A stretch of DNA of 64,000 bases from IMG/VR virus record IMGVR_UViG_3300023175_000005, positions 1-64,000 of that record; one strand, given 5' to 3'. A program made the position numbers and the translations under genes. Every line of letters starts with the position of its first letter. Position 1 is the first letter of the stretch. The notes beneath the pieces were generated by a model. The model was not told the DNA's origin. It saw only the letters and a list, made by a program, of their open reading frames with translations, and did not search any database. Shown in pieces: positions 1-64,000 of the stretch.

Positions 1-11
1 AACGGCTTCGA

Positions 12-362
12 TTTCAATGGCTTACACGGTGATCCTCAGGTGGCCCCTGAGGGGCCTCACTGTGGTGTCACTTGTGAATCATCACATGAGGTTCACCTGC
101 TAACCGTTTGAATTTATTGAGAAAATCCTCTGCGGGGTCAGAAGGTTACTACCTTACTACTAGACTCTCTACTACTATAAGAGCGTCACCTAACCGTTTG
201 AAAACCGTGGAAAAAATCTCCCCTAGTACTACTACGCTACTATACACTTAACTACTATACTACTATAAGTTCAAGTTCATCCACTACTACACTATACACA
301 CAACTCATGTCTTTATAAGTCTTTGTTTCTAATGGATTCTTTTGGCCACTAAGTCATTGTTT
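12..362. promoter_or_regulatory. Cluster of five IHF-consensus-like sites
   Basis: TTTCAATGGCTTA 12-24; TAACCGTTTGAA 101-112 and 191-202; TAAGTCTTTGTTT 316-328; TAAGTCATTGTTT 350-362. Each is about one mismatch from WATCAANNNNTTR or its complement. Confidence 0.5.
146..300. repeat. CTACTA/CTACTATA low-complexity repeat tract
   Basis: Multiple CTACTACTATA / CTACACTATAC copies in a gene-free region. Confidence 0.7.
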
Positions 363-468
363 TTGTTGGATTCTTTTTTTCATTTTTATATAAAATAAAG
401 CTTGCGTATATGTGTAGTTGTGTTATATTAGTAGTATGTTAACAAAAATGCATATAGGAGGGCAACAT

Positions 469-783
469 ATGCTAAATGGACAAGTTTGTTTAACGGAAGC
501 AGTGCGTGTAGTACTAGTAGAAGAAGACGCACAATGGAAGGCGGAGTTTGAAAAATACGGCTACAACACAGACATGTGGGCAACATATGGGGAATTTGAC
601 GAGGAGTGGCGAGAAGACGTTTTTACAATAGACGTATTTGAAGACGAAACATATGGCTTTATATGCGGCAATGCTAGTGACAGGCGTGTATACGGATTTA
701 CAGTAGACGTGTACAAAGCAGAGGAAGCAGACGGCACGTATAGTTTTTGGATAACAAACGAAGACTACGCTACAATAGGATAA
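469..783 (+). CDS. Early acidic hypothetical protein (104 aa, no Pro)
   Basis: Own promoter; GGAGGGC RBS before ATG 469. Confidence 0.8.
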   Translation: MLNGQVCLTEAVRVVLVEEDAQWKAEFEKYGYNTDMWATYGEFDEEWREDVFTIDVFEDETYGFICGNASDRRVYGFTVDVYKAEEADGTYSFWITNEDYATIG

Positions 784-876
784 AAAAAAGTTTGCGCACA
801 GTGCATTTTTTGCTTGCATTGTGCGCAACTTGTGCTATAGTGTAACTACATTAACAACTGCACATAGTGAGGGCTT

Positions 877-1098
877 ATGCAAAAAAAACTTACACGCACA
901 CAAGTAAACGCAATTACACAAACGTTCCGCAATGCAACTACACTGCAACAACAACTGCACTACTTGCAAAACATGCAGTATAAAAATGGAAGCAGAGTGT
1001 ATGACGTAACGCATTGGGAGGAAGCTATTGAAAGTATTATAGAAGAATTGTGTGAGTGCATGGATGAAAGCGTGTTGCAACACTATAAAGTTTTTTAA
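877..1098 (+). CDS. Early hypothetical protein
   Basis: Promoter 814, RBS GAGGGC 869. Confidence 0.8.
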   Translation: MQKKLTRTQVNAITQTFRNATTLQQQLHYLQNMQYKNGSRVYDVTHWEEAIESIIEELCECMDESVLQHYKVF

Positions 1099-1182
1099 GC
1101 AAACGCAAAAAAAATGGTTGCACTGTAGCACAAGTTGTGCTATAGTGTAACTATAAACTAAACTAGCATAGAGAGGGCAATT

Positions 1183-1380
1183 ATGCAAAATGTTTTCGTT
1201 TTACAATTACAGGGCACAGGCGACAGTGAAACTGCTTGGGAAAATTTTGGCGTGTTTGCTACACAACAGGATTTAGAAAAACGCTTGCGAGAAATTAACA
1301 ACGACTATTTGGATACAGACTTACAGTTTTTTAGACTGTTTGACAATGCACGTATGGAAGTTTGGGAATTAAAAAAATAA
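1183..1380 (+). CDS. Early hypothetical protein
   Basis: Promoter 1118, RBS GAGGGC 1173. Confidence 0.8.
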   Translation: MQNVFVLQLQGTGDSETAWENFGVFATQQDLEKRLREINNDYLDTDLQFFRLFDNARMEVWELKK

Positions 1381-1451
1381 AAAAACACTTGACAAGCACT
1401 GTAGTACATGCTATAGTGCTTGTATAAACTAAACTAGCATAGGAGGGTTAT

Positions 1452-1799
1452 ATGCTAAAACTTACAAACAAATATGTTGAAATTGAACGTGACGAAGACT
1501 TGCAGGAGACTTGCACTATTACTGAGTATGCTGTGGAAGGCACAGTAAAACTTGCTATGGATAGCATTTGGAATTACACAGGCAGTGACACTGTGCGTGT
1601 GGATGGTATACAGATAAGAGAAACACTGTATGAAGAAGATGGTGATACTAGCATTATGGTGAACGTGGAGCATGATGCTGCATGGAACATATACACAGAC
1701 ACGGGCTTTGAACGTGCAATTAGTGAGGCGCTTGGTATGGATATTACATTTACAGAGCAAGGCATGCAAGACGACAACTATGCAAGCATGGAGGTGTAA
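1452..1799 (+). CDS. Early acidic hypothetical protein
   Basis: Promoter 1389, RBS GGAGGGT. Confidence 0.85.
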   Translation: MLKLTNKYVEIERDEDLQETCTITEYAVEGTVKLAMDSIWNYTGSDTVRVDGIQIRETLYEEDGDTSIMVNVEHDAAWNIYTDTGFERAISEALGMDITFTEQGMQDDNYASMEV

Positions 1800-1811
1800 T
1801 AACACACAGTA

Positions 1812-1878
1812 GAGGAAGTACTGCACTGTACAGTGTAGTACTTTCGTATACCTCGTCAGGCCCCGCTGTTGGGGTCCG
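1812..1878. repeat. Two inverted repeats (AAGTACTGCACTG-TA-CAGTGTAGTACTT; GGCCCC...GGGGTCC)
   Basis: Visible hairpins after the 1452-1799 gene. Confidence 0.6.
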
Positions 1879-1972
1879 GTTACCGGAAGTATTTTTTTTA
1901 AATTAGGGGTTGACAGGTGTGTGAGACTGTGTTATAGTATGTGTATAAGTTAACAAAACGCCGGAGGGCAAG

Positions 1973-2200
1973 ATGGCTACTGACTTACGTACAACAAACG
2001 AAGACTTTACAATGACACGCTTTTGGGCCGGCTTGGAGCAGAAGGTCCAGGTTACACAGCCGCGTGGTAACACTAACTTAGGCAAGTTGCAGCAAACGGA
2101 CGAGTTCTTTACCAGTTTGCAGTTAACACGAGACGAGGCACGTGCATTAGCATTAGACTTGTTTAAGTTTGCTGAAGGACAGGAAACAGAACAATTTTAA
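1973..2200 (+). CDS. Early hypothetical protein
   Basis: Promoter 1910, RBS GGAGGGC. Confidence 0.8.
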   Translation: MATDLRTTNEDFTMTRFWAGLEQKVQVTQPRGNTNLGKLQQTDEFFTSLQLTRDEARALALDLFKFAEGQETEQF

Positions 2201-2269
2201 CATTAGGGGTTGACAGCCCCTAATTATTATAGTATAGTGTATATACAGTAACGAACAACGAGGGATACA

Positions 2270-2611
2270 ATGTTTGTAATTTACGAAAACTCATCAACAC
2301 TTATCATGGGCAAGCCAGATCGCCACGGCATTGTTCGTCCAGATTATCGTCAGTCTTATAAGACTATGGCAGCGGCTAAGGCAGCCGTCACACGCATGGC
2401 CAAACTGTGGAGAGCCAACTCACTGTCAGTGTACGAGTCACGAGACAATGATCCTGTGTTCAGGTATGCGATAGCCGAGAAGTCACTGTTCCATAACTTA
2501 ATCGAAAAGCGGCGTGTTCGAAAGAACCTGATGAACGATTCAGAGTTCGTCGAACCGGTGAACACACCTGCACACATGTCACCTGCTTGCGAAACCTATT
2601 GGAGTATGTAA
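2270..2611 (+). CDS. Early hypothetical protein (C-terminal SPACETYWSM)
   Basis: Promoter 2210, RBS GAGGGA. Confidence 0.85.
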   Translation: MFVIYENSSTLIMGKPDRHGIVRPDYRQSYKTMAAAKAAVTRMAKLWRANSLSVYESRDNDPVFRYAIAEKSLFHNLIEKRRVRKNLMNDSEFVEPVNTPAHMSPACETYWSM

Positions 2612-2612
2612 G

Positions 2613-2792
2613 ATGAAAGATGTAGCATTGAACTTGGAAAAGCTAGACAACACTCTAGACACGGTAGAAGAACTCGTTCGGGGTCTTTCACTTCGGCCGC
2701 AAGATGAAAAGAGATTGACCGATCTAATCTACGACTTTTGGATGGATGTAGAAGAGTCGGTGGAACTGGCTCCTACAGATTTTCCAAATTAG
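2613..2792 (+). CDS. Small acidic protein, 59 aa (MKDVALNLEK...), below the ORF-track cutoff
   Basis: GGAG RBS; ATG immediately after the upstream stop; translated by hand. Confidence 0.7.
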   Translation: MKDVALNLEKLDNTLDTVEELVRGLSLRPQDEKRLTDLIYDFWMDVEESVELAPTDFPN

Positions 2793-2861
2793 GGGTTGAC
2801 ACAGTGCAGCCCCTATGCTATAGTGTATGTATAGTTAGAAACGTACAAACGGAGGGCTCCA

Positions 2862-3074
2862 ATGTACAACATGTTTACTGAAGAAGGCAACACAAAAGTT
2901 GCAGCACTTGTAGCACAAGCACGCCAATTTGCAGATGTAGACGGTCCTTACAATGCCACAGAACAGGCATGGAATTGGCTGCTAAACGAGTTGGATGCAC
3001 TAGCACGTAATCCTGCTTTTGAAGAAGCAACAGATACAGCAGTGCGTGAAGCCTGCTACGACCGTTTCATATAG
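2862..3074 (+). CDS. Early hypothetical protein
   Basis: Promoter 2796, RBS GGAGGGC. Confidence 0.8.
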   Translation: MYNMFTEEGNTKVAALVAQARQFADVDGPYNATEQAWNWLLNELDALARNPAFEEATDTAVREACYDRFI

Positions 3075-3083
3075 GAGGGCAAG

Positions 3084-3383
3084 ATGGACATTTCCGATCT
3101 TCTTCAAATCATCGCAGTGGTAGCAGCACTAGATGGAGTTCAATCTGACTCTAACCACAACGGAGGTTGGCACGGCGATCATGATAACCCGCAACACGAA
3201 AACGTTGTGATCAATCCTTGGCACGGCAACTCGAGCGGTTACCACGACGGCCAGCTTTATGCACCTGCCAGCCAGTGTGCTAGTGTACGTGAACAGGTAA
3301 CCGACCTAGGCGACCGCTGGAAGATCACCACCATCGAGACCTGCCACGACACCGTTCGAGCAACAAGGTATCAGTGGAAGTAA
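3084..3383 (+). CDS. Hypothetical protein, hydrophobic N-terminus, His/Gly/Asn-rich
   Basis: RBS GGAGGGC 3074-3080. Confidence 0.75.
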   Translation: MDISDLLQIIAVVAALDGVQSDSNHNGGWHGDHDNPQHENVVINPWHGNSSGYHDGQLYAPASQCASVREQVTDLGDRWKITTIETCHDTVRATRYQWK

Positions 3384-3398
3384 TCAAGACCCCCCTGC

Positions 3399-3455
3399 TA
3401 AGTCATTGAAAACAAAGAGAAAATTATTTTGCAAAAAAATGCTAAGTGCTTGTTT
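3399..3455. promoter_or_regulatory. Pair of IHF-like sites
   Basis: TAAGTCATTGAAA 3399-3411 and TAAGTGCTTGTTT 3443-3455; same motif as 316/350. Confidence 0.5.
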
Positions 3456-3544
3456 TTAAACAAAACAAAAAGCTTTACAAGTGCGTATACTTGTGCTATT
3501 GTGTATGTATAAGTTAACTAATATGTATACAGAGGAGCATTAGT

Positions 3545-3790
3545 ATGCAAAACAAAGTATTTTTAAACGCACAAAACGCTGCAATTGTTGTAACAGTAAA
3601 CAACAAAGTTGTTGCTACAGACGTACAAACTGCAGACGCACTTGTGCAAGTGTTTTTAACACATAACATTAATGTGCTAAAAGACAATATTATGTGTAGC
3701 AGCAGCATAGACTTTGCAAGTGAAGAGGGCTTTGCTAGTGACGCAAGTGCGCATAATATAATAGACGCTGCATTTGACACATTAGCATAG
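3545..3790 (+). CDS. Early hypothetical protein
   Basis: Promoter 3474, RBS GAGGAG. Confidence 0.8.
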   Translation: MQNKVFLNAQNAAIVVTVNNKVVATDVQTADALVQVFLTHNINVLKDNIMCSSSIDFASEEGFASDASAHNIIDAAFDTLA

Positions 3791-3810
3791 CACTGCTATA
3801 CTAAAGTATT

Positions 3811-3844
3811 GCAAGCACTATACATAATAGTGCTTGCTTTTTTT
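3811..3844 (+). terminator. Intrinsic terminator overlapping the next -35
   Basis: GCAAGCACTAT-ACATA-ATAGTGCTTGC followed by a T-run. Confidence 0.7.
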
Positions 3845-3899
3845 GTTTTTTGTGTTATATTAATTGTATAACTTTAACAAGCATATAGGAGGGCTTTAT

Positions 3900-4067
3900 A
3901 TGCAAAAACAATATACACTAGAAGACTTTACTAATTTGGAGTACTACAACAAAATGCGCTGTGCAGACGGAGACGTTGTACAGTACATTGCAAAACGTAA
4001 ACGTGCTAAAACACACTGCCTAATTACTGTAAAAAATAACGTAGTACTAAAAGTGCAAAAATATTAA
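3900..4067 (+). CDS. Early basic hypothetical protein (55 aa)
   Basis: Promoter 3834, RBS GGAGGGC, ATG 3900. Confidence 0.75.
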   Translation: MQKQYTLEDFTNLEYYNKMRCADGDVVQYIAKRKRAKTHCLITVKNNVVLKVQKY

Positions 4068-4139
4068 AAAAACACTTGACAAGTGCTATAGTGTGTGCTA
4101 TAGTGCTTGTATAACGTAACAGCATATGGAGGGCTTTAT

Positions 4140-4409
4140 ATGCAAAATACTACTACTAAAACAGCACGTCAAATTGTGCGCAACATCTTAAAGCAAAACA
4201 ATGTTATGTATTCTCCGCACAGTTACACAAACAAATGTGCAAATCCTGCACTGCGTAACATTTGCTTCCTCACTAAAAACTTAACTCCTACAGTAGTGCA
4301 GCAAATTGCTTCTGCGCTTAATGTTAGCAAAGTACATGCTACCAAGCCTATGTTTTACAATGTGCATCCGGATGCACGTTATTTGCGTATAGTACATTGC
4401 GCAAAATAA
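4140..4409 (+). CDS. Early basic hypothetical protein (no Glu/Gly/Trp)
   Basis: Promoter 4076, RBS GGAGGGC, ATG 4140. Confidence 0.75.
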   Translation: MQNTTTKTARQIVRNILKQNNVMYSPHSYTNKCANPALRNICFLTKNLTPTVVQQIASALNVSKVHATKPMFYNVHPDARYLRIVHCAK

Positions 4410-4495
4410 TTTAAAAAAATGCAAATTAGGGGTTGACAAACGGCTCCTAGTTTGCTATACTATATGTATAGTTAGACGCAACGGAGGGCAATCCA

Positions 4496-4693
4496 ATGGC
4501 AGCAATCAAAATTTTTAACTCAGCATACCGTGACTCAGAAGAGCGTTGGTTGGAAATGGACGAAGTGAATGTAGTCACTATGAAGATGGACTACGACAAT
4601 GTTCCTTACATTTTGTTTGAGCACCGTGACTTTCCACTAGGCGCACTGAGCGCAACATTCACAGACGGCAACTGGTACTGTGATTTAAATTAG
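4496..4693 (+). CDS. Early hypothetical protein
   Basis: Promoter 4433, RBS GGAGGGC. Confidence 0.8.
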   Translation: MAAIKIFNSAYRDSEERWLEMDEVNVVTMKMDYDNVPYILFEHRDFPLGALSATFTDGNWYCDLN

Positions 4694-4759
4694 GGGTTGA
4701 CAGCATCTACAGAGATGCTATTATATAAACATAACGAAACAAAGCCATAGGAGGGTAAC

Positions 4760-5236
4760 ATGGCAACTCGTGCAAGAATTGGAATCGAAAACGCAGACGG
4801 TTCAATCACAACTTCATATCATCACTGGGACGGCTACCCAGCAGGCTTGGGTTTCAACCTAGTCAACAACTGGGCAGACGAAGACTTGCTTGGTGAGGCT
4901 ATCGCACTTGGTGACGCATCACATTGGGCAGACACTATTGGTTCAAAGACAGACTTTGACTGCCGTGACGATAACTATTACAAACAGAATGTCTACTACG
5001 GACGTGACCGTGGCGAGACAGGCGTAGATCCAATCATCTATGATACCTATGCTGTGTTTGAGAAATGCTTCCTACGCAACACACCTTGTGGTGAAGAGTA
5101 TGCTTATGTCTTGCGCTTGGACGGCACTTGGACACAGATTTCAGTATACCACAAAGAGGTCAAGCACGATGCGGAGGATTCAATCCGCACTGCCAAGGCT
5201 CAAATGCAACGATTGATTGATCAGGAGGCAGCATAA
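4760..5236 (+). CDS. Conserved phage early protein (MATRARIG...YHHWDGYP family)
   Basis: Recognisable Y-x-H-W-D-G-Y-P motif; promoter and RBS. Confidence 0.85.
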   Translation: MATRARIGIENADGSITTSYHHWDGYPAGLGFNLVNNWADEDLLGEAIALGDASHWADTIGSKTDFDCRDDNYYKQNVYYGRDRGETGVDPIIYDTYAVFEKCFLRNTPCGEEYAYVLRLDGTWTQISVYHKEVKHDAEDSIRTAKAQMQRLIDQEAA

Positions 5237-5742
5237 TGCCCAATTGGTGCAACAATTCATTCTCAATCACTGGTAACACTGAAAGCATCAAAGACCTTTG
5301 GGAGGCAGCACAGACTGCCGGCCCAGACGGTGGCTTTGGTTTGCTCAATGCAATCGCTCCTATCGGTGACTGGGAGTATGGTAAGGCTGTAGACACTTGG
5401 GGAACCAAGTGGGATGTCACTGACGAAGGTCTAGAGTTCATCGACAATGGTGACGGCACTGCTAGTATCTCAGGTTGGTTTGACTCAGCATGGTCTCCAC
5501 CTATTGGTGCTTACGAACAGTTGGCAGCGGACTTCGACTCGTGTATAATCGAGTGCTCCTACTACGAACCCGGTATGGACTTTGGTGGCTTTTGGTCTAG
5601 TGAGAACGGCGACGAAGAGTTTGACAATCTACAAGAGCGCTTAGAGCAGCCTACAGAAGAATGGGACGAGCGTTTCACAGCGTTCGAAGTAGAATACGAT
5701 CTACTGTCAGAAGAATGGCGTTTTGAAGAGGAGGAAGCGTGA
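5236..5742 (+). CDS. DUF1281/YubB-like ferredoxin-fold protein
   Basis: MPNWCNN, WGTKWD, FDSAWSPP, YYEPGMDFGG motifs. Confidence 0.8.
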   Translation: MPNWCNNSFSITGNTESIKDLWEAAQTAGPDGGFGLLNAIAPIGDWEYGKAVDTWGTKWDVTDEGLEFIDNGDGTASISGWFDSAWSPPIGAYEQLAADFDSCIIECSYYEPGMDFGGFWSSENGDEEFDNLQERLEQPTEEWDERFTAFEVEYDLLSEEWRFEEEEA

Positions 5743-5981
5743 AGATGTATATTGAAGGTTTAACAGAGGAGCAATGTGAAATGCTCGACAAGCTTTGGTC
5801 AATGGATACGGTAGAAGAAGTCAACGAGTTTCGCAACACTCTTCCTCGTTTCCGCCAACAGCAGATCGATACACTGATGGAATTGGTTATCCATGAGATG
5901 AAAGAAAAAGAACTGTCTCTAATGGAACGCTATCCCGAAGCAGAAGAAATGCTAGAAAGATTGAAAAAAGATTTCCTTTAG
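5739..5981 (+). CDS. Hypothetical protein
   Basis: GTG start coupled to the upstream stop; GGAGG RBS. Confidence 0.75.
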   Translation: MKMYIEGLTEEQCEMLDKLWSMDTVEEVNEFRNTLPRFRQQQIDTLMELVIHEMKEKELSLMERYPEAEEMLERLKKDFL

Positions 5982-6043
5982 GGGTTGACACTGCTGCTGT
6001 AGATGCTATAGTGTATGTATAAGTTGAAACGAGGGCAGTTACA

Positions 6044-6193
6044 ATGACAAAAGAAAACACAGGCGAAGCATTTGGTTACTTCCTAATTGTATTATTTGCA
6101 CTAGGATGGATGGATGTGCTTTGGGTATTTGGAATTGAAAACAGCAAGGACTACACATGGTGGAACTTGATACAGTATTTGGGGAATCTCTAG
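6044..6193 (+). CDS. Small membrane protein, 49 aa
   Basis: Promoter 5985, RBS GAGGGC 6031; hydrophobic ORF translated by hand. Confidence 0.7.
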   Translation: MTKENTGEAFGYFLIVLFALGWMDVLWVFGIENSKDYTWWNLIQYLGNL

Positions 6194-6195
6194 GT

Positions 6196-6348
6196 ATGAA
6201 CGATCTAATCGAAATTGTAGAAGACTTGGAATCAATCGAACTGCACGGTGTAGATAGCACTGCGTTCGAAGCAATCATTGAGAAATGGGAACAGCGTAAG
6301 ACAGAAGCCGAAGAGTTTTTGGAACGTCAATTCGAGATGGAGGTATAA
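6196..6348 (+). CDS. Small acidic protein (MNDLIEIVED...)
   Basis: ATG directly after the upstream stop. Confidence 0.65.
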   Translation: MNDLIEIVEDLESIELHGVDSTAFEAIIEKWEQRKTEAEEFLERQFEMEV

Positions 6349-6350
6349 AC

Positions 6351-6510
6351 GGAACAAGGCAATATTGAGTGGTGGTCAAACCCCTGGTTCTAAAGTTCCA
6401 AAAATGACGTAAAGAGATATATTGCCTGTGGTAGCCTGCGCCACGTTAGAAAATAAGATTGGGCTTAGAGGGTCTGTAGCCTGGCGCAGACGATAAACTT
6501 CGCCCAGGTA
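6351..6510 (+). ncRNA. Candidate structured RNA upstream of the tRNAs
   Basis: Stems AGGCAATAT/ATATTGCCT, GTGG/CCAC, TGGGC/GCCCA, GTCTG/CAGAC; no sense ORF. Confidence 0.4.
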
Positions 6511-6513
6511 CTA

Positions 6514-6600
6514 GCCTCCATGGTGGAATAGGTAGACACAAGAGACTTAAAATCTCTCGCTGATTACAGCGTCCCAGTTCGAGTCTGGGTGGAGGCACCA
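6514..6600 (+). tRNA. tRNA-Leu (TAA)
   Basis: Acceptor GCCTCCA/TGGAGGC, anticodon arm AGAGA-CTTAAAA-TCTCT, long variable arm, GTTCGAGTC T-loop, encoded CCA. Confidence 0.97.
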
Positions 6601-6613
6601 ATCTTTTTTTGAC

Positions 6614-6690
6614 GGTTGCGTAGCTCAACTGGATAGAGCAACAGACTTCTAATCTGTAGGTTGAGGGTTCGAGTCCTTCCGCAATCGCCA
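6614..6690 (+). tRNA. tRNA-Arg (TCT)
   Basis: Acceptor GGTTGCG/CGCAATC, anticodon arm ACAGA-CTTCTAA-TCTGT, GTTCGAGTC T-loop, encoded CCA. Confidence 0.97.
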
Positions 6691-6774
6691 AAAAAAGATT
6701 AAAAAAGTGGTTGACAATATATCTACTGATGCTATTGTATATGTATAGGGCAACTAAACAACGAGGGCTTAGAA

Positions 6775-7089
6775 ATGTTCGTAGTTAAGACACAGATTTT
6801 AGAAAACTATGGTGCACACAGCGAAGACGGCCGTTTTGCCTCAGGCAATGCGTACTGGAAGATGAAAGGCGGCAACGAGTATATCGTTCGTGACCTTGAT
6901 CGTCCGCAGGATGCTATGGCGTTCGTGGCTGCCAAGTTCATCGAGAACAACATCGCATTCAAGGAGTTTCCAATTGAGGTAATCACTTGGGAAGAATGGC
7001 AAGCGGAACTTAACGATCTCGACGAAGACTATCGCGAGTTCCTAGTAGAGCAGGCTATTGCTTGCTCACCCGTAGCGGAGGCAGCGTAA
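6775..7089 (+). CDS. Conserved phage early protein (TQILENYGAH...YWKMKGG)
   Basis: Promoter 6711, RBS GAGGGC. Confidence 0.85.
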   Translation: MFVVKTQILENYGAHSEDGRFASGNAYWKMKGGNEYIVRDLDRPQDAMAFVAAKFIENNIAFKEFPIEVITWEEWQAELNDLDEDYREFLVEQAIACSPVAEAA

Positions 7090-7241
7090 TGGAGCAGAGC
7101 GTAATCACAGTCACCATCGTGCTAGCCACACTGCTAGCCGTTGGACTGTTCATTAACGTAGTTCAGTTCGTATCCCGTCCGTGGGTACTGGTATTACTGT
7201 TCGGAGTGCTTGGCTGGTTTTTATTCGCCAGTACACTTTAG
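7089..7241 (+). CDS. Small two-helix membrane protein, 50 aa
   Basis: TAATG coupling, GGAGG RBS, hydrophobic; translated by hand. Confidence 0.7.
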   Translation: MEQSVITVTIVLATLLAVGLFINVVQFVSRPWVLVLLFGVLGWFLFASTL

Positions 7242-7302
7242 AGGTTGACAAATGCATTTTAGAACGTATACTGATAACAATTGTAAAACACATGAGGGCA
7301 AC

Positions 7303-8298
7303 ATGAATATAGAAATTATCGATGGCGAATACAATATCAAAGGGAAACCAACACCTATGAACGGTTTGATGTTTCCTCTAGTCGAAGAGTTTAAAATTGG
7401 GACGGGGGGCGGCTATGTCACGGTTGACGCTAGACCAGTCGCTGGCTTGCCGGATCGTAACATTAAGATCCGAGTTGCCAATGCAGACGCCTACAAGAAA
7501 GCAGGTGAGTCTACAGTCGCCCCCCAGGCAGAGACCGATGAACAGACCATTGAACGGTTGCGTGAACGGTTCCTAATGCTAGAGGACATGACCAAAGCAG
7601 TCAAGAAAGGCGATGTACGTGCAATGATCGTATCAGGACCTCCAGGTGTCGGTAAGAGTCACGGTATCGAACAAGTACTAGATCGATACAAGACCATGGA
7701 GGCACTTGGCGGTGAGAAGAAGTACGAAGTAGTCAAAGGCGCAATGAGTCCGATCGGCTTGTACTGTAAACTCTACAAGAATTCAGCCAAAGGCAACGTT
7801 ATTGTGTTCGACGACTGCGACTCAGTATTCAACGACGAACTATCGCTGAACATCCTAAAGGCTGCTCTGGATTCAAAGAAGACCAGAACAATCCATTGGA
7901 ACACTGATTCGTTCAAATTGCGCAACGAAGGTGTGCCAGATCAGTTCAAGTTCGAAGCCAGTGCGATCTTTGTTACTAACCTTAAGTTCGACAAAGCCAA
8001 GGGCAAGATCCGTGAGCACTTGCAGGCACTAGAGAGTCGCTGCCACTACATGGATTTGACTATCGATACCGATAGAGAAAAGATGCTCAGAATTCAGCAG
8101 ATCGTCGGTGACGGCATGCTAAATGATTATAAGTTTGCGAAAGAGGTAGTCGCAGATATTGTCGACTTCGTAGACATTAATAAAAATAGACTGAGAGAAC
8201 TGTCACTACGTACAGTGCTCAAAGTCGCAGACCTAGCCAAAGCTTTCCCTACTCGTTGGGAAGCAATGGCAGAGAATACTGTGATGAGACGTGGTTAG
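7303..8298 (+). CDS. AAA+ P-loop ATPase
   Basis: Walker A GPPGVGKS, Walker B VIVFDDCD, ALESRC; RBS GAGGGC gives ATG 7303. Confidence 0.9.
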   Translation: MNIEIIDGEYNIKGKPTPMNGLMFPLVEEFKIGTGGGYVTVDARPVAGLPDRNIKIRVANADAYKKAGESTVAPQAETDEQTIERLRERFLMLEDMTKAVKKGDVRAMIVSGPPGVGKSHGIEQVLDRYKTMEALGGEKKYEVVKGAMSPIGLYCKLYKNSAKGNVIVFDDCDSVFNDELSLNILKAALDSKKTRTIHWNTDSFKLRNEGVPDQFKFEASAIFVTNLKFDKAKGKIREHLQALESRCHYMDLTIDTDREKMLRIQQIVGDGMLNDYKFAKEVVADIVDFVDINKNRLRELSLRTVLKVADLAKAFPTRWEAMAENTVMRRG

Positions 8299-8390
8299 CC
8301 CTCAGCCTTTCCTCTCACAGTTGGTGTAGCAGCGTTGCCCTCACGCTCTGCACATTAGCGCTCGCAGGACCGCCCTCATCCTGCGGGCGC
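8279..8390 (+). ncRNA. Triple-hairpin RNA with GCCCUC loops (candidate anti-RBS sRNA)
   Basis: Hairpins 8279-8320, 8324-8353 and 8358-8390; GCCCTC in the loops at 8298, 8337 and 8372. Confidence 0.65.
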
Positions 8391-8464
8391 ATTCATTTTA
8401 AATTTTCGGTTGACACAAGTTTGATTGATGCTATTATAAATGTATAGCAAGAGAGGGCAATCAA

Positions 8465-8833
8465 ATGCTTATTACAAAAGACACCGACGCACAAGCAGCA
8501 CAGCCAAGTTGGATTGTGCTAGAAGACATTGCACGCCGTGCAGCACATGCCTACAACACACACCAAGAGTTGTTTGACAGTGCAGAGCACCAAGAACGTG
8601 TAGCACAAGCAAAAGAAATTTGTCGTGCGTACTTTGCAGGCTGGAGTGCAATATACGAAACAGCACGCCAACAAACAAGCCGCCGTGCAGCACACACTGA
8701 ACTCAAGTTCAATCGAGTTGTACTGCGCAAAACACGCAACAGAGATCGTTGGCTAGAAAGCCTACGTGCAATTGGCATTGACGAAGTTGTCTACAAGCCG
8801 GCAACAGAAAGTTACAGCCTACACATTAGGTAA
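8465..8833 (+). CDS. Early hypothetical protein
   Basis: Promoter 8410, RBS GAGGGC. Confidence 0.85.
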   Translation: MLITKDTDAQAAQPSWIVLEDIARRAAHAYNTHQELFDSAEHQERVAQAKEICRAYFAGWSAIYETARQQTSRRAAHTELKFNRVVLRKTRNRDRWLESLRAIGIDEVVYKPATESYSLHIR

Positions 8834-8844
8834 GGAGTTACTGT

Positions 8845-9051
8845 ATGACTTGGGAAGTTAGAGCACAAAGAAGCACAAGAGAAGCCTGCGTCAACAGTGA
8901 AGAGTTGGGCTGGAGCAGTGTTTTTGTTGATACACAAGCGGAAGCGGAAGCATGGTTCGAGTGCAGAACTAGAGGCAGAAGATTGGAAAGAAGTGTTCAT
9001 GTCTTGTTCGATCCCACAGGTGCTGTTCAAAGAGTTGCATTTTGTGGTTGA
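8845..9051 (+). CDS. Hypothetical protein
   Basis: AAGGAG RBS. Confidence 0.7.
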   Translation: MTWEVRAQRSTREACVNSEELGWSSVFVDTQAEAEAWFECRTRGRRLERSVHVLFDPTGAVQRVAFCG

Positions 9052-9112
9052 CACGGGTTGCCCTGTGTGCTATATTATAAACATAGGGCAACAGCAAAAG
9101 AGGGTTTTGCAA

Positions 9113-9271
9113 ATGGACTACAGAGACTTCGCAATTGAACTAGTAGAAGATATGGGCTACGATGCCAAAGACATGTTGATTGCTGCGCTTAAATATATGT
9201 CGCAAGACGATGTAGAAGACATGCTATACATCAACGAATATCCACTTGCACCGTGTGAGGAGGCAGCGTAA
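9113..9271 (+). CDS. Small acidic phage protein (ALKYMSQDDVEDML)
   Basis: Promoter 9048 and RBS GAGGGT give ATG 9113. Confidence 0.8.
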   Translation: MDYRDFAIELVEDMGYDAKDMLIAALKYMSQDDVEDMLYINEYPLAPCEEAA

Positions 9272-9465
9272 TGGGCTATCGCATTCTAAACATTGATCCG
9301 GAATTCCGTGCTAAGTTTGAAGAACGCAAAGGACTGGAAGGTCCGTTCTTCTACGATGGCAACGATGTGTTGTATTATGATCCTCGTGAAGGTGCTTACC
9401 TAGATCCCCGCACAGATCAATATCTAACCTACACAGAATATCAGGAGCGCACATGTACTACGTAA
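9271..9465 (+). CDS. Small phage protein (GLEGPF...LYYDPREGAY)
   Basis: TAATG coupling, GGAGG RBS. Confidence 0.8.
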   Translation: MGYRILNIDPEFRAKFEERKGLEGPFFYDGNDVLYYDPREGAYLDPRTDQYLTYTEYQERTCTT

Positions 9466-9572
9466 TGGAACCCGACGGCACTGTTTTTGCTATATGTTCA
9501 CGACTCAAAGACGCAGAAGCAATGTGTCATCGAGTAGGAAAAGAATCAAAAAAATACATCAAAAAAGGTTGA
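9453..9572 (+). CDS. Small hypothetical protein, 39 aa
   Basis: AGGAG RBS; translated by hand. Confidence 0.55.
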   Translation: MYYVMEPDGTVFAICSRLKDAEAMCHRVGKESKKYIKKG

Positions 9573-9628
9573 CAACACATCTAGTGATGTTAATATAAAT
9601 GTATAGGGCAACAACACAAGAGGGTGTT

Positions 9629-9901
9629 ATGAAAAATCTAAAACAATACGTTGAACAGCAGAACTCATGGAATGCAATCTTTGGTCAGTCACCACTGCCA
9701 ATGCCACTGAGTCAAGCAGGTGTTAACTCAATTGCAAACTCAATTGACGCAGGCTTGTCACCAGAGAACTTGCACTGCGATGGAGAGATTTCAGCAACAG
9801 AAGCACGTAAGAAATACAATCGCTATCACCAAGTGCTGAAAGAACTGCGTGAATACGCACGTAAGAACTCAATGACCTTACCAGAGATGTGGTGCGCATA
9901 A
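9629..9901 (+). CDS. Conserved phage early protein (LSPENLHCDGE)
   Basis: Promoter 9569, RBS GAGGGT. Confidence 0.85.
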   Translation: MKNLKQYVEQQNSWNAIFGQSPLPMPLSQAGVNSIANSIDAGLSPENLHCDGEISATEARKKYNRYHQVLKELREYARKNSMTLPEMWCA

Positions 9902-10122
9902 TGGAAAACTATGAAGCAATCTATCGCTTGGAAGCAATCCAAGAACAGTTAAACGAACTAGGCAACGAAGCAGCCGAGATCTTCCGCGAGCACTTCCCTA
10001 GGCAATATCAAACAGGAGATGCATACGGTGCATTTTCATTCGGCTCTAGCTGGAACTCATATAACACTACACTGGAGACACTGATTGAAAGTGCTCGCAA
10101 TCAAGAGGAGGAGTTGGCATGA
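9901..10122 (+). CDS. Hypothetical protein
   Basis: TAATG coupling. Confidence 0.75.
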   Translation: MENYEAIYRLEAIQEQLNELGNEAAEIFREHFPRQYQTGDAYGAFSFGSSWNSYNTTLETLIESARNQEEELA

Positions 10123-10264
10123 AGCTGCATCTAATCAATCTTGCAAGTTCAGCAATGAGTGCAGCCGTAATCCTGGGCACGATCTTTTTGGCAGTAATTG
10201 GTTGACACTATCTCTAGAGATGTTAATATAAGATATAGAAACAATAGCAAGAGGGTAACACGCT

Positions 10265-10609
10265 ATGAACTACACTGTAACAGAACTTAAAGCAATCCTA
10301 ACAGAAGCACAAGAAGCAGCATACACTGCGGCTGACGCTTTTGAAAAGAAATACTTTCCGGACAACGGCTGGGGAGCATGTGGCTTTGCTTGGGTAGACA
10401 TTTGGGGCATTAAAGGCAACACCAAACTAGGTCGTGCTATGAAGGCAGCAGGCATAGAGAAAGACTACAAAGGTGCACACTCTATTTGGAACCCCAGCAA
10501 GTATCCTACACAGAACATAGACACGCTAGAAGCAGGTGCACGAGCAGCCGCTGATGTGTTTAAGCGTTACGGCTTTGACCGAGCATACGCAGGATCTAGA
10601 CTAGACTAA
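10265..10609 (+). CDS. Conserved phage early protein (GACGFAWV...SRLD)
   Basis: Promoter 10202, RBS GAGGGT. Confidence 0.85.
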   Translation: MNYTVTELKAILTEAQEAAYTAADAFEKKYFPDNGWGACGFAWVDIWGIKGNTKLGRAMKAAGIEKDYKGAHSIWNPSKYPTQNIDTLEAGARAAADVFKRYGFDRAYAGSRLD

Positions 10610-10649
10610 GGTCATACATAATTCGCACAAGACGGCGTATGATCCAAGG

Positions 10650-10681
10650 AGGCAATCAGAAATGGTTGCCTTTTTTCTTTT
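10650..10681 (+). terminator. Intrinsic terminator ending the early region
   Basis: AGGCAATCA-GAAA-TGGTTGCCT plus T-run. Confidence 0.85.
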
Positions 10682-10870
10682 CGAAAAAAATAAAAAAAAA
10701 TTTTCTCGAGGGGTGGGGAGAATATATATAAAAAATTTGACAACTACAGCACGTAGCGTAGCGCAAAAAATCATGGTGATGTAGAATCACCACCCAGAAT
10801 CTGTAAGTACTTTCCTTAAATTTTTCGCGCAGCAGATTTTTTACTCTACAGGACCCTTTTGGGCAATAAA

Positions 10871-11059
10871 CTATTCACTAGTTTGTTGCTCTGGCAAATT
10901 CCATTTATCCGGTCCTGTATACCATGAATCTATCCAATCAGGAGGATTCTGCATTATATCGCATATGTTGCATCCACTGCTTATTACGTACAGTATCGTC
11001 AACATCAGTATGGCTAGTGCTACCACTGCTATAGCATGTTTCGCATGTTCGTCCAACAT
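10871..11059 (-). CDS. Small membrane protein
   Basis: One TM-like segment; TATATA-N4-ATG upstream. Confidence 0.6.
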   Translation of the reverse strand: MLDEHAKHAIAVVALAILMLTILYVISSGCNICDIMQNPPDWIDSWYTGPDKWNLPEQQTSE

Positions 11060-11112
11060 ACTGTATATATAACCTCGACAAATAACGAGTCACGAAGTAT
11101 GAGTGCTACGAG

Positions 11113-11152
11113 TTATCGAGTGTAGCGAGATATTATCAAGTGTAACAAGATA
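11113..11152. repeat. 20-bp tandem repeat
   Basis: TTATCGAGTGTAGCGAGATA / TTATCAAGTGTAACAAGATA. Confidence 0.7.
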
Positions 11153-11283
11153 TATCAACGCTAAATAAAATCACTGCGTACAGTGCTTACTCGCAGTTTG
11201 AACACTCTAGTTAGTTTTGGAATAGTCATAGACCCAATTCGAAAAAAACAAACTAGCCGACACACTGTACGCATAATTACTAT

Positions 11284-11526
11284 ATGTTTCCAAGAAGACT
11301 ATATCCAGAAACGCATCGTACTGCGTATCAAATTCAAATATCATACGCTACAGCACCAATGGCTTGGGAATCACAAACACAGTATTGGGTACTACACTTG
11401 TACACTCAACACGGTGTAGATTCCTATCAGACTTCGGAGCGTACTATAGCATTTACGTGCGAGCGTGATAGAGCTTTTGCGAGTATGGTTATACAGGATA
11501 AGAACCGTTATTTAGTTACCCTTTGA
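11284..11526 (+). CDS. Hypothetical protein
   Basis: 80-aa ORF with a CATAAT box just upstream of the ATG. Confidence 0.5.
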   Translation: MFPRRLYPETHRTAYQIQISYATAPMAWESQTQYWVLHLYTQHGVDSYQTSERTIAFTCERDRAFASMVIQDKNRYLVTL

Positions 11527-11638
11527 TTTCGACACCGTTTAGCAGGTCGTTTGGTATCGTTTTACACGGTATCTAGGAAATTGTTTTGTTATAGTCATCA
11601 AGTACTGTGATACTCTAACTGAAATTTTTGCGTAGCAA

Positions 11639-11709
11639 ACGCTTCGCGCTGTTAGAAAAATCTGCGTACCGTTTCACGGCTTTTGGGAATCGCGCACCGC
11701 TTCGCGGCT
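11639..11709 (-). repeat. Three GAA-triloop mini-hairpins
   Basis: - strand CCGC-GAA-GCGG, CCGT-GAA-ACGG, CGC-GAA-GCG. Confidence 0.7.
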
Positions 11710-11989
11710 ATACGGGCTTGATGTGACTGTGTTGTAGTGCGAATATAGTGTGTTCTGGTTCAGTTGAGTCACAGTCTACATATATGTCACAACGGCAGTA
11801 TACATCACCGGGCAGTGTTTGTGAGTTGGATCTTTGTAATACCCACTCCCATGCATTTTCTTCTATGGTTTTGTAAACTGCTTCGCCAACTGCTCTGCGT
11901 ACCCATAACTGTTCTAGATTGGTGTTACGGTGCGACCATTTGTACTCACACTGAGCGAGATAGTAACGAACGATTGTGCCATTGTTCAA
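11708..11989 (-). CDS. Hypothetical protein
   Basis: AGGAG RBS, TTG start. Confidence 0.65.
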   Translation of the reverse strand: MNNGTIVRYYLAQCEYKWSHRNTNLEQLWVRRAVGEAVYKTIEENAWEWVLQRSNSQTLPGDVYCRCDIYVDCDSTEPEHTIFALQHSHIKPV

Positions 11990-12026
11990 AAGTATATACT
12001 CCTAACTTATATAGTTAGCAAACCGT

Positions 12027-12446
12027 CTAGAGGGGATATTCGAAATTCTGGCAACTTTCTCCTTTGCGTAGAAATGTTGCACCGTTTGAAATATGGAAGC
12101 GTTCTGCCATTTCAGTTAACGGTGATAGTGTAACCATTCGAGAATATAGATCTTGTGCATTGTCTCTTAGTTGGTTAATTATAGTCCTACCTGCACCTTT
12201 GTTATAACTCCAAACAGTATATGCAACACATACCGTACCTTCAGGATCAGATAATTCAAACATTTCTTGTTCTGTAATAGGAACATCTTTACACAGTGCA
12301 AAACACACAACAGCATCTACACGATCGTTGTTTTCAAGCACCACTATGCTTCGACCACCGCCCACACGTTTTTCAAATGGGATATGAGGACGTACTGGAT
12401 CCTCTGTAATTAAATCACGTTCATTAAATGTGATGTTTCTTATCAT
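12027..12446 (-). CDS. GNAT-like phage protein
   Basis: YTVWSYNKGAGR and TLSPLTEMAERFHISNGA resemble GNAT acetyl-CoA motifs. Confidence 0.6.
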   Translation of the reverse strand: MIRNITFNERDLITEDPVRPHIPFEKRVGGGRSIVVLENNDRVDAVVCFALCKDVPITEQEMFELSDPEGTVCVAYTVWSYNKGAGRTIINQLRDNAQDLYSRMVTLSPLTEMAERFHISNGATFLRKGESCQNFEYPL

Positions 12447-13870
12447 TCCTCTGTACCTAAATTATTAATAAATGCTCTAAGCCGAGTTGAATCTGTTTCG
12501 GCTCGAATCTTTCCTACAGTATCACCTTCACTTGGATCTTGTGATACTTCGTCTGGTGCAGTTGGCGAATTGCCACGCTTGAGTTGATCATAGATAGTTG
12601 CTTTGCGTTTGTCAAATTCTTTATAGTCTTCGTCGTCGCCTAAGTCGCGAATACGTAAACTGTCTATGTCAAATTCTAGATCAATTTTTTGTCCAACACC
12701 GCTTGAACTTCTAGTTTTCATTAACTGTATCTGATAGCGCCCACGCTCACGCATTGCTCTACTTGTAAAGATACCTATGAGGTTGTCCGCCGTGTTAATT
12801 TTCGATATACCGCCACTAATATGACTATGGTCAAATTCTATCTCCTCTACTGAACTTCTATTCAACTGAGATGCTGTAACAAAGATACAATTAAGTTCCA
12901 TTGCCAAGTTGCGTAGTTCTTCTGATACATACTTGTCTTTAACAAACAAGTTTTCTGCTGAAATCTTTTGTCCAATTGGATGCATTAGATCCAAATAGTC
13001 TACAAGCACAACATCTACTTTTTTGCCTGTTTTGATTTCATATTCTTTTATATATGCACGTAAGTCATTTGCATTCTTGCCTGTAGGCATATACTTAACT
13101 TGGAATGCACCTGACTTTTTACCAATCATTTTAACTTTCATTTCAACATCATCAATGCTCTTGAAAATGTCTCTGCTTGGAATGTCAGTTGTCATTGAAT
13201 CAAGTCGCATACTAACCAATGCTTCTGAAAGTTCAAATGTAAGATACAATACATTCATTCCTGCTTCACACCAGTTTACACCCATGTTAGCCAAGAACAA
13301 ACTCTTACCTGAACCAGAGCCGCCTGCAAAGATATTCAGTTCGCCTCTGTTGAATCCGCCAAACAGTTTCTTGTCTAGACTTGGCCAACCTGTGCTTACC
13401 TGTCCGTTTTTATCTTTGATGCCTTCTAATCTGCTTCTAGGGTCTGCAAAATAATCTGTACCTAAATCTTTTTGTAGTCCAATCTGTACAGCCTTCTTAA
13501 CTAGGTCTTCAACTGGTCCATACTCACCTTTTTCAAGCAAGTCTGCACTCTTTAAAATTGCTGTCTCTAGTGCTTTGTGTCTTGAAAATGTTTCAAATTC
13601 TGCCAATAACCAATCATAGTGATTTTCTTGTAGTTGCCCTGGATCTTTTAAATTTTGATCTGTTGCTGCGTTGATCATATCAAATGTAGGCAGAGCATTG
13701 TGTTCTTCTACATAGTCTTTGATAAACTTTGCTGGTTCTTGTAAACGTCTGTCAAATGTCTGTGGATCAAATACACCTTGACAGCGCACAAAACTTTCTG
13801 CGTCTGTCATAAACATTTCTAGATATACCTTTTGTATATCATAACCATAATCTGTGTTCTGTCTTGTCAT
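12443..13870 (-). CDS. Replicative DnaB-like helicase (T4 gp41-like)
   Basis: GGSGSGKS, VDYLDL, TASQLNR, MKTR motifs. Confidence 0.95.
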   Translation of the reverse strand: MTRQNTDYGYDIQKVYLEMFMTDAESFVRCQGVFDPQTFDRRLQEPAKFIKDYVEEHNALPTFDMINAATDQNLKDPGQLQENHYDWLLAEFETFSRHKALETAILKSADLLEKGEYGPVEDLVKKAVQIGLQKDLGTDYFADPRSRLEGIKDKNGQVSTGWPSLDKKLFGGFNRGELNIFAGGSGSGKSLFLANMGVNWCEAGMNVLYLTFELSEALVSMRLDSMTTDIPSRDIFKSIDDVEMKVKMIGKKSGAFQVKYMPTGKNANDLRAYIKEYEIKTGKKVDVVLVDYLDLMHPIGQKISAENLFVKDKYVSEELRNLAMELNCIFVTASQLNRSSVEEIEFDHSHISGGISKINTADNLIGIFTSRAMRERGRYQIQLMKTRSSSGVGQKIDLEFDIDSLRIRDLGDDEDYKEFDKRKATIYDQLKRGNSPTAPDEVSQDPSEGDTVGKIRAETDSTRLRAFINNLGTEE

Positions 13871-13876
13871 ACGTTA

Positions 13877-13905
13877 ATTATACTCGCAAAATTAAAAATT
13901 GTCAA
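13877..13905 (-). promoter_or_regulatory. sigma70 promoter 6 nt from the helicase ATG
   Basis: TTGACA-N17-TATAAT-N6-ATG. Confidence 0.8.
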
Positions 13906-14201
13906 GCCCAACCCATTACTAATTTTGTATCTTCAGGTACCATGTCTAGACTAAACGGTGGGTCAAACACCAGTGTAGTGTTAGCAGTTTCTATACCATC
14001 AACACCGAGGATTGCTTCTCTAATATCTTCACATATTTGATCAGCAAAAGGACACATCATACTTGTTAGTGTATGTCTAACTTCACAGTGTGAATCTACA
14101 ACATCAAGTTCATAAATTAGTCCTAGATCTACTACGTTGATACTTATTTCTGGATCATGCACTTGCCTTAGTGCTTCAATTACTTGCTCTTTTAATTCCA
14201 T
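13902..14201 (-). CDS. DUF59 / SufT-PaaD-like Fe-S assembly protein
   Basis: VHDPEISINVVDLGLIY, TLTSMMCP, FDPPFS. Confidence 0.9.
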   Translation of the reverse strand: MELKEQVIEALRQVHDPEISINVVDLGLIYELDVVDSHCEVRHTLTSMMCPFADQICEDIREAILGVDGIETANTTLVFDPPFSLDMVPEDTKLVMGWA

Positions 14202-14877
14202 ATTCTTTCCTTAAAAACGGTAATATGATTCTTTTTGTATAGAATCGTTGCTGCTTAGGTGATGGATGATCGTCTCCTGGTACAGTAAACGGTGTGCCTT
14301 GAGATAATGAGAACTCATAGATACTAGGTAAAAATTTACTATGATCTAACATGTCATAAAGATGTTTACATGCAGGATGATCTACAAATTCAAATACTGC
14401 GTCTTTGTAGTTAGTAAAAAAGTATTTTATATTGTTTGCTTGCAAATACCATTGCACTCTCAACATGTGTTCCAGAGTTTCTATTTGGTGTTGTATTTCG
14501 TTGGCCTGTCTAAAATAATCTCTGCACATTTTGTTTTGCCAAAATGCATTAAGCAGTGTCCATGCACCAGTATCGTCCGGATTAAACTTATAGGGATTTG
14601 TAACCCATCCGTCTGCTGGATCACGCCAGTCTTCCATGTTATTGCCATACTTTTCTTTTCTATCAATTCCACTCCACATAACACCAACTAATATATCTCC
14701 ATAGTTGTGATTGTGTAATTTAAAAAGCAAGTCTCTTGATATAATGCCATTTCCTGCGCTAGGCAATCCACAGTGTGTAAGAGGCACATCTAGTGCTATA
14801 GATAACCACTGTGGCCATGTTCGTGGATCCTCACTTGTAGCATCACTAAAACTACAACCGCTACTAATCAATCGCAT
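14176..14877 (-). CDS. SGNH/GDSL hydrolase-like protein
   Basis: GCSFS, SAGN, DDHPS motifs. Confidence 0.7.
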   Translation of the reverse strand: MRLISSGCSFSDATSEDPRTWPQWLSIALDVPLTHCGLPSAGNGIISRDLLFKLHNHNYGDILVGVMWSGIDRKEKYGNNMEDWRDPADGWVTNPYKFNPDDTGAWTLLNAFWQNKMCRDYFRQANEIQHQIETLEHMLRVQWYLQANNIKYFFTNYKDAVFEFVDHPACKHLYDMLDHSKFLPSIYEFSLSQGTPFTVPGDDHPSPKQQRFYTKRIILPFLRKEYGIKRASN

Positions 14878-16328
14878 GTGAAAACTTTTACTCCGTAGTG
14901 CTGTTCAAATTCTTGTGCATCTTCAATTGTATTAACAATAGGTTTGCCTTTGATGTTTAGGCTTGTGTTTAAAAGTATAGGACAGCCTGTTTCTTCATAC
15001 CAACGTTCTAGCAGTTTTCTAAAGCCCACGCTTTGATCTGCAGAAACTGTCTGAACCCTACTGGTGCCGTCCCCGTGGATGATTGCAGGTAGTCCAGTAT
15101 CCTTGCAAGTTGCAGTGTATTGCATAAAGGGTCCGACATGTCCGTCGAAATAGGTAGGCGCATGTTCCTCCAGTACTGCTGGTGCAAATGGTCTAAACTT
15201 CTGTCTTCGTTTGATTTCGTTAACTCTGTCTTTGATGTCTGTACCTCTTGGATCTGCGAGTAGACTTCTGTGTCCAAAGGCTCTAGGGCCAAACTCGGCC
15301 CTGCCATTAGCCACACCAACAATACCAGTAGTAAGTAATTCTTGTAGTGCTTTTTCAACAGGATATTCTCCTTCAATATTATACCCTGTGTACACATGCT
15401 TCAGGGGCATAAATTCTTTTTTGTGTGCAAGTACACACCCAACGCTAGACCCTGCATCACCTGGATTAGGCATTATCCATACGTTGTTAAAAAAGTCATG
15501 GGTAATGTGATTGGCTGAGCAATTTAATGCACACCCTCCCATTAATACAAGATTTTTGCTATCAACTAGGTTGCTGGCTACATCTAATACGCCTTTAAAT
15601 ATCTGCTCATATGCTTTCTGGGTAGCAGCAGCAATGTCAAACATGTCTTGTTCACTAGTAAGATCAGGACGCCACCATAGGCATCCTCTGTGTAAATTTT
15701 GTTTAAAACTTACAGGGTCACCTTTTAAATCAATAAAGTCTTCAACAATATCCTTTAACAATCGATTAGGGTCGCCATAAGCAGCCATACCCATAAGAAT
15801 ATATTCATCTTCTTGAGGCTTTAATCCTAGTCTTTGTGTGAGTGCCGAGTACCATAATCCAACGGAGTTAGGGTACGATCTAGAATAGACCTTTGTGAGT
15901 TTTGTTTCATTTGCTTCCCAGATTGTGAGTGTGTCAAATTCTCCAATACTGTCGATACTAACAACACAGGCTTCTGTAAAAGGACTAGTATAATAACCGG
16001 CAGCAGCATGGGAAAGATGATGATCAGTATACCTAATAGGAACAGATATCCCATAAGATCTAAGATAACGTTTAATATTGTTTTCCCTAAATTTGATCCC
16101 TTGCCCTGCTCGAAACTGTCTAAGAGTTTTGACAAGGGGTCTTTCATACCAAATAACTTCATCTGGTTCTCCCCAACGTTTTGCATACTCTATTAATTTA
16201 TCATTTAAATGCGCATCGTTTTTTACACCACTAAAGCGTTCGCTGTGGCTTGCAAACTCTAATCCGTCATCTGTAAATACTGCTAATGCAGCATCATGGC
16301 TGTTAGCACTTATACCCCATGTAATCAT
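14868..16328 (-). CDS. O-carbamoyltransferase (NodU/CmcH/TobZ family)
   Basis: HDAALA, HHLSHAA, EYILMGMAAYG, GGCALNC, EFGPRAFGHRS, LLNTSLN. Confidence 0.95.
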   Translation of the reverse strand: MITWGISANSHDAALAVFTDDGLEFASHSERFSGVKNDAHLNDKLIEYAKRWGEPDEVIWYERPLVKTLRQFRAGQGIKFRENNIKRYLRSYGISVPIRYTDHHLSHAAAGYYTSPFTEACVVSIDSIGEFDTLTIWEANETKLTKVYSRSYPNSVGLWYSALTQRLGLKPQEDEYILMGMAAYGDPNRLLKDIVEDFIDLKGDPVSFKQNLHRGCLWWRPDLTSEQDMFDIAAATQKAYEQIFKGVLDVASNLVDSKNLVLMGGCALNCSANHITHDFFNNVWIMPNPGDAGSSVGCVLAHKKEFMPLKHVYTGYNIEGEYPVEKALQELLTTGIVGVANGRAEFGPRAFGHRSLLADPRGTDIKDRVNEIKRRQKFRPFAPAVLEEHAPTYFDGHVGPFMQYTATCKDTGLPAIIHGDGTSRVQTVSADQSVGFRKLLERWYEETGCPILLNTSLNIKGKPIVNTIEDAQEFEQHYGVKVFTCD

Positions 16329-16630
16329 ACTTCTATATCTATAATTTGTCCTTGGACTTCTAATTCGCTGACTGTGCTTAGATCTCTGTTGTATCTAAGA
16401 GCAGCCTGTTGTCTAAGATCGGCAATTTCTTGCAATCGATCTTCTATTGCTTTTTGCCAAGCTAGTTTTACTTCTGTTCTGCTTGCTGCTTCAACTACAC
16501 GCCTACGATCTTTTTCTATAGGAGGTGTAATGTTTTCACTGTTTGCGTAAACATGTTGATGCCCGTATAGTTGTGCTTGTATTTGTTGTTGCACATCAAA
16601 GGGCATCCCATTGGTTGGTAATGCTTTCAT
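16325..16630 (-). CDS. Hypothetical protein
   Basis: AGGAG RBS gives ATG 16630. Confidence 0.7.
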   Translation of the reverse strand: MKALPTNGMPFDVQQQIQAQLYGHQHVYANSENITPPIEKDRRRVVEAASRTEVKLAWQKAIEDRLQEIADLRQQAALRYNRDLSTVSELEVQGQIIDIEV

Positions 16631-16631
16631 A

Positions 16632-16733
16632 TCAACTCCTGTCAATTGCCATCTGCATTAGTTTTTCTGGTAAACTGCATACCCAAATATATGGTACCCA
16701 AAATAGTATGTTATAGATTATTAGTTCTATCAT
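16632..16733 (-). CDS. Small hydrophobic peptide, 33 aa
   Basis: Translated by hand (MIELIIYNILFWVPY...); fills the gap in the operon. Confidence 0.45.
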   Translation of the reverse strand: MIELIIYNILFWVPYIWVCSLPEKLMQMAIDRS

Positions 16734-16884
16734 TGTGTACTTTCTCCCAATACTGTTCTGTGTCTAACTGTGGCATAGTCTTTTGTTTCTCTTCATATGC
16801 TATTCTGCGTTTACGTGCTTGGCGTATACCCCACCAAAAATATAGACGCCAAAACAATTTTGTACCCATTAACCATTTTTTCAT
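16711..16884 (-). CDS. Small protein, 57 aa (MKKWLMGTKLFW...)
   Basis: ATGA overlap with the upstream ORF; translated by hand. Confidence 0.55.
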   Translation of the reverse strand: MKKWLMGTKLFWRLYFWWGIRQARKRRIAYEEKQKTMPQLDTEQYWEKVHNDRTNNL

Positions 16885-17003
16885 TTGTAGATGAACGGAT
16901 CTCGTTTCTTCATCTCTGCAAGTTTCTTTTTGAACTCGCGTTCTTCTTTATACCATGTAATAGGCCAAATAATAAATGACCAAATCTTTTTTAAGTAAAC
17001 CAT
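16881..17003 (-). CDS. Small protein, 40 aa ending KKRDPFIYK
   Basis: Translated by hand; DPFIY-ending peptides commonly accompany carbamoyltransferase loci. Confidence 0.6.
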   Translation of the reverse strand: MVYLKKIWSFIIWPITWYKEEREFKKKLAEMKKRDPFIYK

Positions 17004-17986
17004 TTCTTTGCTTTCAATCTTATTTTTAAAGGACTGCTTTCGGCAGCAGAAGTAATACTGTATAGCGTATATAACCTACCGTACTTATCGACTGCATCTC
17101 CTATATCATTTATGTCCTGACTCCAGTCTGGCATACTCACAGACCATCCTAATTCTATTGCACGTTCGACAAGTTTGCTGCCTGCTTTATCTCTATCTGG
17201 AACAACATATATATCTTTTTGAAGTCTATTGAGAAGTAGTGCTTGTGCGTCATTTATATCACTTCCTCCTATAGCACAACCTTCTACGTGTAGTGCATCG
17301 ATCTGTCCTTCACATAATATACAGAATACTTTGTTAGGACCTTGTTCATCTAAATTAAACACATAACCAGGTTGCATGGTAGTTAGGTACTTACTTTTGC
17401 TTTCCCCTATTGCACGGGCTGTATATCCAACTACACGACCTTCGTAGTAGAAAGGTATAATAAGCCTATCACGGTAACCTAAACTAGGCGACCAATAATA
17501 TTCAATATCATCTACACGCAGATTACGTTCTAGCATATATTGAAATACACGCACCATGCGCTGATCTAACTGTCCTGCTTCGACCCACTGGTGCTCTGAT
17601 AGTTTAACGGCATCATCTGGCAACGAGACAGTTTTGAATGAAGGCATTTCGGCAATACGTGTTTTTGCTTCTACGCCTTCATTCTCTCGCATCACTTCAA
17701 GTGCTACCTTGTTGATTATATCGTCAGGTGTACCCATCCATTGTAGTAACTTACGCATCTTGTGTGAAAATGGTCGTCCTGGTTGCCATGAAGCTTTGTA
17801 ACCACAGTTAAAGCAATGATAACTTATACCGCCATCTGTGTTACTTATAAGGCCGCCTCGGCCTCTAGTATCTGCACTATGACCGTTATGATGACAACAA
17901 GACGCATTAAAGGATAGCCACCCGCTAGGCGTTGTTTTACGCTTTTGCGGCAAGAATGTCAGAACTGTATCAGCGACTATACTCAT
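16991..17986 (-). CDS. DNA primase (T4 gp61-like)
   Basis: Zn-binding YHCFNCG, TOPRIM CEGQIDA and PDRD. Confidence 0.92.
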   Translation of the reverse strand: MSIVADTVLTFLPQKRKTTPSGWLSFNASCCHHNGHSADTRGRGGLISNTDGGISYHCFNCGYKASWQPGRPFSHKMRKLLQWMGTPDDIINKVALEVMRENEGVEAKTRIAEMPSFKTVSLPDDAVKLSEHQWVEAGQLDQRMVRVFQYMLERNLRVDDIEYYWSPSLGYRDRLIIPFYYEGRVVGYTARAIGESKSKYLTTMQPGYVFNLDEQGPNKVFCILCEGQIDALHVEGCAIGGSDINDAQALLLNRLQKDIYVVPDRDKAGSKLVERAIELGWSVSMPDWSQDINDIGDAVDKYGRLYTLYSITSAAESSPLKIRLKAKKWFT

Positions 17987-18017
17987 ACAATTATAATAGC
18001 ATCAAGCTAGGTTAAAG

Positions 18018-18383
18018 TCAATGATTTAATTTAATACTGCCAATAGAACCATCTGTCCAACTGTTGACAGTTGCTCTTACCCATACATAATTACCTGTAA
18101 AGTTTTTGATAAAACTACCATCGCTTTCTGTTGTGTCAGTAGCAGTGCTTTCGTGTTCTGTTGTATCTAATGTAAACCAGTCGGCTGTGCTTGGATCTAC
18201 AGCAAGTGTTGCTTGCATAACGATTTTGCCAATAAAACCTGTAACAGTATATTGCACACTATGGAAGCCATCACTACGTCCATAGTATCCGTCACCTCTG
18301 TATTTGTCTCCAGTGACAGTTTCAGTTGTGCTATCGCCCGGATGCACTTGATTTGATAATATTGTTTCACTATTACTTGGCAT
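18018..18383 (-). CDS. Putative virion structural protein
   Basis: Late TAAATA box; Thr/Gly-rich beta-type; paralogous to the C-terminus of the next gene. Confidence 0.65.
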   Translation of the reverse strand: MPSNSETILSNQVHPGDSTTETVTGDKYRGDGYYGRSDGFHSVQYTVTGFIGKIVMQATLAVDPSTADWFTLDTTEHESTATDTTESDGSFIKNFTGNYVWVRATVNSWTDGSIGSIKLNH

Positions 18384-18395
18384 AATGTATTTACC

Positions 18396-19190
18396 TTAAT
18401 TACGTACTAAAATTTTAGATATACTTGTTGTAGGATTGCTAGTTGTCTTAAATCTAAGATAACTAAACACACCATTAAAGTTTGTTGGTACAGGTTCTGT
18501 TTCGCTACCTGTAAGTGTTATTGTAGATACAGTTGTCCAATTATTTGTACCTGTAATTTGATTATCGAGTGTTGCTTGTACTTCTACATCACCAGCATAT
18601 CCGTTGTTATATATTGCTACAGTATGTAATGCTTCGTTGCCATTTAAACCAGGGTGTGCTGTAATCTTATCTGCATCGTCATTACCTGCAAACCATTCGT
18701 CTGTAACTTCTTGCCAGTTAGTTACAGTAATACTATCTTTAGGACCAGGCATAGCATTGCCATCTAAATAAATTGTTCCAGCAGCACCAAAGTCTCTATC
18801 ATTATAAGTTACTGTTCTAGTTTGATTAGACTCTAGAATCCAAACAGTGTATGACAAGTACTGTTGATTTACATTTAGTGTATCTGCATCAGTAAATGTA
18901 AAAGTAAAGGTTCCTTTTGTACTTGCTGTTGTGCCGTCGTCTGTAACTGTTGCTGCACGTTCTATAATTTTTGTATTTTCTCTATCAAAAACTGAAACAT
19001 ATACTGACTTTCCAAATACGTTTACTGGTTTTTGATCTGCATTAAGCATACGGAATTGAACTGTATTGTCAACTCCTCTATAAATTTTTACTGTTCGTTG
19101 ATACACTGGTCTATACTCCACGTTAAACCCGGCATCGTTTGAGATGACTAAAATTTGATCATTTACTAAATATCTAGGTATAAGTTGCAT
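18396..19190 (-). CDS. Putative virion structural protein
   Basis: TAAATA box plus AGGA RBS; beta-rich. Confidence 0.65.
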   Translation of the reverse strand: MQLIPRYLVNDQILVISNDAGFNVEYRPVYQRTVKIYRGVDNTVQFRMLNADQKPVNVFGKSVYVSVFDRENTKIIERAATVTDDGTTASTKGTFTFTFTDADTLNVNQQYLSYTVWILESNQTRTVTYNDRDFGAAGTIYLDGNAMPGPKDSITVTNWQEVTDEWFAGNDDADKITAHPGLNGNEALHTVAIYNNGYAGDVEVQATLDNQITGTNNWTTVSTITLTGSETEPVPTNFNGVFSYLRFKTTSNPTTSISKILVRN

Positions 19191-19227
19191 TACCAGGTCC
19201 TTTACTAAGTATATTTATCGAGAGCAC

Positions 19228-19596
19228 ATGTTATTAAAAGAGATAGAAAAACAATTTCCATATATTAGCGTTGTAGCATACGGCGGAAAAGAGTATGTTG
19301 GTATAATCACGAATCAAGATCAAACTGTTACTACAATGTTTGTATATACTGATTTAAAAACAGATAACGATAAAAAACTGTTACTTGATTTAGGAGAAAT
19401 TTGGTGGTGGGAGTCAAATAGAATGTTACCAATTACAACATTCTTAAGAGAAGAAATTTCACCGTTAAAATATTCAATGATGACAATGAATACAAAAGAT
19501 GTAAAAGTTAGTGTCGGACCTTGTGTTAATGTAAACAATTTGACAATTAAAAGAGTCAAAAGAAAAAGTGTTCAATTAATTAAAAAAGTTACTTAA
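19228..19596 (+). CDS. Conserved hypothetical protein (LGEIWWWESNR)
   Basis: 122-aa ORF fills the gap between flanking genes. Confidence 0.75.
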   Translation: MLLKEIEKQFPYISVVAYGGKEYVGIITNQDQTVTTMFVYTDLKTDNDKKLLLDLGEIWWWESNRMLPITTFLREEISPLKYSMMTMNTKDVKVSVGPCVNVNNLTIKRVKRKSVQLIKKVT

Positions 19597-20150
19597 CTTA
19601 GTTGTTCACAAAATAAGTTCATGTGTACAACAACACTTACAGCATATGCAATAGCATGTGCCTTCTTAAAGTAGTAACTACCGTCAGTGGGTGCGATCCA
19701 CACATTTTCTAATATCGTTGGCCAAGTTTCGTTGACAAGATGGCGTTTGGCAGGCCGTATTATCGCTAGTACTGCTGCTAACTGCTCTATGCTCTGCGGC
19801 TTTGTTGTACGGAGTATATCGCCGTGTCCGGAGATATGAAAGATATTGTCTGTAAAATCGTCGTGCTGTAAAAGTTCCCATTGTGGTTCTCTTTCCATTA
19901 GTGTGTGTAAGTGTGTTTCATCTTTTACATCATTATAGATACTAACATTTAAAAAGTCTAGTTTAAAGTAGCCTCTATCTTCTGCTGTTTTGTAATCAAT
20001 AGTAGACAGATTATTCACAGGATTGTGTGGACACTCTGTAACGTATACACCTGTGTTGTGTTTTTTACCTGTATCTAATTTTGCCACACGGTGTTTAATT
20101 TGAGATAATAATACGTCTCGGTTTGCAAAGTCTATATCAATATCAGGCAT
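19593..20150 (-). CDS. Miniature DNA polymerase III alpha (DnaE) catalytic-core protein, 185 aa
   Basis: PDIDIDF, HNTGVY, FKLDFL, IIRPA, FKKAHAIAY; GGAG RBS gives ATG 20150. Confidence 0.85.
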   Translation of the reverse strand: MPDIDIDFANRDVLLSQIKHRVAKLDTGKKHNTGVYVTECPHNPVNNLSTIDYKTAEDRGYFKLDFLNVSIYNDVKDETHLHTLMEREPQWELLQHDDFTDNIFHISGHGDILRTTKPQSIEQLAAVLAIIRPAKRHLVNETWPTILENVWIAPTDGSYYFKKAHAIAYAVSVVVHMNLFCEQLS

Positions 20151-20361
20151 CTTCACGCTCCATTGCATATCTCCACATTTCACTTTCAGGAACACGATTC
20201 CAATGCTTTTCGTCCTCTTTAGGAGTAGCACCGATATACTGTTCACCTGTCTCTCTGTCAATCAATAACCACTTTGCTGGGGCTCTTGTTTTTACAACTA
20301 GTTCAACAGGTTCATCAAGTTCGTAAACTTGTACACCATCTTGTAATTTTCTAAAATTCAT
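20143..20361 (-). CDS. Hypothetical protein
   Basis: Coupled ORF. Confidence 0.75.
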   Translation of the reverse strand: MNFRKLQDGVQVYELDEPVELVVKTRAPAKWLLIDRETGEQYIGATPKEDEKHWNRVPESEMWRYAMEREDA

Positions 20362-21056
20362 AAACTACTTTCTTTAGCAACATCTTTTGCTAATTGTACA
20401 TCTTGTGGTTTACGCTTAAAACGCATTGCCCAGTGTTCTGGGTTTATAACATGATAGACCATTTCAAGTTGTTCGTCATTTAATTTACTTAGCATTTCCT
20501 TGCCACTATTACAATTCAATATTAGCCAAGGACTTATTTTACCGTCTTTTATTTGCCATACTGCTCTGTTTAAACTTACATGTTGAAAGTAATGATTCCA
20601 TGGTGCAGGTTCATTTTCGGCTGCCCATTCCATCATAGTTTTTACACTACGTTCTAGTGCTGTAATTGCATCTTCTTTGAGAATAAATTCTAATGCATAT
20701 TTTTCATACATTTCTTCTCTACACCAATGATCAAGTTTTACATTACTAGTAACAACATAATCAATATACTTGTCAGGGTATAAAGGTCGAACATTATTAA
20801 CAAAACTTCCAAACTTAACAAAAGCATTATAGAAACTGCTTTTGACAAAACCTTCATATGTTTTTTCTTTTCTATGCCCAGCACTTAGTTTGTAAAATCT
20901 TTGAAATGCATAAAATCCTAATTGCACACGTTTTTCATCTTTTTGCAACCATCTACGTTTAGGCTCGCACATATGAGCAAGTAAAGTTTTTTCTCTAGTA
21001 TAGCCTGTGTTACAGTACTCACAAACATATGGCTTAGGGTTTGTATTCGACGCCAT
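20358..21056 (-). CDS. Zn-finger hypothetical protein
   Basis: CEYC...HMC at the N-terminus. Confidence 0.7.
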   Translation of the reverse strand: MASNTNPKPYVCEYCNTGYTREKTLLAHMCEPKRRWLQKDEKRVQLGFYAFQRFYKLSAGHRKEKTYEGFVKSSFYNAFVKFGSFVNNVRPLYPDKYIDYVVTSNVKLDHWCREEMYEKYALEFILKEDAITALERSVKTMMEWAAENEPAPWNHYFQHVSLNRAVWQIKDGKISPWLILNCNSGKEMLSKLNDEQLEMVYHVINPEHWAMRFKRKPQDVQLAKDVAKESSL

Positions 21057-21501
21057 GTTCTTTAGCCAATTCTTTGAGTTCTTTTTTTGTAGATATTCTA
21101 GCAAGTAATTCTACCTCGTCCATCTTCATTTCAGGATATATTTGCGATAGCATTTTTACTGCCTTGCTACTATCATCCTTTTTCTTTTTCAATCCAATCC
21201 AAGGATGAAATTCTTTTTTTCCTGTTTTACCTGCGACACATAAAAGCTGCCATTGCAGTTTAATATGGTTAGTACCGCCTAGCACATTCCAATTTTTGTT
21301 ATAGTATTCATTAACTTTGAAAACTGCTAATGCTTGCTTTTCATAACTGCCTTTGACACTGCTTATATAACGATTAAGATTCCACAAGTCAAGTTTAATA
21401 TCTTTCTTACCATCGTCGCCGGCAGCATCATAAAGTTCTTTAATTCCCATATCAATAGCAGGAATTAACTCCTTAAATAAATCTAGTTCTTTGTTTGCCA
21501 A
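21034..21501 (-). CDS. Probable clamp loader small subunit (gp62-like)
   Basis: NRYIS...VNEY...LQWQLL...HPWI pattern, size, replication context. Confidence 0.55.
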   Translation of the reverse strand: MANKELDLFKELIPAIDMGIKELYDAAGDDGKKDIKLDLWNLNRYISSVKGSYEKQALAVFKVNEYYNKNWNVLGGTNHIKLQWQLLCVAGKTGKKEFHPWIGLKKKKDDSSKAVKMLSQIYPEMKMDEVELLARISTKKELKELAKEHGVEYKP

Positions 21502-22157
21502 AGTTCAACATCCTCAGGTGAGTTTATCTCTACACCATTAAATTGTACACTAGAACAATGGATTTGCCAACCATTTTTTAACCAACGTAATTGTTCAAGA
21601 CCCTCTAGTTCTTCTTCTATAGGAACATCTAATGTTGGATATTGTTCTAATGCTTCTCTTGTATATCCATATATTCCTATATGCCAATCGCCATATCCAG
21701 TTGTTCCTCTGCCAAACCATAATGCACGATCACCAGTTCTAATAAGTTTGACACTATTAGGATCGTTTTTCATTTCATCTGGCATTTCTGTATAAGCAGT
21801 TACTACATTATAATTTTCTAATTGTTGTTTTACAGATAATATTATATCCTCTGTAATATCGGGCATATCACCTTGTACATTTATAAAATGTGTGTAGTCT
21901 TTTAATTTTTCTTGTCTTAAAGATATACCGCATCTTTCAGTTCCATTCATTGCATCATCAGTGTAAATTACGTTAGCATAGGGAATTTGGTGTGCAACTT
22001 TTCTACTATCTGTTATAACATATGTATCAATACCTGTTGCAGTACACTTGTTGTAAACTCTATTTACTAGCGGCACACCATTTAACATTGCAAGTGGTTT
22101 GTTTGGAAATCGTGTGCTGCCTATTCTAGCGGGTATAAGAATAGCGTACGATGTCAT
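21483..22157 (-). CDS. kdsB: 3-deoxy-manno-octulosonate cytidylyltransferase
   Basis: IPARIGSTRFPNKPL, NGTER, NVQGD, HIGIYGY, LEQLRWL. Confidence 0.95.
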   Translation of the reverse strand: MTSYAILIPARIGSTRFPNKPLAMLNGVPLVNRVYNKCTATGIDTYVITDSRKVAHQIPYANVIYTDDAMNGTERCGISLRQEKLKDYTHFINVQGDMPDITEDIILSVKQQLENYNVVTAYTEMPDEMKNDPNSVKLIRTGDRALWFGRGTTGYGDWHIGIYGYTREALEQYPTLDVPIEEELEGLEQLRWLKNGWQIHCSSVQFNGVEINSPEDVELWQTKN

Positions 22158-22890
22158 ATACCACCTCCTCAAAATCATCTAGTCGAAGCATATTCGGACC
22201 GTCGCTTGGTGCGTTATCAGGCAGTTTGTGAACTTCGAGGAAGAAATTTGATATCCCGAGAGCAGCCCCGCTACGACTGAAGCCAGGCACAAGATCACGA
22301 TTGCCGCCACTGCTAGTACCCTGTCCTCCGGGTTTTTGGGCAGCGTGAGTACAATCCAACACGATAGGAACAGGAAGATTGTTGAGCATCCAATCAAGGC
22401 CGCTGTAATCAACAACAAGGGTGTTATATCCAAAACTTGTTCCTCTTTCTGTGATCCAAACTTCTTTTGCTTCCGCACACTTACTTAGTATTCCTTTGAC
22501 ATCCCAAGGCGCTAAAAACTGTCCTTTTTTAATATTTACAATGCAATCTGTTGCACATGCTGCTTGAATTAAATCTGTTTGACGACATAAGAATGCAGGA
22601 ATTTGTAAGACATCTACAATGTGTGTCAAGTATTGTATTTGATCTCTTTCATGTATATCTGTTACAATTTTTAGATTAGGAATTTCTTCTTTCATATCAA
22701 GAAAATCTCTAACTGTATCATGTAAGCCTCTGCCTCGCTTACCATCTACACTTGTGCGATTTGCTTTATCAAAACTGGCTTTGAAATAATAATCAATACC
22801 TAGTTTATTGCATACACGTTTACATTCTTTTGCAATTTCTAAACTTTGTTCTAGTGTTTCGTGCTGACACGGACCTGCAATTATTCTCAT
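22126..22890 (-). CDS. kdsA: KDO-8-phosphate synthase
   Basis: IAGPC, KASFDKANRTS, QIPAFLCRQTDL, KKGQF, ERGTSFGY, SDGP. Confidence 0.97.
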   Translation of the reverse strand: MRIIAGPCQHETLEQSLEIAKECKRVCNKLGIDYYFKASFDKANRTSVDGKRGRGLHDTVRDFLDMKEEIPNLKIVTDIHERDQIQYLTHIVDVLQIPAFLCRQTDLIQAACATDCIVNIKKGQFLAPWDVKGILSKCAEAKEVWITERGTSFGYNTLVVDYSGLDWMLNNLPVPIVLDCTHAAQKPGGQGTSSGGNRDLVPGFSRSGAALGISNFFLEVHKLPDNAPSDGPNMLRLDDFEEVVYDIVRYSYTR

Positions 22891-23159
22891 TTTGCATCCT
22901 TTATAATATAATACATTGTAACTGTTTTATCAAGTTGCTTCATCAAACTTTTATTTTGCATTGCTAATTCACATAATTCTTTCCAACTACCATAATCCAA
23001 CAACTCGCCTTGTGCTCGTGCAATTGCTCCAGGATCGCCACCAACAATCCATTTTGGATATTTGTTATATGGTGCATCTCGATACCTTGCCCATACAACT
23101 CCGTTAGTACGTTCGTATATTAGTGCAGCACCGGGAACAAGCTTATGTTGCTGAGCCAA
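22887..23159 (-). CDS. Hypothetical protein
   Basis: Coupled ORF. Confidence 0.7.
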   Translation of the reverse strand: MAQQHKLVPGAALIYERTNGVVWARYRDAPYNKYPKWIVGGDPGAIARAQGELLDYGSWKELCELAMQNKSLMKQLDKTVTMYYIIKDAK

Positions 23160-23487
23160 CAGTCTTCCTTACTATATCATTATGATTAAACTCTGCCCAG
23201 TATAGTTCAAATGCTACACCGTCTTCAAGTCCTTCAAACTGATGAATTACACCTGGCTTGACTTGCGTAAAGTCTCCTGGCCCAAGGATAGTTTCATCTA
23301 TTAGATCATAATCTTTTTGCCATACACGAACAAGCATTTTGCCTGACTCTACAAAGAAGCCATTCCATTTAAATCTATGTTCGTGCTCGCTACATTTGTA
23401 GCCACCTTTAAACTCAATACGGTGAAACTCTAACACACCGTTAGCGTGGATAAGTTCAGTTTGTCCCCAAATCTTTCCTGCTTTCAT
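23143..23487 (-). CDS. Cupin-domain protein (sugar isomerase-like)
   Basis: CSEHEH...VKPGVIHQF; AGGAG RBS gives ATG 23487. Confidence 0.8.
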   Translation of the reverse strand: MKAGKIWGQTELIHANGVLEFHRIEFKGGYKCSEHEHRFKWNGFFVESGKMLVRVWQKDYDLIDETILGPGDFTQVKPGVIHQFEGLEDGVAFELYWAEFNHNDIVRKTVGSAT

Positions 23488-23497
23488 TTTAGTCTCC

Positions 23498-24004
23498 TTA
23501 TAATAATTTTCCGTGATCAATAATTTCACTTTGTCTACTGATATCTTTAACAAAGAATGCACACAGGCTGTTTTCTTTTTCCTCGATAGGTACAGCAAGC
23601 AACTGACCTGATTTCATTTTAGGAAAAAACCATTTTACATCATTATAAAAGTTTACAGTTTCTATATGTAAAAATTGAGGCAAAGTGCCTGTAATAGGAT
23701 TGAAAACAAACGCTTCAAATCCTCTATCATTTAAACTTGTTAACGGTAACACTTCTAAGTCGCTACCTGCTTGATTACATCCTACAGCAATGCACCAATC
23801 TAAAGGCATTGTGACTTCGCTTTCGCCTATTTGTAAAACTATAGCAGGTGAATTAAAAGATTCTAAAAAAATCATAGGATTAAAAAAGAAGTCCGGATCT
23901 GCTGGATTGCTATTATCTAGCACTGCAAATCTAATAGCATCGTCTACAGTATTAGGCACATTATTCATATCAAAGGTTGTATTGTCTAGTGTAAGTATTC
24001 TCAT
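23498..24004 (-). CDS. Conserved hypothetical protein
   Basis: 168-aa ORF next to UvsW. Confidence 0.75.
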   Translation of the reverse strand: MRILTLDNTTFDMNNVPNTVDDAIRFAVLDNSNPADPDFFFNPMIFLESFNSPAIVLQIGESEVTMPLDWCIAVGCNQAGSDLEVLPLTSLNDRGFEAFVFNPITGTLPQFLHIETVNFYNDVKWFFPKMKSGQLLAVPIEEKENSLCAFFVKDISRQSEIIDHGKLL

Positions 24005-24005
24005 T

Positions 24006-25469
24006 TTATTTCCAATCTACTTTTTCTATAGTGAAAGGATATTGTGCTTCCTTATAGAATTTTTTGCGCTGTGTTAAATGTCTCTTTGCAAATTTGCACG
24101 TTGAAGTGATATCCCAAATTTGTACAAAGTCTTTGTCCTTTGCCTTTCTTACGCCTCTGCCTATAGATTGAATAACTCTTACGAATGATTTGCCTGGTTC
24201 TATGAGAACAAGATTAAAAATACGAGGAATATTAATGCCGACGGCAGCAACGCCATACGTAGCAATGACCACGTGATTTGTTCCTTCGTTAATTTCGTCA
24301 TATGCGTCCTTTCTATCTTTTAATTTTACATCGCCTTTAACAAAAACTGATCCTGGAATAAGTTCTTGTAACATTTCGCCTGCACTAATTCTATCTACTA
24401 GAATAAGTGTATTGCCTGATTCTTTTACACTGTTTAATATTTTGCCTATATATTCTACTCTTTCTTTATTTGTAACTAGATATTTTAATTCTTCTTGATA
24501 GTTACTATGTGCAACAGTATCCATTAGTTGCACAATATTAACATGACACTGCGCAAGTACGCCCTTGTCTTGTAATTCTTTTGCTGATATTTCACCGATA
24601 ACTGGACCTAAACTTGCATGTATACTTTCAAATTCAAACTTTTCTTTAGGTATAGTTCCTGTTAGTCCCCAACGTATTGGTGCATTTTTTAAGTTACGTG
24701 TTAATAAATTTTTCAATACTTCCGCTTTTGCTTGATGAACCTCATCAACAATAACGGTGCTCACACCATCTAAGAACTCTGCAAGCGATAGTACTGCGGA
24801 ACCGTCCTTGTGCTTCTTGTCAAGTATATTCAAACTTTGCCAAGTGCAGATGGTGTGAGTCTTACCCAACTCTTTTCTATCTCCAAAATAAACCCCTACA
24901 TCAAGTCCGCAATTAATGTAATCTTCTTCTGTTTGTGTTACAAGAGATTTGTTTGGTACAATAACAAGACTGCGTCCATACTTTTCACTCATATGTGATA
25001 GTGTAGCAGTTGTAATAGTTTTGCCAGCGCCTGTTGCAATCTGTTGTAGGCTTTGTGGATTGTTTGCAAAGTTGTTGATTGCTTCTACTTGATAGTCACG
25101 CAGAATAATTTCTTCACCTTCAGCAGGATGTCCTTTGGGCCAACGCACACCTTGGTCAGCCCAGTAGCGTTCCGTTACTTGATCAAAACTTAAATCAATA
25201 GGATGTCGTCTGTCTTCAATGTCAACTATTTGAACATTGTTTTTTGCAAGCACTTCGGTAACAGTATCTAAATGATTAACATAGCCAGTACCGCCGATAC
25301 CAAAGAAAGCAACTTTGCCGTCCCACCTGCCAAGTTTATACTGTGGCATATATCGTGCGTATGGCACTTCAAACTTGAGAGCGTTGGAAAGTTTACGGCG
25401 TACATCTACGTCTAAACCTTCTAGTTTGATGTTTACTTCATCTTCAATAATTAATTTGCAACTAGCCAT
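24006..25469 (-). CDS. uvsW: SF2 helicase UvsW-like
   Basis: LRDYQ, ATGAGKT, DEVH, GLTGT, QSIGRGVR. Confidence 0.92.
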   Translation of the reverse strand: MASCKLIIEDEVNIKLEGLDVDVRRKLSNALKFEVPYARYMPQYKLGRWDGKVAFFGIGGTGYVNHLDTVTEVLAKNNVQIVDIEDRRHPIDLSFDQVTERYWADQGVRWPKGHPAEGEEIILRDYQVEAINNFANNPQSLQQIATGAGKTITTATLSHMSEKYGRSLVIVPNKSLVTQTEEDYINCGLDVGVYFGDRKELGKTHTICTWQSLNILDKKHKDGSAVLSLAEFLDGVSTVIVDEVHQAKAEVLKNLLTRNLKNAPIRWGLTGTIPKEKFEFESIHASLGPVIGEISAKELQDKGVLAQCHVNIVQLMDTVAHSNYQEELKYLVTNKERVEYIGKILNSVKESGNTLILVDRISAGEMLQELIPGSVFVKGDVKLKDRKDAYDEINEGTNHVVIATYGVAAVGINIPRIFNLVLIEPGKSFVRVIQSIGRGVRKAKDKDFVQIWDITSTCKFAKRHLTQRKKFYKEAQYPFTIEKVDWK

Positions 25470-26680
25470 TAATAGTTTCTTCCTGCAAAATATGAAACAC
25501 GCTCATCGTGAAGTATAATTAAATCGCTTATACTAGTGCAATATGTTTGTACTAATGTGTGAGGTCTATGAGACGTTATGCAATACACGCTAGAAGGTTT
25601 CCAATCTGTTTTTAACAATAGTTTAGGTAATTTGTTTTTAGCAATATACACAACTTTTGTGTTTTTGTCAAGCCAGTTGTTTAAGGTGTTTTCTGAGATG
25701 TAATTATTAAGATCTGATTGTGCTGAATTTTTTTCTACACGGAACAAAATAGTTTGATCTGAATCAGCAAAAACATATTTTAGACTCTTATGTACTTTGG
25801 TTACTTGATTGTAAGCCTCATGTTCATCGATTAAAACTAAAAGTGGAAATCTTTCTAATTGTATTAAAGATTCTACAATAGAATCAAAGTTATGTTGGCT
25901 AGGCTGTATTAATACACTTGTACTATTTCTATACGCAATTTTTTCTATTAAATGCCCATCAGAACTTTTTTCTGGCAAGTGATATTGATGTATAAATCTG
26001 TTATCATATGCTTTTAATTCTGTAAAAATTTTATCATCTAAATTTGCACTTTTTGGTGCATTTAAAATTTTACCATCTTTGTAATAGGGCAAATATTTAT
26101 GAATACCTTCTTCTTTTATATGTACAATTTCTTCGTATGCATCTAAAATTTCTTGTTGTATTGAAAAGTTTTTTGATTTAAATACAGACACTAATTCAAA
26201 GATATTGTTTTCTGTAAGTCGTACAAAGTGTACTTGTGTAGATTTTATATGGTGTTTTTGTTGATAGGGAATGTTACAACTATCTAGTGCAACTATTAAT
26301 TTTTTAGAAAAAGGAAATCTAATTTTCATCCACTTCCATTTTTCTTTGCTAGACTCATATACTTGATCTACGTAAACATCTTTAGTATCAACAAGTTTAA
26401 TACTTTGTTCTCTGTTAATTGTCCGCAAAGGATACTTCAAACTTTCTACTACTGTTTGAAAGTTTGTTATACCACTCTCAATAAATTGATCTTGCATGTC
26501 AAACATTTTTTGTTTCATAAGATTAAACTGTCTATCAGTAAGTGCAGTGCCTTGAAAGGTTTGTCTAGCAATACTATAAATAATCTTAGAATCAGACGGA
26601 TTTATACTGTATTTAAAATCTGTTTGTTTTAATCCTGTGACAAGATGCAATAAATCTTCAATGTTTTCAACTGTATCCAT
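25469..26680 (-). CDS. Hypothetical protein
   Basis: 403-aa ORF with a sigma70 promoter close to the ATG. Confidence 0.75.
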   Translation of the reverse strand: MDTVENIEDLLHLVTGLKQTDFKYSINPSDSKIIYSIARQTFQGTALTDRQFNLMKQKMFDMQDQFIESGITNFQTVVESLKYPLRTINREQSIKLVDTKDVYVDQVYESSKEKWKWMKIRFPFSKKLIVALDSCNIPYQQKHHIKSTQVHFVRLTENNIFELVSVFKSKNFSIQQEILDAYEEIVHIKEEGIHKYLPYYKDGKILNAPKSANLDDKIFTELKAYDNRFIHQYHLPEKSSDGHLIEKIAYRNSTSVLIQPSQHNFDSIVESLIQLERFPLLVLIDEHEAYNQVTKVHKSLKYVFADSDQTILFRVEKNSAQSDLNNYISENTLNNWLDKNTKVVYIAKNKLPKLLLKTDWKPSSVYCITSHRPHTLVQTYCTSISDLIILHDERVSYFAGRNY

Positions 26681-26696
26681 GTTATTAATATAACAT

Positions 26697-27548
26697 CTAT
26701 AGTTTGTTTGTCAAGTTTTTAAAAGGTAATCCGTTTGCAATTTCAGTAATTGTGTATTCTGTCCAAGCATAATCGTTACGCCATTGTATTCTATCAGGCA
26801 TTAAAGGATTTTCTATATCATGTAAAAAGTCTATATCATTGGCTACAGGATAAGCAAGACTAGAAGGACTAACAAAAGCAGGAACACCTTGAAGTATAGA
26901 ATGACAGCCAGGATTACTACTATGGCTAATAGTAGCCCATATGTTATCAAAGCCCATATCAAAATCATCATAAGTCCCGGCAATGTGTCTTGGCTCCTGT
27001 CTTACTACATATCGCAAACCACGTTCTATATGTTCAAGTCTACATCTTGGATGAGGACGGAATATAATAGGACGATTGGTATGTTTGCGTACTTCGTCAT
27101 ATGTATTTAAGAACCAATTGCTCATACGTGGCATGTCTTGCCATTGTAGACTTTTATCATGCTGTCCGCATATCAATATGTATTCGCCGTCTTTGCGCCA
27201 AGGCTTTAACGCCATTCCAAATGCACTAGCACGATGATTAGAGTTATCTGGTTCACCAAAATAAGCGTCTCTGTTTATACCGTCTAATCCTACTTTCCAA
27301 GTTGTGCCTCTTTGTATACCACCAACTTCTAAAACAACAACGGGTCTATTTTTTCTTTTTGCTGCTTCCCAGATTTTTTGGTTAGGAGCCATCCTGCCAT
27401 TGAATAAGACACTCCATATGACATCGATACCATCAGTGCTATTATCAACACACTTATGACCATTAGCAATAGCGCCAACACGAAAGGCATCAAAAATAGG
27501 CTTAGAATTAAGTGCGCCATAATTTGTCCATAAATTAAATAGGGCCAT
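26697..27548 (-). CDS. KpsC/KpsS-like (capsule polysaccharide biosynthesis family) GT-B protein
   Basis: LEVG, ILICGQHDKS, IFRPHP, SHSSNPGCHSILQGVP. Confidence 0.7.
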   Translation of the reverse strand: MALFNLWTNYGALNSKPIFDAFRVGAIANGHKCVDNSTDGIDVIWSVLFNGRMAPNQKIWEAAKRKNRPVVVLEVGGIQRGTTWKVGLDGINRDAYFGEPDNSNHRASAFGMALKPWRKDGEYILICGQHDKSLQWQDMPRMSNWFLNTYDEVRKHTNRPIIFRPHPRCRLEHIERGLRYVVRQEPRHIAGTYDDFDMGFDNIWATISHSSNPGCHSILQGVPAFVSPSSLAYPVANDIDFLHDIENPLMPDRIQWRNDYAWTEYTITEIANGLPFKNLTNKL

Positions 27549-28446
27549 CCGGTCCTAGTTTCCTTGCTATTGTGCCGTAATCTATTTCGTCTTTTAATCC
27601 TGCCTTGTAATGTTTCATATAAGGGTCTAGAACGCTTCTAGGCATACATGTTTTGTGTACATGTTCAGGATTTAAATCTAGCATTTGTGCTCCTGCGGCT
27701 TGCATTACCTCTACAGTTTTACCATAAACTTCTCCGTCATAAAATCTACGGATATCTTTATGATCGTCATTGTAGTAGATGTTTTTATATGTTTCCTTAA
27801 AATCGTTAAATTGTTTATGATTTTTATTTAGAATAAAAAATCCTGTTTCACAACTAAACCATCTTTTGCCTTCTACATTATGCACTACGCCTAAGTGAGT
27901 GCTTAGATATCTGTCGTCTGAAAGTAAATCTAACAATTGAGGGTGTATAGGTGCATTGATAATTAAGTCTGCATCTAACCAAATTAGTCTATCACAATCA
28001 ATGTTTTCCATTGCATCAATAATAGTAAAACCTTTTTTTGCAAATGTTGCAACTTTTTTATTTACAGGCCACCAGCGTTCTTGAAACTTATTATATTCTT
28101 CTCCTAAGTCAAAGCCTCTTAATCTAATTCTAGATTTAACTTTAGGACGAAAAGCTTCATTATACAATTCAAAACGTATTCCTTTATTAAGATTATGGAT
28201 TACACTTTTTAAAAAGTATCTTCCGTATTTGTTGAAATACTTATGATCCATACTACTGATTGCAGTAAAACGTTTAGCACCTCCACGTTTATTTTGTACA
28301 ACTTCATTTACAATATGTTTAATCCATCTTTTCTTTTCAAATGTATTAATAGATACATGTCCTTCTCTACATACATAAACTATTTCTTCATATTTTACAA
28401 CCACACCTTTATCGTAAGTTGTATTTGGTTGCCAAATGTGTGCCAT
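27535..28446 (-). CDS. GT-A glycosyltransferase with N-terminal CBM5/12-like module
   Basis: WQPNTTYDKGVVVKY...YVC; LIWLDAD; CETGFF. Confidence 0.75.
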   Translation of the reverse strand: MAHIWQPNTTYDKGVVVKYEEIVYVCREGHVSINTFEKKRWIKHIVNEVVQNKRGGAKRFTAISSMDHKYFNKYGRYFLKSVIHNLNKGIRFELYNEAFRPKVKSRIRLRGFDLGEEYNKFQERWWPVNKKVATFAKKGFTIIDAMENIDCDRLIWLDADLIINAPIHPQLLDLLSDDRYLSTHLGVVHNVEGKRWFSCETGFFILNKNHKQFNDFKETYKNIYYNDDHKDIRRFYDGEVYGKTVEVMQAAGAQMLDLNPEHVHKTCMPRSVLDPYMKHYKAGLKDEIDYGTIARKLGPDGPI

Positions 28447-29285
28447 TATATTGCTCCCCAATATGCTTCTTGTCGTTTTTCTATCAAGTCTTTAGATAAA
28501 CTTTTTCCAGTATTCTTTCTTGCGCCTTTCATATGGTCTATCCAGCGTCCTAATTCTGTATTAATTAAAGGATGGCCGCCGCCACCTGTGTGTGCAGTTT
28601 TCATCATAAATCCTTCGGTATAATCATAAACATTAGGATGATCTATTTTGATTCTGTTTAGTATTATTCCAAACACATAACTGTCATGCCATTCTTCCAT
28701 TTGAAATATACCTGTTTCTGCATTTTCGTAAACATGCTCAAATTGACGTAAAAATTCTGTACAAACTTGGTTGTTTAGATTCATACCATAAAACCCACAC
28801 TCTGGCCATGTTGCTGCTTTTTTACCTCTGCCTACATATGTCATCCATTTATCATCTGGCAACAGTTCTTTAAATTGTTCGTATGACCACGGACTATGCA
28901 CGTATGTATCTGCATCCATCCATACACACCAGTCATCACAACGTTCGGCTGCGTCAAATACTGCATATACTTTGTTAGCAAATCTAACTGCGTCCCATTT
29001 AAATTCTTTATGATGGTCTCTTGGACGCTTTTGAGGCCATGGACATTTGCCATTTGCCTTGGGAACATTCTTCCAAGTTTCTTTAAACTTGTTTAGTTTT
29101 GGTAACACTTGTTTTGCATCTAAAACTATAATTTGATCAGTATCTTTGACAATAGGATTACAGTCTTCTGCATATACATACATTTTAATTTTTTTGTCTA
29201 CATTATCTTCAAAAGAAGTTATAAAGCGTTGACCATATTTTTCTAAACCTTCTTTATGAAATGTTGTTAGCACATTTATATTCAT
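28446..29285 (-). CDS. GT-A glycosyltransferase
   Basis: FANKVYA, VWMDAD, ECGFY, WHDSYVF, DHMKG. Confidence 0.75.
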   Translation of the reverse strand: MNINVLTTFHKEGLEKYGQRFITSFEDNVDKKIKMYVYAEDCNPIVKDTDQIIVLDAKQVLPKLNKFKETWKNVPKANGKCPWPQKRPRDHHKEFKWDAVRFANKVYAVFDAAERCDDWCVWMDADTYVHSPWSYEQFKELLPDDKWMTYVGRGKKAATWPECGFYGMNLNNQVCTEFLRQFEHVYENAETGIFQMEEWHDSYVFGIILNRIKIDHPNVYDYTEGFMMKTAHTGGGGHPLINTELGRWIDHMKGARKNTGKSLSKDLIEKRQEAYWGAI

Positions 29286-30196
29286 TTTAAATAATCCTTC
29301 ATTACTGACCACGCTTTACCCGATTGTAAATCATCAAAGTTATAATGACTCATTGCAATCTTTTCAATCCATTGTTCTCTCACAGGCATCAAAGGATATT
29401 CTATTTTACTAAGATCAAAATTTGCAACTTTATATGCTTGACTTTTGTTAGGTGACGGGTCTGTTACAAACACAGGAATTCCATCAATTGCTGCTGCTAC
29501 ACCAGGAGAACTATTATATGTTACCACTGCCCAACATTTATGAAAGTCTGCAAGTATACTTGCTTGTTTACTTATTTTTACACCAGGTATGTTTATTTTT
29601 TGCCATCTAGTGTTTTTCTTATCTCCAGGATGTCCTCGTACAATAATTTGTCTATCAGTATGTTGTCTTAATTGATGTATAGTTGCCATTAGCCATTTAT
29701 TAGCATCTTGTCCGCCCATACTCCAACCGCCGTTACGTTGCATACAAATAAGAATATGTTTACCAGTTTTACGCCAAGGTTTCAACCCAATATTTAGATC
29801 TCTTTGTATTTGCTGCCATCTTTCAGGATCTGGATTATCAGTAAAATATTGTCCTGTGTTAGGAAATACATCATTTAAACTAAATCTCAAATACGATTTA
29901 GTATTGCCGGGATCTCTATAAAGAAACAAATTACTATCAATTGCTAGTGTGTGTTTGCCTATTGCTTTTTGGTTATCTATTATAAGCCGTCTAAATTGTA
30001 GATGTGGTGAACGCTGGCTTCCAGGATGCACCCAGCCTTGTATGACAGCAAGATCGGAAGGCTGCCAGTGTTTAGTGTGAATTTGTTCGCTCCAAGGCTT
30101 AGGCACACCTTCGTGGAAATTATCAAGAACTTTAACCTTTTCTTGGTTTTTATTTCTTGGCGGTATGCCTGCATAATAAACTCTAACTTTTTTCAT
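29282..30196 (-). CDS. KpsC/KpsS-like GT-B protein
   Basis: ILICMQR, IVRGHP, VTYNSSPGVAAAIDGIPV. Confidence 0.7.
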   Translation of the reverse strand: MKKVRVYYAGIPPRNKNQEKVKVLDNFHEGVPKPWSEQIHTKHWQPSDLAVIQGWVHPGSQRSPHLQFRRLIIDNQKAIGKHTLAIDSNLFLYRDPGNTKSYLRFSLNDVFPNTGQYFTDNPDPERWQQIQRDLNIGLKPWRKTGKHILICMQRNGGWSMGGQDANKWLMATIHQLRQHTDRQIIVRGHPGDKKNTRWQKINIPGVKISKQASILADFHKCWAVVTYNSSPGVAAAIDGIPVFVTDPSPNKSQAYKVANFDLSKIEYPLMPVREQWIEKIAMSHYNFDDLQSGKAWSVMKDYLK

Positions 30197-30953
30197 CTAC
30201 CAACATCCTGTATGCTTTGCCACTCTTAAGTTCATCTGTATGGAATTGTCCGTAAGCTAAGTGACATGCCCATTTATATATCTTTTCTTCCTCTTGTATT
30301 GTAGGGTTTTCTAATAAACTTATATCTTGATCACATACAACGTCTGCTGCTGTTGGTGCTAGTGTAAAGGCAGGTACCCCATATAACACACTTTCTACTG
30401 CTGCTATACTTTGATATGTAACTAATGCATGGCAATTGTTTAAATCATCATATATTGTTTTTATGATGCGTTCCGGTCTAGATGCTTTGTCTCTAATTAC
30501 TATAGGTCGATCTGTGTATTGTTTGATTTTTTCTACTGTTTCTCTAACCCAGTTGTCTCTATCTATGCCGTAAAACTTACAAGGTTTTTCACTTGGTGTT
30601 ACTAACAATATATGTTTGCCTTTTTTAGGTTTATGTATTTCTTGCCCTAGTCTTCGCCATCTATCATCAGGTCTATCTATAATATGCTTGTGCTGTAAGT
30701 CGTTTTTTACAATTCTATGCCAAACTTTCCAACCTAATGGATTGCCTGGAGATTTATAATTTCCTATATACCCACTATCCATGTAATAAAACTGTCTACC
30801 TGTTTCCCAACATTCTTTTATTAATTTTCTTTTTGCCATAGATCTAAATATAATATCTCCCTTTGTTCCGGGTGATGTAACAATATCTAATCCAGATCCC
30901 TTTGCAAATAAATTAATAAATTGATCAGTTTTATTTTTAGAGAGACATATCAT
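30183..30953 (-). CDS. KpsC/KpsS-like GT-B protein
   Basis: YMDSGY, IVIRDK, VTYQSIAAVESVLYGVP. Confidence 0.65.
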   Translation of the reverse strand: MICLSKNKTDQFINLFAKGSGLDIVTSPGTKGDIIFRSMAKRKLIKECWETGRQFYYMDSGYIGNYKSPGNPLGWKVWHRIVKNDLQHKHIIDRPDDRWRRLGQEIHKPKKGKHILLVTPSEKPCKFYGIDRDNWVRETVEKIKQYTDRPIVIRDKASRPERIIKTIYDDLNNCHALVTYQSIAAVESVLYGVPAFTLAPTAADVVCDQDISLLENPTIQEEEKIYKWACHLAYGQFHTDELKSGKAYRMLVDEKS

Positions 30954-31620
30954 CCATCATCTCGTATAATTCGTTTTTCCATAGATCGGCAAATTCACAA
31001 TTACGATAATTTTCAAACCATGGACCGCCTTCGGTATAATGAATTAATTTTGGAACATCAATGTCATCGTAAACACCAACAAGATAATTCCAAGTATGAT
31101 CTAATTCTCCAATTTCTTCATCATTTAACCAACTAAATCTGTGTAAGTATGCTCCGTTAATTTCTGGATCATTTACTAAGTCTTGTGTAAGTGTAGCATT
31201 ACTAGGATGTGAACAGTTGAACAACATAACACTTGACCAATTTTTACGTGGATAGATAGTTTGTTTTTGCCCGTCCATCTTTGTACCTTCTTTAGGTGTG
31301 TAATCATGCTTTACACACATTACAGCATATTTGTCATCTGCTTGATCGAATAGTTCTTTAATGTCTGTTGTAAGGATCATGTCGCAATCCATAAACAGTG
31401 CCCAGCCTTTAAAATCTGTAAGTTCAGGGATTAGAAATCTTGTAAATGTAAATTCTGTACTAGCAAGTTTATCTGCCTTTCTTTTATACCAGCCCGAATC
31501 TCTTAATTCTTGCTGTTTTAGCGGGCGTACATCCGCTCCTGGCTGTTTGCTTAGTATACTATGCTTGCAAACTTGATATGCAATATCTTCTCTAGTATCA
31601 TAACCTACAAATATCTTCAT
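30937..31620 (-). CDS. GT8-like glycosyltransferase
   Basis: STEFTFTRF, FMDCD, RKNWSS, WNYLVG, HYTEGGPW. Confidence 0.85.
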   Translation of the reverse strand: MKIFVGYDTREDIAYQVCKHSILSKQPGADVRPLKQQELRDSGWYKRKADKLASTEFTFTRFLIPELTDFKGWALFMDCDMILTTDIKELFDQADDKYAVMCVKHDYTPKEGTKMDGQKQTIYPRKNWSSVMLFNCSHPSNATLTQDLVNDPEINGAYLHRFSWLNDEEIGELDHTWNYLVGVYDDIDVPKLIHYTEGGPWFENYRNCEFADLWKNELYEMMDDMSL

Positions 31621-32390
31621 TAATCTCTTCTTTCAATATCATCTTCAGTTAGTTCGTCTCCCATCCATACTTCGATAACTTTTGCAGTAATATCGCCTAC
31701 ATTTGTGGCTTTGTGCCAAGTGTTTACAGGGATATCAATACTGTCTCCTGAGTAGTATGTTTTGTTTTCTCTATCCCCATTTGGATATTCTAAACTCATC
31801 ATTATTGTACCTTGTACAATATGCCAATGCTCTGAGCGTACTAAGTGTCTTTGATCGCTAAGGCTTTTACCAACGTCAAACGCAAGTTCTTTTACTTGCC
31901 AGCCGCCGTTTTTATCTAAAATCTTATAAGTGCCCCATGCACGTTGAGTGATTGGTTTATCCCAATTACTAAGAATCCAACTACTTGAATTTTTCTTATT
32001 TGTGCCTCCTACGCCCCAAACAAATTCTACATCTTTTCGATCGCCATATGTTTTCCATTCTGGAGTATTTGTAGCACTGTCTCTATCGCCGCCGTTTGCA
32101 AATATAATTTTAGAATTTTCAGTTGTTGCCATAGTTTTAAAAATTGCACCACATGCACTGTTATCGCTGTCATCAAATGCAACAATTCTATCAACAAAAG
32201 AAAGTTCGTCTATAATTGCTGCACGTTCTTCAAACGGCATAAAAGGTCTTCCTTTTTTACGTGTTAACCATTCGTCACTATTAATTCCAACAAATAACTT
32301 ATCACCTAGTTCTTTTGCTGCTTTCATATAATCAATATGACCTGAATGTAGTGGATCAAAACCACCTGTTACTAATACAATTTTTTCCAT
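31620..32390 (-). CDS. HXGH cytidylyltransferase fused to an MPI type-II cupin
   Basis: TGGFDPLHSGH, FANGGDR, KNSSS; RAWG, LSDQRH..RSEHW. Confidence 0.88.
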   Translation of the reverse strand: MEKIVLVTGGFDPLHSGHIDYMKAAKELGDKLFVGINSDEWLTRKKGRPFMPFEERAAIIDELSFVDRIVAFDDSDNSACGAIFKTMATTENSKIIFANGGDRDSATNTPEWKTYGDRKDVEFVWGVGGTNKKNSSSWILSNWDKPITQRAWGTYKILDKNGGWQVKELAFDVGKSLSDQRHLVRSEHWHIVQGTIMMSLEYPNGDRENKTYYSGDSIDIPVNTWHKATNVGDITAKVIEVWMGDELTEDDIERRD

Positions 32391-32425
32391 ACTGTATTTA
32401 TATACGTATATAACTTAAAAAAAGT

Positions 32426-32995
32426 TTATTGGTTGTATCCTAGTATATCAAAGTCTTTGTAAAAATATTCTTTGACGATTTCTTTACTAGATTTATCATA
32501 ATCATTTTGCCATATACTTTTTTTATTACTTTTATTACTTAAAGGCAAATCTGCTTCTATATTCAAGTATCTTTTTACTGGAATTATATCTTCGTGAATG
32601 TTTTCTAAATAACATAAGAATTTTACTTTATGATTAAAAAATTCTGTTTGGGTTTTTCCCATATCACCTTGCATCCAATTAGTATTTTGGATAAACCAAT
32701 TGAATCCTTTTCTTTCATAATCTAGCCAGTACGACCATCTATTAGGTTTATGGCTCCATTTTTTTGCTATACCTACATGATAATAAAACCAACTATGAAT
32801 TCTTGCATATGGATTCCTTACAACAACAAAATGATCTTTTACAGTATATTTTTTTTCTATATCTAAAAGAGTATCATGCTTATCTCCTACATCATCGAAG
32901 GAAATATTATTTTGAATCCATCCTCTTACACTGGTGCCTCCTGCTTTAGGTATGTGTAAAAAATAAATATCTTTTTTCGGTATATATAATGCCAT
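32426..32995 (-). CDS. Sulfotransferase family 2
   Basis: FLHIPKAGGTS (PAPS loop), VRNPYARIHS. Confidence 0.85.
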   Translation of the reverse strand: MALYIPKKDIYFLHIPKAGGTSVRGWIQNNISFDDVGDKHDTLLDIEKKYTVKDHFVVVRNPYARIHSWFYYHVGIAKKWSHKPNRWSYWLDYERKGFNWFIQNTNWMQGDMGKTQTEFFNHKVKFLCYLENIHEDIIPVKRYLNIEADLPLSNKSNKKSIWQNDYDKSSKEIVKEYFYKDFDILGYNQ

Positions 32996-33006
32996 ACTAT
33001 ATTTCT

Positions 33007-33555
33007 TTAAACAAAACGTATTCGATATTTTCTACTTTTTTGTTGTGCAACAATTTCGTCTAAAATCTGTATGTTCTCTTGAGATTCTATATTACGTATG
33101 TCCATAATAATAAAACTGTTTTCATTTGTATGTTTGTTAACAATTTCCATGTATGTATTTGCAGGATAATGAAATCCACAACTTAAAAAACTATAAACAA
33201 GATCAAATGTTACATTTTCATCTATTTGAATATTGTTTGCATCTACAAAATTATATTGCATATTTTGACTATCGTAATAACGTTTTAAGTCTGTAATTTT
33301 ATTATAAAAAGACATGTTTTCAACAGACCCGTATCTAACTTGTCTAGTGCCATTGCTTTCAGAAAATTCACCATCTAGTAAATATAATTCACTTCCGTAT
33401 TTTTCTTGAAATAATTTTGATTCAGTAGCAAAGCCACATCCTATATCAAGGATACATTTAGGTTTAAATTTAATATAGGAATCAACTATATTAAAATTTA
33501 CAGTCTTTCCGTGAATGTAATCATCACGTGTCCAAAATTCTTGCCAAGTAATCAT
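33007..33555 (-). CDS. Class I SAM methyltransferase
   Basis: ILDIGCG, FDLVYS. Confidence 0.8.
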   Translation of the reverse strand: MITWQEFWTRDDYIHGKTVNFNIVDSYIKFKPKCILDIGCGFATESKLFQEKYGSELYLLDGEFSESNGTRQVRYGSVENMSFYNKITDLKRYYDSQNMQYNFVDANNIQIDENVTFDLVYSFLSCGFHYPANTYMEIVNKHTNENSFIIMDIRNIESQENIQILDEIVAQQKSRKYRIRFV

Positions 33556-33558
33556 ATT

Positions 33559-34317
33559 CTATTTACGCCTATTTTTACGTAAAAAATCATTTATTTGCTG
33601 ATGTGTCATGTCAAATTTTTCTTTAAATCTTTGAAAATATTCTTTTTTATTTGCTTTGAAATATTCTTTTTGTGTATGCTCGCCTCTACCTTCTCTAAAT
33701 GTGCTATTTCTATACCAATCTATACTTAATAATGGCGTAGTAAATTCATCCCAACCTGCATTTAAATTATACATACGCATATCTTCAGTTGCACCTTGAC
33801 CGTGATGATATGTAACATCATACCAGCCGTGTTTTTTTCTTTTTAATTCACTAATATATTTTGTATTCCATATAGTAAATATAGGCTGTGCAAACATAGG
33901 ATTTTTAATAAAATTATCAACGCCTATTTGTTCAGGTATAGCAACATCTATCCAACCATCAACATTTTCTATTTTAGAATATATTGCACTCCATTTTTCT
34001 TTCTTTAGAGATTTTGTAGTCTTTACAATAGTTTTTTTATAGTTTTGTTTTAATAATGTTGCACTAGTGGTAATAGTAACAAAGAAAGATTTTCTTTGAT
34101 TTATTTCCCTATCAAAAATTACTCTATAAGCGCCGCTTACTTTCCTATTTGTTGGTAATGGAATTCTAGTTTTAGGATGCATGGGTTCTTTGTCAGAACC
34201 GTTATCTAGTATATAGATATCTTCTTCTAACATTGATCTACAAAGCATACGATATATTTTATCTGTATGCTCTGGCATATTATAGTTTATGATATAGGTA
34301 TTAAAAGAGTCCGACAT
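33559..34317 (-). CDS. GT2-like protein
   Basis: IINYN, ILDNGSD. Confidence 0.6.
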   Translation of the reverse strand: MSDSFNTYIINYNMPEHTDKIYRMLCRSMLEEDIYILDNGSDKEPMHPKTRIPLPTNRKVSGAYRVIFDREINQRKSFFVTITTSATLLKQNYKKTIVKTTKSLKKEKWSAIYSKIENVDGWIDVAIPEQIGVDNFIKNPMFAQPIFTIWNTKYISELKRKKHGWYDVTYHHGQGATEDMRMYNLNAGWDEFTTPLLSIDWYRNSTFREGRGEHTQKEYFKANKKEYFQRFKEKFDMTHQQINDFLRKNRRK

Positions 34318-35605
34318 TGTTTAGTACATCAAAAGGATCTGAGCCAAAGGTTGCTTCAAATTTTACAAGCATTTCTTTTTTAAGTGCTGCTTTTACTTCT
34401 TCAAAAACAAACTGCCATTTTTCTGCTGGTATGCACACAACACCGTCAGGATCACCAAAAATAATATCATTGTTGCGTACTCTTACACCGTTAACAGTTA
34501 CTGGCATATTCATTTCTTCAAGTGTACCTTCGTATCTAATATCGTCAGGCATTCTTGTATGTGCAAACAATGGTAAACCGATTTGTGTAACCCTATCTAC
34601 ATCACGTGTGGGGCCATCTACAACAACACCCACTGCACCGCTTCTATATGCAAAGTGTGCGTTTAAATCGCCAAAGTATGCTTTGTCTTTTACATCTGTG
34701 GAAACTATAATTACATCACCTGGTGCAACAAATTCATAACTTCCTAAGGCGTCAAATATACCTTCCCAATGTGGTAATGCAGGGTCTTTTTGATCTTGTG
34801 GTAATTCTTTTAATTTAAGCGTTTTTGCATATCCTAAAAATGTACCGTTGTTCATAGATTTTATTTCACTACTTAAAAAATGATCAATACCGTTTTCTTT
34901 GCAAATATCACTTAACAAACAACTACTAATACTTTTGCTTAACATTTTAAGTTGTTGTACTTTTTTTGCTCGTTGTCCTGCACAAATATCTCTTGCAAAT
35001 ACAAGATCTTCTTGATTGTTGATATCTACAAGTTGTAAAGGTGTGACAGGCCATAGCATTACATTATCTGTATAACGTTTTTCAACAGGATTTCCGTTTG
35101 TTTTTACAGCATAAAAACTCATTGCTTCGATAATATGATTTGGTAAGTCTACACTGTTAGGAATACTATTACCATATGCAGGTTGATGATCGTCCCATAA
35201 GTATAATTTTTGCTCAGATACAGCAACTAAACTTGTAGTAGGACTTTCCTTTAAATCTCTTAATGCAGGATCAATTACAGATTTATCTATAAACGGTGCT
35301 GTACATAATACTTGCACTACTATATCTGCATCTGTAACTCTTGATTCGTTAGCAAACATTGCATGTCCATCAGTTTTGTTGTTTGCTAGGTTAGGATCTC
35401 TATAGTGATGTTTAATCGGTAAGTCTCTTGCTAATCTGTGTAATTCTTCACTTTCACTATCTAGCCAAACCTCGTCTATTTCTTCACATTCTAATAACTG
35501 TCTTAATTTACGCTTAAACAAATACTCTCCGTCTAATACTTGTAAATTTTTATTTTCAATTCTTTCACTAGTTCCTTTTGCAGGTACAAATGCTACTGTT
35601 TTCAT
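34301..35605 (-). CDS. CMP-nonulosonate synthetase (NeuA-like) fused to RraA/HMG-aldolase
   Basis: PAKGTSERIENKN, TAPF, DIN; C-half AYFGDL, VVDGPTRD, GDPDGVV. Confidence 0.85.
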   Translation of the reverse strand: MKTVAFVPAKGTSERIENKNLQVLDGEYLFKRKLRQLLECEEIDEVWLDSESEELHRLARDLPIKHHYRDPNLANNKTDGHAMFANESRVTDADIVVQVLCTAPFIDKSVIDPALRDLKESPTTSLVAVSEQKLYLWDDHQPAYGNSIPNSVDLPNHIIEAMSFYAVKTNGNPVEKRYTDNVMLWPVTPLQLVDINNQEDLVFARDICAGQRAKKVQQLKMLSKSISSCLLSDICKENGIDHFLSSEIKSMNNGTFLGYAKTLKLKELPQDQKDPALPHWEGIFDALGSYEFVAPGDVIIVSTDVKDKAYFGDLNAHFAYRSGAVGVVVDGPTRDVDRVTQIGLPLFAHTRMPDDIRYEGTLEEMNMPVTVNGVRVRNNDIIFGDPDGVVCIPAEKWQFVFEEVKAALKKEMLVKFEATFGSDPFDVLNNVGLF

Positions 35606-36366
35606 AATTTCTCCTCTATGGTAACTTCTTTGCCTTTTTTATAGTTGCTCTTATTAGCTTTAGTCACCCAGTGTCTTAAATATTCTTTTAATTCTGTGTG
35701 CATAAAAGGTACAATACTATCAACTGCTGTTGCAAGATGTTTCAATTTAGAGCCTTTCTTTTCAGCAGTATGTATGGCATCCCACCATACACCTGTATCC
35801 AATCTCCTACTGACTTTTAATATCTGTAGGGAATTATGACACAATTTATAAAAGTCAATAACATGTTGTGTATTTTTATCTTTCATGTTAAGCATAAAAA
35901 ATCCAGTTTCTGCTTCTTTTCCTTTTACTTTGCCGCCTGCTGGAATATCAACAGAAAGTGTGTCTTCTGGTAATAAGTTTTCTATAAACTCTAAAGGTAT
36001 TTTTTTATTAGTAATTACATCACTATCTAACCATATAAAAACATCTTGTTCACATTCTTGTAATGCTGCTGTAATTACATGGCCTTTAATCCAACTAAAT
36101 TTGTATCTAGAAAATAAATCTTTTCCCTTAGGATCATGCGGTACATGTGGATATATTAATTCTAAAAATTTATCTAAGTCATTACGAACCTTTTCAAAAT
36201 CTTTTACAATCAATCTAGGATTATCAATGTCAGGTACAAACCCTTCAGCCCATAATTCTATTGAAATATTTTTAGGCCAGTATTCTAAAAAACTAGTAAT
36301 ACAATCTTTTCCAATTTGATTGTAGTACGGTTCGTGTTGTGATGTAACTACTCTAAAAGTTCGCAT
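35602..36366 (-). CDS. GT-A glycosyltransferase
   Basis: IWLDSD, AETGFF; paralogue of the 27535 and 28446 genes. Confidence 0.75.
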   Translation of the reverse strand: MRTFRVVTSQHEPYYNQIGKDCITSFLEYWPKNISIELWAEGFVPDIDNPRLIVKDFEKVRNDLDKFLELIYPHVPHDPKGKDLFSRYKFSWIKGHVITAALQECEQDVFIWLDSDVITNKKIPLEFIENLLPEDTLSVDIPAGGKVKGKEAETGFFMLNMKDKNTQHVIDFYKLCHNSLQILKVSRRLDTGVWWDAIHTAEKKGSKLKHLATAVDSIVPFMHTELKEYLRHWVTKANKSNYKKGKEVTIEEKL

Positions 36367-36439
36367 GAGAATCCTTATTCAATTAAGTACGTATATTTAG
36401 TAAATAAATAACTGCGTATTTAAAAGTTCGGAGCATAAC

Positions 36440-37414
36440 ATGAAAAAACGTGCATTAGTAACAGGCATCACAGGACAAGACGGTGCTTATCTAGCAAAAT
36501 TATTATTAGAAAAAGACTATGAAGTATATGGTTTTGCAAGTAGACGAGTCAACCAAAATTATTCAAACACCGATTACTTAGGAATCACTGGAAAAATTAA
36601 CTTTGTACACGGTGATGTAACAGATATTAGCAGTGTTAATCATGCTATTAAAGTTTCTAGACCACACGAACTGTATAATCTTGCTGCAATGAGTTTTGTA
36701 GGACTAAGTTGGCAAGAACCAATTCATACAGCAAATGTTGATGCTATGGGTCCATTGTATATTATGGAGTCTTTAAGACAACATTCACCAGATACAAAAT
36801 TTTATCAAGCAAGCACAAGCGAAATGTATGGAAATAGTTATGAAGAAAATCATACACAAAACGAACTTACACCTATGCGTCCTAGATCACCTTACGGTTT
36901 TAGTAAAGTATTTGCACACAATGCTGTTGTAAACTATAGAGATAGTTATAGTTTATATGCAACTAGTGGCATTTTGTTTAATCATGAATCGCCTATTAGA
37001 GGTAAAGAATTTGTTACACGTAAAATTACAGACGGTGTTGCTCGTATCAAAGCAGGACTACAAGATACAATTGAGTTAGGAAATTTAGATCCTAGAAGAG
37101 ACTGGGGATTTGCAGGTGATTATGTTGAAGCAATGTGGTTGATGATGCAACAAGATACACCAGAAGATTATGTAATTTCAACAGGCAAAACTTGGAGTAT
37201 TAAAGAACTCTGCAATGCTGCATTTAGTGCTGCTGGAATAGATAATTGGGAAGATAAAATCGTAACAAATCCTGCATTTGTAAGACCTGCAGAACTTTAT
37301 TATCTAAAAGGCGATAGTACAAAAGCAAAAGAAAAACTAGGATGGGAGCCTAGTGTAAGTTTTGAAGAATTAATTACAATGATGGTACAAGCCGATTTGG
37401 AAAGATACAGTTAA
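36440..37414 (+). CDS. gmd: GDP-mannose 4,6-dehydratase
   Basis: GITGQDGAYL, YQASTSE, SPYGFSK, LFNHESP, RDWG. Confidence 0.97.
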   Translation: MKKRALVTGITGQDGAYLAKLLLEKDYEVYGFASRRVNQNYSNTDYLGITGKINFVHGDVTDISSVNHAIKVSRPHELYNLAAMSFVGLSWQEPIHTANVDAMGPLYIMESLRQHSPDTKFYQASTSEMYGNSYEENHTQNELTPMRPRSPYGFSKVFAHNAVVNYRDSYSLYATSGILFNHESPIRGKEFVTRKITDGVARIKAGLQDTIELGNLDPRRDWGFAGDYVEAMWLMMQQDTPEDYVISTGKTWSIKELCNAAFSAAGIDNWEDKIVTNPAFVRPAELYYLKGDSTKAKEKLGWEPSVSFEELITMMVQADLERYS

Positions 37415-37971
37415 CCTTTCCAATAAATTTTATCTTGTGCGACAGAAAAAATTAATTTATATCCCCAATCAGTCATAAAATTATGATACGTATTATCATT
37501 ATTTCGTACACCTGCATTATCTTCTATACAAATATAATCTATTGTATAATCATCTTCAATCGCACCTAGTATTTCTAGTTCACTACCTTCTGTATCAATT
37601 TGCAAGTAGTTGATATGTTTAGGAATAGGCAAACTACTAAATTTATAACTTTTTGCTTTTATTGTCTTAATTGCTTTTTCAGGATGAGCATGTGTTTCTT
37701 TTATACCTGTGTGTCCTCTTAGTCCTACATCGATAATATCAACATACCCATCTTCTTTCCACACAGCACCTTGAATAACTGGTGTTGTTCTATTTTTCTT
37801 AATTGCTCTTACATTTGAAGGAACGGGTTCAATTAGTAAACCTTGCCATCCTTTAAATTCTAAAACCTTTGTAGTGTTTTGAGTTTTGCCGTTCATTACG
37901 CCAATTTCAATAAAATATCCATCTTTGATATCTTTACCAATTTCTTTATAAAACCATTCAGTTGCCTTCAA
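37411..37971 (-). CDS. FkbM-family methyltransferase
   Basis: FIEIG, GLLIEP, IDTEGSE. Confidence 0.85.
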   Translation of the reverse strand: MKATEWFYKEIGKDIKDGYFIEIGVMNGKTQNTTKVLEFKGWQGLLIEPVPSNVRAIKKNRTTPVIQGAVWKEDGYVDIIDVGLRGHTGIKETHAHPEKAIKTIKAKSYKFSSLPIPKHINYLQIDTEGSELEILGAIEDDYTIDYICIEDNAGVRNNDNTYHNFMTDWGYKLIFSVAQDKIYWKG

Positions 37972-38423
37972 AGTGTTGCATCCTCCATACCTGCTACACG
38001 TAACTTTACAACATTAGTGATTTGCCATTGTTTTTGATCAAGTGCTTTTAAAACACCTAACCACTTGTTACGCATTAATGCAAATTCATTAATAATTTTT
38101 TCGTAGTCAACAACATCAGATTCGCCGTCGACGTATTTTTCAACATCGCGACTTGATAGAGCACGTTGATAATTTTCAAGATATTTTTTGAAAAATGAGC
38201 TACGCAATCTACGTAGCTCAATATTCAAGTAGTTGAGTATTGCTTCAATTTCTTGAAGTTGATTAAATCTATGCTCAACAATACCAGGCATAGCCGCTGC
38301 TGACTTTTCAACATTTCCTACAAGTTTACATTCTCGACGTGCATCTTGTAGTTCTTTTTCAAAGTACAAGATTGCGTCTGGAATTTTAGAAATATCTCTT
38401 GATACCTCTGAGTACCATCCCAT
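37968..38423 (-). CDS. uvsY: Recombination mediator UvsY-like
   Basis: Helical; DVEKYVDGE, KQWQITN; beside UvsX. Confidence 0.75.
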   Translation of the reverse strand: MGWYSEVSRDISKIPDAILYFEKELQDARRECKLVGNVEKSAAAMPGIVEHRFNQLQEIEAILNYLNIELRRLRSSFFKKYLENYQRALSSRDVEKYVDGESDVVDYEKIINEFALMRNKWLGVLKALDQKQWQITNVVKLRVAGMEDATL

Positions 38424-38425
38424 AT

Positions 38426-38650
38426 CTATTCCTCATATTCATCGTAATGATCTTCTTCGTCCATTTCAAGGAAATAATAGATAGCGTTGTCTAATATTTT
38501 ATCATGCCCTAGAATTTCTTCTAATTGCACATCATCAAACCCGTAGTCCACTAGAAGATCAACATATCGCTCTGCGGCTGCTTCTACTTCTTTTTTGTCT
38601 AAGTGTATCTTAAAAACATCCCAAATGTCGCATGCCTGCTCTTCATTCAT
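38426..38650 (-). CDS. Acidic hypothetical protein
   Basis: Coupled ORF. Confidence 0.75.
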   Translation of the reverse strand: MNEEQACDIWDVFKIHLDKKEVEAAAERYVDLLVDYGFDDVQLEEILGHDKILDNAIYYFLEMDEEDHYDEYEE

Positions 38651-39725
38651 TTTCGACTAACTCCTCGTGGTCATCTACTTCTTCTGTAGTGCCGGTATTT
38701 ACCACATTACGTTCTTTTTCGAGGTAATCCGTCATGACCTTGTCGAGTAATTCGCCTTTCCAGTTTTTACGATATTCTAACAATTCTTCGCCTGCTATTG
38801 TTGTATATTTTAATCTATTGCCTTGTTTTTCGATCATGCCTTTTGCTTCAAATAACTCAACAAGTCCGCTGTAAGGATTCATACCTGTTTCATATGGAAT
38901 CTTTACTTGTACACCTTCGAAAGGTTTAGCGTAACGTGTTTTCATTACCTTACAACCAGCACGAATACCACGTACATCACTTACTTTGTTACCATCTTCA
39001 TCTTCTTTTAGTTTTAGTTTTTTCATTGCTACAACAATTGAAGATGCATAGATAAATCCTTGACCACCTGAGATTTTGTCATCTGGATCAAACATATCTT
39101 GCGATGCATAAGTATGATTAGTACAAACAAGTCCTACATTATGTGAACCAATCATATTAACTGTGTTACGAACAAGTGCAGTAAGTTGCTTAGGTTTGCG
39201 ACCCATATCACCTTTCATATCACCTTTGTTAAACTGATCAATATCAGTAGGAGTAAGTAACATGCCTAATGAGTCAACAACAAACAATACTTTAGGACGA
39301 TCTTCTTCAGACATATCTTTATAGTCTGCCATAAACGTACTAATAGTTTTAGCAACGTCATCGATCATTGACATGTTTAGTTTTAGAAGTTTTTCTTCTG
39401 AAGTATCTACATCAAGTGCTTGTAACCACGACTCGTCAAGTGCATTCTCTGAGTCAATAAGAACTACAAAGATACCCTGGTCTTGTGCTGCCTTGACAAT
39501 GTTACCCGAACAGATATAAGATTTGCCTGCGCCAGACTCACCGGCGAAAACAGTAACTTTTCCCAATGGGACTCCCTTATGGAAGTCCCCTGAGATCAAA
39601 TAGTTGAGTGCAAAGTTTCCTGTGCTGATCCAATCAGTTGGATCATTAAAACCTGCACTCATTCCGCTAATCGACTTTGTTAAATCTTTACGGAATTTAC
39701 TTGGATCAAATGCCTTAATTGCCAT
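38643..39725 (-). CDS. uvsX: RecA-like recombinase UvsX
   Basis: ISTG, GESGAGKS, DSENA, VVDSLG, NHTY, SGG. Confidence 0.95.
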   Translation of the reverse strand: MAIKAFDPSKFRKDLTKSISGMSAGFNDPTDWISTGNFALNYLISGDFHKGVPLGKVTVFAGESGAGKSYICSGNIVKAAQDQGIFVVLIDSENALDESWLQALDVDTSEEKLLKLNMSMIDDVAKTISTFMADYKDMSEEDRPKVLFVVDSLGMLLTPTDIDQFNKGDMKGDMGRKPKQLTALVRNTVNMIGSHNVGLVCTNHTYASQDMFDPDDKISGGQGFIYASSIVVAMKKLKLKEDEDGNKVSDVRGIRAGCKVMKTRYAKPFEGVQVKIPYETGMNPYSGLVELFEAKGMIEKQGNRLKYTTIAGEELLEYRKNWKGELLDKVMTDYLEKERNVVNTGTTEEVDDHEELVENE

Positions 39726-39916
39726 TAGTCACTCAAGTCCATTGATGTAAGTGAACGTACACCTTCGATCATTTCATCGGCAGTATTGTACATTACTTTG
39801 GCTGTAGAATAATCATCTTCATGATTTCTACCTGATACTTCAATGAAATATCCGTTATCTAGAATATTCACACTGAAATAATTGTCAATAGATTTTAATT
39901 TGTCAGATACTTGCAT
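39725..39916 (-). CDS. Hypothetical protein
   Basis: AGGAG RBS, coupled ORF. Confidence 0.7.
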   Translation of the reverse strand: MQVSDKLKSIDNYFSVNILDNGYFIEVSGRNHEDDYSTAKVMYNTADEMIEGVRSLTSMDLSD

Positions 39917-39930
39917 CCTTATCTCCTATT

Positions 39931-40956
39931 TTATTGGTTTTGTCTTGCACGGATCATTGCAAGAATGTCCTGTGCGCTTCCGCTTTCTTCTGCAGGTGCT
40001 GCTTCTGCTGCTGGAGCAGGTTCTGGCGTTGCTGCCGGAGCAGGATCTTGCCAACCTGTGTCAGTTACAGTTTCAGCAACTGGTGCTGCTGGTGCTGCTG
40101 GTGCCGGAGCACTTTGACTTACCGCAGTTGCTTGTGGACTTGCTTTTACGTTAGGATCACCTGTACGTGCTTGCATACCCGCTGGACGGAAGTATTGTGA
40201 CCAACGTTCTGCATCGTATGCTTCACCGTCTACACTTGCTTCAAACATTTCAGTCAAAACCTTAACTTCAACTTCGCCTGGTTTTTTAGGCAGGAAGTCA
40301 TTAAGATTAAACAATCCATGTTCATTGACTGCATTCATTTCACTATCACTTAGTGGACGTTCGCGACGTGCCCAAGTTGACGTGCCATAATCAGCATAAC
40401 CACCTTTTGAAGTTTTGTTAAGACGGAAATCTACACCAGCAGTATAGTCCGTTGGTAGTTCTTCCATATCAGGATCCATAAGAGCCTGTTTAATAATTTG
40501 GAAAATTTGTGGACCAATAATAAACCTACGAATTGGATTATTAGGAGTAGTATCTTCACTCAAAGGATTATCTGATACAAATCCTTGGAAGATATAAGAA
40601 CGTTTCTTCCAATACTTACGACCCATATCTTCTAGACTTGGATCCTTAAACCAACCACGCACTTCTGCTAGAATTGGACATGATTCTCCATACATTTCCA
40701 TACATGGAACTTGTACCTGTACTGGACGTGAATCTGTTTCGCCTTTTACGCCAGCAAACGGAAGTTTAATCATCAAACGTTCTTTCCAAAAGAAAGTATT
40801 TGAATCATCGCCGTCTGGCAAGAAACGCATAGTTACACTATCGCCTTCCTTGATATTCCAAAATGGGTAAATTGCGTTATCGCCACCTGATGTCGTGCCA
40901 CTTGAGCGATTTTCTTGTTCTTTTAACTTTGCACGAATTTCTGCTAATGATGCCAT
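39931..40956 (-). CDS. Single-stranded DNA-binding protein (gp32-like)
   Basis: RFLP, CPI, YWKKRSY, Ala/Pro-rich acidic tail. Confidence 0.9.
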   Translation of the reverse strand: MASLAEIRAKLKEQENRSSGTTSGGDNAIYPFWNIKEGDSVTMRFLPDGDDSNTFFWKERLMIKLPFAGVKGETDSRPVQVQVPCMEMYGESCPILAEVRGWFKDPSLEDMGRKYWKKRSYIFQGFVSDNPLSEDTTPNNPIRRFIIGPQIFQIIKQALMDPDMEELPTDYTAGVDFRLNKTSKGGYADYGTSTWARRERPLSDSEMNAVNEHGLFNLNDFLPKKPGEVEVKVLTEMFEASVDGEAYDAERWSQYFRPAGMQARTGDPNVKASPQATAVSQSAPAPAAPAAPVAETVTDTGWQDPAPAATPEPAPAAEAAPAEESGSAQDILAMIRARQNQ

Positions 40957-41017
40957 AGTAATGCCTCCTTATATATGCCTATGTTCTATGTGCCTTTATG
41001 TGTAGCACATTATCTTT

Positions 41018-41046
41018 ATACTACACAAAGTTATTTATCTTGTCAA
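41018..41046 (-). promoter_or_regulatory. sigma70 promoter with an embedded TAAATA late box for gp32
   Basis: TTGACA-agaTAAATAactttgtg-TAGTAT on the - strand. Confidence 0.75.
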
Positions 41047-41065
41047 CTGTTTTTTTTATTTTTTT

Positions 41066-41200
41066 TGGACTCGGACTACGCCGGGGCCCACTTGTCTACC
41101 TAGGCAGACGGTTGGATGCCCCAAGGCGCTGTCACTGTTTCTACAAAGGGTCTTGCTAACCTTCGGTTAGGATCGTTAACAAGAGTATCTTTGCTCGAAA
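41066..41200 (-). ncRNA. Candidate GC-rich structured RNA
   Basis: Nested stems; G:U pairs favour the - strand; no ORF. Confidence 0.5.
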
Positions 41201-41203
41201 ATC

Positions 41204-42760
41204 TTATACTCCTGCTAACGCTTTAATTGCGTCTGTTTCAGGATGCATACTATTGTTTAATTCTTCAGCCTTACGTTGCGCAACCATAGCCTCTACTTTT
41301 TTAATCATTTTAGCGGCAGGTTTGACATATTCGTCGCCGTAATCTTTTTGCACCGCAGTTAATACTGCTGTCTCGCCTTTTGGAAATTTGCCTGTTTCTC
41401 TGTCAAAATAACTTAGAATAAATTCTCCAATTGGTGTTTTTGGTTTTTGTTGCATAGGCTCTTGATCGGGCGGAGCAATAGTCATTGTTGGCATATCATC
41501 TGATTCTGGAACGGCACTTGCCATTTCTTTACAATCTGAACATCTACCATGCCCGTCATAAACATCCATAATCGGAGCGCCGCAACAATTGCTTACCATT
41601 CCTTCTTCGTTTTCATCGCCTGGTGAATATGCTTCTTTTTCATCATCATCATTGCCTTCAGCAAATTGTCCCATTAGGGCATTAATTGCTGCTTCTAACA
41701 TATCATTGATTGATTCTTGTTTTGCTTTTTCCTTACGTTCTTCAGCCTCTACACTAGCACTTTCTTCGCCTAGTAAATCATCTGGACCTAATTCTTCTGG
41801 CTTCATTGATTCGCCTACTAAGTTATAGATATAAGGAAATACATCTTTTAGTTCTTCGTTGAACTGTTTGATTGTAAGTTGATCAATCCAGCTATCTGCA
41901 ATATCTTCCGGAACTTCTTTTGCTTCTGTTTCTACAAAATTTTCTTTAGCCTGTAAATAGTGTGATTCTTTTTGTAAATTTTGTATTGTTTTTCTAACTT
42001 CGTTTACTCTTTCACTTACTACATCCATGTAGCCTGCTAAACTTTCAGCCATTACACTTGAACGATTCATATACTTTTTAAATGAATTAAGTTTACTTAA
42101 TTCTTCTGACAAACCGGAGATATATTTGCCAAACGAATCATACGCATTACCACCTTCACTAACATGTCTTGCCATTGCTCTTGCACCGCTTAGATGTATA
42201 AAAGGATATTTAAATCTTTCTCCATCTGCACTTTCAATGTAGATTGCGCCAATCTTTTTTGTACGATTTTCACCTTCTTCAATTGGTGCTGTATGTTTAA
42301 TAGCAAGTCTTGCATTACCTATTTTTTGATAACTTGTTTTGTTAGTTCCATACATTCTTGATTCTGACATGGGATTCTCCGATTTGCGATTTGTGGCTAA
42401 AAAGTCATAATCTCTTTTGTTTAGATTTGATTTATTAATGTCTCTTACTGAAAACTTCATGAGCCTTTTTTTAGCAAAAGTACGTAATTCTTTAAGAAAA
42501 TTATACCATTCTGTTTGTACATTTTGCTCTTCGTTTGATACAATATCTCTGCCTACAATTACTACCAGTCCTTCGTCAGTATCTAAATTGATACTTACTT
42601 TGCCTAAATCACGTCCTTCATTATAATAACCAAAATCAAAAAAACGTGCTTCTGTAGGTTCGTTGGTTATTTCACCGTTTTCGTTGCCAATTGTTACGCT
42701 AGGAAAACGACCTCTAATTTTATTAAATAGGTCAGATGCTATATTGTCAAAGTTCTGCAT
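41204..42760 (-). CDS. Putative virion/internal head protein
   Basis: TAAATA-N5-ATG; Glu-rich; adjacent to terminase. Confidence 0.65.
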   Translation of the reverse strand: MQNFDNIASDLFNKIRGRFPSVTIGNENGEITNEPTEARFFDFGYYNEGRDLGKVSINLDTDEGLVVIVGRDIVSNEEQNVQTEWYNFLKELRTFAKKRLMKFSVRDINKSNLNKRDYDFLATNRKSENPMSESRMYGTNKTSYQKIGNARLAIKHTAPIEEGENRTKKIGAIYIESADGERFKYPFIHLSGARAMARHVSEGGNAYDSFGKYISGLSEELSKLNSFKKYMNRSSVMAESLAGYMDVVSERVNEVRKTIQNLQKESHYLQAKENFVETEAKEVPEDIADSWIDQLTIKQFNEELKDVFPYIYNLVGESMKPEELGPDDLLGEESASVEAEERKEKAKQESINDMLEAAINALMGQFAEGNDDDEKEAYSPGDENEEGMVSNCCGAPIMDVYDGHGRCSDCKEMASAVPESDDMPTMTIAPPDQEPMQQKPKTPIGEFILSYFDRETGKFPKGETAVLTAVQKDYGDEYVKPAAKMIKKVEAMVAQRKAEELNNSMHPETDAIKALAGV

Positions 42761-42771
42761 AGTATTATTTA

Positions 42772-44358
42772 TCAATAGTTGCTGCTAATAAAGATAGGCA
42801 TTGGGGGTTCGTAATCTTCTTCTCCAGCCCCGTCCATTTGTGAAAAAGAATTATAAATGTTTACATCCCAATCTTTCATTACATTTATCATACGTAATGC
42901 AAGAAGCATACTGCTGACTAAGTCATCTGTTTGACCCGGCTTTGCTTGATAACTGCTTCCTGTTGCAACATAGTTTTTTAGTTCTGATATAAATGGTTTA
43001 CTACGAACAATAAGTTTATTATTTTCTATCATAGTTTTCATTCTAGCACATGCAGTAACTTTTGCACTGTGCGTTGTATTAAATCCTTTACGGAATTTAC
43101 GAACATGTCCTTTTCTAATAGGTTCACTAATAAACAACCCAGGTATCTGCTCTTCACCTAGATCAGCAATAACAAGTAGTGCTGCTTCACCTAATCCGTT
43201 ATTTTCAACACTCCAATATATACCGTTATCAGTTTTTCTTTCTGTTTCTAAGTACGTGCAAATATCTCGAAGCACTCTAATTTGTCCAGGAATACCTGTT
43301 GTATTATGTTGCCATTCTCCTACTTGTTCGTATGTAGGTAATTCTACGATCTGTATTGCTGCATTATCACCTCCTGTGCCCATTGAAGGATCTAATGCAA
43401 TAGCATAATTATACTTGGCATTAGGTTTTTTATACCAACGAGTTTGCCCCATATTAATTGTAGGCGAAACGCCTTCCATGGTTGCAAGATGTAAACTTGC
43501 TATAAGTGTTTCGTCAAATACTAAGAATTCACAACCATATTCTCTACGGAAGCGCTCTTCTCCAATACGTCCAATTTCGTCTTCTTTCCATTTTTCATCA
43601 CGGTCAGGATGCTCGTCCCAGTTTGCAAGAAAACTATGAAATCCGTTTCTTCCTGTTTCGCTTTCGTTTCCGAACTCGTCAAATTTATCTTCTGCTAGTT
43701 TCCAAATATTAGCAAACGTATCTTCGTCTGAGTTTGGCGTGCTTGTTATAATAGCACGACCACCTGTTGCTAGTGTAGGTGATATTGAAGTCCAAAATTC
43801 ATCTGCAATGTTAGGTTGCACAAATGCAAACTCGTCACAATATAGTAACGAAATAGACATACCGCGTCCAGTAGTGCCTGTTGTTGTTTGGCTTACTATA
43901 CGTGATCCATTTTCAAATTCTATTGAGCCCTTATTATAGGATACAACACCTGCTCTAATATGATCAGGACATAATTCATATACATAACGAATACGCTGCA
44001 TAATTTCTTGTGCACCTGTATATTTGTGTGCAGCAATTAGAATAGTTTGATCAGGATTAAACATTGCATACCAAGCAAGATAGATAGCAGCACAAGTAGT
44101 TTTTCCTGTTTGTCTAGGCATCATGTTTATATTAAATCTATAACTGTGATAGGAATGCATTAAGCGCAATTGATACTCATAGGGTTCAAATAACAATTTG
44201 CCTTTTACAGGATGTTGAATGTAAGCAAATTGTCTTGCAAAGTACAGATATCCTTCATCAGGATCCATGCAATTCATGAGATCCTGTATTTGGTTTTCGT
44301 TAAATGTTTCTTGCTTATTAGCCTTTTTGACTAATACTCCGTCAAGTGATTTACTCAT
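42772..44358 (-). CDS. Terminase large subunit (gp17-like)
   Basis: PRQTGKT, YCDEFAF, ITSTPN, REYGCEF, LDPS, DDLVSS. Confidence 0.96.
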   Translation of the reverse strand: MSKSLDGVLVKKANKQETFNENQIQDLMNCMDPDEGYLYFARQFAYIQHPVKGKLLFEPYEYQLRLMHSYHSYRFNINMMPRQTGKTTCAAIYLAWYAMFNPDQTILIAAHKYTGAQEIMQRIRYVYELCPDHIRAGVVSYNKGSIEFENGSRIVSQTTTGTTGRGMSISLLYCDEFAFVQPNIADEFWTSISPTLATGGRAIITSTPNSDEDTFANIWKLAEDKFDEFGNESETGRNGFHSFLANWDEHPDRDEKWKEDEIGRIGEERFRREYGCEFLVFDETLIASLHLATMEGVSPTINMGQTRWYKKPNAKYNYAIALDPSMGTGGDNAAIQIVELPTYEQVGEWQHNTTGIPGQIRVLRDICTYLETERKTDNGIYWSVENNGLGEAALLVIADLGEEQIPGLFISEPIRKGHVRKFRKGFNTTHSAKVTACARMKTMIENNKLIVRSKPFISELKNYVATGSSYQAKPGQTDDLVSSMLLALRMINVMKDWDVNIYNSFSQMDGAGEEDYEPPMPIFISSNY

Positions 44359-44373
44359 ACAATATTTAGTCAC

Positions 44374-44398
44374 AAAAATAGCGCCCTAAGGCGCTATT
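44374..44398 (-). terminator. Intrinsic terminator
   Basis: AATAGCGCC-TTAG-GGCGCTATT-TTT. Confidence 0.75.
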
Positions 44399-44412
44399 GA
44401 TGTCTGGGGGGT

Positions 44413-45522
44413 TTAAAGACCTGCTAGTTTTGTTAGCAAGTTCAATGCTTGTTGTTCGTTTTTCTGTGGTTTATCTTTAGAAATAGCTTTCGCTACTTTT
44501 TCACGACGATTCTTTAGATAGTCATCGGTTTTGTCTTTTTTACCATCATTGTTAACATCATCGTCTTCTTTACCTACTGGATCAAGTTTGTTTTTCTTTT
44601 CATTTAATGCTGCTAATAGTCTGGCTTTCATTTCTGTTGCCATTGGATTATCTCCTCCTGCTGCCGGCTTATACATTTTTTTGGCTCTGTTTAAGCCATG
44701 TGATAGTGACTTTGTCATATACTTTGTATCCATATATGATTCTTCACCTTCCGAACCTGCTGGAGTGTTTTCCCATTCTTCAACTGATTCTTCATCTTTG
44801 TCTTTTTTCATTAATGCTGCTGCACCTGCTGCACCGGCACCTGCTGCTGCCGCTGCTGGAGCATACTTACCAATTTTTGCACCAATTTCTGCACCTTTTG
44901 TGGCACCCATTGATGCACCTGCTGCGCCGCCCATTGGACCTGCTTTTGTAGCACCATATGCTGCGCCTGCTGCTTGGCCTACTGATTTTCCAACATTGCT
45001 ACCGATTTCAGCACCTTTGTCCATTACGCCTTTTGCAAAGTCTGAAATTGCACCTGCTGCAAGATCTTGATCATCTGGATCTCCATCTCTTCCTGGAATG
45101 CTTGGATCGTCATAATCAACATCAGTAATCTCGTCACCTGCTGCTGCGCCGCCCAATGCTCCTAATGCTGCACCAGGTACGCCGCCTAATGCGCCGCCTG
45201 CTAGTCCACCAACTGCTGCACCACCTAATTTGCCCAACAATCCTGCTTTTAGATCCATGTCTCCTGGCACATCGTCGATACCCGGAATGGTCGGATCATC
45301 ATCCATTGCTGCTGGCATACGCATTGATCCACCTTTAATGCCTGCTAGTGCTTGCATTACTTGTGCCATCGAATCTGTATCGCCTGAAATATTAATAGTA
45401 AGCGGGCCTTCTGCTTCAGCCATGTCTGGTGGACATTCTACAACAAATGACTCGTTTAAGTTTTCTTTCTTTTCAACACTGTCAAAACCTTGTAAAATGT
45501 TCAGCATATTTTGATCAGCCAT
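44413..45522 (-). CDS. Gly-zipper, low-complexity virion-associated protein
   Basis: GxxxG repeats; duplicated DDPxIPG unit; [24 protein letters not shown] motif. Confidence 0.65.
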
Positions 45523-45523
45523 A

Positions 45524-46069
45524 TTAACCTCCTATAACACTTTCTGTGTTTTGTGGCTCTTCTTTAACTGGTTCTGCTTTGTGTGCATTACCTTCTTGTT
45601 TTTCTTTACGAGCAGTTTCTAATTCTTTTAAAAGATCCATTATTCTTTTTTCGCCTACTTGATCTTGTGCAGATTCGCCTTCTAATTCTTCTGTAGTTAG
45701 CATAGGCTCATATGTTTTTTCTTCTACTTGTTCTTGATATGCTTCTTGTGCTTCTCCTGGACTGCGTACAATTACGTATCCTGGCTGACATGCACAGCAT
45801 TGTTCAATATATTCCTGTAATATTAAAGTAGTAGTTGGGTAGCCTAATTCACACTCCCAATAAGTTACTTCCATATTTTCTAGTTGTGGGAAATCTAATG
45901 GACGTTCTTGAATAGGTGTTTTTTTACCTGAACTGCAATTTGCTACTTCAAATTTTCCTAAACACGCTTTCATTTGAGATTCAAAATCGTCAGCCAAATC
46001 ACCTGCTACTCCTATTTTAAAAGGATAGGTTTTCTTGGCTTCTGTTAAATATTCTTTAAATTGTTTCAT
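45524..46069 (-). CDS. Putative internal head protein
   Basis: N-terminus [10 protein letters not shown] resembles the T4 capsid-targeting sequence. Confidence 0.6.
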
Positions 46070-46092
46070 AGTAATGGATCCTGTTACTAGTA

Positions 46093-46590
46093 TTATTTAT
46101 CCTTATCCATGCCTTTTAACTTTTCTAGTAGGCTATTTCTGTCAGTTACAACATAGCCGTCACCTTCTGTAAATCCATGGTCGATAGTATCGCTATCTAG
46201 TTTTTGTTTCTTAAGTTGCAATTCTATCATTTTTAATTTTTTATCAATTTTAGCAGTCTTTGCATCTAGGTTTGTTTTAAGCATTGTGCCTGCAACTTCA
46301 AATACTCTACCAGAATAACGTGACTCAACATTCATACCTAAATCCATTAGATCTTCATATGCTTGCATTGCTTTATCAGCAACCTCATTAAGTTCAGTAT
46401 CTGCCATTTCCCCTAGTCCTTTTACAGCGGGTAATGCACTTGCTATCTTATCAAATTCTTCTATGTCTCGAAAAGTTTGCTCTTGTTGTACAAGTGCTTG
46501 CTTATCTTCTTTTCTTTGTTGACGTTCTTGCTCTTTGATTATTTCTTTTGAATCTGGCAAGTTTAAAAGATCTTCTAGTTTTTTACTCAT
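46093..46590 (-). CDS. Probable terminase small subunit (gp16-like)
   Basis: Helical; RVFEVAGTML; C-terminal VTDRNSLL; late box. Confidence 0.7.
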   Translation of the reverse strand: MSKKLEDLLNLPDSKEIIKEQERQQRKEDKQALVQQEQTFRDIEEFDKIASALPAVKGLGEMADTELNEVADKAMQAYEDLMDLGMNVESRYSGRVFEVAGTMLKTNLDAKTAKIDKKLKMIELQLKKQKLDSDTIDHGFTEGDGYVVTDRNSLLEKLKGMDKDK

Positions 46591-46597
46591 ATAATAT

Positions 46598-47032
46598 TTA
46601 GCGCCCGCCTGTGTGGAACATATCTTTTTCAGTTATGATTCTAAAAGCAATACCTTTAGATTTACACCAGTTTCTAGCCGCTTCCCATTTTACTTGATTC
46701 AATGCCCAATGCAATTGATTTCTTCTGTTACGTCCTGTCTTTTCTTTTAATGTATGCATTTCAGGCTTTATTTCTATTACTTCAGTTTTTTGTTTACCAT
46801 TTTGATCTACATAGTGTATAAAAAAGTCAGGTACATAAATTGTTTGTTTGCCAGTAAAAGGATTTCTATAAGGAATCTTAATCGCTTCACTGGCCCACTT
46901 GTATATACTTGGATTCTCGTCACAAAACTTCATAAAGTGAAATTCCCAACTGCTACGATATGTAGGCATACTACCGCCTATATATTTGTCAGGGTTTTTT
47001 GGTCTGAATTTACCCTGAGCATACTTGGTCAT
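46598..47032 (-). CDS. Head completion nuclease (gp4-like, TnsA fold)
   Basis: PKNPDKYIG, YRSSWE, WASE, YVPDF, EIKP, ITEKD. Confidence 0.92.
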   Translation of the reverse strand: MTKYAQGKFRPKNPDKYIGGSMPTYRSSWEFHFMKFCDENPSIYKWASEAIKIPYRNPFTGKQTIYVPDFFIHYVDQNGKQKTEVIEIKPEMHTLKEKTGRNRRNQLHWALNQVKWEAARNWCKSKGIAFRIITEKDMFHTGGR

Positions 47033-48591
47033 TATCTTCTACCTATTTGTCCTACAATAGATAGGTTGAACGGTGTAAATAGATATCTATTTGGGCCATT
47101 TAAGATCCCAGATGTGTCTTGGTAATTATCTGTAGTACCATCAGTATAAAGTTTTCCAGTCTGTGCGTTATTATGAATATATGTTCTAATTTGTTCAGGT
47201 GTTGCTCCTGGATTTGCCTGTAGTATAGTAGCAATTACACCACAAACTTGTGGTGAAGCCATACTTGTACCGCTTATATTCATTTGTCTAAAAGAACTGT
47301 TTAGATGATAAGCACCTGTTGTAAATTCATTTGTATTACTACTAGCACTCATAATGTCTGAACCTGGTGCATAGATATCAACTCCTGGACCTTTTTCGGA
47401 AGAGGATCTTAATCTTTCTAATGTATCGTTGTGCATATCTGCTTCAATGTTTCCAGTCATTAATGCTCGTGTACTGTATGGTGAACTTCCTCTATGATAG
47501 TATGTTGTACCGCTACTAAGCACAGCAAAATTATCATAATCTAAACCACCACTTACATCTACTTTATGTGCTCTATTTCCTGCTGCAATACAAACATGAA
47601 CTCCTGCATCAATTAATTCTTCTACATCTGTGTCAACGCTTGCAATACGTACATTTGTTTGGTATGTGCTAAGTCCTACCAAATTCGGCACTAGCCCAAA
47701 ATCGTACCATTGATCAGTTGTTGCTATTGCTGTGCCTGTTTCTGATACACCTCTATAGTTTATTTCACTTACGCTTGTATAACTTCTACCATAACCCCAA
47801 CTCATATTTACAACAGTTGGTCTTTTCTTTCCAGTAGTAGGACTTACTGGCTTTGCATTATGCCATTCTTTAATAACATCAAAGCAATCAGTGACACTGA
47901 TACCAGTGCCACTGTCGCCTGAACCTTCCAAGCCACTAACCTTTACACTATAAATTTCTGCTGCTTTTGCCCAGCCGTATGTTTTACCTGCTGCAATACC
48001 TCCACAGTGTGTGCCATGCCCATTGTAATCTCTATAATGATTTGCGTTTTGTGTACCGCCGCCGCTAAATCCATCATACCAATCAATTGCTTGTGTTCTA
48101 TACCCGCCAAATTCATCTGTAAATTCAGGATGATCCATTTGCAATCCACTGTCTTGAATAACAACATCTACACCTGATCCATCTAAACTATATCTAAACG
48201 GTTCGGTAGAATTAGGTGTTGCGTTCAATGTGTTAGGATAAGGATTATTTGCAAAATGACAACGATACAATCCCCAGTTTGTGTAATCACCTGTGTCGCT
48301 ACTTGTCTTTTGCCAGTTAGCATCTTGTGTTGCAAAATGTCCAATTTCTAAAGTATCATCCTGATCAGGTGGCACTGCTACATCCATTACTCTAGAATCA
48401 TTTTTAAGTGCTTCTGCTTCTGCTTCAGACAAAGCATAGTGAGTATTACGGTTACTTGCTAATCTTGCATTTGCAACATCAACACTTCTATTAGGAACAG
48501 TTGATGAGCCTGTACTTTGTGTCATTTCTGCTGCAAAACTAGCAGGATCTACACCTTTGTTTAGTGTTACAATATATTCTTTTTCACTCAT
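47032..48591 (-). CDS. Subtilisin-like S8 serine protease with I9-like prodomain
   Basis: VIQDSG, HGTHCGG, AAGN, GTSMASP. Confidence 0.93.
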   Translation of the reverse strand: MSEKEYIVTLNKGVDPASFAAEMTQSTGSSTVPNRSVDVANARLASNRNTHYALSEAEAEALKNDSRVMDVAVPPDQDDTLEIGHFATQDANWQKTSSDTGDYTNWGLYRCHFANNPYPNTLNATPNSTEPFRYSLDGSGVDVVIQDSGLQMDHPEFTDEFGGYRTQAIDWYDGFSGGGTQNANHYRDYNGHGTHCGGIAAGKTYGWAKAAEIYSVKVSGLEGSGDSGTGISVTDCFDVIKEWHNAKPVSPTTGKKRPTVVNMSWGYGRSYTSVSEINYRGVSETGTAIATTDQWYDFGLVPNLVGLSTYQTNVRIASVDTDVEELIDAGVHVCIAAGNRAHKVDVSGGLDYDNFAVLSSGTTYYHRGSSPYSTRALMTGNIEADMHNDTLERLRSSSEKGPGVDIYAPGSDIMSASSNTNEFTTGAYHLNSSFRQMNISGTSMASPQVCGVIATILQANPGATPEQIRTYIHNNAQTGKLYTDGTTDNYQDTSGILNGPNRYLFTPFNLSIVGQIGRR

Positions 48592-48600
48592 GATATGTCC

Positions 48601-50322
48601 TTAAACTATGTTTATTGTGTTACCCATTACAGAATGGATTTGACATTGATAGTAAAGTGTGCTAGGAGCACTCATTGGAACTGTAAAACTAACAGTTCCT
48701 ACTGCTGCACCGTTGTTAGTAACACCTGTGTTATATTGTGCACCGCCGTTGCTTACTCTAATATCAAATGGATGTCCTGTTGCATCTACTGCAAAATCAT
48801 ATCTTTCACCACGTCTTAGATATAATACAGGATTATCTTCTGCTATCGGAAACCAATTATTTCCAGTGTCACTAACTGTAAATGCTGTATTAAGGCCGTT
48901 GTCTTGTACATCAAAAATATGTTTAATTACAGCACCATCCATAGTAATGTCATTTGTTACAGTTGGAGATGATGCACTAACATATCCTCCTGTGCTGTGA
49001 TCTCCCCAACTAACCGCAGTGTCCCACTGACCTACTTTTGCATCAGTAATTGTGTTTGTACCCATGTCAATATCGTTTAGGTTGGCATCTAGTGTGCCAC
49101 CTAATTGTGGACTTGTATCTTGTACAATATCAGTTAAGCCGCCGCCTGATGCACCTAGTGCTACCCATGAAAGTCCATCATACACTTCTACTGCTTGTGT
49201 AGACGTATTATAAATTAAATCACCATCTGTTGGTAATAATGCATTTCTTTCTGTGGTAGTAACATTATTTAAATTCAACGGAGAAGTTACTTGTGTTCTA
49301 TTTGTAGCTTCTAAAATAAGATCATTACCTGCTCTAAGATAGAATGGTCCAGTACCTTGAATTTCTAAATCTGCACAGTTTACAACATCATCGACATATA
49401 TTCCGCTTTGGAAGTTTACACTAGGAACAACAACAATTTGACTAGAGTCGTCTGTATCAATTGTGTTTGCAGAAAATTCAAAATTTGCAATGTCAGGAAC
49501 TACAGGCTGGTCTGTTAGATCATTGTACGATCCACTGAAAAGTAAATTACTGTCGTCTGTTAAATCATTAACGTCAGTAGGAATATCAGGAACATTTACA
49601 AAGTTTGTATAATCAATGTAATAACTTCCCGGTTGTCCGTTTAATGTAGTAGCATCTAAGCCGCCGCCTCCTGATGTTGCATCATCTGCTGCTGCCCATT
49701 CAAACCCATTCCATTTTAAAACTTGTCCTGAAACTGCTGATGTACTTGCATCACCTGCAACATCACTTAAATCTTGTATACTTGTAGGAACAGTAGGTCT
49801 TCCGGTTAAACTAGAATAAGCACCGTCAAATAACAGTACGTCTGCATCAGTAAGTTGATTTATGTCTGTAGGAATAGTAGGAGCACCAGTAAGACTGCTA
49901 TACAGTCCGTCAAATAACAAATCACCTTGGTCGGTAAGTTGGTTGATATCCGAAGGAACAACAGGAGCGCCTGTCAAATCGTTATATTGTCCGCTGAACA
50001 ATAAACTAGATGCATCTGCCAATTGGTTAATGTCTGTAGGAATTGCAGGGGCGCCTGTTACATTTAACCAATCTAAATAGTATGATCCGTCTTGTCCGTC
50101 TAGCGTATCTGCATCAGATGTTCCGCCTACTGCCGGTGCCCATTCGTCTCCGTTCCATTGTAAAACTTCACCTACATTCGGTGTTACACTTGCTACATCT
50201 GATAAACTTGCTAGTGTACCGCTTTCTAATGCAACAATACGAGTATCAAGATCGGTAAAGTTACCGTCTAATTCGTCAAATGTAAGTGTTGATCCTTTGA
50301 CTGTTCTTAACGTAATTGCCAT
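48601..50322 (-). CDS. Fibre-like virion protein with ~28-aa repeats and a C-terminal cupredoxin-like domain
   Basis: LLFxGxYxxLTGxPxxPTDINQL repeats; GHPF...LYYQCQIHSVMG. Confidence 0.75.
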   Translation of the reverse strand: MAITLRTVKGSTLTFDELDGNFTDLDTRIVALESGTLASLSDVASVTPNVGEVLQWNGDEWAPAVGGTSDADTLDGQDGSYYLDWLNVTGAPAIPTDINQLADASSLLFSGQYNDLTGAPVVPSDINQLTDQGDLLFDGLYSSLTGAPTIPTDINQLTDADVLLFDGAYSSLTGRPTVPTSIQDLSDVAGDASTSAVSGQVLKWNGFEWAAADDATSGGGGLDATTLNGQPGSYYIDYTNFVNVPDIPTDVNDLTDDSNLLFSGSYNDLTDQPVVPDIANFEFSANTIDTDDSSQIVVVPSVNFQSGIYVDDVVNCADLEIQGTGPFYLRAGNDLILEATNRTQVTSPLNLNNVTTTERNALLPTDGDLIYNTSTQAVEVYDGLSWVALGASGGGLTDIVQDTSPQLGGTLDANLNDIDMGTNTITDAKVGQWDTAVSWGDHSTGGYVSASSPTVTNDITMDGAVIKHIFDVQDNGLNTAFTVSDTGNNWFPIAEDNPVLYLRRGERYDFAVDATGHPFDIRVSNGGAQYNTGVTNNGAAVGTVSFTVPMSAPSTLYYQCQIHSVMGNTINIV

Positions 50323-50332
50323 TGTATTTCTC

Positions 50333-50788
50333 CTACGCTACATATCCAGGGGCAACATATCCCGGAGTTATGTATCCACTTGTTTCTTCTGTTGGTTCTG
50401 GTAACAATGGAAAATCAAAGCCGTCGACGTTTCGTGCTTCAAAATTATTTGTTACGTCTACATCTGCTTTGAATCCTAATTTTGTTATAGAACTTCTACT
50501 GTTATTTAATATGACTGCTACTAAATTTGTTAATTGTACTTTATCATAGCCTTTTAAAGTATCTAATAAATCAAAAACAGGTATTCCATCTGCTTTTGCT
50601 TGTGAAAGTATGACTGATGCTATGCTTATAGAAGCAACTTCTTCAAATCCTCTTTTGACAAAAAATCCTACTACTGCATCGATATCTGCCGCATTATAAT
50701 GAAGTGATCTATCAAAGAATGAATTAAAAGTTCTTCTTGTGTCTAAATTACTATCATTTACTACTGTTATGTTTTCATAAGTAGACAT
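50333..50788 (-). CDS. Hypothetical virion-cluster protein
   Basis: ORF in the tail operon; C-terminal GY(I/V)xP repeats. Confidence 0.7.
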   Translation of the reverse strand: MSTYENITVVNDSNLDTRRTFNSFFDRSLHYNAADIDAVVGFFVKRGFEEVASISIASVILSQAKADGIPVFDLLDTLKGYDKVQLTNLVAVILNNSRSSITKLGFKADVDVTNNFEARNVDGFDFPLLPEPTEETSGYITPGYVAPGYVA

Positions 50789-51999
50789 TATGCAGATTCC
50801 TGTCTAGGAACAACATAAGTTTTTCCGTTTACATTTACTAATTTTTCATTTTTGTTATCGTAACTGCCCTTAAAGGGTCTTGAGTTAGCAGGTAAATTAT
50901 CTGTTAAATCGGTTCTTTGTTGTGCAGATCTTTGTTCTGCTCCTGCTGCTTTTATATCTGCCCAATTAATACCACCTTGACCTTGCTGATTTATTCCTCT
51001 AGATGTAAGTCCTTGATTTACAATAGGTTGTAAACCTAATCTATCTAGATTTAATTTATCTCCTAAAAATTTAGAAGCAGATGTTTTTATAAAATTTTGT
51101 GCAAATGCTTCTATAGAATTAGTTCTTCCTTTTTGCGGAGACACACTTCCAAACGGTGTAGTTGTAACTCTACTGGTGCCAAAACTACTGCCTCCTTCTT
51201 GTATAGGACTTGGTCTAGTATCATAGTGTCTTTGATCTCCAAAAGATGTAGGTGCTACACCTTCTAATAGTTCTCCTCTTTCGTAATGAACTGTTTCGTA
51301 TGCTACTGTCATTGAATTAGTTGAAAATTCACTTCCTTCTGATTGCACATTATCGTGTTGGAAATCTTCTACTAATGGATTAATTAGTGTAAAGCATGTA
51401 TAGTGTGTTTTTTTATTCAAAGGATGCAATTGGAAAATTTGAATAGAATCAAAAAATTGATACATTTTATTTGGTTTATCTAAACCATATCTGTAATTAA
51501 AGTTTTGAAAATATGTATTATTAGATCCAAATGCACTTCTTCTATATCTTTCGTCTGGAGCAATATCTGGTGCTGCTGAAGCACTTTGTTTTTGATGATC
51601 GCCGTCTGCATAATAATATCTAAAATATGCTTCCCACAACAATGTTGTTAGCCCTGCATTATCATCATGAAATTCAATTCTTACTGGCTGATAATCTATT
51701 CTTGTTTGTAAAAGTTTTTTTCTATTATACTGATTTAAAACTTCTACTTGTGGTCTATATTTTGGCAGTTCTGCACTTTTTGCTAAAATATGAATGTCTT
51801 CTTGTGTAAAATTATCAATGAGCGTGTCTGGTCTAACATCTGGGTTTATATTCAAAACTACATGATAGAGAAACTTGTGCTTAGGAGCAAGACGCATATT
51901 GTTAGAGCGGAATACTCTAGATGCATGATCATAATCGCCTAAATTACCTTTAGGACCATTATAGCTTTTAATATTATCAAAAAATCCTGTGAACGCCAT
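50788..51999 (-). CDS. Tail tube-related / baseplate tube initiator (gp19/gp54-like)
   Basis: AELPKY, NQYNRK, IEFHDD; next to the tube gene. Confidence 0.7.
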   Translation of the reverse strand: MAFTGFFDNIKSYNGPKGNLGDYDHASRVFRSNNMRLAPKHKFLYHVVLNINPDVRPDTLIDNFTQEDIHILAKSAELPKYRPQVEVLNQYNRKKLLQTRIDYQPVRIEFHDDNAGLTTLLWEAYFRYYYADGDHQKQSASAAPDIAPDERYRRSAFGSNNTYFQNFNYRYGLDKPNKMYQFFDSIQIFQLHPLNKKTHYTCFTLINPLVEDFQHDNVQSEGSEFSTNSMTVAYETVHYERGELLEGVAPTSFGDQRHYDTRPSPIQEGGSSFGTSRVTTTPFGSVSPQKGRTNSIEAFAQNFIKTSASKFLGDKLNLDRLGLQPIVNQGLTSRGINQQGQGGINWADIKAAGAEQRSAQQRTDLTDNLPANSRPFKGSYDNKNEKLVNVNGKTYVVPRQESA

Positions 52000-52035
52000 A
52001 CTGTATTTATCGTTTATGTAAAGTGTGTGGATAAT

Positions 52036-52061
52036 AAAAAAGGGAACCGAAGTTCCCTTTT
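52036..52061 (-). terminator. Intrinsic terminator with UUCG loop
   Basis: AAGGGAAC-TTCG-GTTCCCTT-TTTT. Confidence 0.85.
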
Positions 52062-52084
52062 CTAAAGCAATCTCTTATTTGCTA

Positions 52085-52702
52085 TTAACCAGTTGTACCA
52101 GTTCCAATTGTTCTAGGAACTGCTGCTCCTACTCCTTCACCATTTGGTGTTTGTACAGCATTATCATACTGTATTGTAACTGATGTTTGTACTGGTTCAC
52201 TGTTTGCATATGCTAAGGAATTATAGTTGACTTCTGTTAAGTAGCAACCATAAATTTCCCAAGTTTCTAACACACCTGCTTCTGCTGCTCCATTACCGCC
52301 ATCTAAAATTTCAATGTTAGTTTGGAACTTATAATCAATACCAGATGCAGCACTTGCTTGATTAATAAAGTCAAATTGTTTCTGAAGTTGTTCGCCAACT
52401 AGTTTTTGCACACTGTTGTTTACATCTTCACGTAATGTAATTGTAATTGGGTTCCATGTGTGTTTACCTGCCAAATGTACAGTTGAATTGTATACCGGAA
52501 TTGGCATGTTTTCGAACGTCAAGTTCGGTCTTGCAGCATCGATAACTTGTTTGGTTAATTCAGTAGTTGATGCAGTAACGCCAAAGTTAATAAAGTTTAC
52601 TCTAAAACGGTATTGTAGTTTTGGCATTAACAAGCCTTCAGATGTTGCACTCTGGTCGCTTGCTAATGGAACACTTAATTTTGTTAATGATGAGATTGCC
52701 AT
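52085..52702 (-). CDS. Tail tube protein (gp19-like)
   Basis: PKLQYRFRV, LAGKHTWNPITITLRED, WEIYGC, IQYDN; follows the sheath gene. Confidence 0.88.
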   Translation of the reverse strand: MAISSLTKLSVPLASDQSATSEGLLMPKLQYRFRVNFINFGVTASTTELTKQVIDAARPNLTFENMPIPVYNSTVHLAGKHTWNPITITLREDVNNSVQKLVGEQLQKQFDFINQASAASGIDYKFQTNIEILDGGNGAAEAGVLETWEIYGCYLTEVNYNSLAYANSEPVQTSVTIQYDNAVQTPNGEGVGAAVPRTIGTGTTG

Positions 52703-52735
52703 TTAATATTTCTCCTATTCACAAGTATTTATCAG

Positions 52736-52763
52736 TTTAGGGTCAACTTTCGCTGACCCTAAA
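52736..52763 (-). terminator. Hairpin between the sheath and tube genes
   Basis: TTTAGGGTCA / TGACCCTAAA inverted repeat. Confidence 0.5.
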
Positions 52764-52771
52764 TTCAGTGA

Positions 52772-55700
52772 TTATAAACTTGCAATTTCTCCTGTGTTTT
52801 TAAGACGTAGTGGAATGTAAATAAACTCAACACTCTTAACTGGTTCGATAGCAACGTCCACATATAGTTCGTTTTTATCAATTCTTGTTGGAGTATTGTT
52901 TGTTTCATCACATACAACTAGATAGTCAAAAATTGCTCTCAATGATGTAAGTTCAATTAGTAGACTTTCAACTTGTCCTTTAATGCTATCTCTTGTAATC
53001 TTATCATTTGGTTCAAAGACGAAAGGTTTAGCAAGTGTTTTAAGTTGACTACGTAAGTAAACTACAAGTCTAGCAACATTTACTCTATCTAGTGAACTTG
53101 CATTTGCTGCACGAGTTTTCTGTCCAAAGATAACAAGTCCTGCTCCGTTAATAAACGAAATTGGGTTAATATTCTTAGAATATAGTGTATCTCTTTGTCC
53201 TTCGTTTAGTGCAACACTAGTAAATTCTCCTTCACTATCAATGTAACCTGATGCTGTTGCATTAGTTACACTACCACGTCTTGTACCTGCTGGAGCAAAC
53301 CAGGGGAATGCAACTTGGTCGTTAAGTGCAATAGTTCTTAGTGCCATGTGCGATGCTGGAACAACAATATTGTTACCTGCATTGTCACTTGTAAATCCTG
53401 CTGGATAGTACATGCCTAAGTATTCATCACTTGTAACTGCACCGTCATCATTATCTTCTACTGCGCCTGCAATGTTGTTTGCCCAGTTTGTTAATGATGT
53501 GCTATCAGGTGTTAGTCTCATCGGAGTATCACCTACAACAAACGCTGTTAATCCACGATCGTTGTTTAGTGTTACCATTTCACCAATTAGTTCCGGATAA
53601 CCTGGAGTTGAAATCAAGTTAAAGATTCTTGATTCATCATCGCGGATATCTTGGTTGCTGTTCATTTCTGCTTGTAACGCTTGTACAACAATTTTACGCT
53701 GTGCTTTGCGTCCAAATGATCCTGAACCATCTTCGTTGTTTGCTGATTTTGTTACCCAACGGTTAGCATAGTAGCCTGCCATTGATTCGTCGCCATTACG
53801 ACCATTTTCAGCATTGATATCAATATGATCACGCTTGAATTCTTTTACGTTGAATCCACTTCTACGTGTATTCCATAGCAACATACCTTTTGGATATAGT
53901 GCTGGATCTGGAGCATCTGGATCTAAATAGTTGCTTACTAGTAGATCTGCAATATCACCTGCTTCGTCACTGTTTGCGCCTGCTGTGTTATAACGTGCAT
54001 CTGCAAATAGTACACCATTTTCAGTTGTTTGATCTGTGCTGTCTAGTAATGCCCAAACACCTGCTGCTGTCCATCTGTAAACTTGTGGATAGTTTTCTAA
54101 GTCTGCTGTTGAAATCCAAAGATCGCCAACAACTAGCGCACTTCCGTCTGACTGTTCTGTTGGAGCACTTGCTGCAACAATCGGTCCTGCTGGATCGTTT
54201 GTGCTACTTGCACCGACTAATCCGCCACCTGTGTGATCAAAATTATGATAACCAACCCATGATGTACCATTATGAATCATCATATCTACTTCATCTACTA
54301 CGCTGCTATACCATAGCGCACCATCTGCTGGTGTACTTGTAGGTGCACCTTCTGAAGCAGTGTATGATAATGTTTTCCACCATGTAACAATATATTGCTT
54401 AGGTGATGTGCTTGAGTCAGTACCCGGTGTGTAATAGAAGTTTGTAGTAGTTGTAGGATCTGTTGAATCAAACACTGTATATGCATTATCAACAATACCA
54501 TCTGTATCAACAATACGAATTTCGCCACCTAGTGCATGTGAAATTACAACTCTGTTTTGTGAATCTACGTTTGCACTTACATTTGTAAATCCTGCTGAGT
54601 TAATATCACCTGCTAGTGTATCTGCATCAGCAGTTGCACCTGTTGCTGTAAACGAAATTGTTTTTGCACTATCCATTGAGTTTTGTCCTGATAAACTTTC
54701 TGACATTGTAAATGAATATGTGCCTGCTGGGAACGTAGATGCTGTAATTTTTGTTGATGTAATTGTAACCGCACCGCTTCCACTCTTACGATAAATCTTA
54801 AAGTTTGCTAAGTTGTCGTAAGCTTCTTCGCTTGTGTTACTTTGTACATAGATAGAACCTTCTGCAATACCAGCACCGCCACCTGATGTATCCATTTCAT
54901 AAATTGCTGTGTGGTTATTTGCATAGATTGGAGCATTTACAGTTGTCCAAGCATCTGTTGCTGAACTGTACTGTTTTACACTCCAGTTTGCACCCAAATT
55001 AGGTGTTGTTGTTTTAACCCAAATAGAACCTGTTGGTCTTGGTTCTGTGTCATTTGTTTTATACTCTGGAACACTTGTATGTGCAGCAATAGTTAGTTCT
55101 GGTGAGTAATATTCGCCAGCTGTTATGCCTAAAGCACTTAACAATGCTGCATCACCAAAAACATCGATCAAGTCGCCTTGGCCGCCAGTTGTACCACCAG
55201 CATTATATAGTGAAAGTCTTCCGTTGTTATTTTTTGCAGTTACGCCTGCACTTGCAAGTCCTGCATCTACGTTAATTTGTCCAACTAAAGATGTAACAGT
55301 TGTACCTGTAAGTGTAATTGTATGCTCTGTTGAAGTACTGTTTGCTTCTTCAACACGAATAATTAATTCTTGACCAATTGTAAGTGTTGGATTTGCTGCT
55401 GTACCAGTTACTGCTGGCCAACTTTTTCTCCATGCAGCGCCACCTACTTCTACCCAAGTACCGTCTGCATTTTTATACCATAGTTTGTTAGTAGTTGTAA
55501 CTGCTACTAATGCATAGTCGCCTACAGCACCTACTGATGTTTTTGGTGTGTAGTCTGCACCTGCATAATCAACAACTTTTGTTGTATCTGTAATTACAGT
55601 AGGAACTCTGTTAGTAAAAGTTTGTCCACCTGTTGTTGTCGCTGCTGCGCCATTCCATTCAAATATACCGTAGAATGAATCATTTGTATCAAACCACCAT

Positions 55701-56101
55701 GCACCATTAGCAGGCTTGCCTGCTGTTTCTGTTGCACTTGCTGTGATTGCATCCATGTCTACTGGTGCTCTAACAACATACGCTCTATTTGCTACGCCTA
55801 AGAAACTGTATGCTGCTTGTAAACCATATTCGTTTTGCTCGCCCCCATGAATCGAAGCACCATTGTTATCTGTGTAGAACAATGGATCGCCGAATGTTTC
55901 TGATAGTTCACGCTGTGAACTCATCAAATATACTTTGCCAGCATTTGCTGCTGTTGTACCTGGGGCAATACCTGTGCCTGCAGGATTTGATTTATCTTGT
56001 TTTGTTGCCACAAAAATTAGTGGTGTTGTACCTGGTTCAGCAGGAGTGTAAAAACTCTCGTCTATAACGCTGACCTGTACGCCTGGTGATGTTAAAGCCA
56101 T
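52772..56101 (-). CDS. Tail sheath protein (gp18-like) with large insertions
   Basis: LTSPGVQVSVIDES, PWFAPAGTRRG, RVNVARL, FEPND, CDETNN. Confidence 0.96.
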   Translation of the reverse strand: MALTSPGVQVSVIDESFYTPAEPGTTPLIFVATKQDKSNPAGTGIAPGTTAANAGKVYLMSSQRELSETFGDPLFYTDNNGASIHGGEQNEYGLQAAYSFLGVANRAYVVRAPVDMDAITASATETAGKPANGAWWFDTNDSFYGIFEWNGAAATTTGGQTFTNRVPTVITDTTKVVDYAGADYTPKTSVGAVGDYALVAVTTTNKLWYKNADGTWVEVGGAAWRKSWPAVTGTAANPTLTIGQELIIRVEEANSTSTEHTITLTGTTVTSLVGQINVDAGLASAGVTAKNNNGRLSLYNAGGTTGGQGDLIDVFGDAALLSALGITAGEYYSPELTIAAHTSVPEYKTNDTEPRPTGSIWVKTTTPNLGANWSVKQYSSATDAWTTVNAPIYANNHTAIYEMDTSGGGAGIAEGSIYVQSNTSEEAYDNLANFKIYRKSGSGAVTITSTKITASTFPAGTYSFTMSESLSGQNSMDSAKTISFTATGATADADTLAGDINSAGFTNVSANVDSQNRVVISHALGGEIRIVDTDGIVDNAYTVFDSTDPTTTTNFYYTPGTDSSTSPKQYIVTWWKTLSYTASEGAPTSTPADGALWYSSVVDEVDMMIHNGTSWVGYHNFDHTGGGLVGASSTNDPAGPIVAASAPTEQSDGSALVVGDLWISTADLENYPQVYRWTAAGVWALLDSTDQTTENGVLFADARYNTAGANSDEAGDIADLLVSNYLDPDAPDPALYPKGMLLWNTRRSGFNVKEFKRDHIDINAENGRNGDESMAGYYANRWVTKSANNEDGSGSFGRKAQRKIVVQALQAEMNSNQDIRDDESRIFNLISTPGYPELIGEMVTLNNDRGLTAFVVGDTPMRLTPDSTSLTNWANNIAGAVEDNDDGAVTSDEYLGMYYPAGFTSDNAGNNIVVPASHMALRTIALNDQVAFPWFAPAGTRRGSVTNATASGYIDSEGEFTSVALNEGQRDTLYSKNINPISFINGAGLVIFGQKTRAANASSLDRVNVARLVVYLRSQLKTLAKPFVFEPNDKITRDSIKGQVESLLIELTSLRAIFDYLVVCDETNNTPTRIDKNELYVDVAIEPVKSVEFIYIPLRLKNTGEIASL

Positions 56102-56250
56102 TTTTTTAATCTCCTTTGGGATTTCACTATTGCTATATTATATTTACCAGTATGCATAGAAATATACCTAAAATACATGGTAAAACACGCATTTTATACT
56201 TGACAAATATAATATTTTTTGTTATTATCAAGGATAACTTAGGAGGCATC

Positions 56251-56526
56251 ATGAGCATAGATTATAAATTTGACGAAAACCAATATATTGAAGAATTTGC
56301 AAAATATATCGATTCAACATATGGTCAACATTATGCAAAGGACAAATTCCAAGCCACTGAGTTTATTGTTGATGGCGGACACGGAACAGGCTTTTGTATT
56401 GGTAATGTTTTAAAGTATGCACAAAGATATGGCAAAAAAGGTACACGCGAAGATGCACGTAAAGATTTAATGAAAGTTTTACATTATGCATTAATGCAAA
56501 TGTATGTTCACGATAACAATCTATAG
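56251..56526 (+). CDS. DUF3310-like small protein
   Basis: TYGQHY, GFCIGNVLKYAQRYGKK, DLMKVLHY; promoter TTGACA 56200; AGGAGG RBS. Confidence 0.8.
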   Translation: MSIDYKFDENQYIEEFAKYIDSTYGQHYAKDKFQATEFIVDGGHGTGFCIGNVLKYAQRYGKKGTREDARKDLMKVLHYALMQMYVHDNNL

Positions 56527-57003
56527 TTGTTTAAGCCAAACATTGTTTGTACCAACATCGTAATCTACTATCAGTTCGTTTACTGCTTGATAAACACCTG
56601 CATAATCAATATCATGACCAGTTAACCAGCCACCTTTTTTAACCTTAGGTGTATATGCTCTTATGTCTCTGCACACCCAAGGATAACTGTGATCTGCATC
56701 TATAAAAACTAAATCTTGAGAATTATCAGGAATATTTTTTGCACAATAATCGCTTAATCCTGCAAACGGTTTTAGCCTATCTCCGTACTTTTCTTGGATT
56801 TGTTTATTATAAAACCCTCTAATACTTTTATCTATTGCGTAAATCACAAGATCGGGATTATTATCTAATAAATGAAATGTTGTTCTGCCATCTCTTACAC
56901 CTACTTCGGTCATTGTTTTAATATTGTGTTTTTTTATCCACCAATTTAAAAAATGTTTTCTATTAGGTTTTCCTGTGTATTCAATTGTCTGATCTAAATT
57001 CAT
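56521..57003 (-). CDS. Methyltransf_24-like SAM methyltransferase
   Basis: EVGVRDG, DLVFIDADHSY, GGWLTGHD. Confidence 0.85.
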   Translation of the reverse strand: MNLDQTIEYTGKPNRKHFLNWWIKKHNIKTMTEVGVRDGRTTFHLLDNNPDLVIYAIDKSIRGFYNKQIQEKYGDRLKPFAGLSDYCAKNIPDNSQDLVFIDADHSYPWVCRDIRAYTPKVKKGGWLTGHDIDYAGVYQAVNELIVDYDVGTNNVWLKQL

Positions 57004-57692
57004 TTCATACCTATCCGCATAAATCTTGTATATTTTGTTAAAGATAATTCTCCTTCATAAAAAACGTGCATAGGTGTTTGTTCAGCAAATGTTTGTAAAT
57101 TAGAAACACAATTTATATGCTGTTCGTGTTCGTAATAGTTATTATTTTGTAATGCAACTATTGTGCCTGATGGAATGTCGTCATACCATTGCGTAAAATC
57201 TTCTATATGTTCACAACTTGTATTGATAATTGTATTAGGCATTTCAGTTAGTTCTAAACTTGTACCGTTTGCCCTAAAAGTTTCATGTGTAGTAGGATAT
57301 GTCATTTTTCTAATATCTAATGTGCTTGCTTTAAATTGCCAGCCATCCATTACATATGGTCGATTAATATTATCAGCAACATCTGCACAACTTGGATCTA
57401 TATCAAAGCTTCTAATCTTTTCAAACTTATCAGGAATGTATTCAAACATCATACCTGCAAGGGTGCCAAACCAGCCTGCACATATAAAAACTGTACCCAT
57501 ATCATTGGGTAAGTTTTCTACCATCCATTTTTTACTTTTCAATTGTCCTAAACTATACGCATCTACCATTGCATATTCAACTTCAGGAAATTTATGTAAA
57601 GTCCTTTTAAGTTGAGACACAGTTACGTTTTCAGGGTATAAAAATTCTAAACCGTTTAGGAATTGAATTACACTGCTGCTAAATTGTTGCAT
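57000..57692 (-). CDS. Class I methyltransferase-like protein
   Basis: GQLKSK, CAGWFG, SFDID, INTSCEH. Confidence 0.75.
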   Translation of the reverse strand: MQQFSSSVIQFLNGLEFLYPENVTVSQLKRTLHKFPEVEYAMVDAYSLGQLKSKKWMVENLPNDMGTVFICAGWFGTLAGMMFEYIPDKFEKIRSFDIDPSCADVADNINRPYVMDGWQFKASTLDIRKMTYPTTHETFRANGTSLELTEMPNTIINTSCEHIEDFTQWYDDIPSGTIVALQNNNYYEHEQHINCVSNLQTFAEQTPMHVFYEGELSLTKYTRFMRIGMK

Positions 57693-57717
57693 AGTGTATT
57701 TATATTAAATGCGTAGT

Positions 57718-58479
57718 TTATCCTATAACAAAACTATAACCTGTGCCGCCTGCAACATTTAATGCTGCTTCTGCGTCAAGTTTTTCCATTTCTGCTTGCG
57801 CTTCTGCTTTTAAACTTGCACCGTTTAAACTAGTACCACCTTGTGGTCCTGCAATTGTTGCAAACTTTTCACGTGCTTCGCCTAACATATACTTACATGC
57901 TGCTAATGTATAATCTTTGATCCATTGCTTTGAAAGATAGTCTTCTAGCAATTGCGAGTCAGGACGGAAATTGTAGCAATACAACAAAATTTCTTCATCT
58001 GCTCTTGGACGTTGTAGTATTGTTAACTTTTTTGTAGGACTATTCCATGTAAATTCTATAAAGGAACCAAACATTCTACCTACCAATTCTTGATAACTTG
58101 CAAACATGTAGTAAGTTGCGAGGCCGCCTACAGCAGAACTTGCTAACAAATATGTATTAGTATATGCAAGATTAAATGGCTCGTATAGTGTTCCGCCATC
58201 ACCTCCAGCAGATCTACTACCTACACTTCTTCTAAAACACTGTCTTACTTCTTGTATTTCATTTGGAAGAATATAATCATTTTGATCTTCAACTAAAGTT
58301 AATGTGACATAACTTTCTTCTACACTATGATCAACACGCTGTCTATACCTACTAAGTGCCTTTGTTAAAGCAGTTTCATAGTGTATTGGATCAAGTTCAA
58401 CATCGACCATACCGCCACCTAAAAAGGCTTTTACATAGTCGAAAATTTCTTGTTTTTGTTCAATGTAGTTTGCTGCCAT
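57718..58479 (-). CDS. Neck protein (gp13-like)
   Basis: LGGGMVDVEL, WIKDYTLA, GGTSLNG; GGAG RBS gives ATG 58479. Confidence 0.85.
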   Translation of the reverse strand: MAANYIEQKQEIFDYVKAFLGGGMVDVELDPIHYETALTKALSRYRQRVDHSVEESYVTLTLVEDQNDYILPNEIQEVRQCFRRSVGSRSAGGDGGTLYEPFNLAYTNTYLLASSAVGGLATYYMFASYQELVGRMFGSFIEFTWNSPTKKLTILQRPRADEEILLYCYNFRPDSQLLEDYLSKQWIKDYTLAACKYMLGEAREKFATIAGPQGGTSLNGASLKAEAQAEMEKLDAEAALNVAGGTGYSFVIG

Positions 58480-58523
58480 AAAAGTTCTCCGTATTGTATT
58501 TATTCGTTGCGATAAATATATGT

Positions 58524-59678
58524 ATGCCACGCTTAAGCTTATATAGACCAAATAAAACAAATGATTATACATTTTTAGATGATGTAATTAGAGAACAATT
58601 TTACATCGGTGGCACCGACGTGAATGTACACAAATATCTAGGACCAAGAAATCCTACAGAAGAAGAAGCAACAGCAGAACAGCCACGTTATGATGCAGTT
58701 AAAGAGACTAACATTCAAGATATGCTGTTCTTGGAAAACAGAGATAGAAAATACGATCAAGATATCTACACAATACGTGGCATTTATAATGTAATAGATA
58801 ACGATTTTAATCTAAGTCAGTTTGGATTGTTTTTAAGCAATGATACATTGTTTATGACTATACACATAAATGAAAGTGTAAAAACACTTGGTAGAAAAAT
58901 TATGGCAGGTGATGTATTTGAACTGCCTCACTTAAAAGACGAATATGCTGCAAATGACTATAGTGTTGCACTAAAACGTTTTTATGTAGTTGATGAAATT
59001 ACTCGTGCAGCAGAAGGTTTTTCACAGACTTGGTATCCTCATTTATATAGAGTTAAACTAAAACAAATATTTGATTCACAAGAGTTTAAAGATATACTGG
59101 ATTTACCTGCAGGTGATGATGCTGATAATACTTTACGTGATGTACTAAGCACATTTGAAACTGAAATGAATATTAATAATGCTATTGTACAACAAGCAGA
59201 AGCAAATGCAAAAGCCGCAGGATATGAAACAAGTCACTTTTTTACAGTAGCAGTAGATGATGACGGCGTACCTACATTGAGGACAGCAGATTCAACAGAA
59301 ATAGATGCAAGTGGCAGTGAACTTTCAGATTCTATCTTAGATACTCCTATACGTGATGGTTATGACGGCTATCTAATAGGAGACGGACTTGCACCAAATG
59401 GTTCGCCTTTTGGTAGTGGGTTATCATTTCCTGACGCAAGTGCATCAGGAGATTACTTTTTGAGAACAGACTTTTTTCCAAATAGACTATTTAGATATGA
59501 TGGGAGAAGATGGGTGAAAGTTGAAGATAACGTAAGACAAACACTAACTAACACATCAACAAGAGCGCATCAGAAAGGTACGTTCATTAATAACACAAAC
59601 ACAAGCACTATTGGCGGTGAAGTTGTTGAAGAAAGACAATCACTATCAAAAGCATTAAAGATAAAGACGGATAACTGA
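58524..59678 (+). CDS. Neck/head-closure protein (gp14-like)
   Basis: FLENRDRKY, LSQFGLF, GDVFELPH; TAAATA-N5-ATG. Confidence 0.75.
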   Translation: MPRLSLYRPNKTNDYTFLDDVIREQFYIGGTDVNVHKYLGPRNPTEEEATAEQPRYDAVKETNIQDMLFLENRDRKYDQDIYTIRGIYNVIDNDFNLSQFGLFLSNDTLFMTIHINESVKTLGRKIMAGDVFELPHLKDEYAANDYSVALKRFYVVDEITRAAEGFSQTWYPHLYRVKLKQIFDSQEFKDILDLPAGDDADNTLRDVLSTFETEMNINNAIVQQAEANAKAAGYETSHFFTVAVDDDGVPTLRTADSTEIDASGSELSDSILDTPIRDGYDGYLIGDGLAPNGSPFGSGLSFPDASASGDYFLRTDFFPNRLFRYDGRRWVKVEDNVRQTLTNTSTRAHQKGTFINNTNTSTIGGEVVEERQSLSKALKIKTDN

Positions 59679-61162
59679 TGCAGTTTTTTTATGACGGACA
59701 AATACGTAGATATCTAACACAGATTATACGCTTATTAAGTAATTTTAGTTACCAAGACGGTGATGGTCAATTACGTCAAATACCTGTAACATATGGTGAT
59801 TTGACAAGACAAGTTGCGAGCATTATACGTGACAATAGTGAAAATAAGGTTCCTAGTGCGCCACGAATGGCAGTTTATATTACAGGAATCGAATTAGATA
59901 GACAAAGATTAAGCGATGCAAGTTATGTTAACAAAGTTAATATTAGAGAACGTGCATATGATTCCGATGGACAAGAATACCTAAACGAACAAGGCAAAAA
60001 CTATACAGTTGAAAGACTACATCCTGCTCCATACACATTAAGTGTAAATGCTGATATATGGGCAACAAATACAGAAATGAAGTTGCAAATTATGGAGCAA
60101 ATTTTAACATTATTCAATCCTAGTTTAGAAATTCAAACAACAGACAATTTTGTTGATTGGACAAGTTTAAGCGTAGTAAACTTAGAATTAGTAAACTTTA
60201 GTAACAGGAATGTACCTGTAGGTGTTGATAGTGAGATAGATATTGCAACTTTAGGTTTTTCTACTCCTATCTATCTAAGTGCTCCTGCAAAAGTTAAACG
60301 TTTAGGCGTTATTACAAATATCATTGCAAACATATTTAATGAAGAAAGTGGTGATATTGATTTGGGTAATAGTGAAGCAGAACTTGGTGCATATGAAGAT
60401 TCATTACATCCTATAGAACAAACTACACAATCAACAGATGCTTCAGGCGAAGTTGATATTGAAACACAAAGATCGGTAGATCCACTATTGAATGAAAGAG
60501 TTACACAAAGTACAACATTTAAAGATTATGGATTGTATGTTGAAGGTACACAAGCACGTATTGTTTATAATCGTGAAGTAGGAACAACTAACTGGAGAGT
60601 ATTATTAGAAGCATATCCAGGAACATATACAGCAGGGTTAAGCCAAATTAGAATGCGAACTGAAGGATCTGATAATTTTATTATTGGTACATTTGCTCTA
60701 AATCCGCTCGATGAAAGAATTATTAGTATTACATGGGATTCAGATACATTGCCTAGCAATGATGTAATAACAGGGCCTGCTAGAAATCCTGCAAGTTATA
60801 CAAGTATTGATTATGTTATAGAGCCTTCAAAATGGAATCCAAGTTCATATAAAACACCAGGACTTAGAGTGTTAGTAGTAAGCAATATTAATCCAAGTAA
60901 TCAAGTTGGTGAAGCAGGATACGACGGACCCGATGCATGGAAAAATACAGACACAAGTGATCCTGTTGCAGAAGCAAACGATATTATTGAATGGACTGGC
61001 ACAGAATGGCAAGTTATATTTGACGCTAGTGCAACAACTGATATAACACATATTAAAAATCTTAATACAGGTGTCCAATACAAATGGACAGGATCTGATT
61101 GGATTAAGAGTTGGGAAGGTGAGTATTCAGGAGGTAACTGGATGCTATTCTTAGACGGCTAA
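59678..61162 (+). CDS. Tail completion/sheath stabiliser (gp15-like) with C-terminal extension
   Basis: FFYDGQIRRY, PVTYG, PAPY, QIMEQILTLFNP. Confidence 0.82.
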   Translation: MQFFYDGQIRRYLTQIIRLLSNFSYQDGDGQLRQIPVTYGDLTRQVASIIRDNSENKVPSAPRMAVYITGIELDRQRLSDASYVNKVNIRERAYDSDGQEYLNEQGKNYTVERLHPAPYTLSVNADIWATNTEMKLQIMEQILTLFNPSLEIQTTDNFVDWTSLSVVNLELVNFSNRNVPVGVDSEIDIATLGFSTPIYLSAPAKVKRLGVITNIIANIFNEESGDIDLGNSEAELGAYEDSLHPIEQTTQSTDASGEVDIETQRSVDPLLNERVTQSTTFKDYGLYVEGTQARIVYNREVGTTNWRVLLEAYPGTYTAGLSQIRMRTEGSDNFIIGTFALNPLDERIISITWDSDTLPSNDVITGPARNPASYTSIDYVIEPSKWNPSSYKTPGLRVLVVSNINPSNQVGEAGYDGPDAWKNTDTSDPVAEANDIIEWTGTEWQVIFDASATTDITHIKNLNTGVQYKWTGSDWIKSWEGEYSGGNWMLFLDG

Positions 61163-61170
61163 TTATTTTT

Positions 61171-61602
61171 ATGAAAAAGATAATATGTAGTGGTGCATTA
61201 TTTTATACCCTCTCCACTAAAAGATTTTTAACTTTACATAGAACAGCAAAGAAAAATGCAGTATGGGGTCTTGTAGGCGGCACTAATGAAGAAAACGAAA
61301 CCGCATGGGAAGGTTTGAAGAGAGAAATAGAAGAAGAAATAGGATTTATTCCAAAAATAAAGAAAACTATTCCTCTAGAAACTTTTGTAAGCAATGACGA
61401 ACATTTTCATTTCCATACTTATCTTTGTGTAGTTGAAGATGAATTTTTGCCTATTTTAAATAATGAACATGATGGATATGCATGGGTACAATTTGGAAAA
61501 TGGCCTAAGCCTTTACACCAAGGCTTGGCCAATACTCTACGTAGTAAAACTAACCAAAACAAATTACAAACTGTGTTTGAATTAATTAACCTTATCTCTT
61601 GA
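61171..61602 (+). CDS. NUDIX hydrolase
   Basis: GGTNEENETAWEGLKREIEEEIG Nudix box. Confidence 0.9.
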   Translation: MKKIICSGALFYTLSTKRFLTLHRTAKKNAVWGLVGGTNEENETAWEGLKREIEEEIGFIPKIKKTIPLETFVSNDEHFHFHTYLCVVEDEFLPILNNEHDGYAWVQFGKWPKPLHQGLANTLRSKTNQNKLQTVFELINLIS

Positions 61603-64000
61603 AACATTTTTTGGCAGTAAGAAAATACCATTATGGTATTGCTTACCCTCAACTTCATGTATAAACGAATGAGATGTACTTCTATCATACTCATTATCAT
61701 GTGTAAAGTAAACATCAAAGTCAAAATTACTTGTATCGACGTTTGACGAAATAGCCCAAAACATTTCTGTTTTAGATTCGTCTAGTGCTTTTAAATAATC
61801 TTCGTATGTATCAACAATAAATCTGTCGTATTCTACTGGTCCGCTTGCAACCGTATTCCATTCTTTTCTAGTAACAAGATGTCTGTGTTCAATTTCTTTT
61901 TTGCTTACAGGTTTGTTTTTGCTCATCAAGAACACACCGTTATAATATTCTTTATCTCCTACTTTGTGTACAAAGACATGATTTTCGTTTCTTTCGTATT
62001 CAAATTCATCATCTCTGTCATCAAAGAACAGATCAAACTTAAAGTTAGGATTAATTTCAACATTTCTGCTTTTAATCCAAAACATTTCTGTTGTAGACTT
62101 ACTAAGTGCCTCTAAGTATTCATCATAATTATCTACTTCAAAAATATTGTAAAGAACAGGTCCAGTTACTATTTGTTCATACTCTTTTCTTTCAACAATA
62201 TGTTTGTAATCAATTTCTTTTTTAGTTACAGGCTTATGCTTTGAAAACAAATATAGTCCGTCATAAGTTAGTTTATCGTTGACTTTGTGTAAAAACGCAT
62301 GATTCATTTTTCTATCAAACGTATTGTCATGTTTAAAATATAAATCAAAAATTGATTCATCGATAATTGTTAAATTTTGTAACTTACCCCAAAACATCTC
62401 TGTTTTAGATTTTTGCATTGCATCTAAATAATCATCATAAGATCCGATATCAAATACGTCATATCTAGTTTTTGTACTTGCAATTTCATTCCATTCTTTG
62501 CGTTTTACTGGATGTCTAAATTCTATTTCTTTTTTAGAAATCTTTGAGTGTTTACTACATAAAAATACACCACTATAAAGTTTTTCACCGTCAACATCGT
62601 GTAAAAACGCATGATTAATTTTTCTATCAAAAGCATTGTCGTGTGTGAAATACTTGTCAAATTTGAAGTTTTTCTTTATCTTTACATTTCTACTTAATGC
62701 CCAAAACATTTCTGTCTTGCTTTGTTCTAATGCATTTAGATATTCACCGTAAGTGTCAATATAAAATTTTTCATATTCTACTTGTGTTGAGCCAATGACT
62801 TTCCATTCTTTTCTTTCAATAATGTGTCTGTGTTCGATTTCTTTTTTGTTAAGAGGTTTTTTCGTTGAACAAAGGAATAAGCCGTTGTATAATTGCCTTC
62901 CATCAGCATCATGTATAAAGGCATGGTTTGTCTGTCTATCATACTCGTTTTCAAAGTCAAAATATATCTCCGGTATATTGCTACTAATGTTTCTACTATC
63001 CATCCAAAACATTTCTGTTTTAGAATTATTCAATGCATATTCGTATTCTTCATATGAATCAATATAGAATCTATCATAAATTACTGGACCAGTTGCTACA
63101 ATATCATGCTCAATACGTTCTACAGGAAATCTGTAAGTAACTTCCTTTTCTGAAAGTATTTTGTTTTTAGAACACAAAAATAATCCGTTGTACTTGTTAT
63201 TGCTATGCAAAAATGCATGTGTTTTGTTTTTAAGATCTTTTTCATGATGTGGAATATAAAAGTCAAGATCGATGTTAACTTTTATATTTTTACTGCTCAT
63301 CCAAAACATTTCTGTTGTAGATGATTCAAGTGCAGTTTTATATTCATTATAATTATCAATTTCAAAAAAGTCATACTGCTTTGGTGTACTTGCAATCATA
63401 CGTACTTCTTTTTTGTTAACTAAAAATCTATAGTCAATCTCTCTATCTGAGGGATTATAAAATTTGTTACACAAAAATATGCCATCAAATTGATTTCTTT
63501 TTCCATTTCCGAACACATGATTATATTTGTAACTCCATTCGTCTGGTTCAAAAGAAAAGTCAAAGTTTTCTGATACATTAACATCATTTGGTATTAACCA
63601 AAACATATCAGTTGAGGTTAGTTCTTGTGCTTGACTATAAGTGTCAACAATTTGTATATTATATTTTTCTTTTAATTTTTTGTATTCGCTATCTTTACGG
63701 CTACCTAAGAAAAATATATCAAATTTTTCTTTGCCATAATATGGATCATATACGCCACAAATATTGCTGTGTGTATATTTCTTTTTTGCATCAAACTTTG
63801 TTGGAACTAGTTGTACTTTATTCCAACTTTTAGGATGTCTACTTTTTTTTCTTACGTAAGGAAATAAGTGAATACCGTTACTTTGTTCAGCACTTGGTCT
63901 AAAATGCCAAGGAAATGTATCTAATACTTTAATTGACTTATCAACAAGCCAAACATAATCAGCAACTTCTGCATAATCTTTTACTTGTTCATAATCTTCT
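61582..64000 (-). CDS. Large tandem-repeat protein (~105-aa SKTEMFW repeats), 5'-truncated by the window edge
   Basis: Frame stays open from 63606 to 64000 (translated by hand); repeats visible. Confidence 0.85.
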   Translation of the reverse strand, partial: EDYEQVKDYAEVADYVWLVDKSIKVLDTFPWHFRPSAEQSNGIHLFPYVRKKSRHPKSWNKVQLVPTKFDAKKKYTHSNICGVYDPYYGKEKFDIFFLGSRKDSEYKKLKEKYNIQIVDTYSQAQELTSTDMFWLIPNDVNVSENFDFSFEPDEWSYKYNHVFGNGKRNQFDGIFLCNKFYNPSDREIDYRFLVNKKEVRMIASTPKQYDFFEIDNYNEYKTALESSTTEMFWMSSKNIKVNIDLDFYIPHHEKDLKNKTHAFLHSNNKYNGLFLCSKNKILSEKEVTYRFPVERIEHDIVATGPVIYDRFYIDSYEEYEYALNNSKTEMFWMDSRNISSNIPEIYFDFENEYDRQTNHAFIHDADGRQLYNGLFLCSTKKPLNKKEIEHRHIIERKEWKVIGSTQVEYEKFYIDTYGEYLNALEQSKTEMFWALSRNVKIKKNFKFDKYFTHDNAFDRKINHAFLHDVDGEKLYSGVFLCSKHSKISKKEIEFRHPVKRKEWNEIASTKTRYDVFDIGSYDDYLDAMQKSKTEMFWGKLQNLTIIDESIFDLYFKHDNTFDRKMNHAFLHKVNDKLTYDGLYLFSKHKPVTKKEIDYKHIVERKEYEQIVTGPVLYNIFEVDNYDEYLEALSKSTTEMFWIKSRNVEINPNFKFDLFFDDRDDEFEYERNENHVFVHKVGDKEYYNGVFLMSKNKPVSKKEIEHRHLVTRKEWNTVASGPVEYDRFIVDTYEDYLKALDESKTEMFWAISSNVDTSNFDFDVYFTHDNEYDRSTSHSFIHEVEGKQYHNGIFLLPKNVSRDKVN

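What the first reader, a model, noticed from the sequence alone, without database searches (positions are those of the whole stretch)
21483..30953. Phage-encoded Kdo pathway: KdsA and KdsB plus three KpsC/KpsS-like transferases
Seen: kdsA-kdsB and three paralogues with R-x-H-P-type and T-x-x-S...G-x-P motifs (26697, 29282, 30183). Established: KpsC/KpsS are GT107 CMP-Kdo-dependent beta-Kdo transferases. The transferases lie in an operon that opens with a late TAAATA box (32395-32400). Inference: synthesis of a Kdo-containing glycan late in infection, for virion glycosylation or host-surface remodelling.
Basis: partly seen in the sequence, partly recalled or inferred. Interest (0 to 1): 0.65.

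Follow-up and report, generated by a model that had tools for sequence, protein, structure and literature searches.

The report
Phage Kdo genes, atypical Kdo-transferase paralogues
A salt-marsh jumbo phage carries two genes for making the activated sugar CMP-Kdo and three related enzymes that have the shape of bacterial Kdo-transferases but lack their key catalytic aspartate; all lie in a sugar-building gene cluster, carrying the phage's structural-gene (late-type) promoter motif, that probably decorates the virus particle or the host surface.

Summary
KdsA (22126-22890) passes NCBI's curated cut-offs. The KdsB-like gene (21483-22178) falls below them, but its only solved relatives are KdsB. 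The three ORFs are true paralogues. AlphaFold models of two of them (pLDDT 95-96) match first, and only, the retaining beta-Kdo transferases KpsC (GT107), WbbB (GT99) and KrkA (GT140) before generic GT-B folds.

They are not GT107 members. There is no Capsule_synth match. All three lack the Asp nucleophile of the QXXXD motif, which is Gly, Ser or Pro instead. The third paralogue also lacks the Gln and the His-Pro.

They belong to a large unnamed family of at least 4,455 clusters whose nearest clusters are viral. About a quarter of the sampled members keep the canonical motifs.

The pathway is partial: no KdsD or KdsC was found. KdsA-KdsB is an accessory cassette, present in 13 of 30 related loci, while the transferase module is constant.

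ATAAATA is the most enriched motif upstream of genes. It precedes tail-tube and adaptor genes as well as this operon. Metatranscriptome contigs end about 25-30 bases inside the operon's first gene.

Best reading: late synthesis of an acidic glycan, probably containing Kdo, by transferases that cannot use the canonical mechanism. The acceptor is unknown; virion proteins are favoured.

The parts
22126..22890 (-). KdsA, Kdo-8-phosphate synthase (254 aa)
   Evidence: NCBIfam NF003543 scores 325 bits (cut-off 242) and TIGR01362 scores 318 bits (cut-off 314). Pfam DAHP_synth_1, E 6e-53.
21483..22178 (-). KdsB-like CMP-Kdo synthetase (231 aa). The ORF overlaps kdsA by 53 nt, so the true start may lie further downstream.
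   Evidence: Pfam CTP_transf_3. The best NCBIfam matches are all KdsB but below their cut-offs. All 13 PDB hits are KdsB, best E 2.5e-24.
29282..30196 (-). Paralogue P0002 (304 aa), with the KpsC/WbbB/KrkA fold. It has Q153, R187-x-H189-P190, S229 and D87, but Gly157 at the nucleophile position.
   Evidence: AF2 model pLDDT 94.9. Foldseek and VIA searches. Motif columns.
26697..27548 (-). Paralogue P0001 (283 aa). It has the Q and RPHP motifs, with Ser at the nucleophile position (QHDKS).
   Evidence: It sits in the 'QS' clade, which has 99% support.
30183..30953 (-). Paralogue P0003 (256 aa). It has the same fold but lacks the Gln, the Asp and the His-Pro (PSEKP; RDKA).
   Evidence: AF2 model pLDDT 95.8. 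The top 27 Foldseek hits are KpsC, WbbB and KrkA. Motif columns.
28446..29312 (-). P0004, a GT-A-like protein with a D-x-D (DAD) motif.
   Evidence: Paralogue of P0005, E 9e-18. No Pfam match. Conserved in the module.
27535..28461 (-). P0005, an N-terminal CBM5/12 module followed by a GT-A-like D-x-D domain.
   Evidence: Pfam CBM_5_12, E 5e-6, and a weak Glyco_transf_24 match. Paralogy to P0004.
30937..31620 (-). GT8-family glycosyltransferase.
   Evidence: Pfam Glyco_transf_8. phrog_28018, E 3e-56.
31620..32390 (-). First gene of the operon: a nucleotidyltransferase (CTP_transf_like, RfaE-domain-II-like) fused to a mannose-6-phosphate-isomerase-type cupin.
   Evidence: It is always the first gene of the conserved module.
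32395..32402 (-). TATAAATA, a T4-type late-promoter-like box four bases before the ATG.
   Evidence: RNA contigs end at 32361-32367, and depth is 0 at 32500-32699 in 3 of 4 runs.
23143..23598 (-). Small cupin protein, linked to KdsA-KdsB in two phage lineages.
   Evidence: Pfam Cupin_2. A homologue lies within 10 kb of KdsA in 65 of 80 viral loci, directly after KdsB in the second lineage.
34301..35605 (-). Fusion of a NeuA-like CMP-sugar synthetase and an RraA-like aldolase. It may supply a second CMP-activated acidic sugar.
   Evidence: Pfam CTP_transf_3 plus RraA-like. PDB hits to NeuA and to HMG/CHA aldolases.
32426..32995 (-). Sulfotransferase-like protein, just upstream of the promoter box.
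   Evidence: Pfam Sulfotransfer_2. RNA contigs are nearly absent over this gene.
25469..26680 (-). P0006, a conserved 403-aa protein of unknown function between the transferases and UvsW.
   Evidence: No family match. Syntenic in most related loci.

Best explanation
The region is part of a roughly 25-kb glycan-synthesis island in a jumbo T4-superfamily myophage from salt marsh. The island spans about 14.9-37.9 kb of the window.

Shown:
- KdsA and a KdsB-type synthetase are present. Together they cover two of the four steps to CMP-Kdo.
- Three paralogous soluble GT-B enzymes have the fold of the retaining beta-Kdo transferases.
- Two of them keep the CMP-binding R-x-H-P, the phosphate-binding Ser, the Kdo-carboxylate Gln and the general-base acid.
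- All three lack the Asp nucleophile.
- The operon begins at an ATAAATA box shared with virion structural genes, and it is transcribed in situ.

Inferred:
- The host supplies arabinose-5-phosphate and the phosphatase step.
- The KdsA-KdsB cassette raises the CMP-Kdo supply late in infection.
- P0001 and P0002 transfer a CMP-activated ulosonic acid, most likely Kdo. Because the nucleophile is missing, they would do so by direct, sialyltransferase-like displacement (giving an inverted, alpha-linked product) rather than through a covalent Asp-Kdo intermediate.
- P0003 either uses another donor or is an accessory subunit.
- Together with one GT8, two GT-A-like enzymes and sulfo-, methyl- and carbamoyl-transferases, they build a complex acidic glycan on a cytoplasmic acceptor, most likely virion proteins.
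For: - KdsA and KdsB.
- Paralogy.
- Fold: P0002 Foldseek E 1.7e-8 to 1e-6 for KpsC, WbbB and KrkA, then 3.6e-5 for the next fold. VIA Z 15.1-13.0 against 11.3. P0003 gives the same ranking.
- Motif mapping: canonical family members align Q-x-x-x-D, H-P and the Glu base onto WbbB and KpsC. The window's proteins occupy the same ungapped columns.
- The site is under constraint: Q-R-N-G-G-W, R-x-H-P and D-S-N are invariant in 47 orthologues of 60-68% identity.
- No WaaA or Capsule_synth gene exists elsewhere in the record, so these are the only Kdo-transferase candidates.
- Late class: ATAAATA enrichment of 17 against 0.59. The motif precedes the tail-tube, adaptor and virion-protein genes.
- RNA contigs from four runs cover 26741-32367 and stop there.
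- No transmembrane segment or exporter is found in the island.
- In Caulobacter phage CcrColossus the family member sits between a tail gene and the lysis genes, next to a sialyltransferase-like gene.
Against: - The donor is not shown. The Asp described as absolutely conserved in retaining Kdo transferases is absent (for the rule).
- P0003 also lacks the CMP motif.
- KdsA-KdsB is missing from 17 of 30 related loci that keep the transferases.
- KdsA-KdsB occurs without this family in another phage lineage.
- A second CMP-sugar synthetase (the NeuA-like fusion) and another nucleotidyltransferase in the island could supply different donors.
- Contig ends cannot prove a transcription start.
- Residue equivalence rests on sequence alignments that are marginal against the PDB (E 0.02-0.09), not on superposed coordinates.
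- Nothing tested here identifies the acceptor.
Confidence: 0.5

Rival explanations
1. The enzymes and sugars are the same, but the acceptor is a host envelope glycoconjugate such as LPS core, O-antigen or capsule primer. This would remodel the surface of the infected cell, for example for superinfection exclusion or altered recognition.
For: The structural relatives KpsC and WbbB act on lipid-linked glycans at the cytoplasmic face. A canonical family member (P0233) lies in a cellular-looking glycan cluster with a polysialyltransferase-like gene, GT4, GT8, methyltransferases and an ABC transporter. Cyanophage authors interpret KdsA/KdsB as cell-wall modification genes (PMC12801897).
Against: The promoter motif is shared with virion genes, which points to late expression, when surface remodelling is of least use. 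No membrane protein, flippase or exporter is found in the island. In CcrColossus the family member lies in the tail/lysis region.
Confidence: 0.25
2. The three paralogues do not use CMP-Kdo. Their donor would be another activated sugar made in the island: a CMP-nonulosonate or ulosonate from the NeuA-like/RraA-like fusion, or the product of the nucleotidyltransferase-cupin that always leads the module. On this reading KdsA-KdsB is an unrelated metabolic cassette.
For: The transferase module is constant while KdsA-KdsB is variable. The nucleotidyltransferase-cupin and GT8 are always present. The HP motif is shared with sialyltransferases generally (PMC12887879). A KpsC homologue that transfers pseudaminic acid is reported there. 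P0003 has no CMP motif.
Against: The nearest solved folds are exclusively Kdo transferases. The Gln that binds the Kdo carboxylate is kept in P0001 and P0002. CMP-Kdo is the one CMP-sugar that every Gram-negative host supplies, which would explain the loci lacking the cassette. The NeuA-like fusion is also variable among relatives.
Confidence: 0.3
3. The island hypermodifies phage DNA with sugars including Kdo. This has been reported for phage DNA glycosyltransferases acting on 5-hydroxymethylcytosine.
For: Pyle et al. (bioRxiv 10.1101/2023.12.21.572611) assign a Kdo-like adduct on cytosine to one phage GT. The island lies among replication and recombination genes: gp32-like, UvsX, UvsW and primase. 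In the second KdsA-KdsB lineage a thymidylate-synthase-like gene lies three genes downstream.
Against: No thymidylate-synthase-like hydroxymethylase, TET/JBP dioxygenase or C5-cytosine methylase is found in the 256-kb record. The reported DNA enzymes resemble T4 beta-GT, not KpsC. The record is only 72% complete, so absence is not proof.
Confidence: 0.08
4. One or more paralogues, especially P0003, are catalytically dead and serve as scaffolds or carbohydrate-binding subunits.
For: P0003 has lost the Gln, the Asp and the His-Pro. D232A in WbbB and D160A in KpsC are inactive.
Against: Each variant type forms a large, old clade. The clade lacking both Gln and His is one branch with 99% support and 24 cluster representatives. 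The remodelled loop is invariant among P0002 orthologues. P0003-type genes are present in 1-3 copies in relatives. The models are confidently folded.
Confidence: 0.15

Closest known systems
KpsC/KpsS (CAZy GT107; Pfam Capsule_synth), retaining beta-Kdo transferases of group 2 capsule linkers
   Same: Best structural match: Foldseek E 1.7e-8 and VIA Z 15.1 over about 250 residues. P0001 and P0002 share the Gln, R-x-H-P, the phosphate-binding Ser and the N-domain acid.
   Different: Identity is 10-13%, and none of the three matches PF05159. The nucleophile Asp160 equivalent is Gly, Ser or Pro. The phage proteins are single-module and 256-304 aa long. There is no evidence for a lipid acceptor.
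WbbB N-terminal domain (GT99), retaining beta-Kdo O-antigen terminator
   Same: Best sequence-profile hit. The HP block, the Q-x-x-x-D block and the Glu158 block align with canonical family members. VIA Z 14.1.
   Different: E-values are only 0.02-0.06. The Asp232 equivalent is missing from the window's proteins. WbbB is larger (about 400 aa) and part of a multidomain protein.
KrkA N-terminal domain (GT140), retaining Kdo transferase of the E. coli K13 capsule
   Same: Same fold class, Z 13.4. KrkA is a precedent that this fold splits into deeply divergent sequence families (PMC12887879).
   Different: KrkA keeps Q-x-x-x-D and His-Pro and forms a covalent adduct. The phage proteins cannot do so at that position.
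Bacterial GT-B sialyltransferases with the HP motif (GT38, GT52, GT80)
   Same: They share the CMP-sugar R/K-x-H-P motif and a general-base acid. They are inverting single-displacement enzymes, which is the mechanism proposed here. The retaining Kdo transferases are thought to derive from such an ancestor.
   Different: Structurally more distant: the polysialyltransferase 5wcn gives Z 10.0. Their donor is a nine-carbon sugar.
KdsA/KdsB of Synechococcus phage S-SCSM2R
   Same: Adjacent phage-borne KdsA and KdsB lie among glycosyltransferase genes. KdsA is 40% identical.
   Different: That phage is a cyanomyovirus. None of the KpsC-fold family lies near its kds genes.
Mycobacteriophage virion glycosylation (Freeman et al. 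2023, cited in PMC12619734)
   Same: Phage-encoded glycosyltransferases decorate capsid and tail-tube proteins in the cytoplasm. This is the precedent for the favoured acceptor.
   Different: The enzyme families and sugars differ, and nothing is shown for this phage.

Membership tests
KdsA (Kdo-8-phosphate synthase) | Score above the curated equivalog cut-offs (NF003543, TIGR01362) | tested here: met
   325.1 against 242 bits, and 317.7 against 314 bits.
KdsB (CMP-Kdo synthetase) | Score above the curated cut-offs (NF003952, TIGR00466) | tested here: not met
   155 against 193 bits, and 121 against 155 bits. However, every NCBIfam hit and all 13 solved relatives are KdsB, so this is a divergent KdsB-type enzyme.
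Complete CMP-Kdo pathway (KdsD, KdsA, KdsC, KdsB) | Arabinose-5-phosphate isomerase (SIS domain) and Kdo-8-P phosphatase present | tested here: not met
   No SIS or KdsC match in the 256-kb record, which is 72% complete. Cupin proteins linked to the cassette are an untested candidate for the isomerase.
Retaining beta-Kdo transferases (GT107, GT99, GT140) | Modified GT-B fold of KpsC, WbbB and KrkA | tested here: met
   For the P0002 and P0003 models, the top 27-28 PDB matches are only these enzymes. Z is 13-15 against 11.3 for the next fold. P0001 is assigned by homology.
Retaining beta-Kdo transferases (GT107, GT99, GT140) | Asp nucleophile of the Q-x-x-x-D motif (absolutely conserved; its Ala variant is inactive) | tested here: not met
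   The residue is Gly157 in P0002, Ser in P0001 and Pro in P0003. Canonical relatives in the same ungapped columns align onto the Q-x-x-x-D of WbbB and KpsC. The Gly is invariant in 47 orthologues.
Retaining beta-Kdo transferases (GT107, GT99, GT140) | Gln of Q-x-x-x-D (binds the Kdo carboxylate) and the (K/R)-x-H-P CMP motif | tested here: inconclusive
   Both are present in P0001 and P0002 and absent in P0003 (P...; R-D-K-A).
Retaining beta-Kdo transferases (GT107, GT99, GT140) | General-base Glu in the N-terminal domain (WbbB Glu158) | tested here: met
   The aligned column is Asp or Glu in 126 of 129 relatives and in all three paralogues. The bridging alignment to WbbB is marginal (E 0.02).
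GT107 as a sequence family (Pfam PF05159 Capsule_synth) | Significant match to the family model | tested here: not met
   No match even at E 10 for the three proteins or in the six-frame genome search. Only 4 of 129 relatives match, best E 9e-5.
Retaining beta-Kdo transferases (GT107, GT99, GT140) | Uses CMP-beta-Kdo and gives a beta-Kdo product | not testable with these tools
   Requires enzymology and NMR.
T4-type late transcription unit | TATAAATA-like box enriched upstream of genes and shared with virion structural genes | tested here: met
   17 observed against 0.59 expected. The box precedes both tail-tube genes, the adaptor and the virion-protein genes, with the identical context ATAAATAcagtATG.
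T4-type late transcription unit | Mapped transcription start and late timing; a gp55-type sigma factor | tested here: inconclusive
   RNA contigs end at 32361-32367 and upstream depth is about 0, but contigs cannot prove a start or timing. gp55 was not searched for.
Phage DNA glycosyl-hypermodification systems | An enzyme that creates the hydroxymethyl-pyrimidine acceptor (TS-like hydroxymethylase, or C5-methylase plus TET) | tested here: not met
   No PF00303, PF12851 or PF00145 match in the record. The record is incomplete.

The most novel reading that the evidence does not exclude
The three paralogues represent natural derivatives of the double-displacement beta-Kdo transferases that have lost the nucleophile. 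Gly and Ser at that position are also the substitutions that convert retaining glycosidases into glycosynthases (from my own knowledge). On this reading the paralogues would have reverted to single-displacement chemistry, making alpha-linked Kdo (or a related ulosonic acid) from CMP-beta-Kdo. They would form a large family, so far seen mainly in phages, that builds Kdo-containing glycans on virion proteins late in infection.
Probability: 0.22. Interest if true: 0.8.

Novelty: new variant of a known kind. Interest (0 to 1): 0.62.

Why it matters
Retaining beta-Kdo transferases are the only glycosyltransferases shown to use a covalent Asp-sugar intermediate. Three CAZy families are known, all from bacterial capsule or O-antigen synthesis.

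This work finds a fourth, much larger sequence family with that fold. It has at least 4,455 clusters at 50% identity, no Pfam model, and at least 576 IMG/VR stretches for one subtype alone. In most sampled members the nucleophile has been replaced, yet the site remains under strong constraint.

That gives a natural experiment on how this mechanism can be gained or lost. It also offers a set of enzymes for making Kdo glycosides.

For phage biology, the finding points to complex acidic glycans made by aquatic jumbo phages and pelagiphages. The genes carry the structural-gene promoter motif, so the glycans are probably made late. The Kdo supply genes form a mobile booster cassette. Kdo-bearing virions would be new if they were shown.

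Tried and rejected
- Megablast of the region against cultured phages found no match.
- Pfam, PHROGs and NCBIfam gave nothing for the three paralogues, P0004 or P0006.
- Sequence searches of the PDB with the cupin and with ORFs 33559-34317 and 35602-36366 gave nothing significant. The idea that the cupin replaces KdsD therefore stays a lead.
- The search for related loci in bacterial genomes with the family alignments failed because no stretch was conserved enough. The single genome scan was then spent on KdsA. It gave only matches of 48% identity or less, to scattered bacterial MAGs and genomes, mostly Campylobacterales (Helicobacter, Hydrogenimonas, Sulfurospirillum), and no host hint. The family's range in cellular genomes was therefore not surveyed; one canonical member lies on a cellular-looking contig.
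- The ESM Atlas structure library was unavailable.
- P0002 alone as a query for viral loci found only 4. An orthologue alignment was needed.
- I rejected treating the bare TAAATA hexamer as evidence, since it occurs 217 times.
- I rejected filing the proteins under GT107.
- I rejected reading the region as a complete phage Kdo pathway.
- Read laying was given 6,000 letters.
- No complex prediction was run, because no binding claim is made.

Full report
**Source and setting**

The window is the first 64 kb of a 256,558-bp IMG/VR virus record that CheckV rates 72% complete. The same sequence occurs in many salt-marsh metagenomes and in one seawater metagenome.

The terminase is 52% identical to that of Pseudomonas jumbo phage PA5oct. 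The window also encodes gp32-like, UvsX-like and UvsW-like proteins, a tail sheath and tail-tube proteins. This is therefore a jumbo myophage of the T4 superfamily, with an unknown host. From 12 to 58 kb almost all genes lie on the minus strand.

**The two Kdo genes**

ORF 22126-22890 is KdsA. It exceeds the curated cut-offs of both KDO8P-synthase equivalogs.

ORF 21483-22178 is a divergent KdsB. All its family hits are KdsB models, though it scores below their cut-offs. All 13 of its solved relatives are KdsB.

The record holds no SIS-type isomerase (KdsD), no KdsC phosphatase and no WaaA. The phage therefore encodes two of the four steps to CMP-Kdo and presumably relies on the host for the others.

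**The three paralogues**

P0001 (26697-27548), P0002 (29282-30196) and P0003 (30183-30953) are homologous to each other. None matches any Pfam, PHROG or NCBIfam model, and there is no Capsule_synth match in the genome.

A profile of the three found 4,455 cluster representatives at E ≤ 0.001 in the 50%-identity library. With 129 of these as the alignment, AlphaFold gave a P0002 model at pLDDT 94.9.
- In Foldseek against the PDB, ranks 1-28 are all KpsC (GT107), WbbB (GT99) or KrkA (GT140), with E from 1.7e-8 to 1e-6. The next fold scores 3.6e-5.
- VIA-align gives Z 15.1-13.0 for those three enzymes over about 250 residues, and 11.3 for the next fold.
- A separate P0003 model (pLDDT 95.8) gives the same ranking.

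Sequence profiles also pick WbbB and KpsC as their only plausible PDB hits, although marginally (E 0.02-0.09).

**Why they are not ordinary Kdo transferases**

The literature defines the class by these features (PMC12887879; PMC9587256):
- Q-x-x-x-D, in which the Asp is the covalent nucleophile and the Gln binds the Kdo carboxylate.
- (K/R)-x-H-P, which binds CMP and is shared with sialyltransferases.
- Phosphate-binding serines.
- A Glu general base.

The Asp, Glu and His are described as absolutely conserved, and the Ala variant of the Asp is inactive.

A subset of the new family (29 sequences) has invariant Q, D, H and P. It aligns onto the VLQVEDDS and RAHPG segments of WbbB, onto the GQVESDAS segment of KpsC, and onto the Glu158 segment of WbbB. 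The window's proteins sit in the same columns, with no gap between the conserved flanks:
- P0002 has Q-R-N-G-G, with Gly at the nucleophile position, and R-G-H-P.
- P0001 has Q-H-D-K-S, with Ser at that position, and R-P-H-P.
- P0003 has P-S-E-K-P and R-D-K-A, so it lacks the Gln, the Asp and the His-Pro.

The general-base column is Asp or Glu in 126 of 129 relatives and in all three paralogues.

Among the 129 sampled relatives, 30 have the canonical Q/D/H triad, 33 have Q/S/H, 26 have Q/G/H, and about 25 lack both Q and H.

In a maximum-likelihood tree:
- The clade lacking both Gln and His (P0003 type) is supported at 99%.
- The Q/S clade (P0001 type) is also supported at 99%.
- The Gly type (P0002) is nested among canonical lineages.

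GT99, GT107 and GT140 all have the Asp, so its loss is most simply a derived state. This is an inference, because the tree is unrooted.

The changed site is not decaying. Q-R-N-G-G-W, R-x-H-P-G-D and D-S-N are invariant in 47 orthologues of 60-68% identity.

**Genomic context**

The paralogues lie in a conserved module:
- nucleotidyltransferase-cupin
- GT8
- P0003 type, in 1-3 copies
- P0002 type, in 1-3 copies
- GT-A-like P0004/P0005
- P0001 type
- P0006
- UvsW

This module recurs in IMG/VR. At least 576 viral stretches encode P0002-type proteins.

KdsA-KdsB is a two-gene cassette inserted between two small genes downstream of the module. Of the 30 loci that reach that point, 13 have the cassette and 17 do not. 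One relative with 63% identity also lacks it.

Conversely, at least 115 viral stretches encode close KdsA relatives. A second lineage carries KdsA, KdsB, a cupin and a nucleotidyltransferase with none of this family within 10 kb.

The link between the cassette and the transferases is therefore real in this phage's lineage but not obligatory. That fits a supply booster for a sugar the host already makes. It fits an unrelated donor equally well.

The island also encodes:
- a NeuA-like synthetase fused to an RraA-like aldolase;
- GDP-mannose dehydratase;
- FkbM-type and other methyltransferases;
- a sulfotransferase;
- a carbamoyltransferase.

None of the island's proteins has a predicted membrane segment.

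**Expression**

TATAAATA at 32395-32402 is real. There are only 8 copies in the genome, but ATAAATA is the most enriched 7-mer within 40 nt upstream of ORFs, with 17 observed against 0.59 expected, ahead of Shine-Dalgarno words.

It precedes both tail-tube genes, the head-tail adaptor and several virion-protein genes. The tail-tube gene and the first gene of the operon share ATAAATAcagtATG.

Contigs from four salt-marsh metatranscriptomes match 26741-32367 almost perfectly. They end at 32361, 32361 and 32367, and depth is zero at 32500-32699 in three of the four runs. That internal contrast argues against DNA carry-over and for a transcript boundary near the box. Contigs cannot prove a start or a time of expression.

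**The acceptor**

The acceptor is not identified.
- For virion proteins: the late-type promoter, the soluble enzymes without an exporter, the CcrColossus homologue sitting between tail and lysis genes beside a sialyltransferase-like gene, and the mycobacteriophage precedent.
- For host glycoconjugates: the biology of KpsC and WbbB, and a canonical family member on a cellular-looking contig beside an ABC transporter.
- For DNA: a report of Kdo-like cytosine adducts made by other phage glycosyltransferases. However, no hydroxymethylase, TET or C5-methylase was found here.

**Comparison and novelty**

Phage KdsA/KdsB has already been reported (cyanophage S-SCSM2R). The transferase-like family is annotated as hypothetical in the cultured phages that carry it, namely Caulobacter giant phages and Pelagibacter phage Mosig. 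My searches found no paper describing it.

The family works like, and is folded like, the retaining Kdo transferases, but it fails their defining catalytic test. I file it as a new variant of a known kind.

Noticed in passing
window 34301-35605 (-): A 434-aa fusion of a NeuA-like CMP-sugar synthetase domain with an RraA-like (HMG/CHA-type pyruvate aldolase) domain. It could make and activate a second 3-deoxy-ulosonic acid by an unusual aldolase route. It is flanked by two ORFs with no detectable relatives.
   Followed up: partly
L051 9998-13052, and about 30 further loci among L018-L088: A second phage lineage carries a compact module of KdsA, KdsB, a small cupin and a CTP_transf_like gene, followed directly by a thymidylate-synthase-like gene. 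The recurring cupin link suggests a cupin-type sugar-phosphate isomerase standing in for KdsD. The TS-like neighbour raises the possibility of DNA hypermodification in that lineage.
   Followed up: partly
window 32390, 51999 and 57692; genome 225394 and 228111: Five genes have ATAAATA exactly four bases before the ATG and no Shine-Dalgarno sequence. This implies leaderless or near-leaderless late mRNAs. Three more genes have a five-base spacer (42760, 58524, 90410).
   Followed up: partly
L105-L183 (IMG/VR relatives): The number of family members per module varies from 2 to 6 among related phages, through tandem duplication of the P0002 and P0003 types. This suggests rapid diversification of the glycan.
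   Followed up: no
window 27535-28461 and 28446-29312 (-): Two paralogous GT-A-like proteins with a D-A-D motif and no family assignment. One carries an N-terminal CBM5/12 carbohydrate-binding module.
   Followed up: partly
window 14868-16328 (-), 36440-37414 (+), 37411-37971 (-): The island also includes a carbamoyltransferase, a GDP-mannose 4,6-dehydratase (on the opposite strand, with its own ATAAATA box 29 nt upstream) and an FkbM-type methyltransferase.
   Followed up: no
window 6514-6690 (+): Two adjacent tRNA genes: Leu(TAA) and Arg(TCT).
   Followed up: no
L185 8001-8957: A canonical (Q-x-x-x-D, H-P) family member lies on a 71-kb cellular-looking contig. Its cluster also holds a polysialyltransferase-family gene, GT4, GT8, several methyltransferases and an ABC transporter, so the family is not purely viral.
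   Followed up: no
window 22126-22178: The kdsB ORF, read from its first ATG, overlaps the end of kdsA by 53 nt. Family alignments begin at residue 10-11, so the real start is probably further downstream.
   Followed up: no
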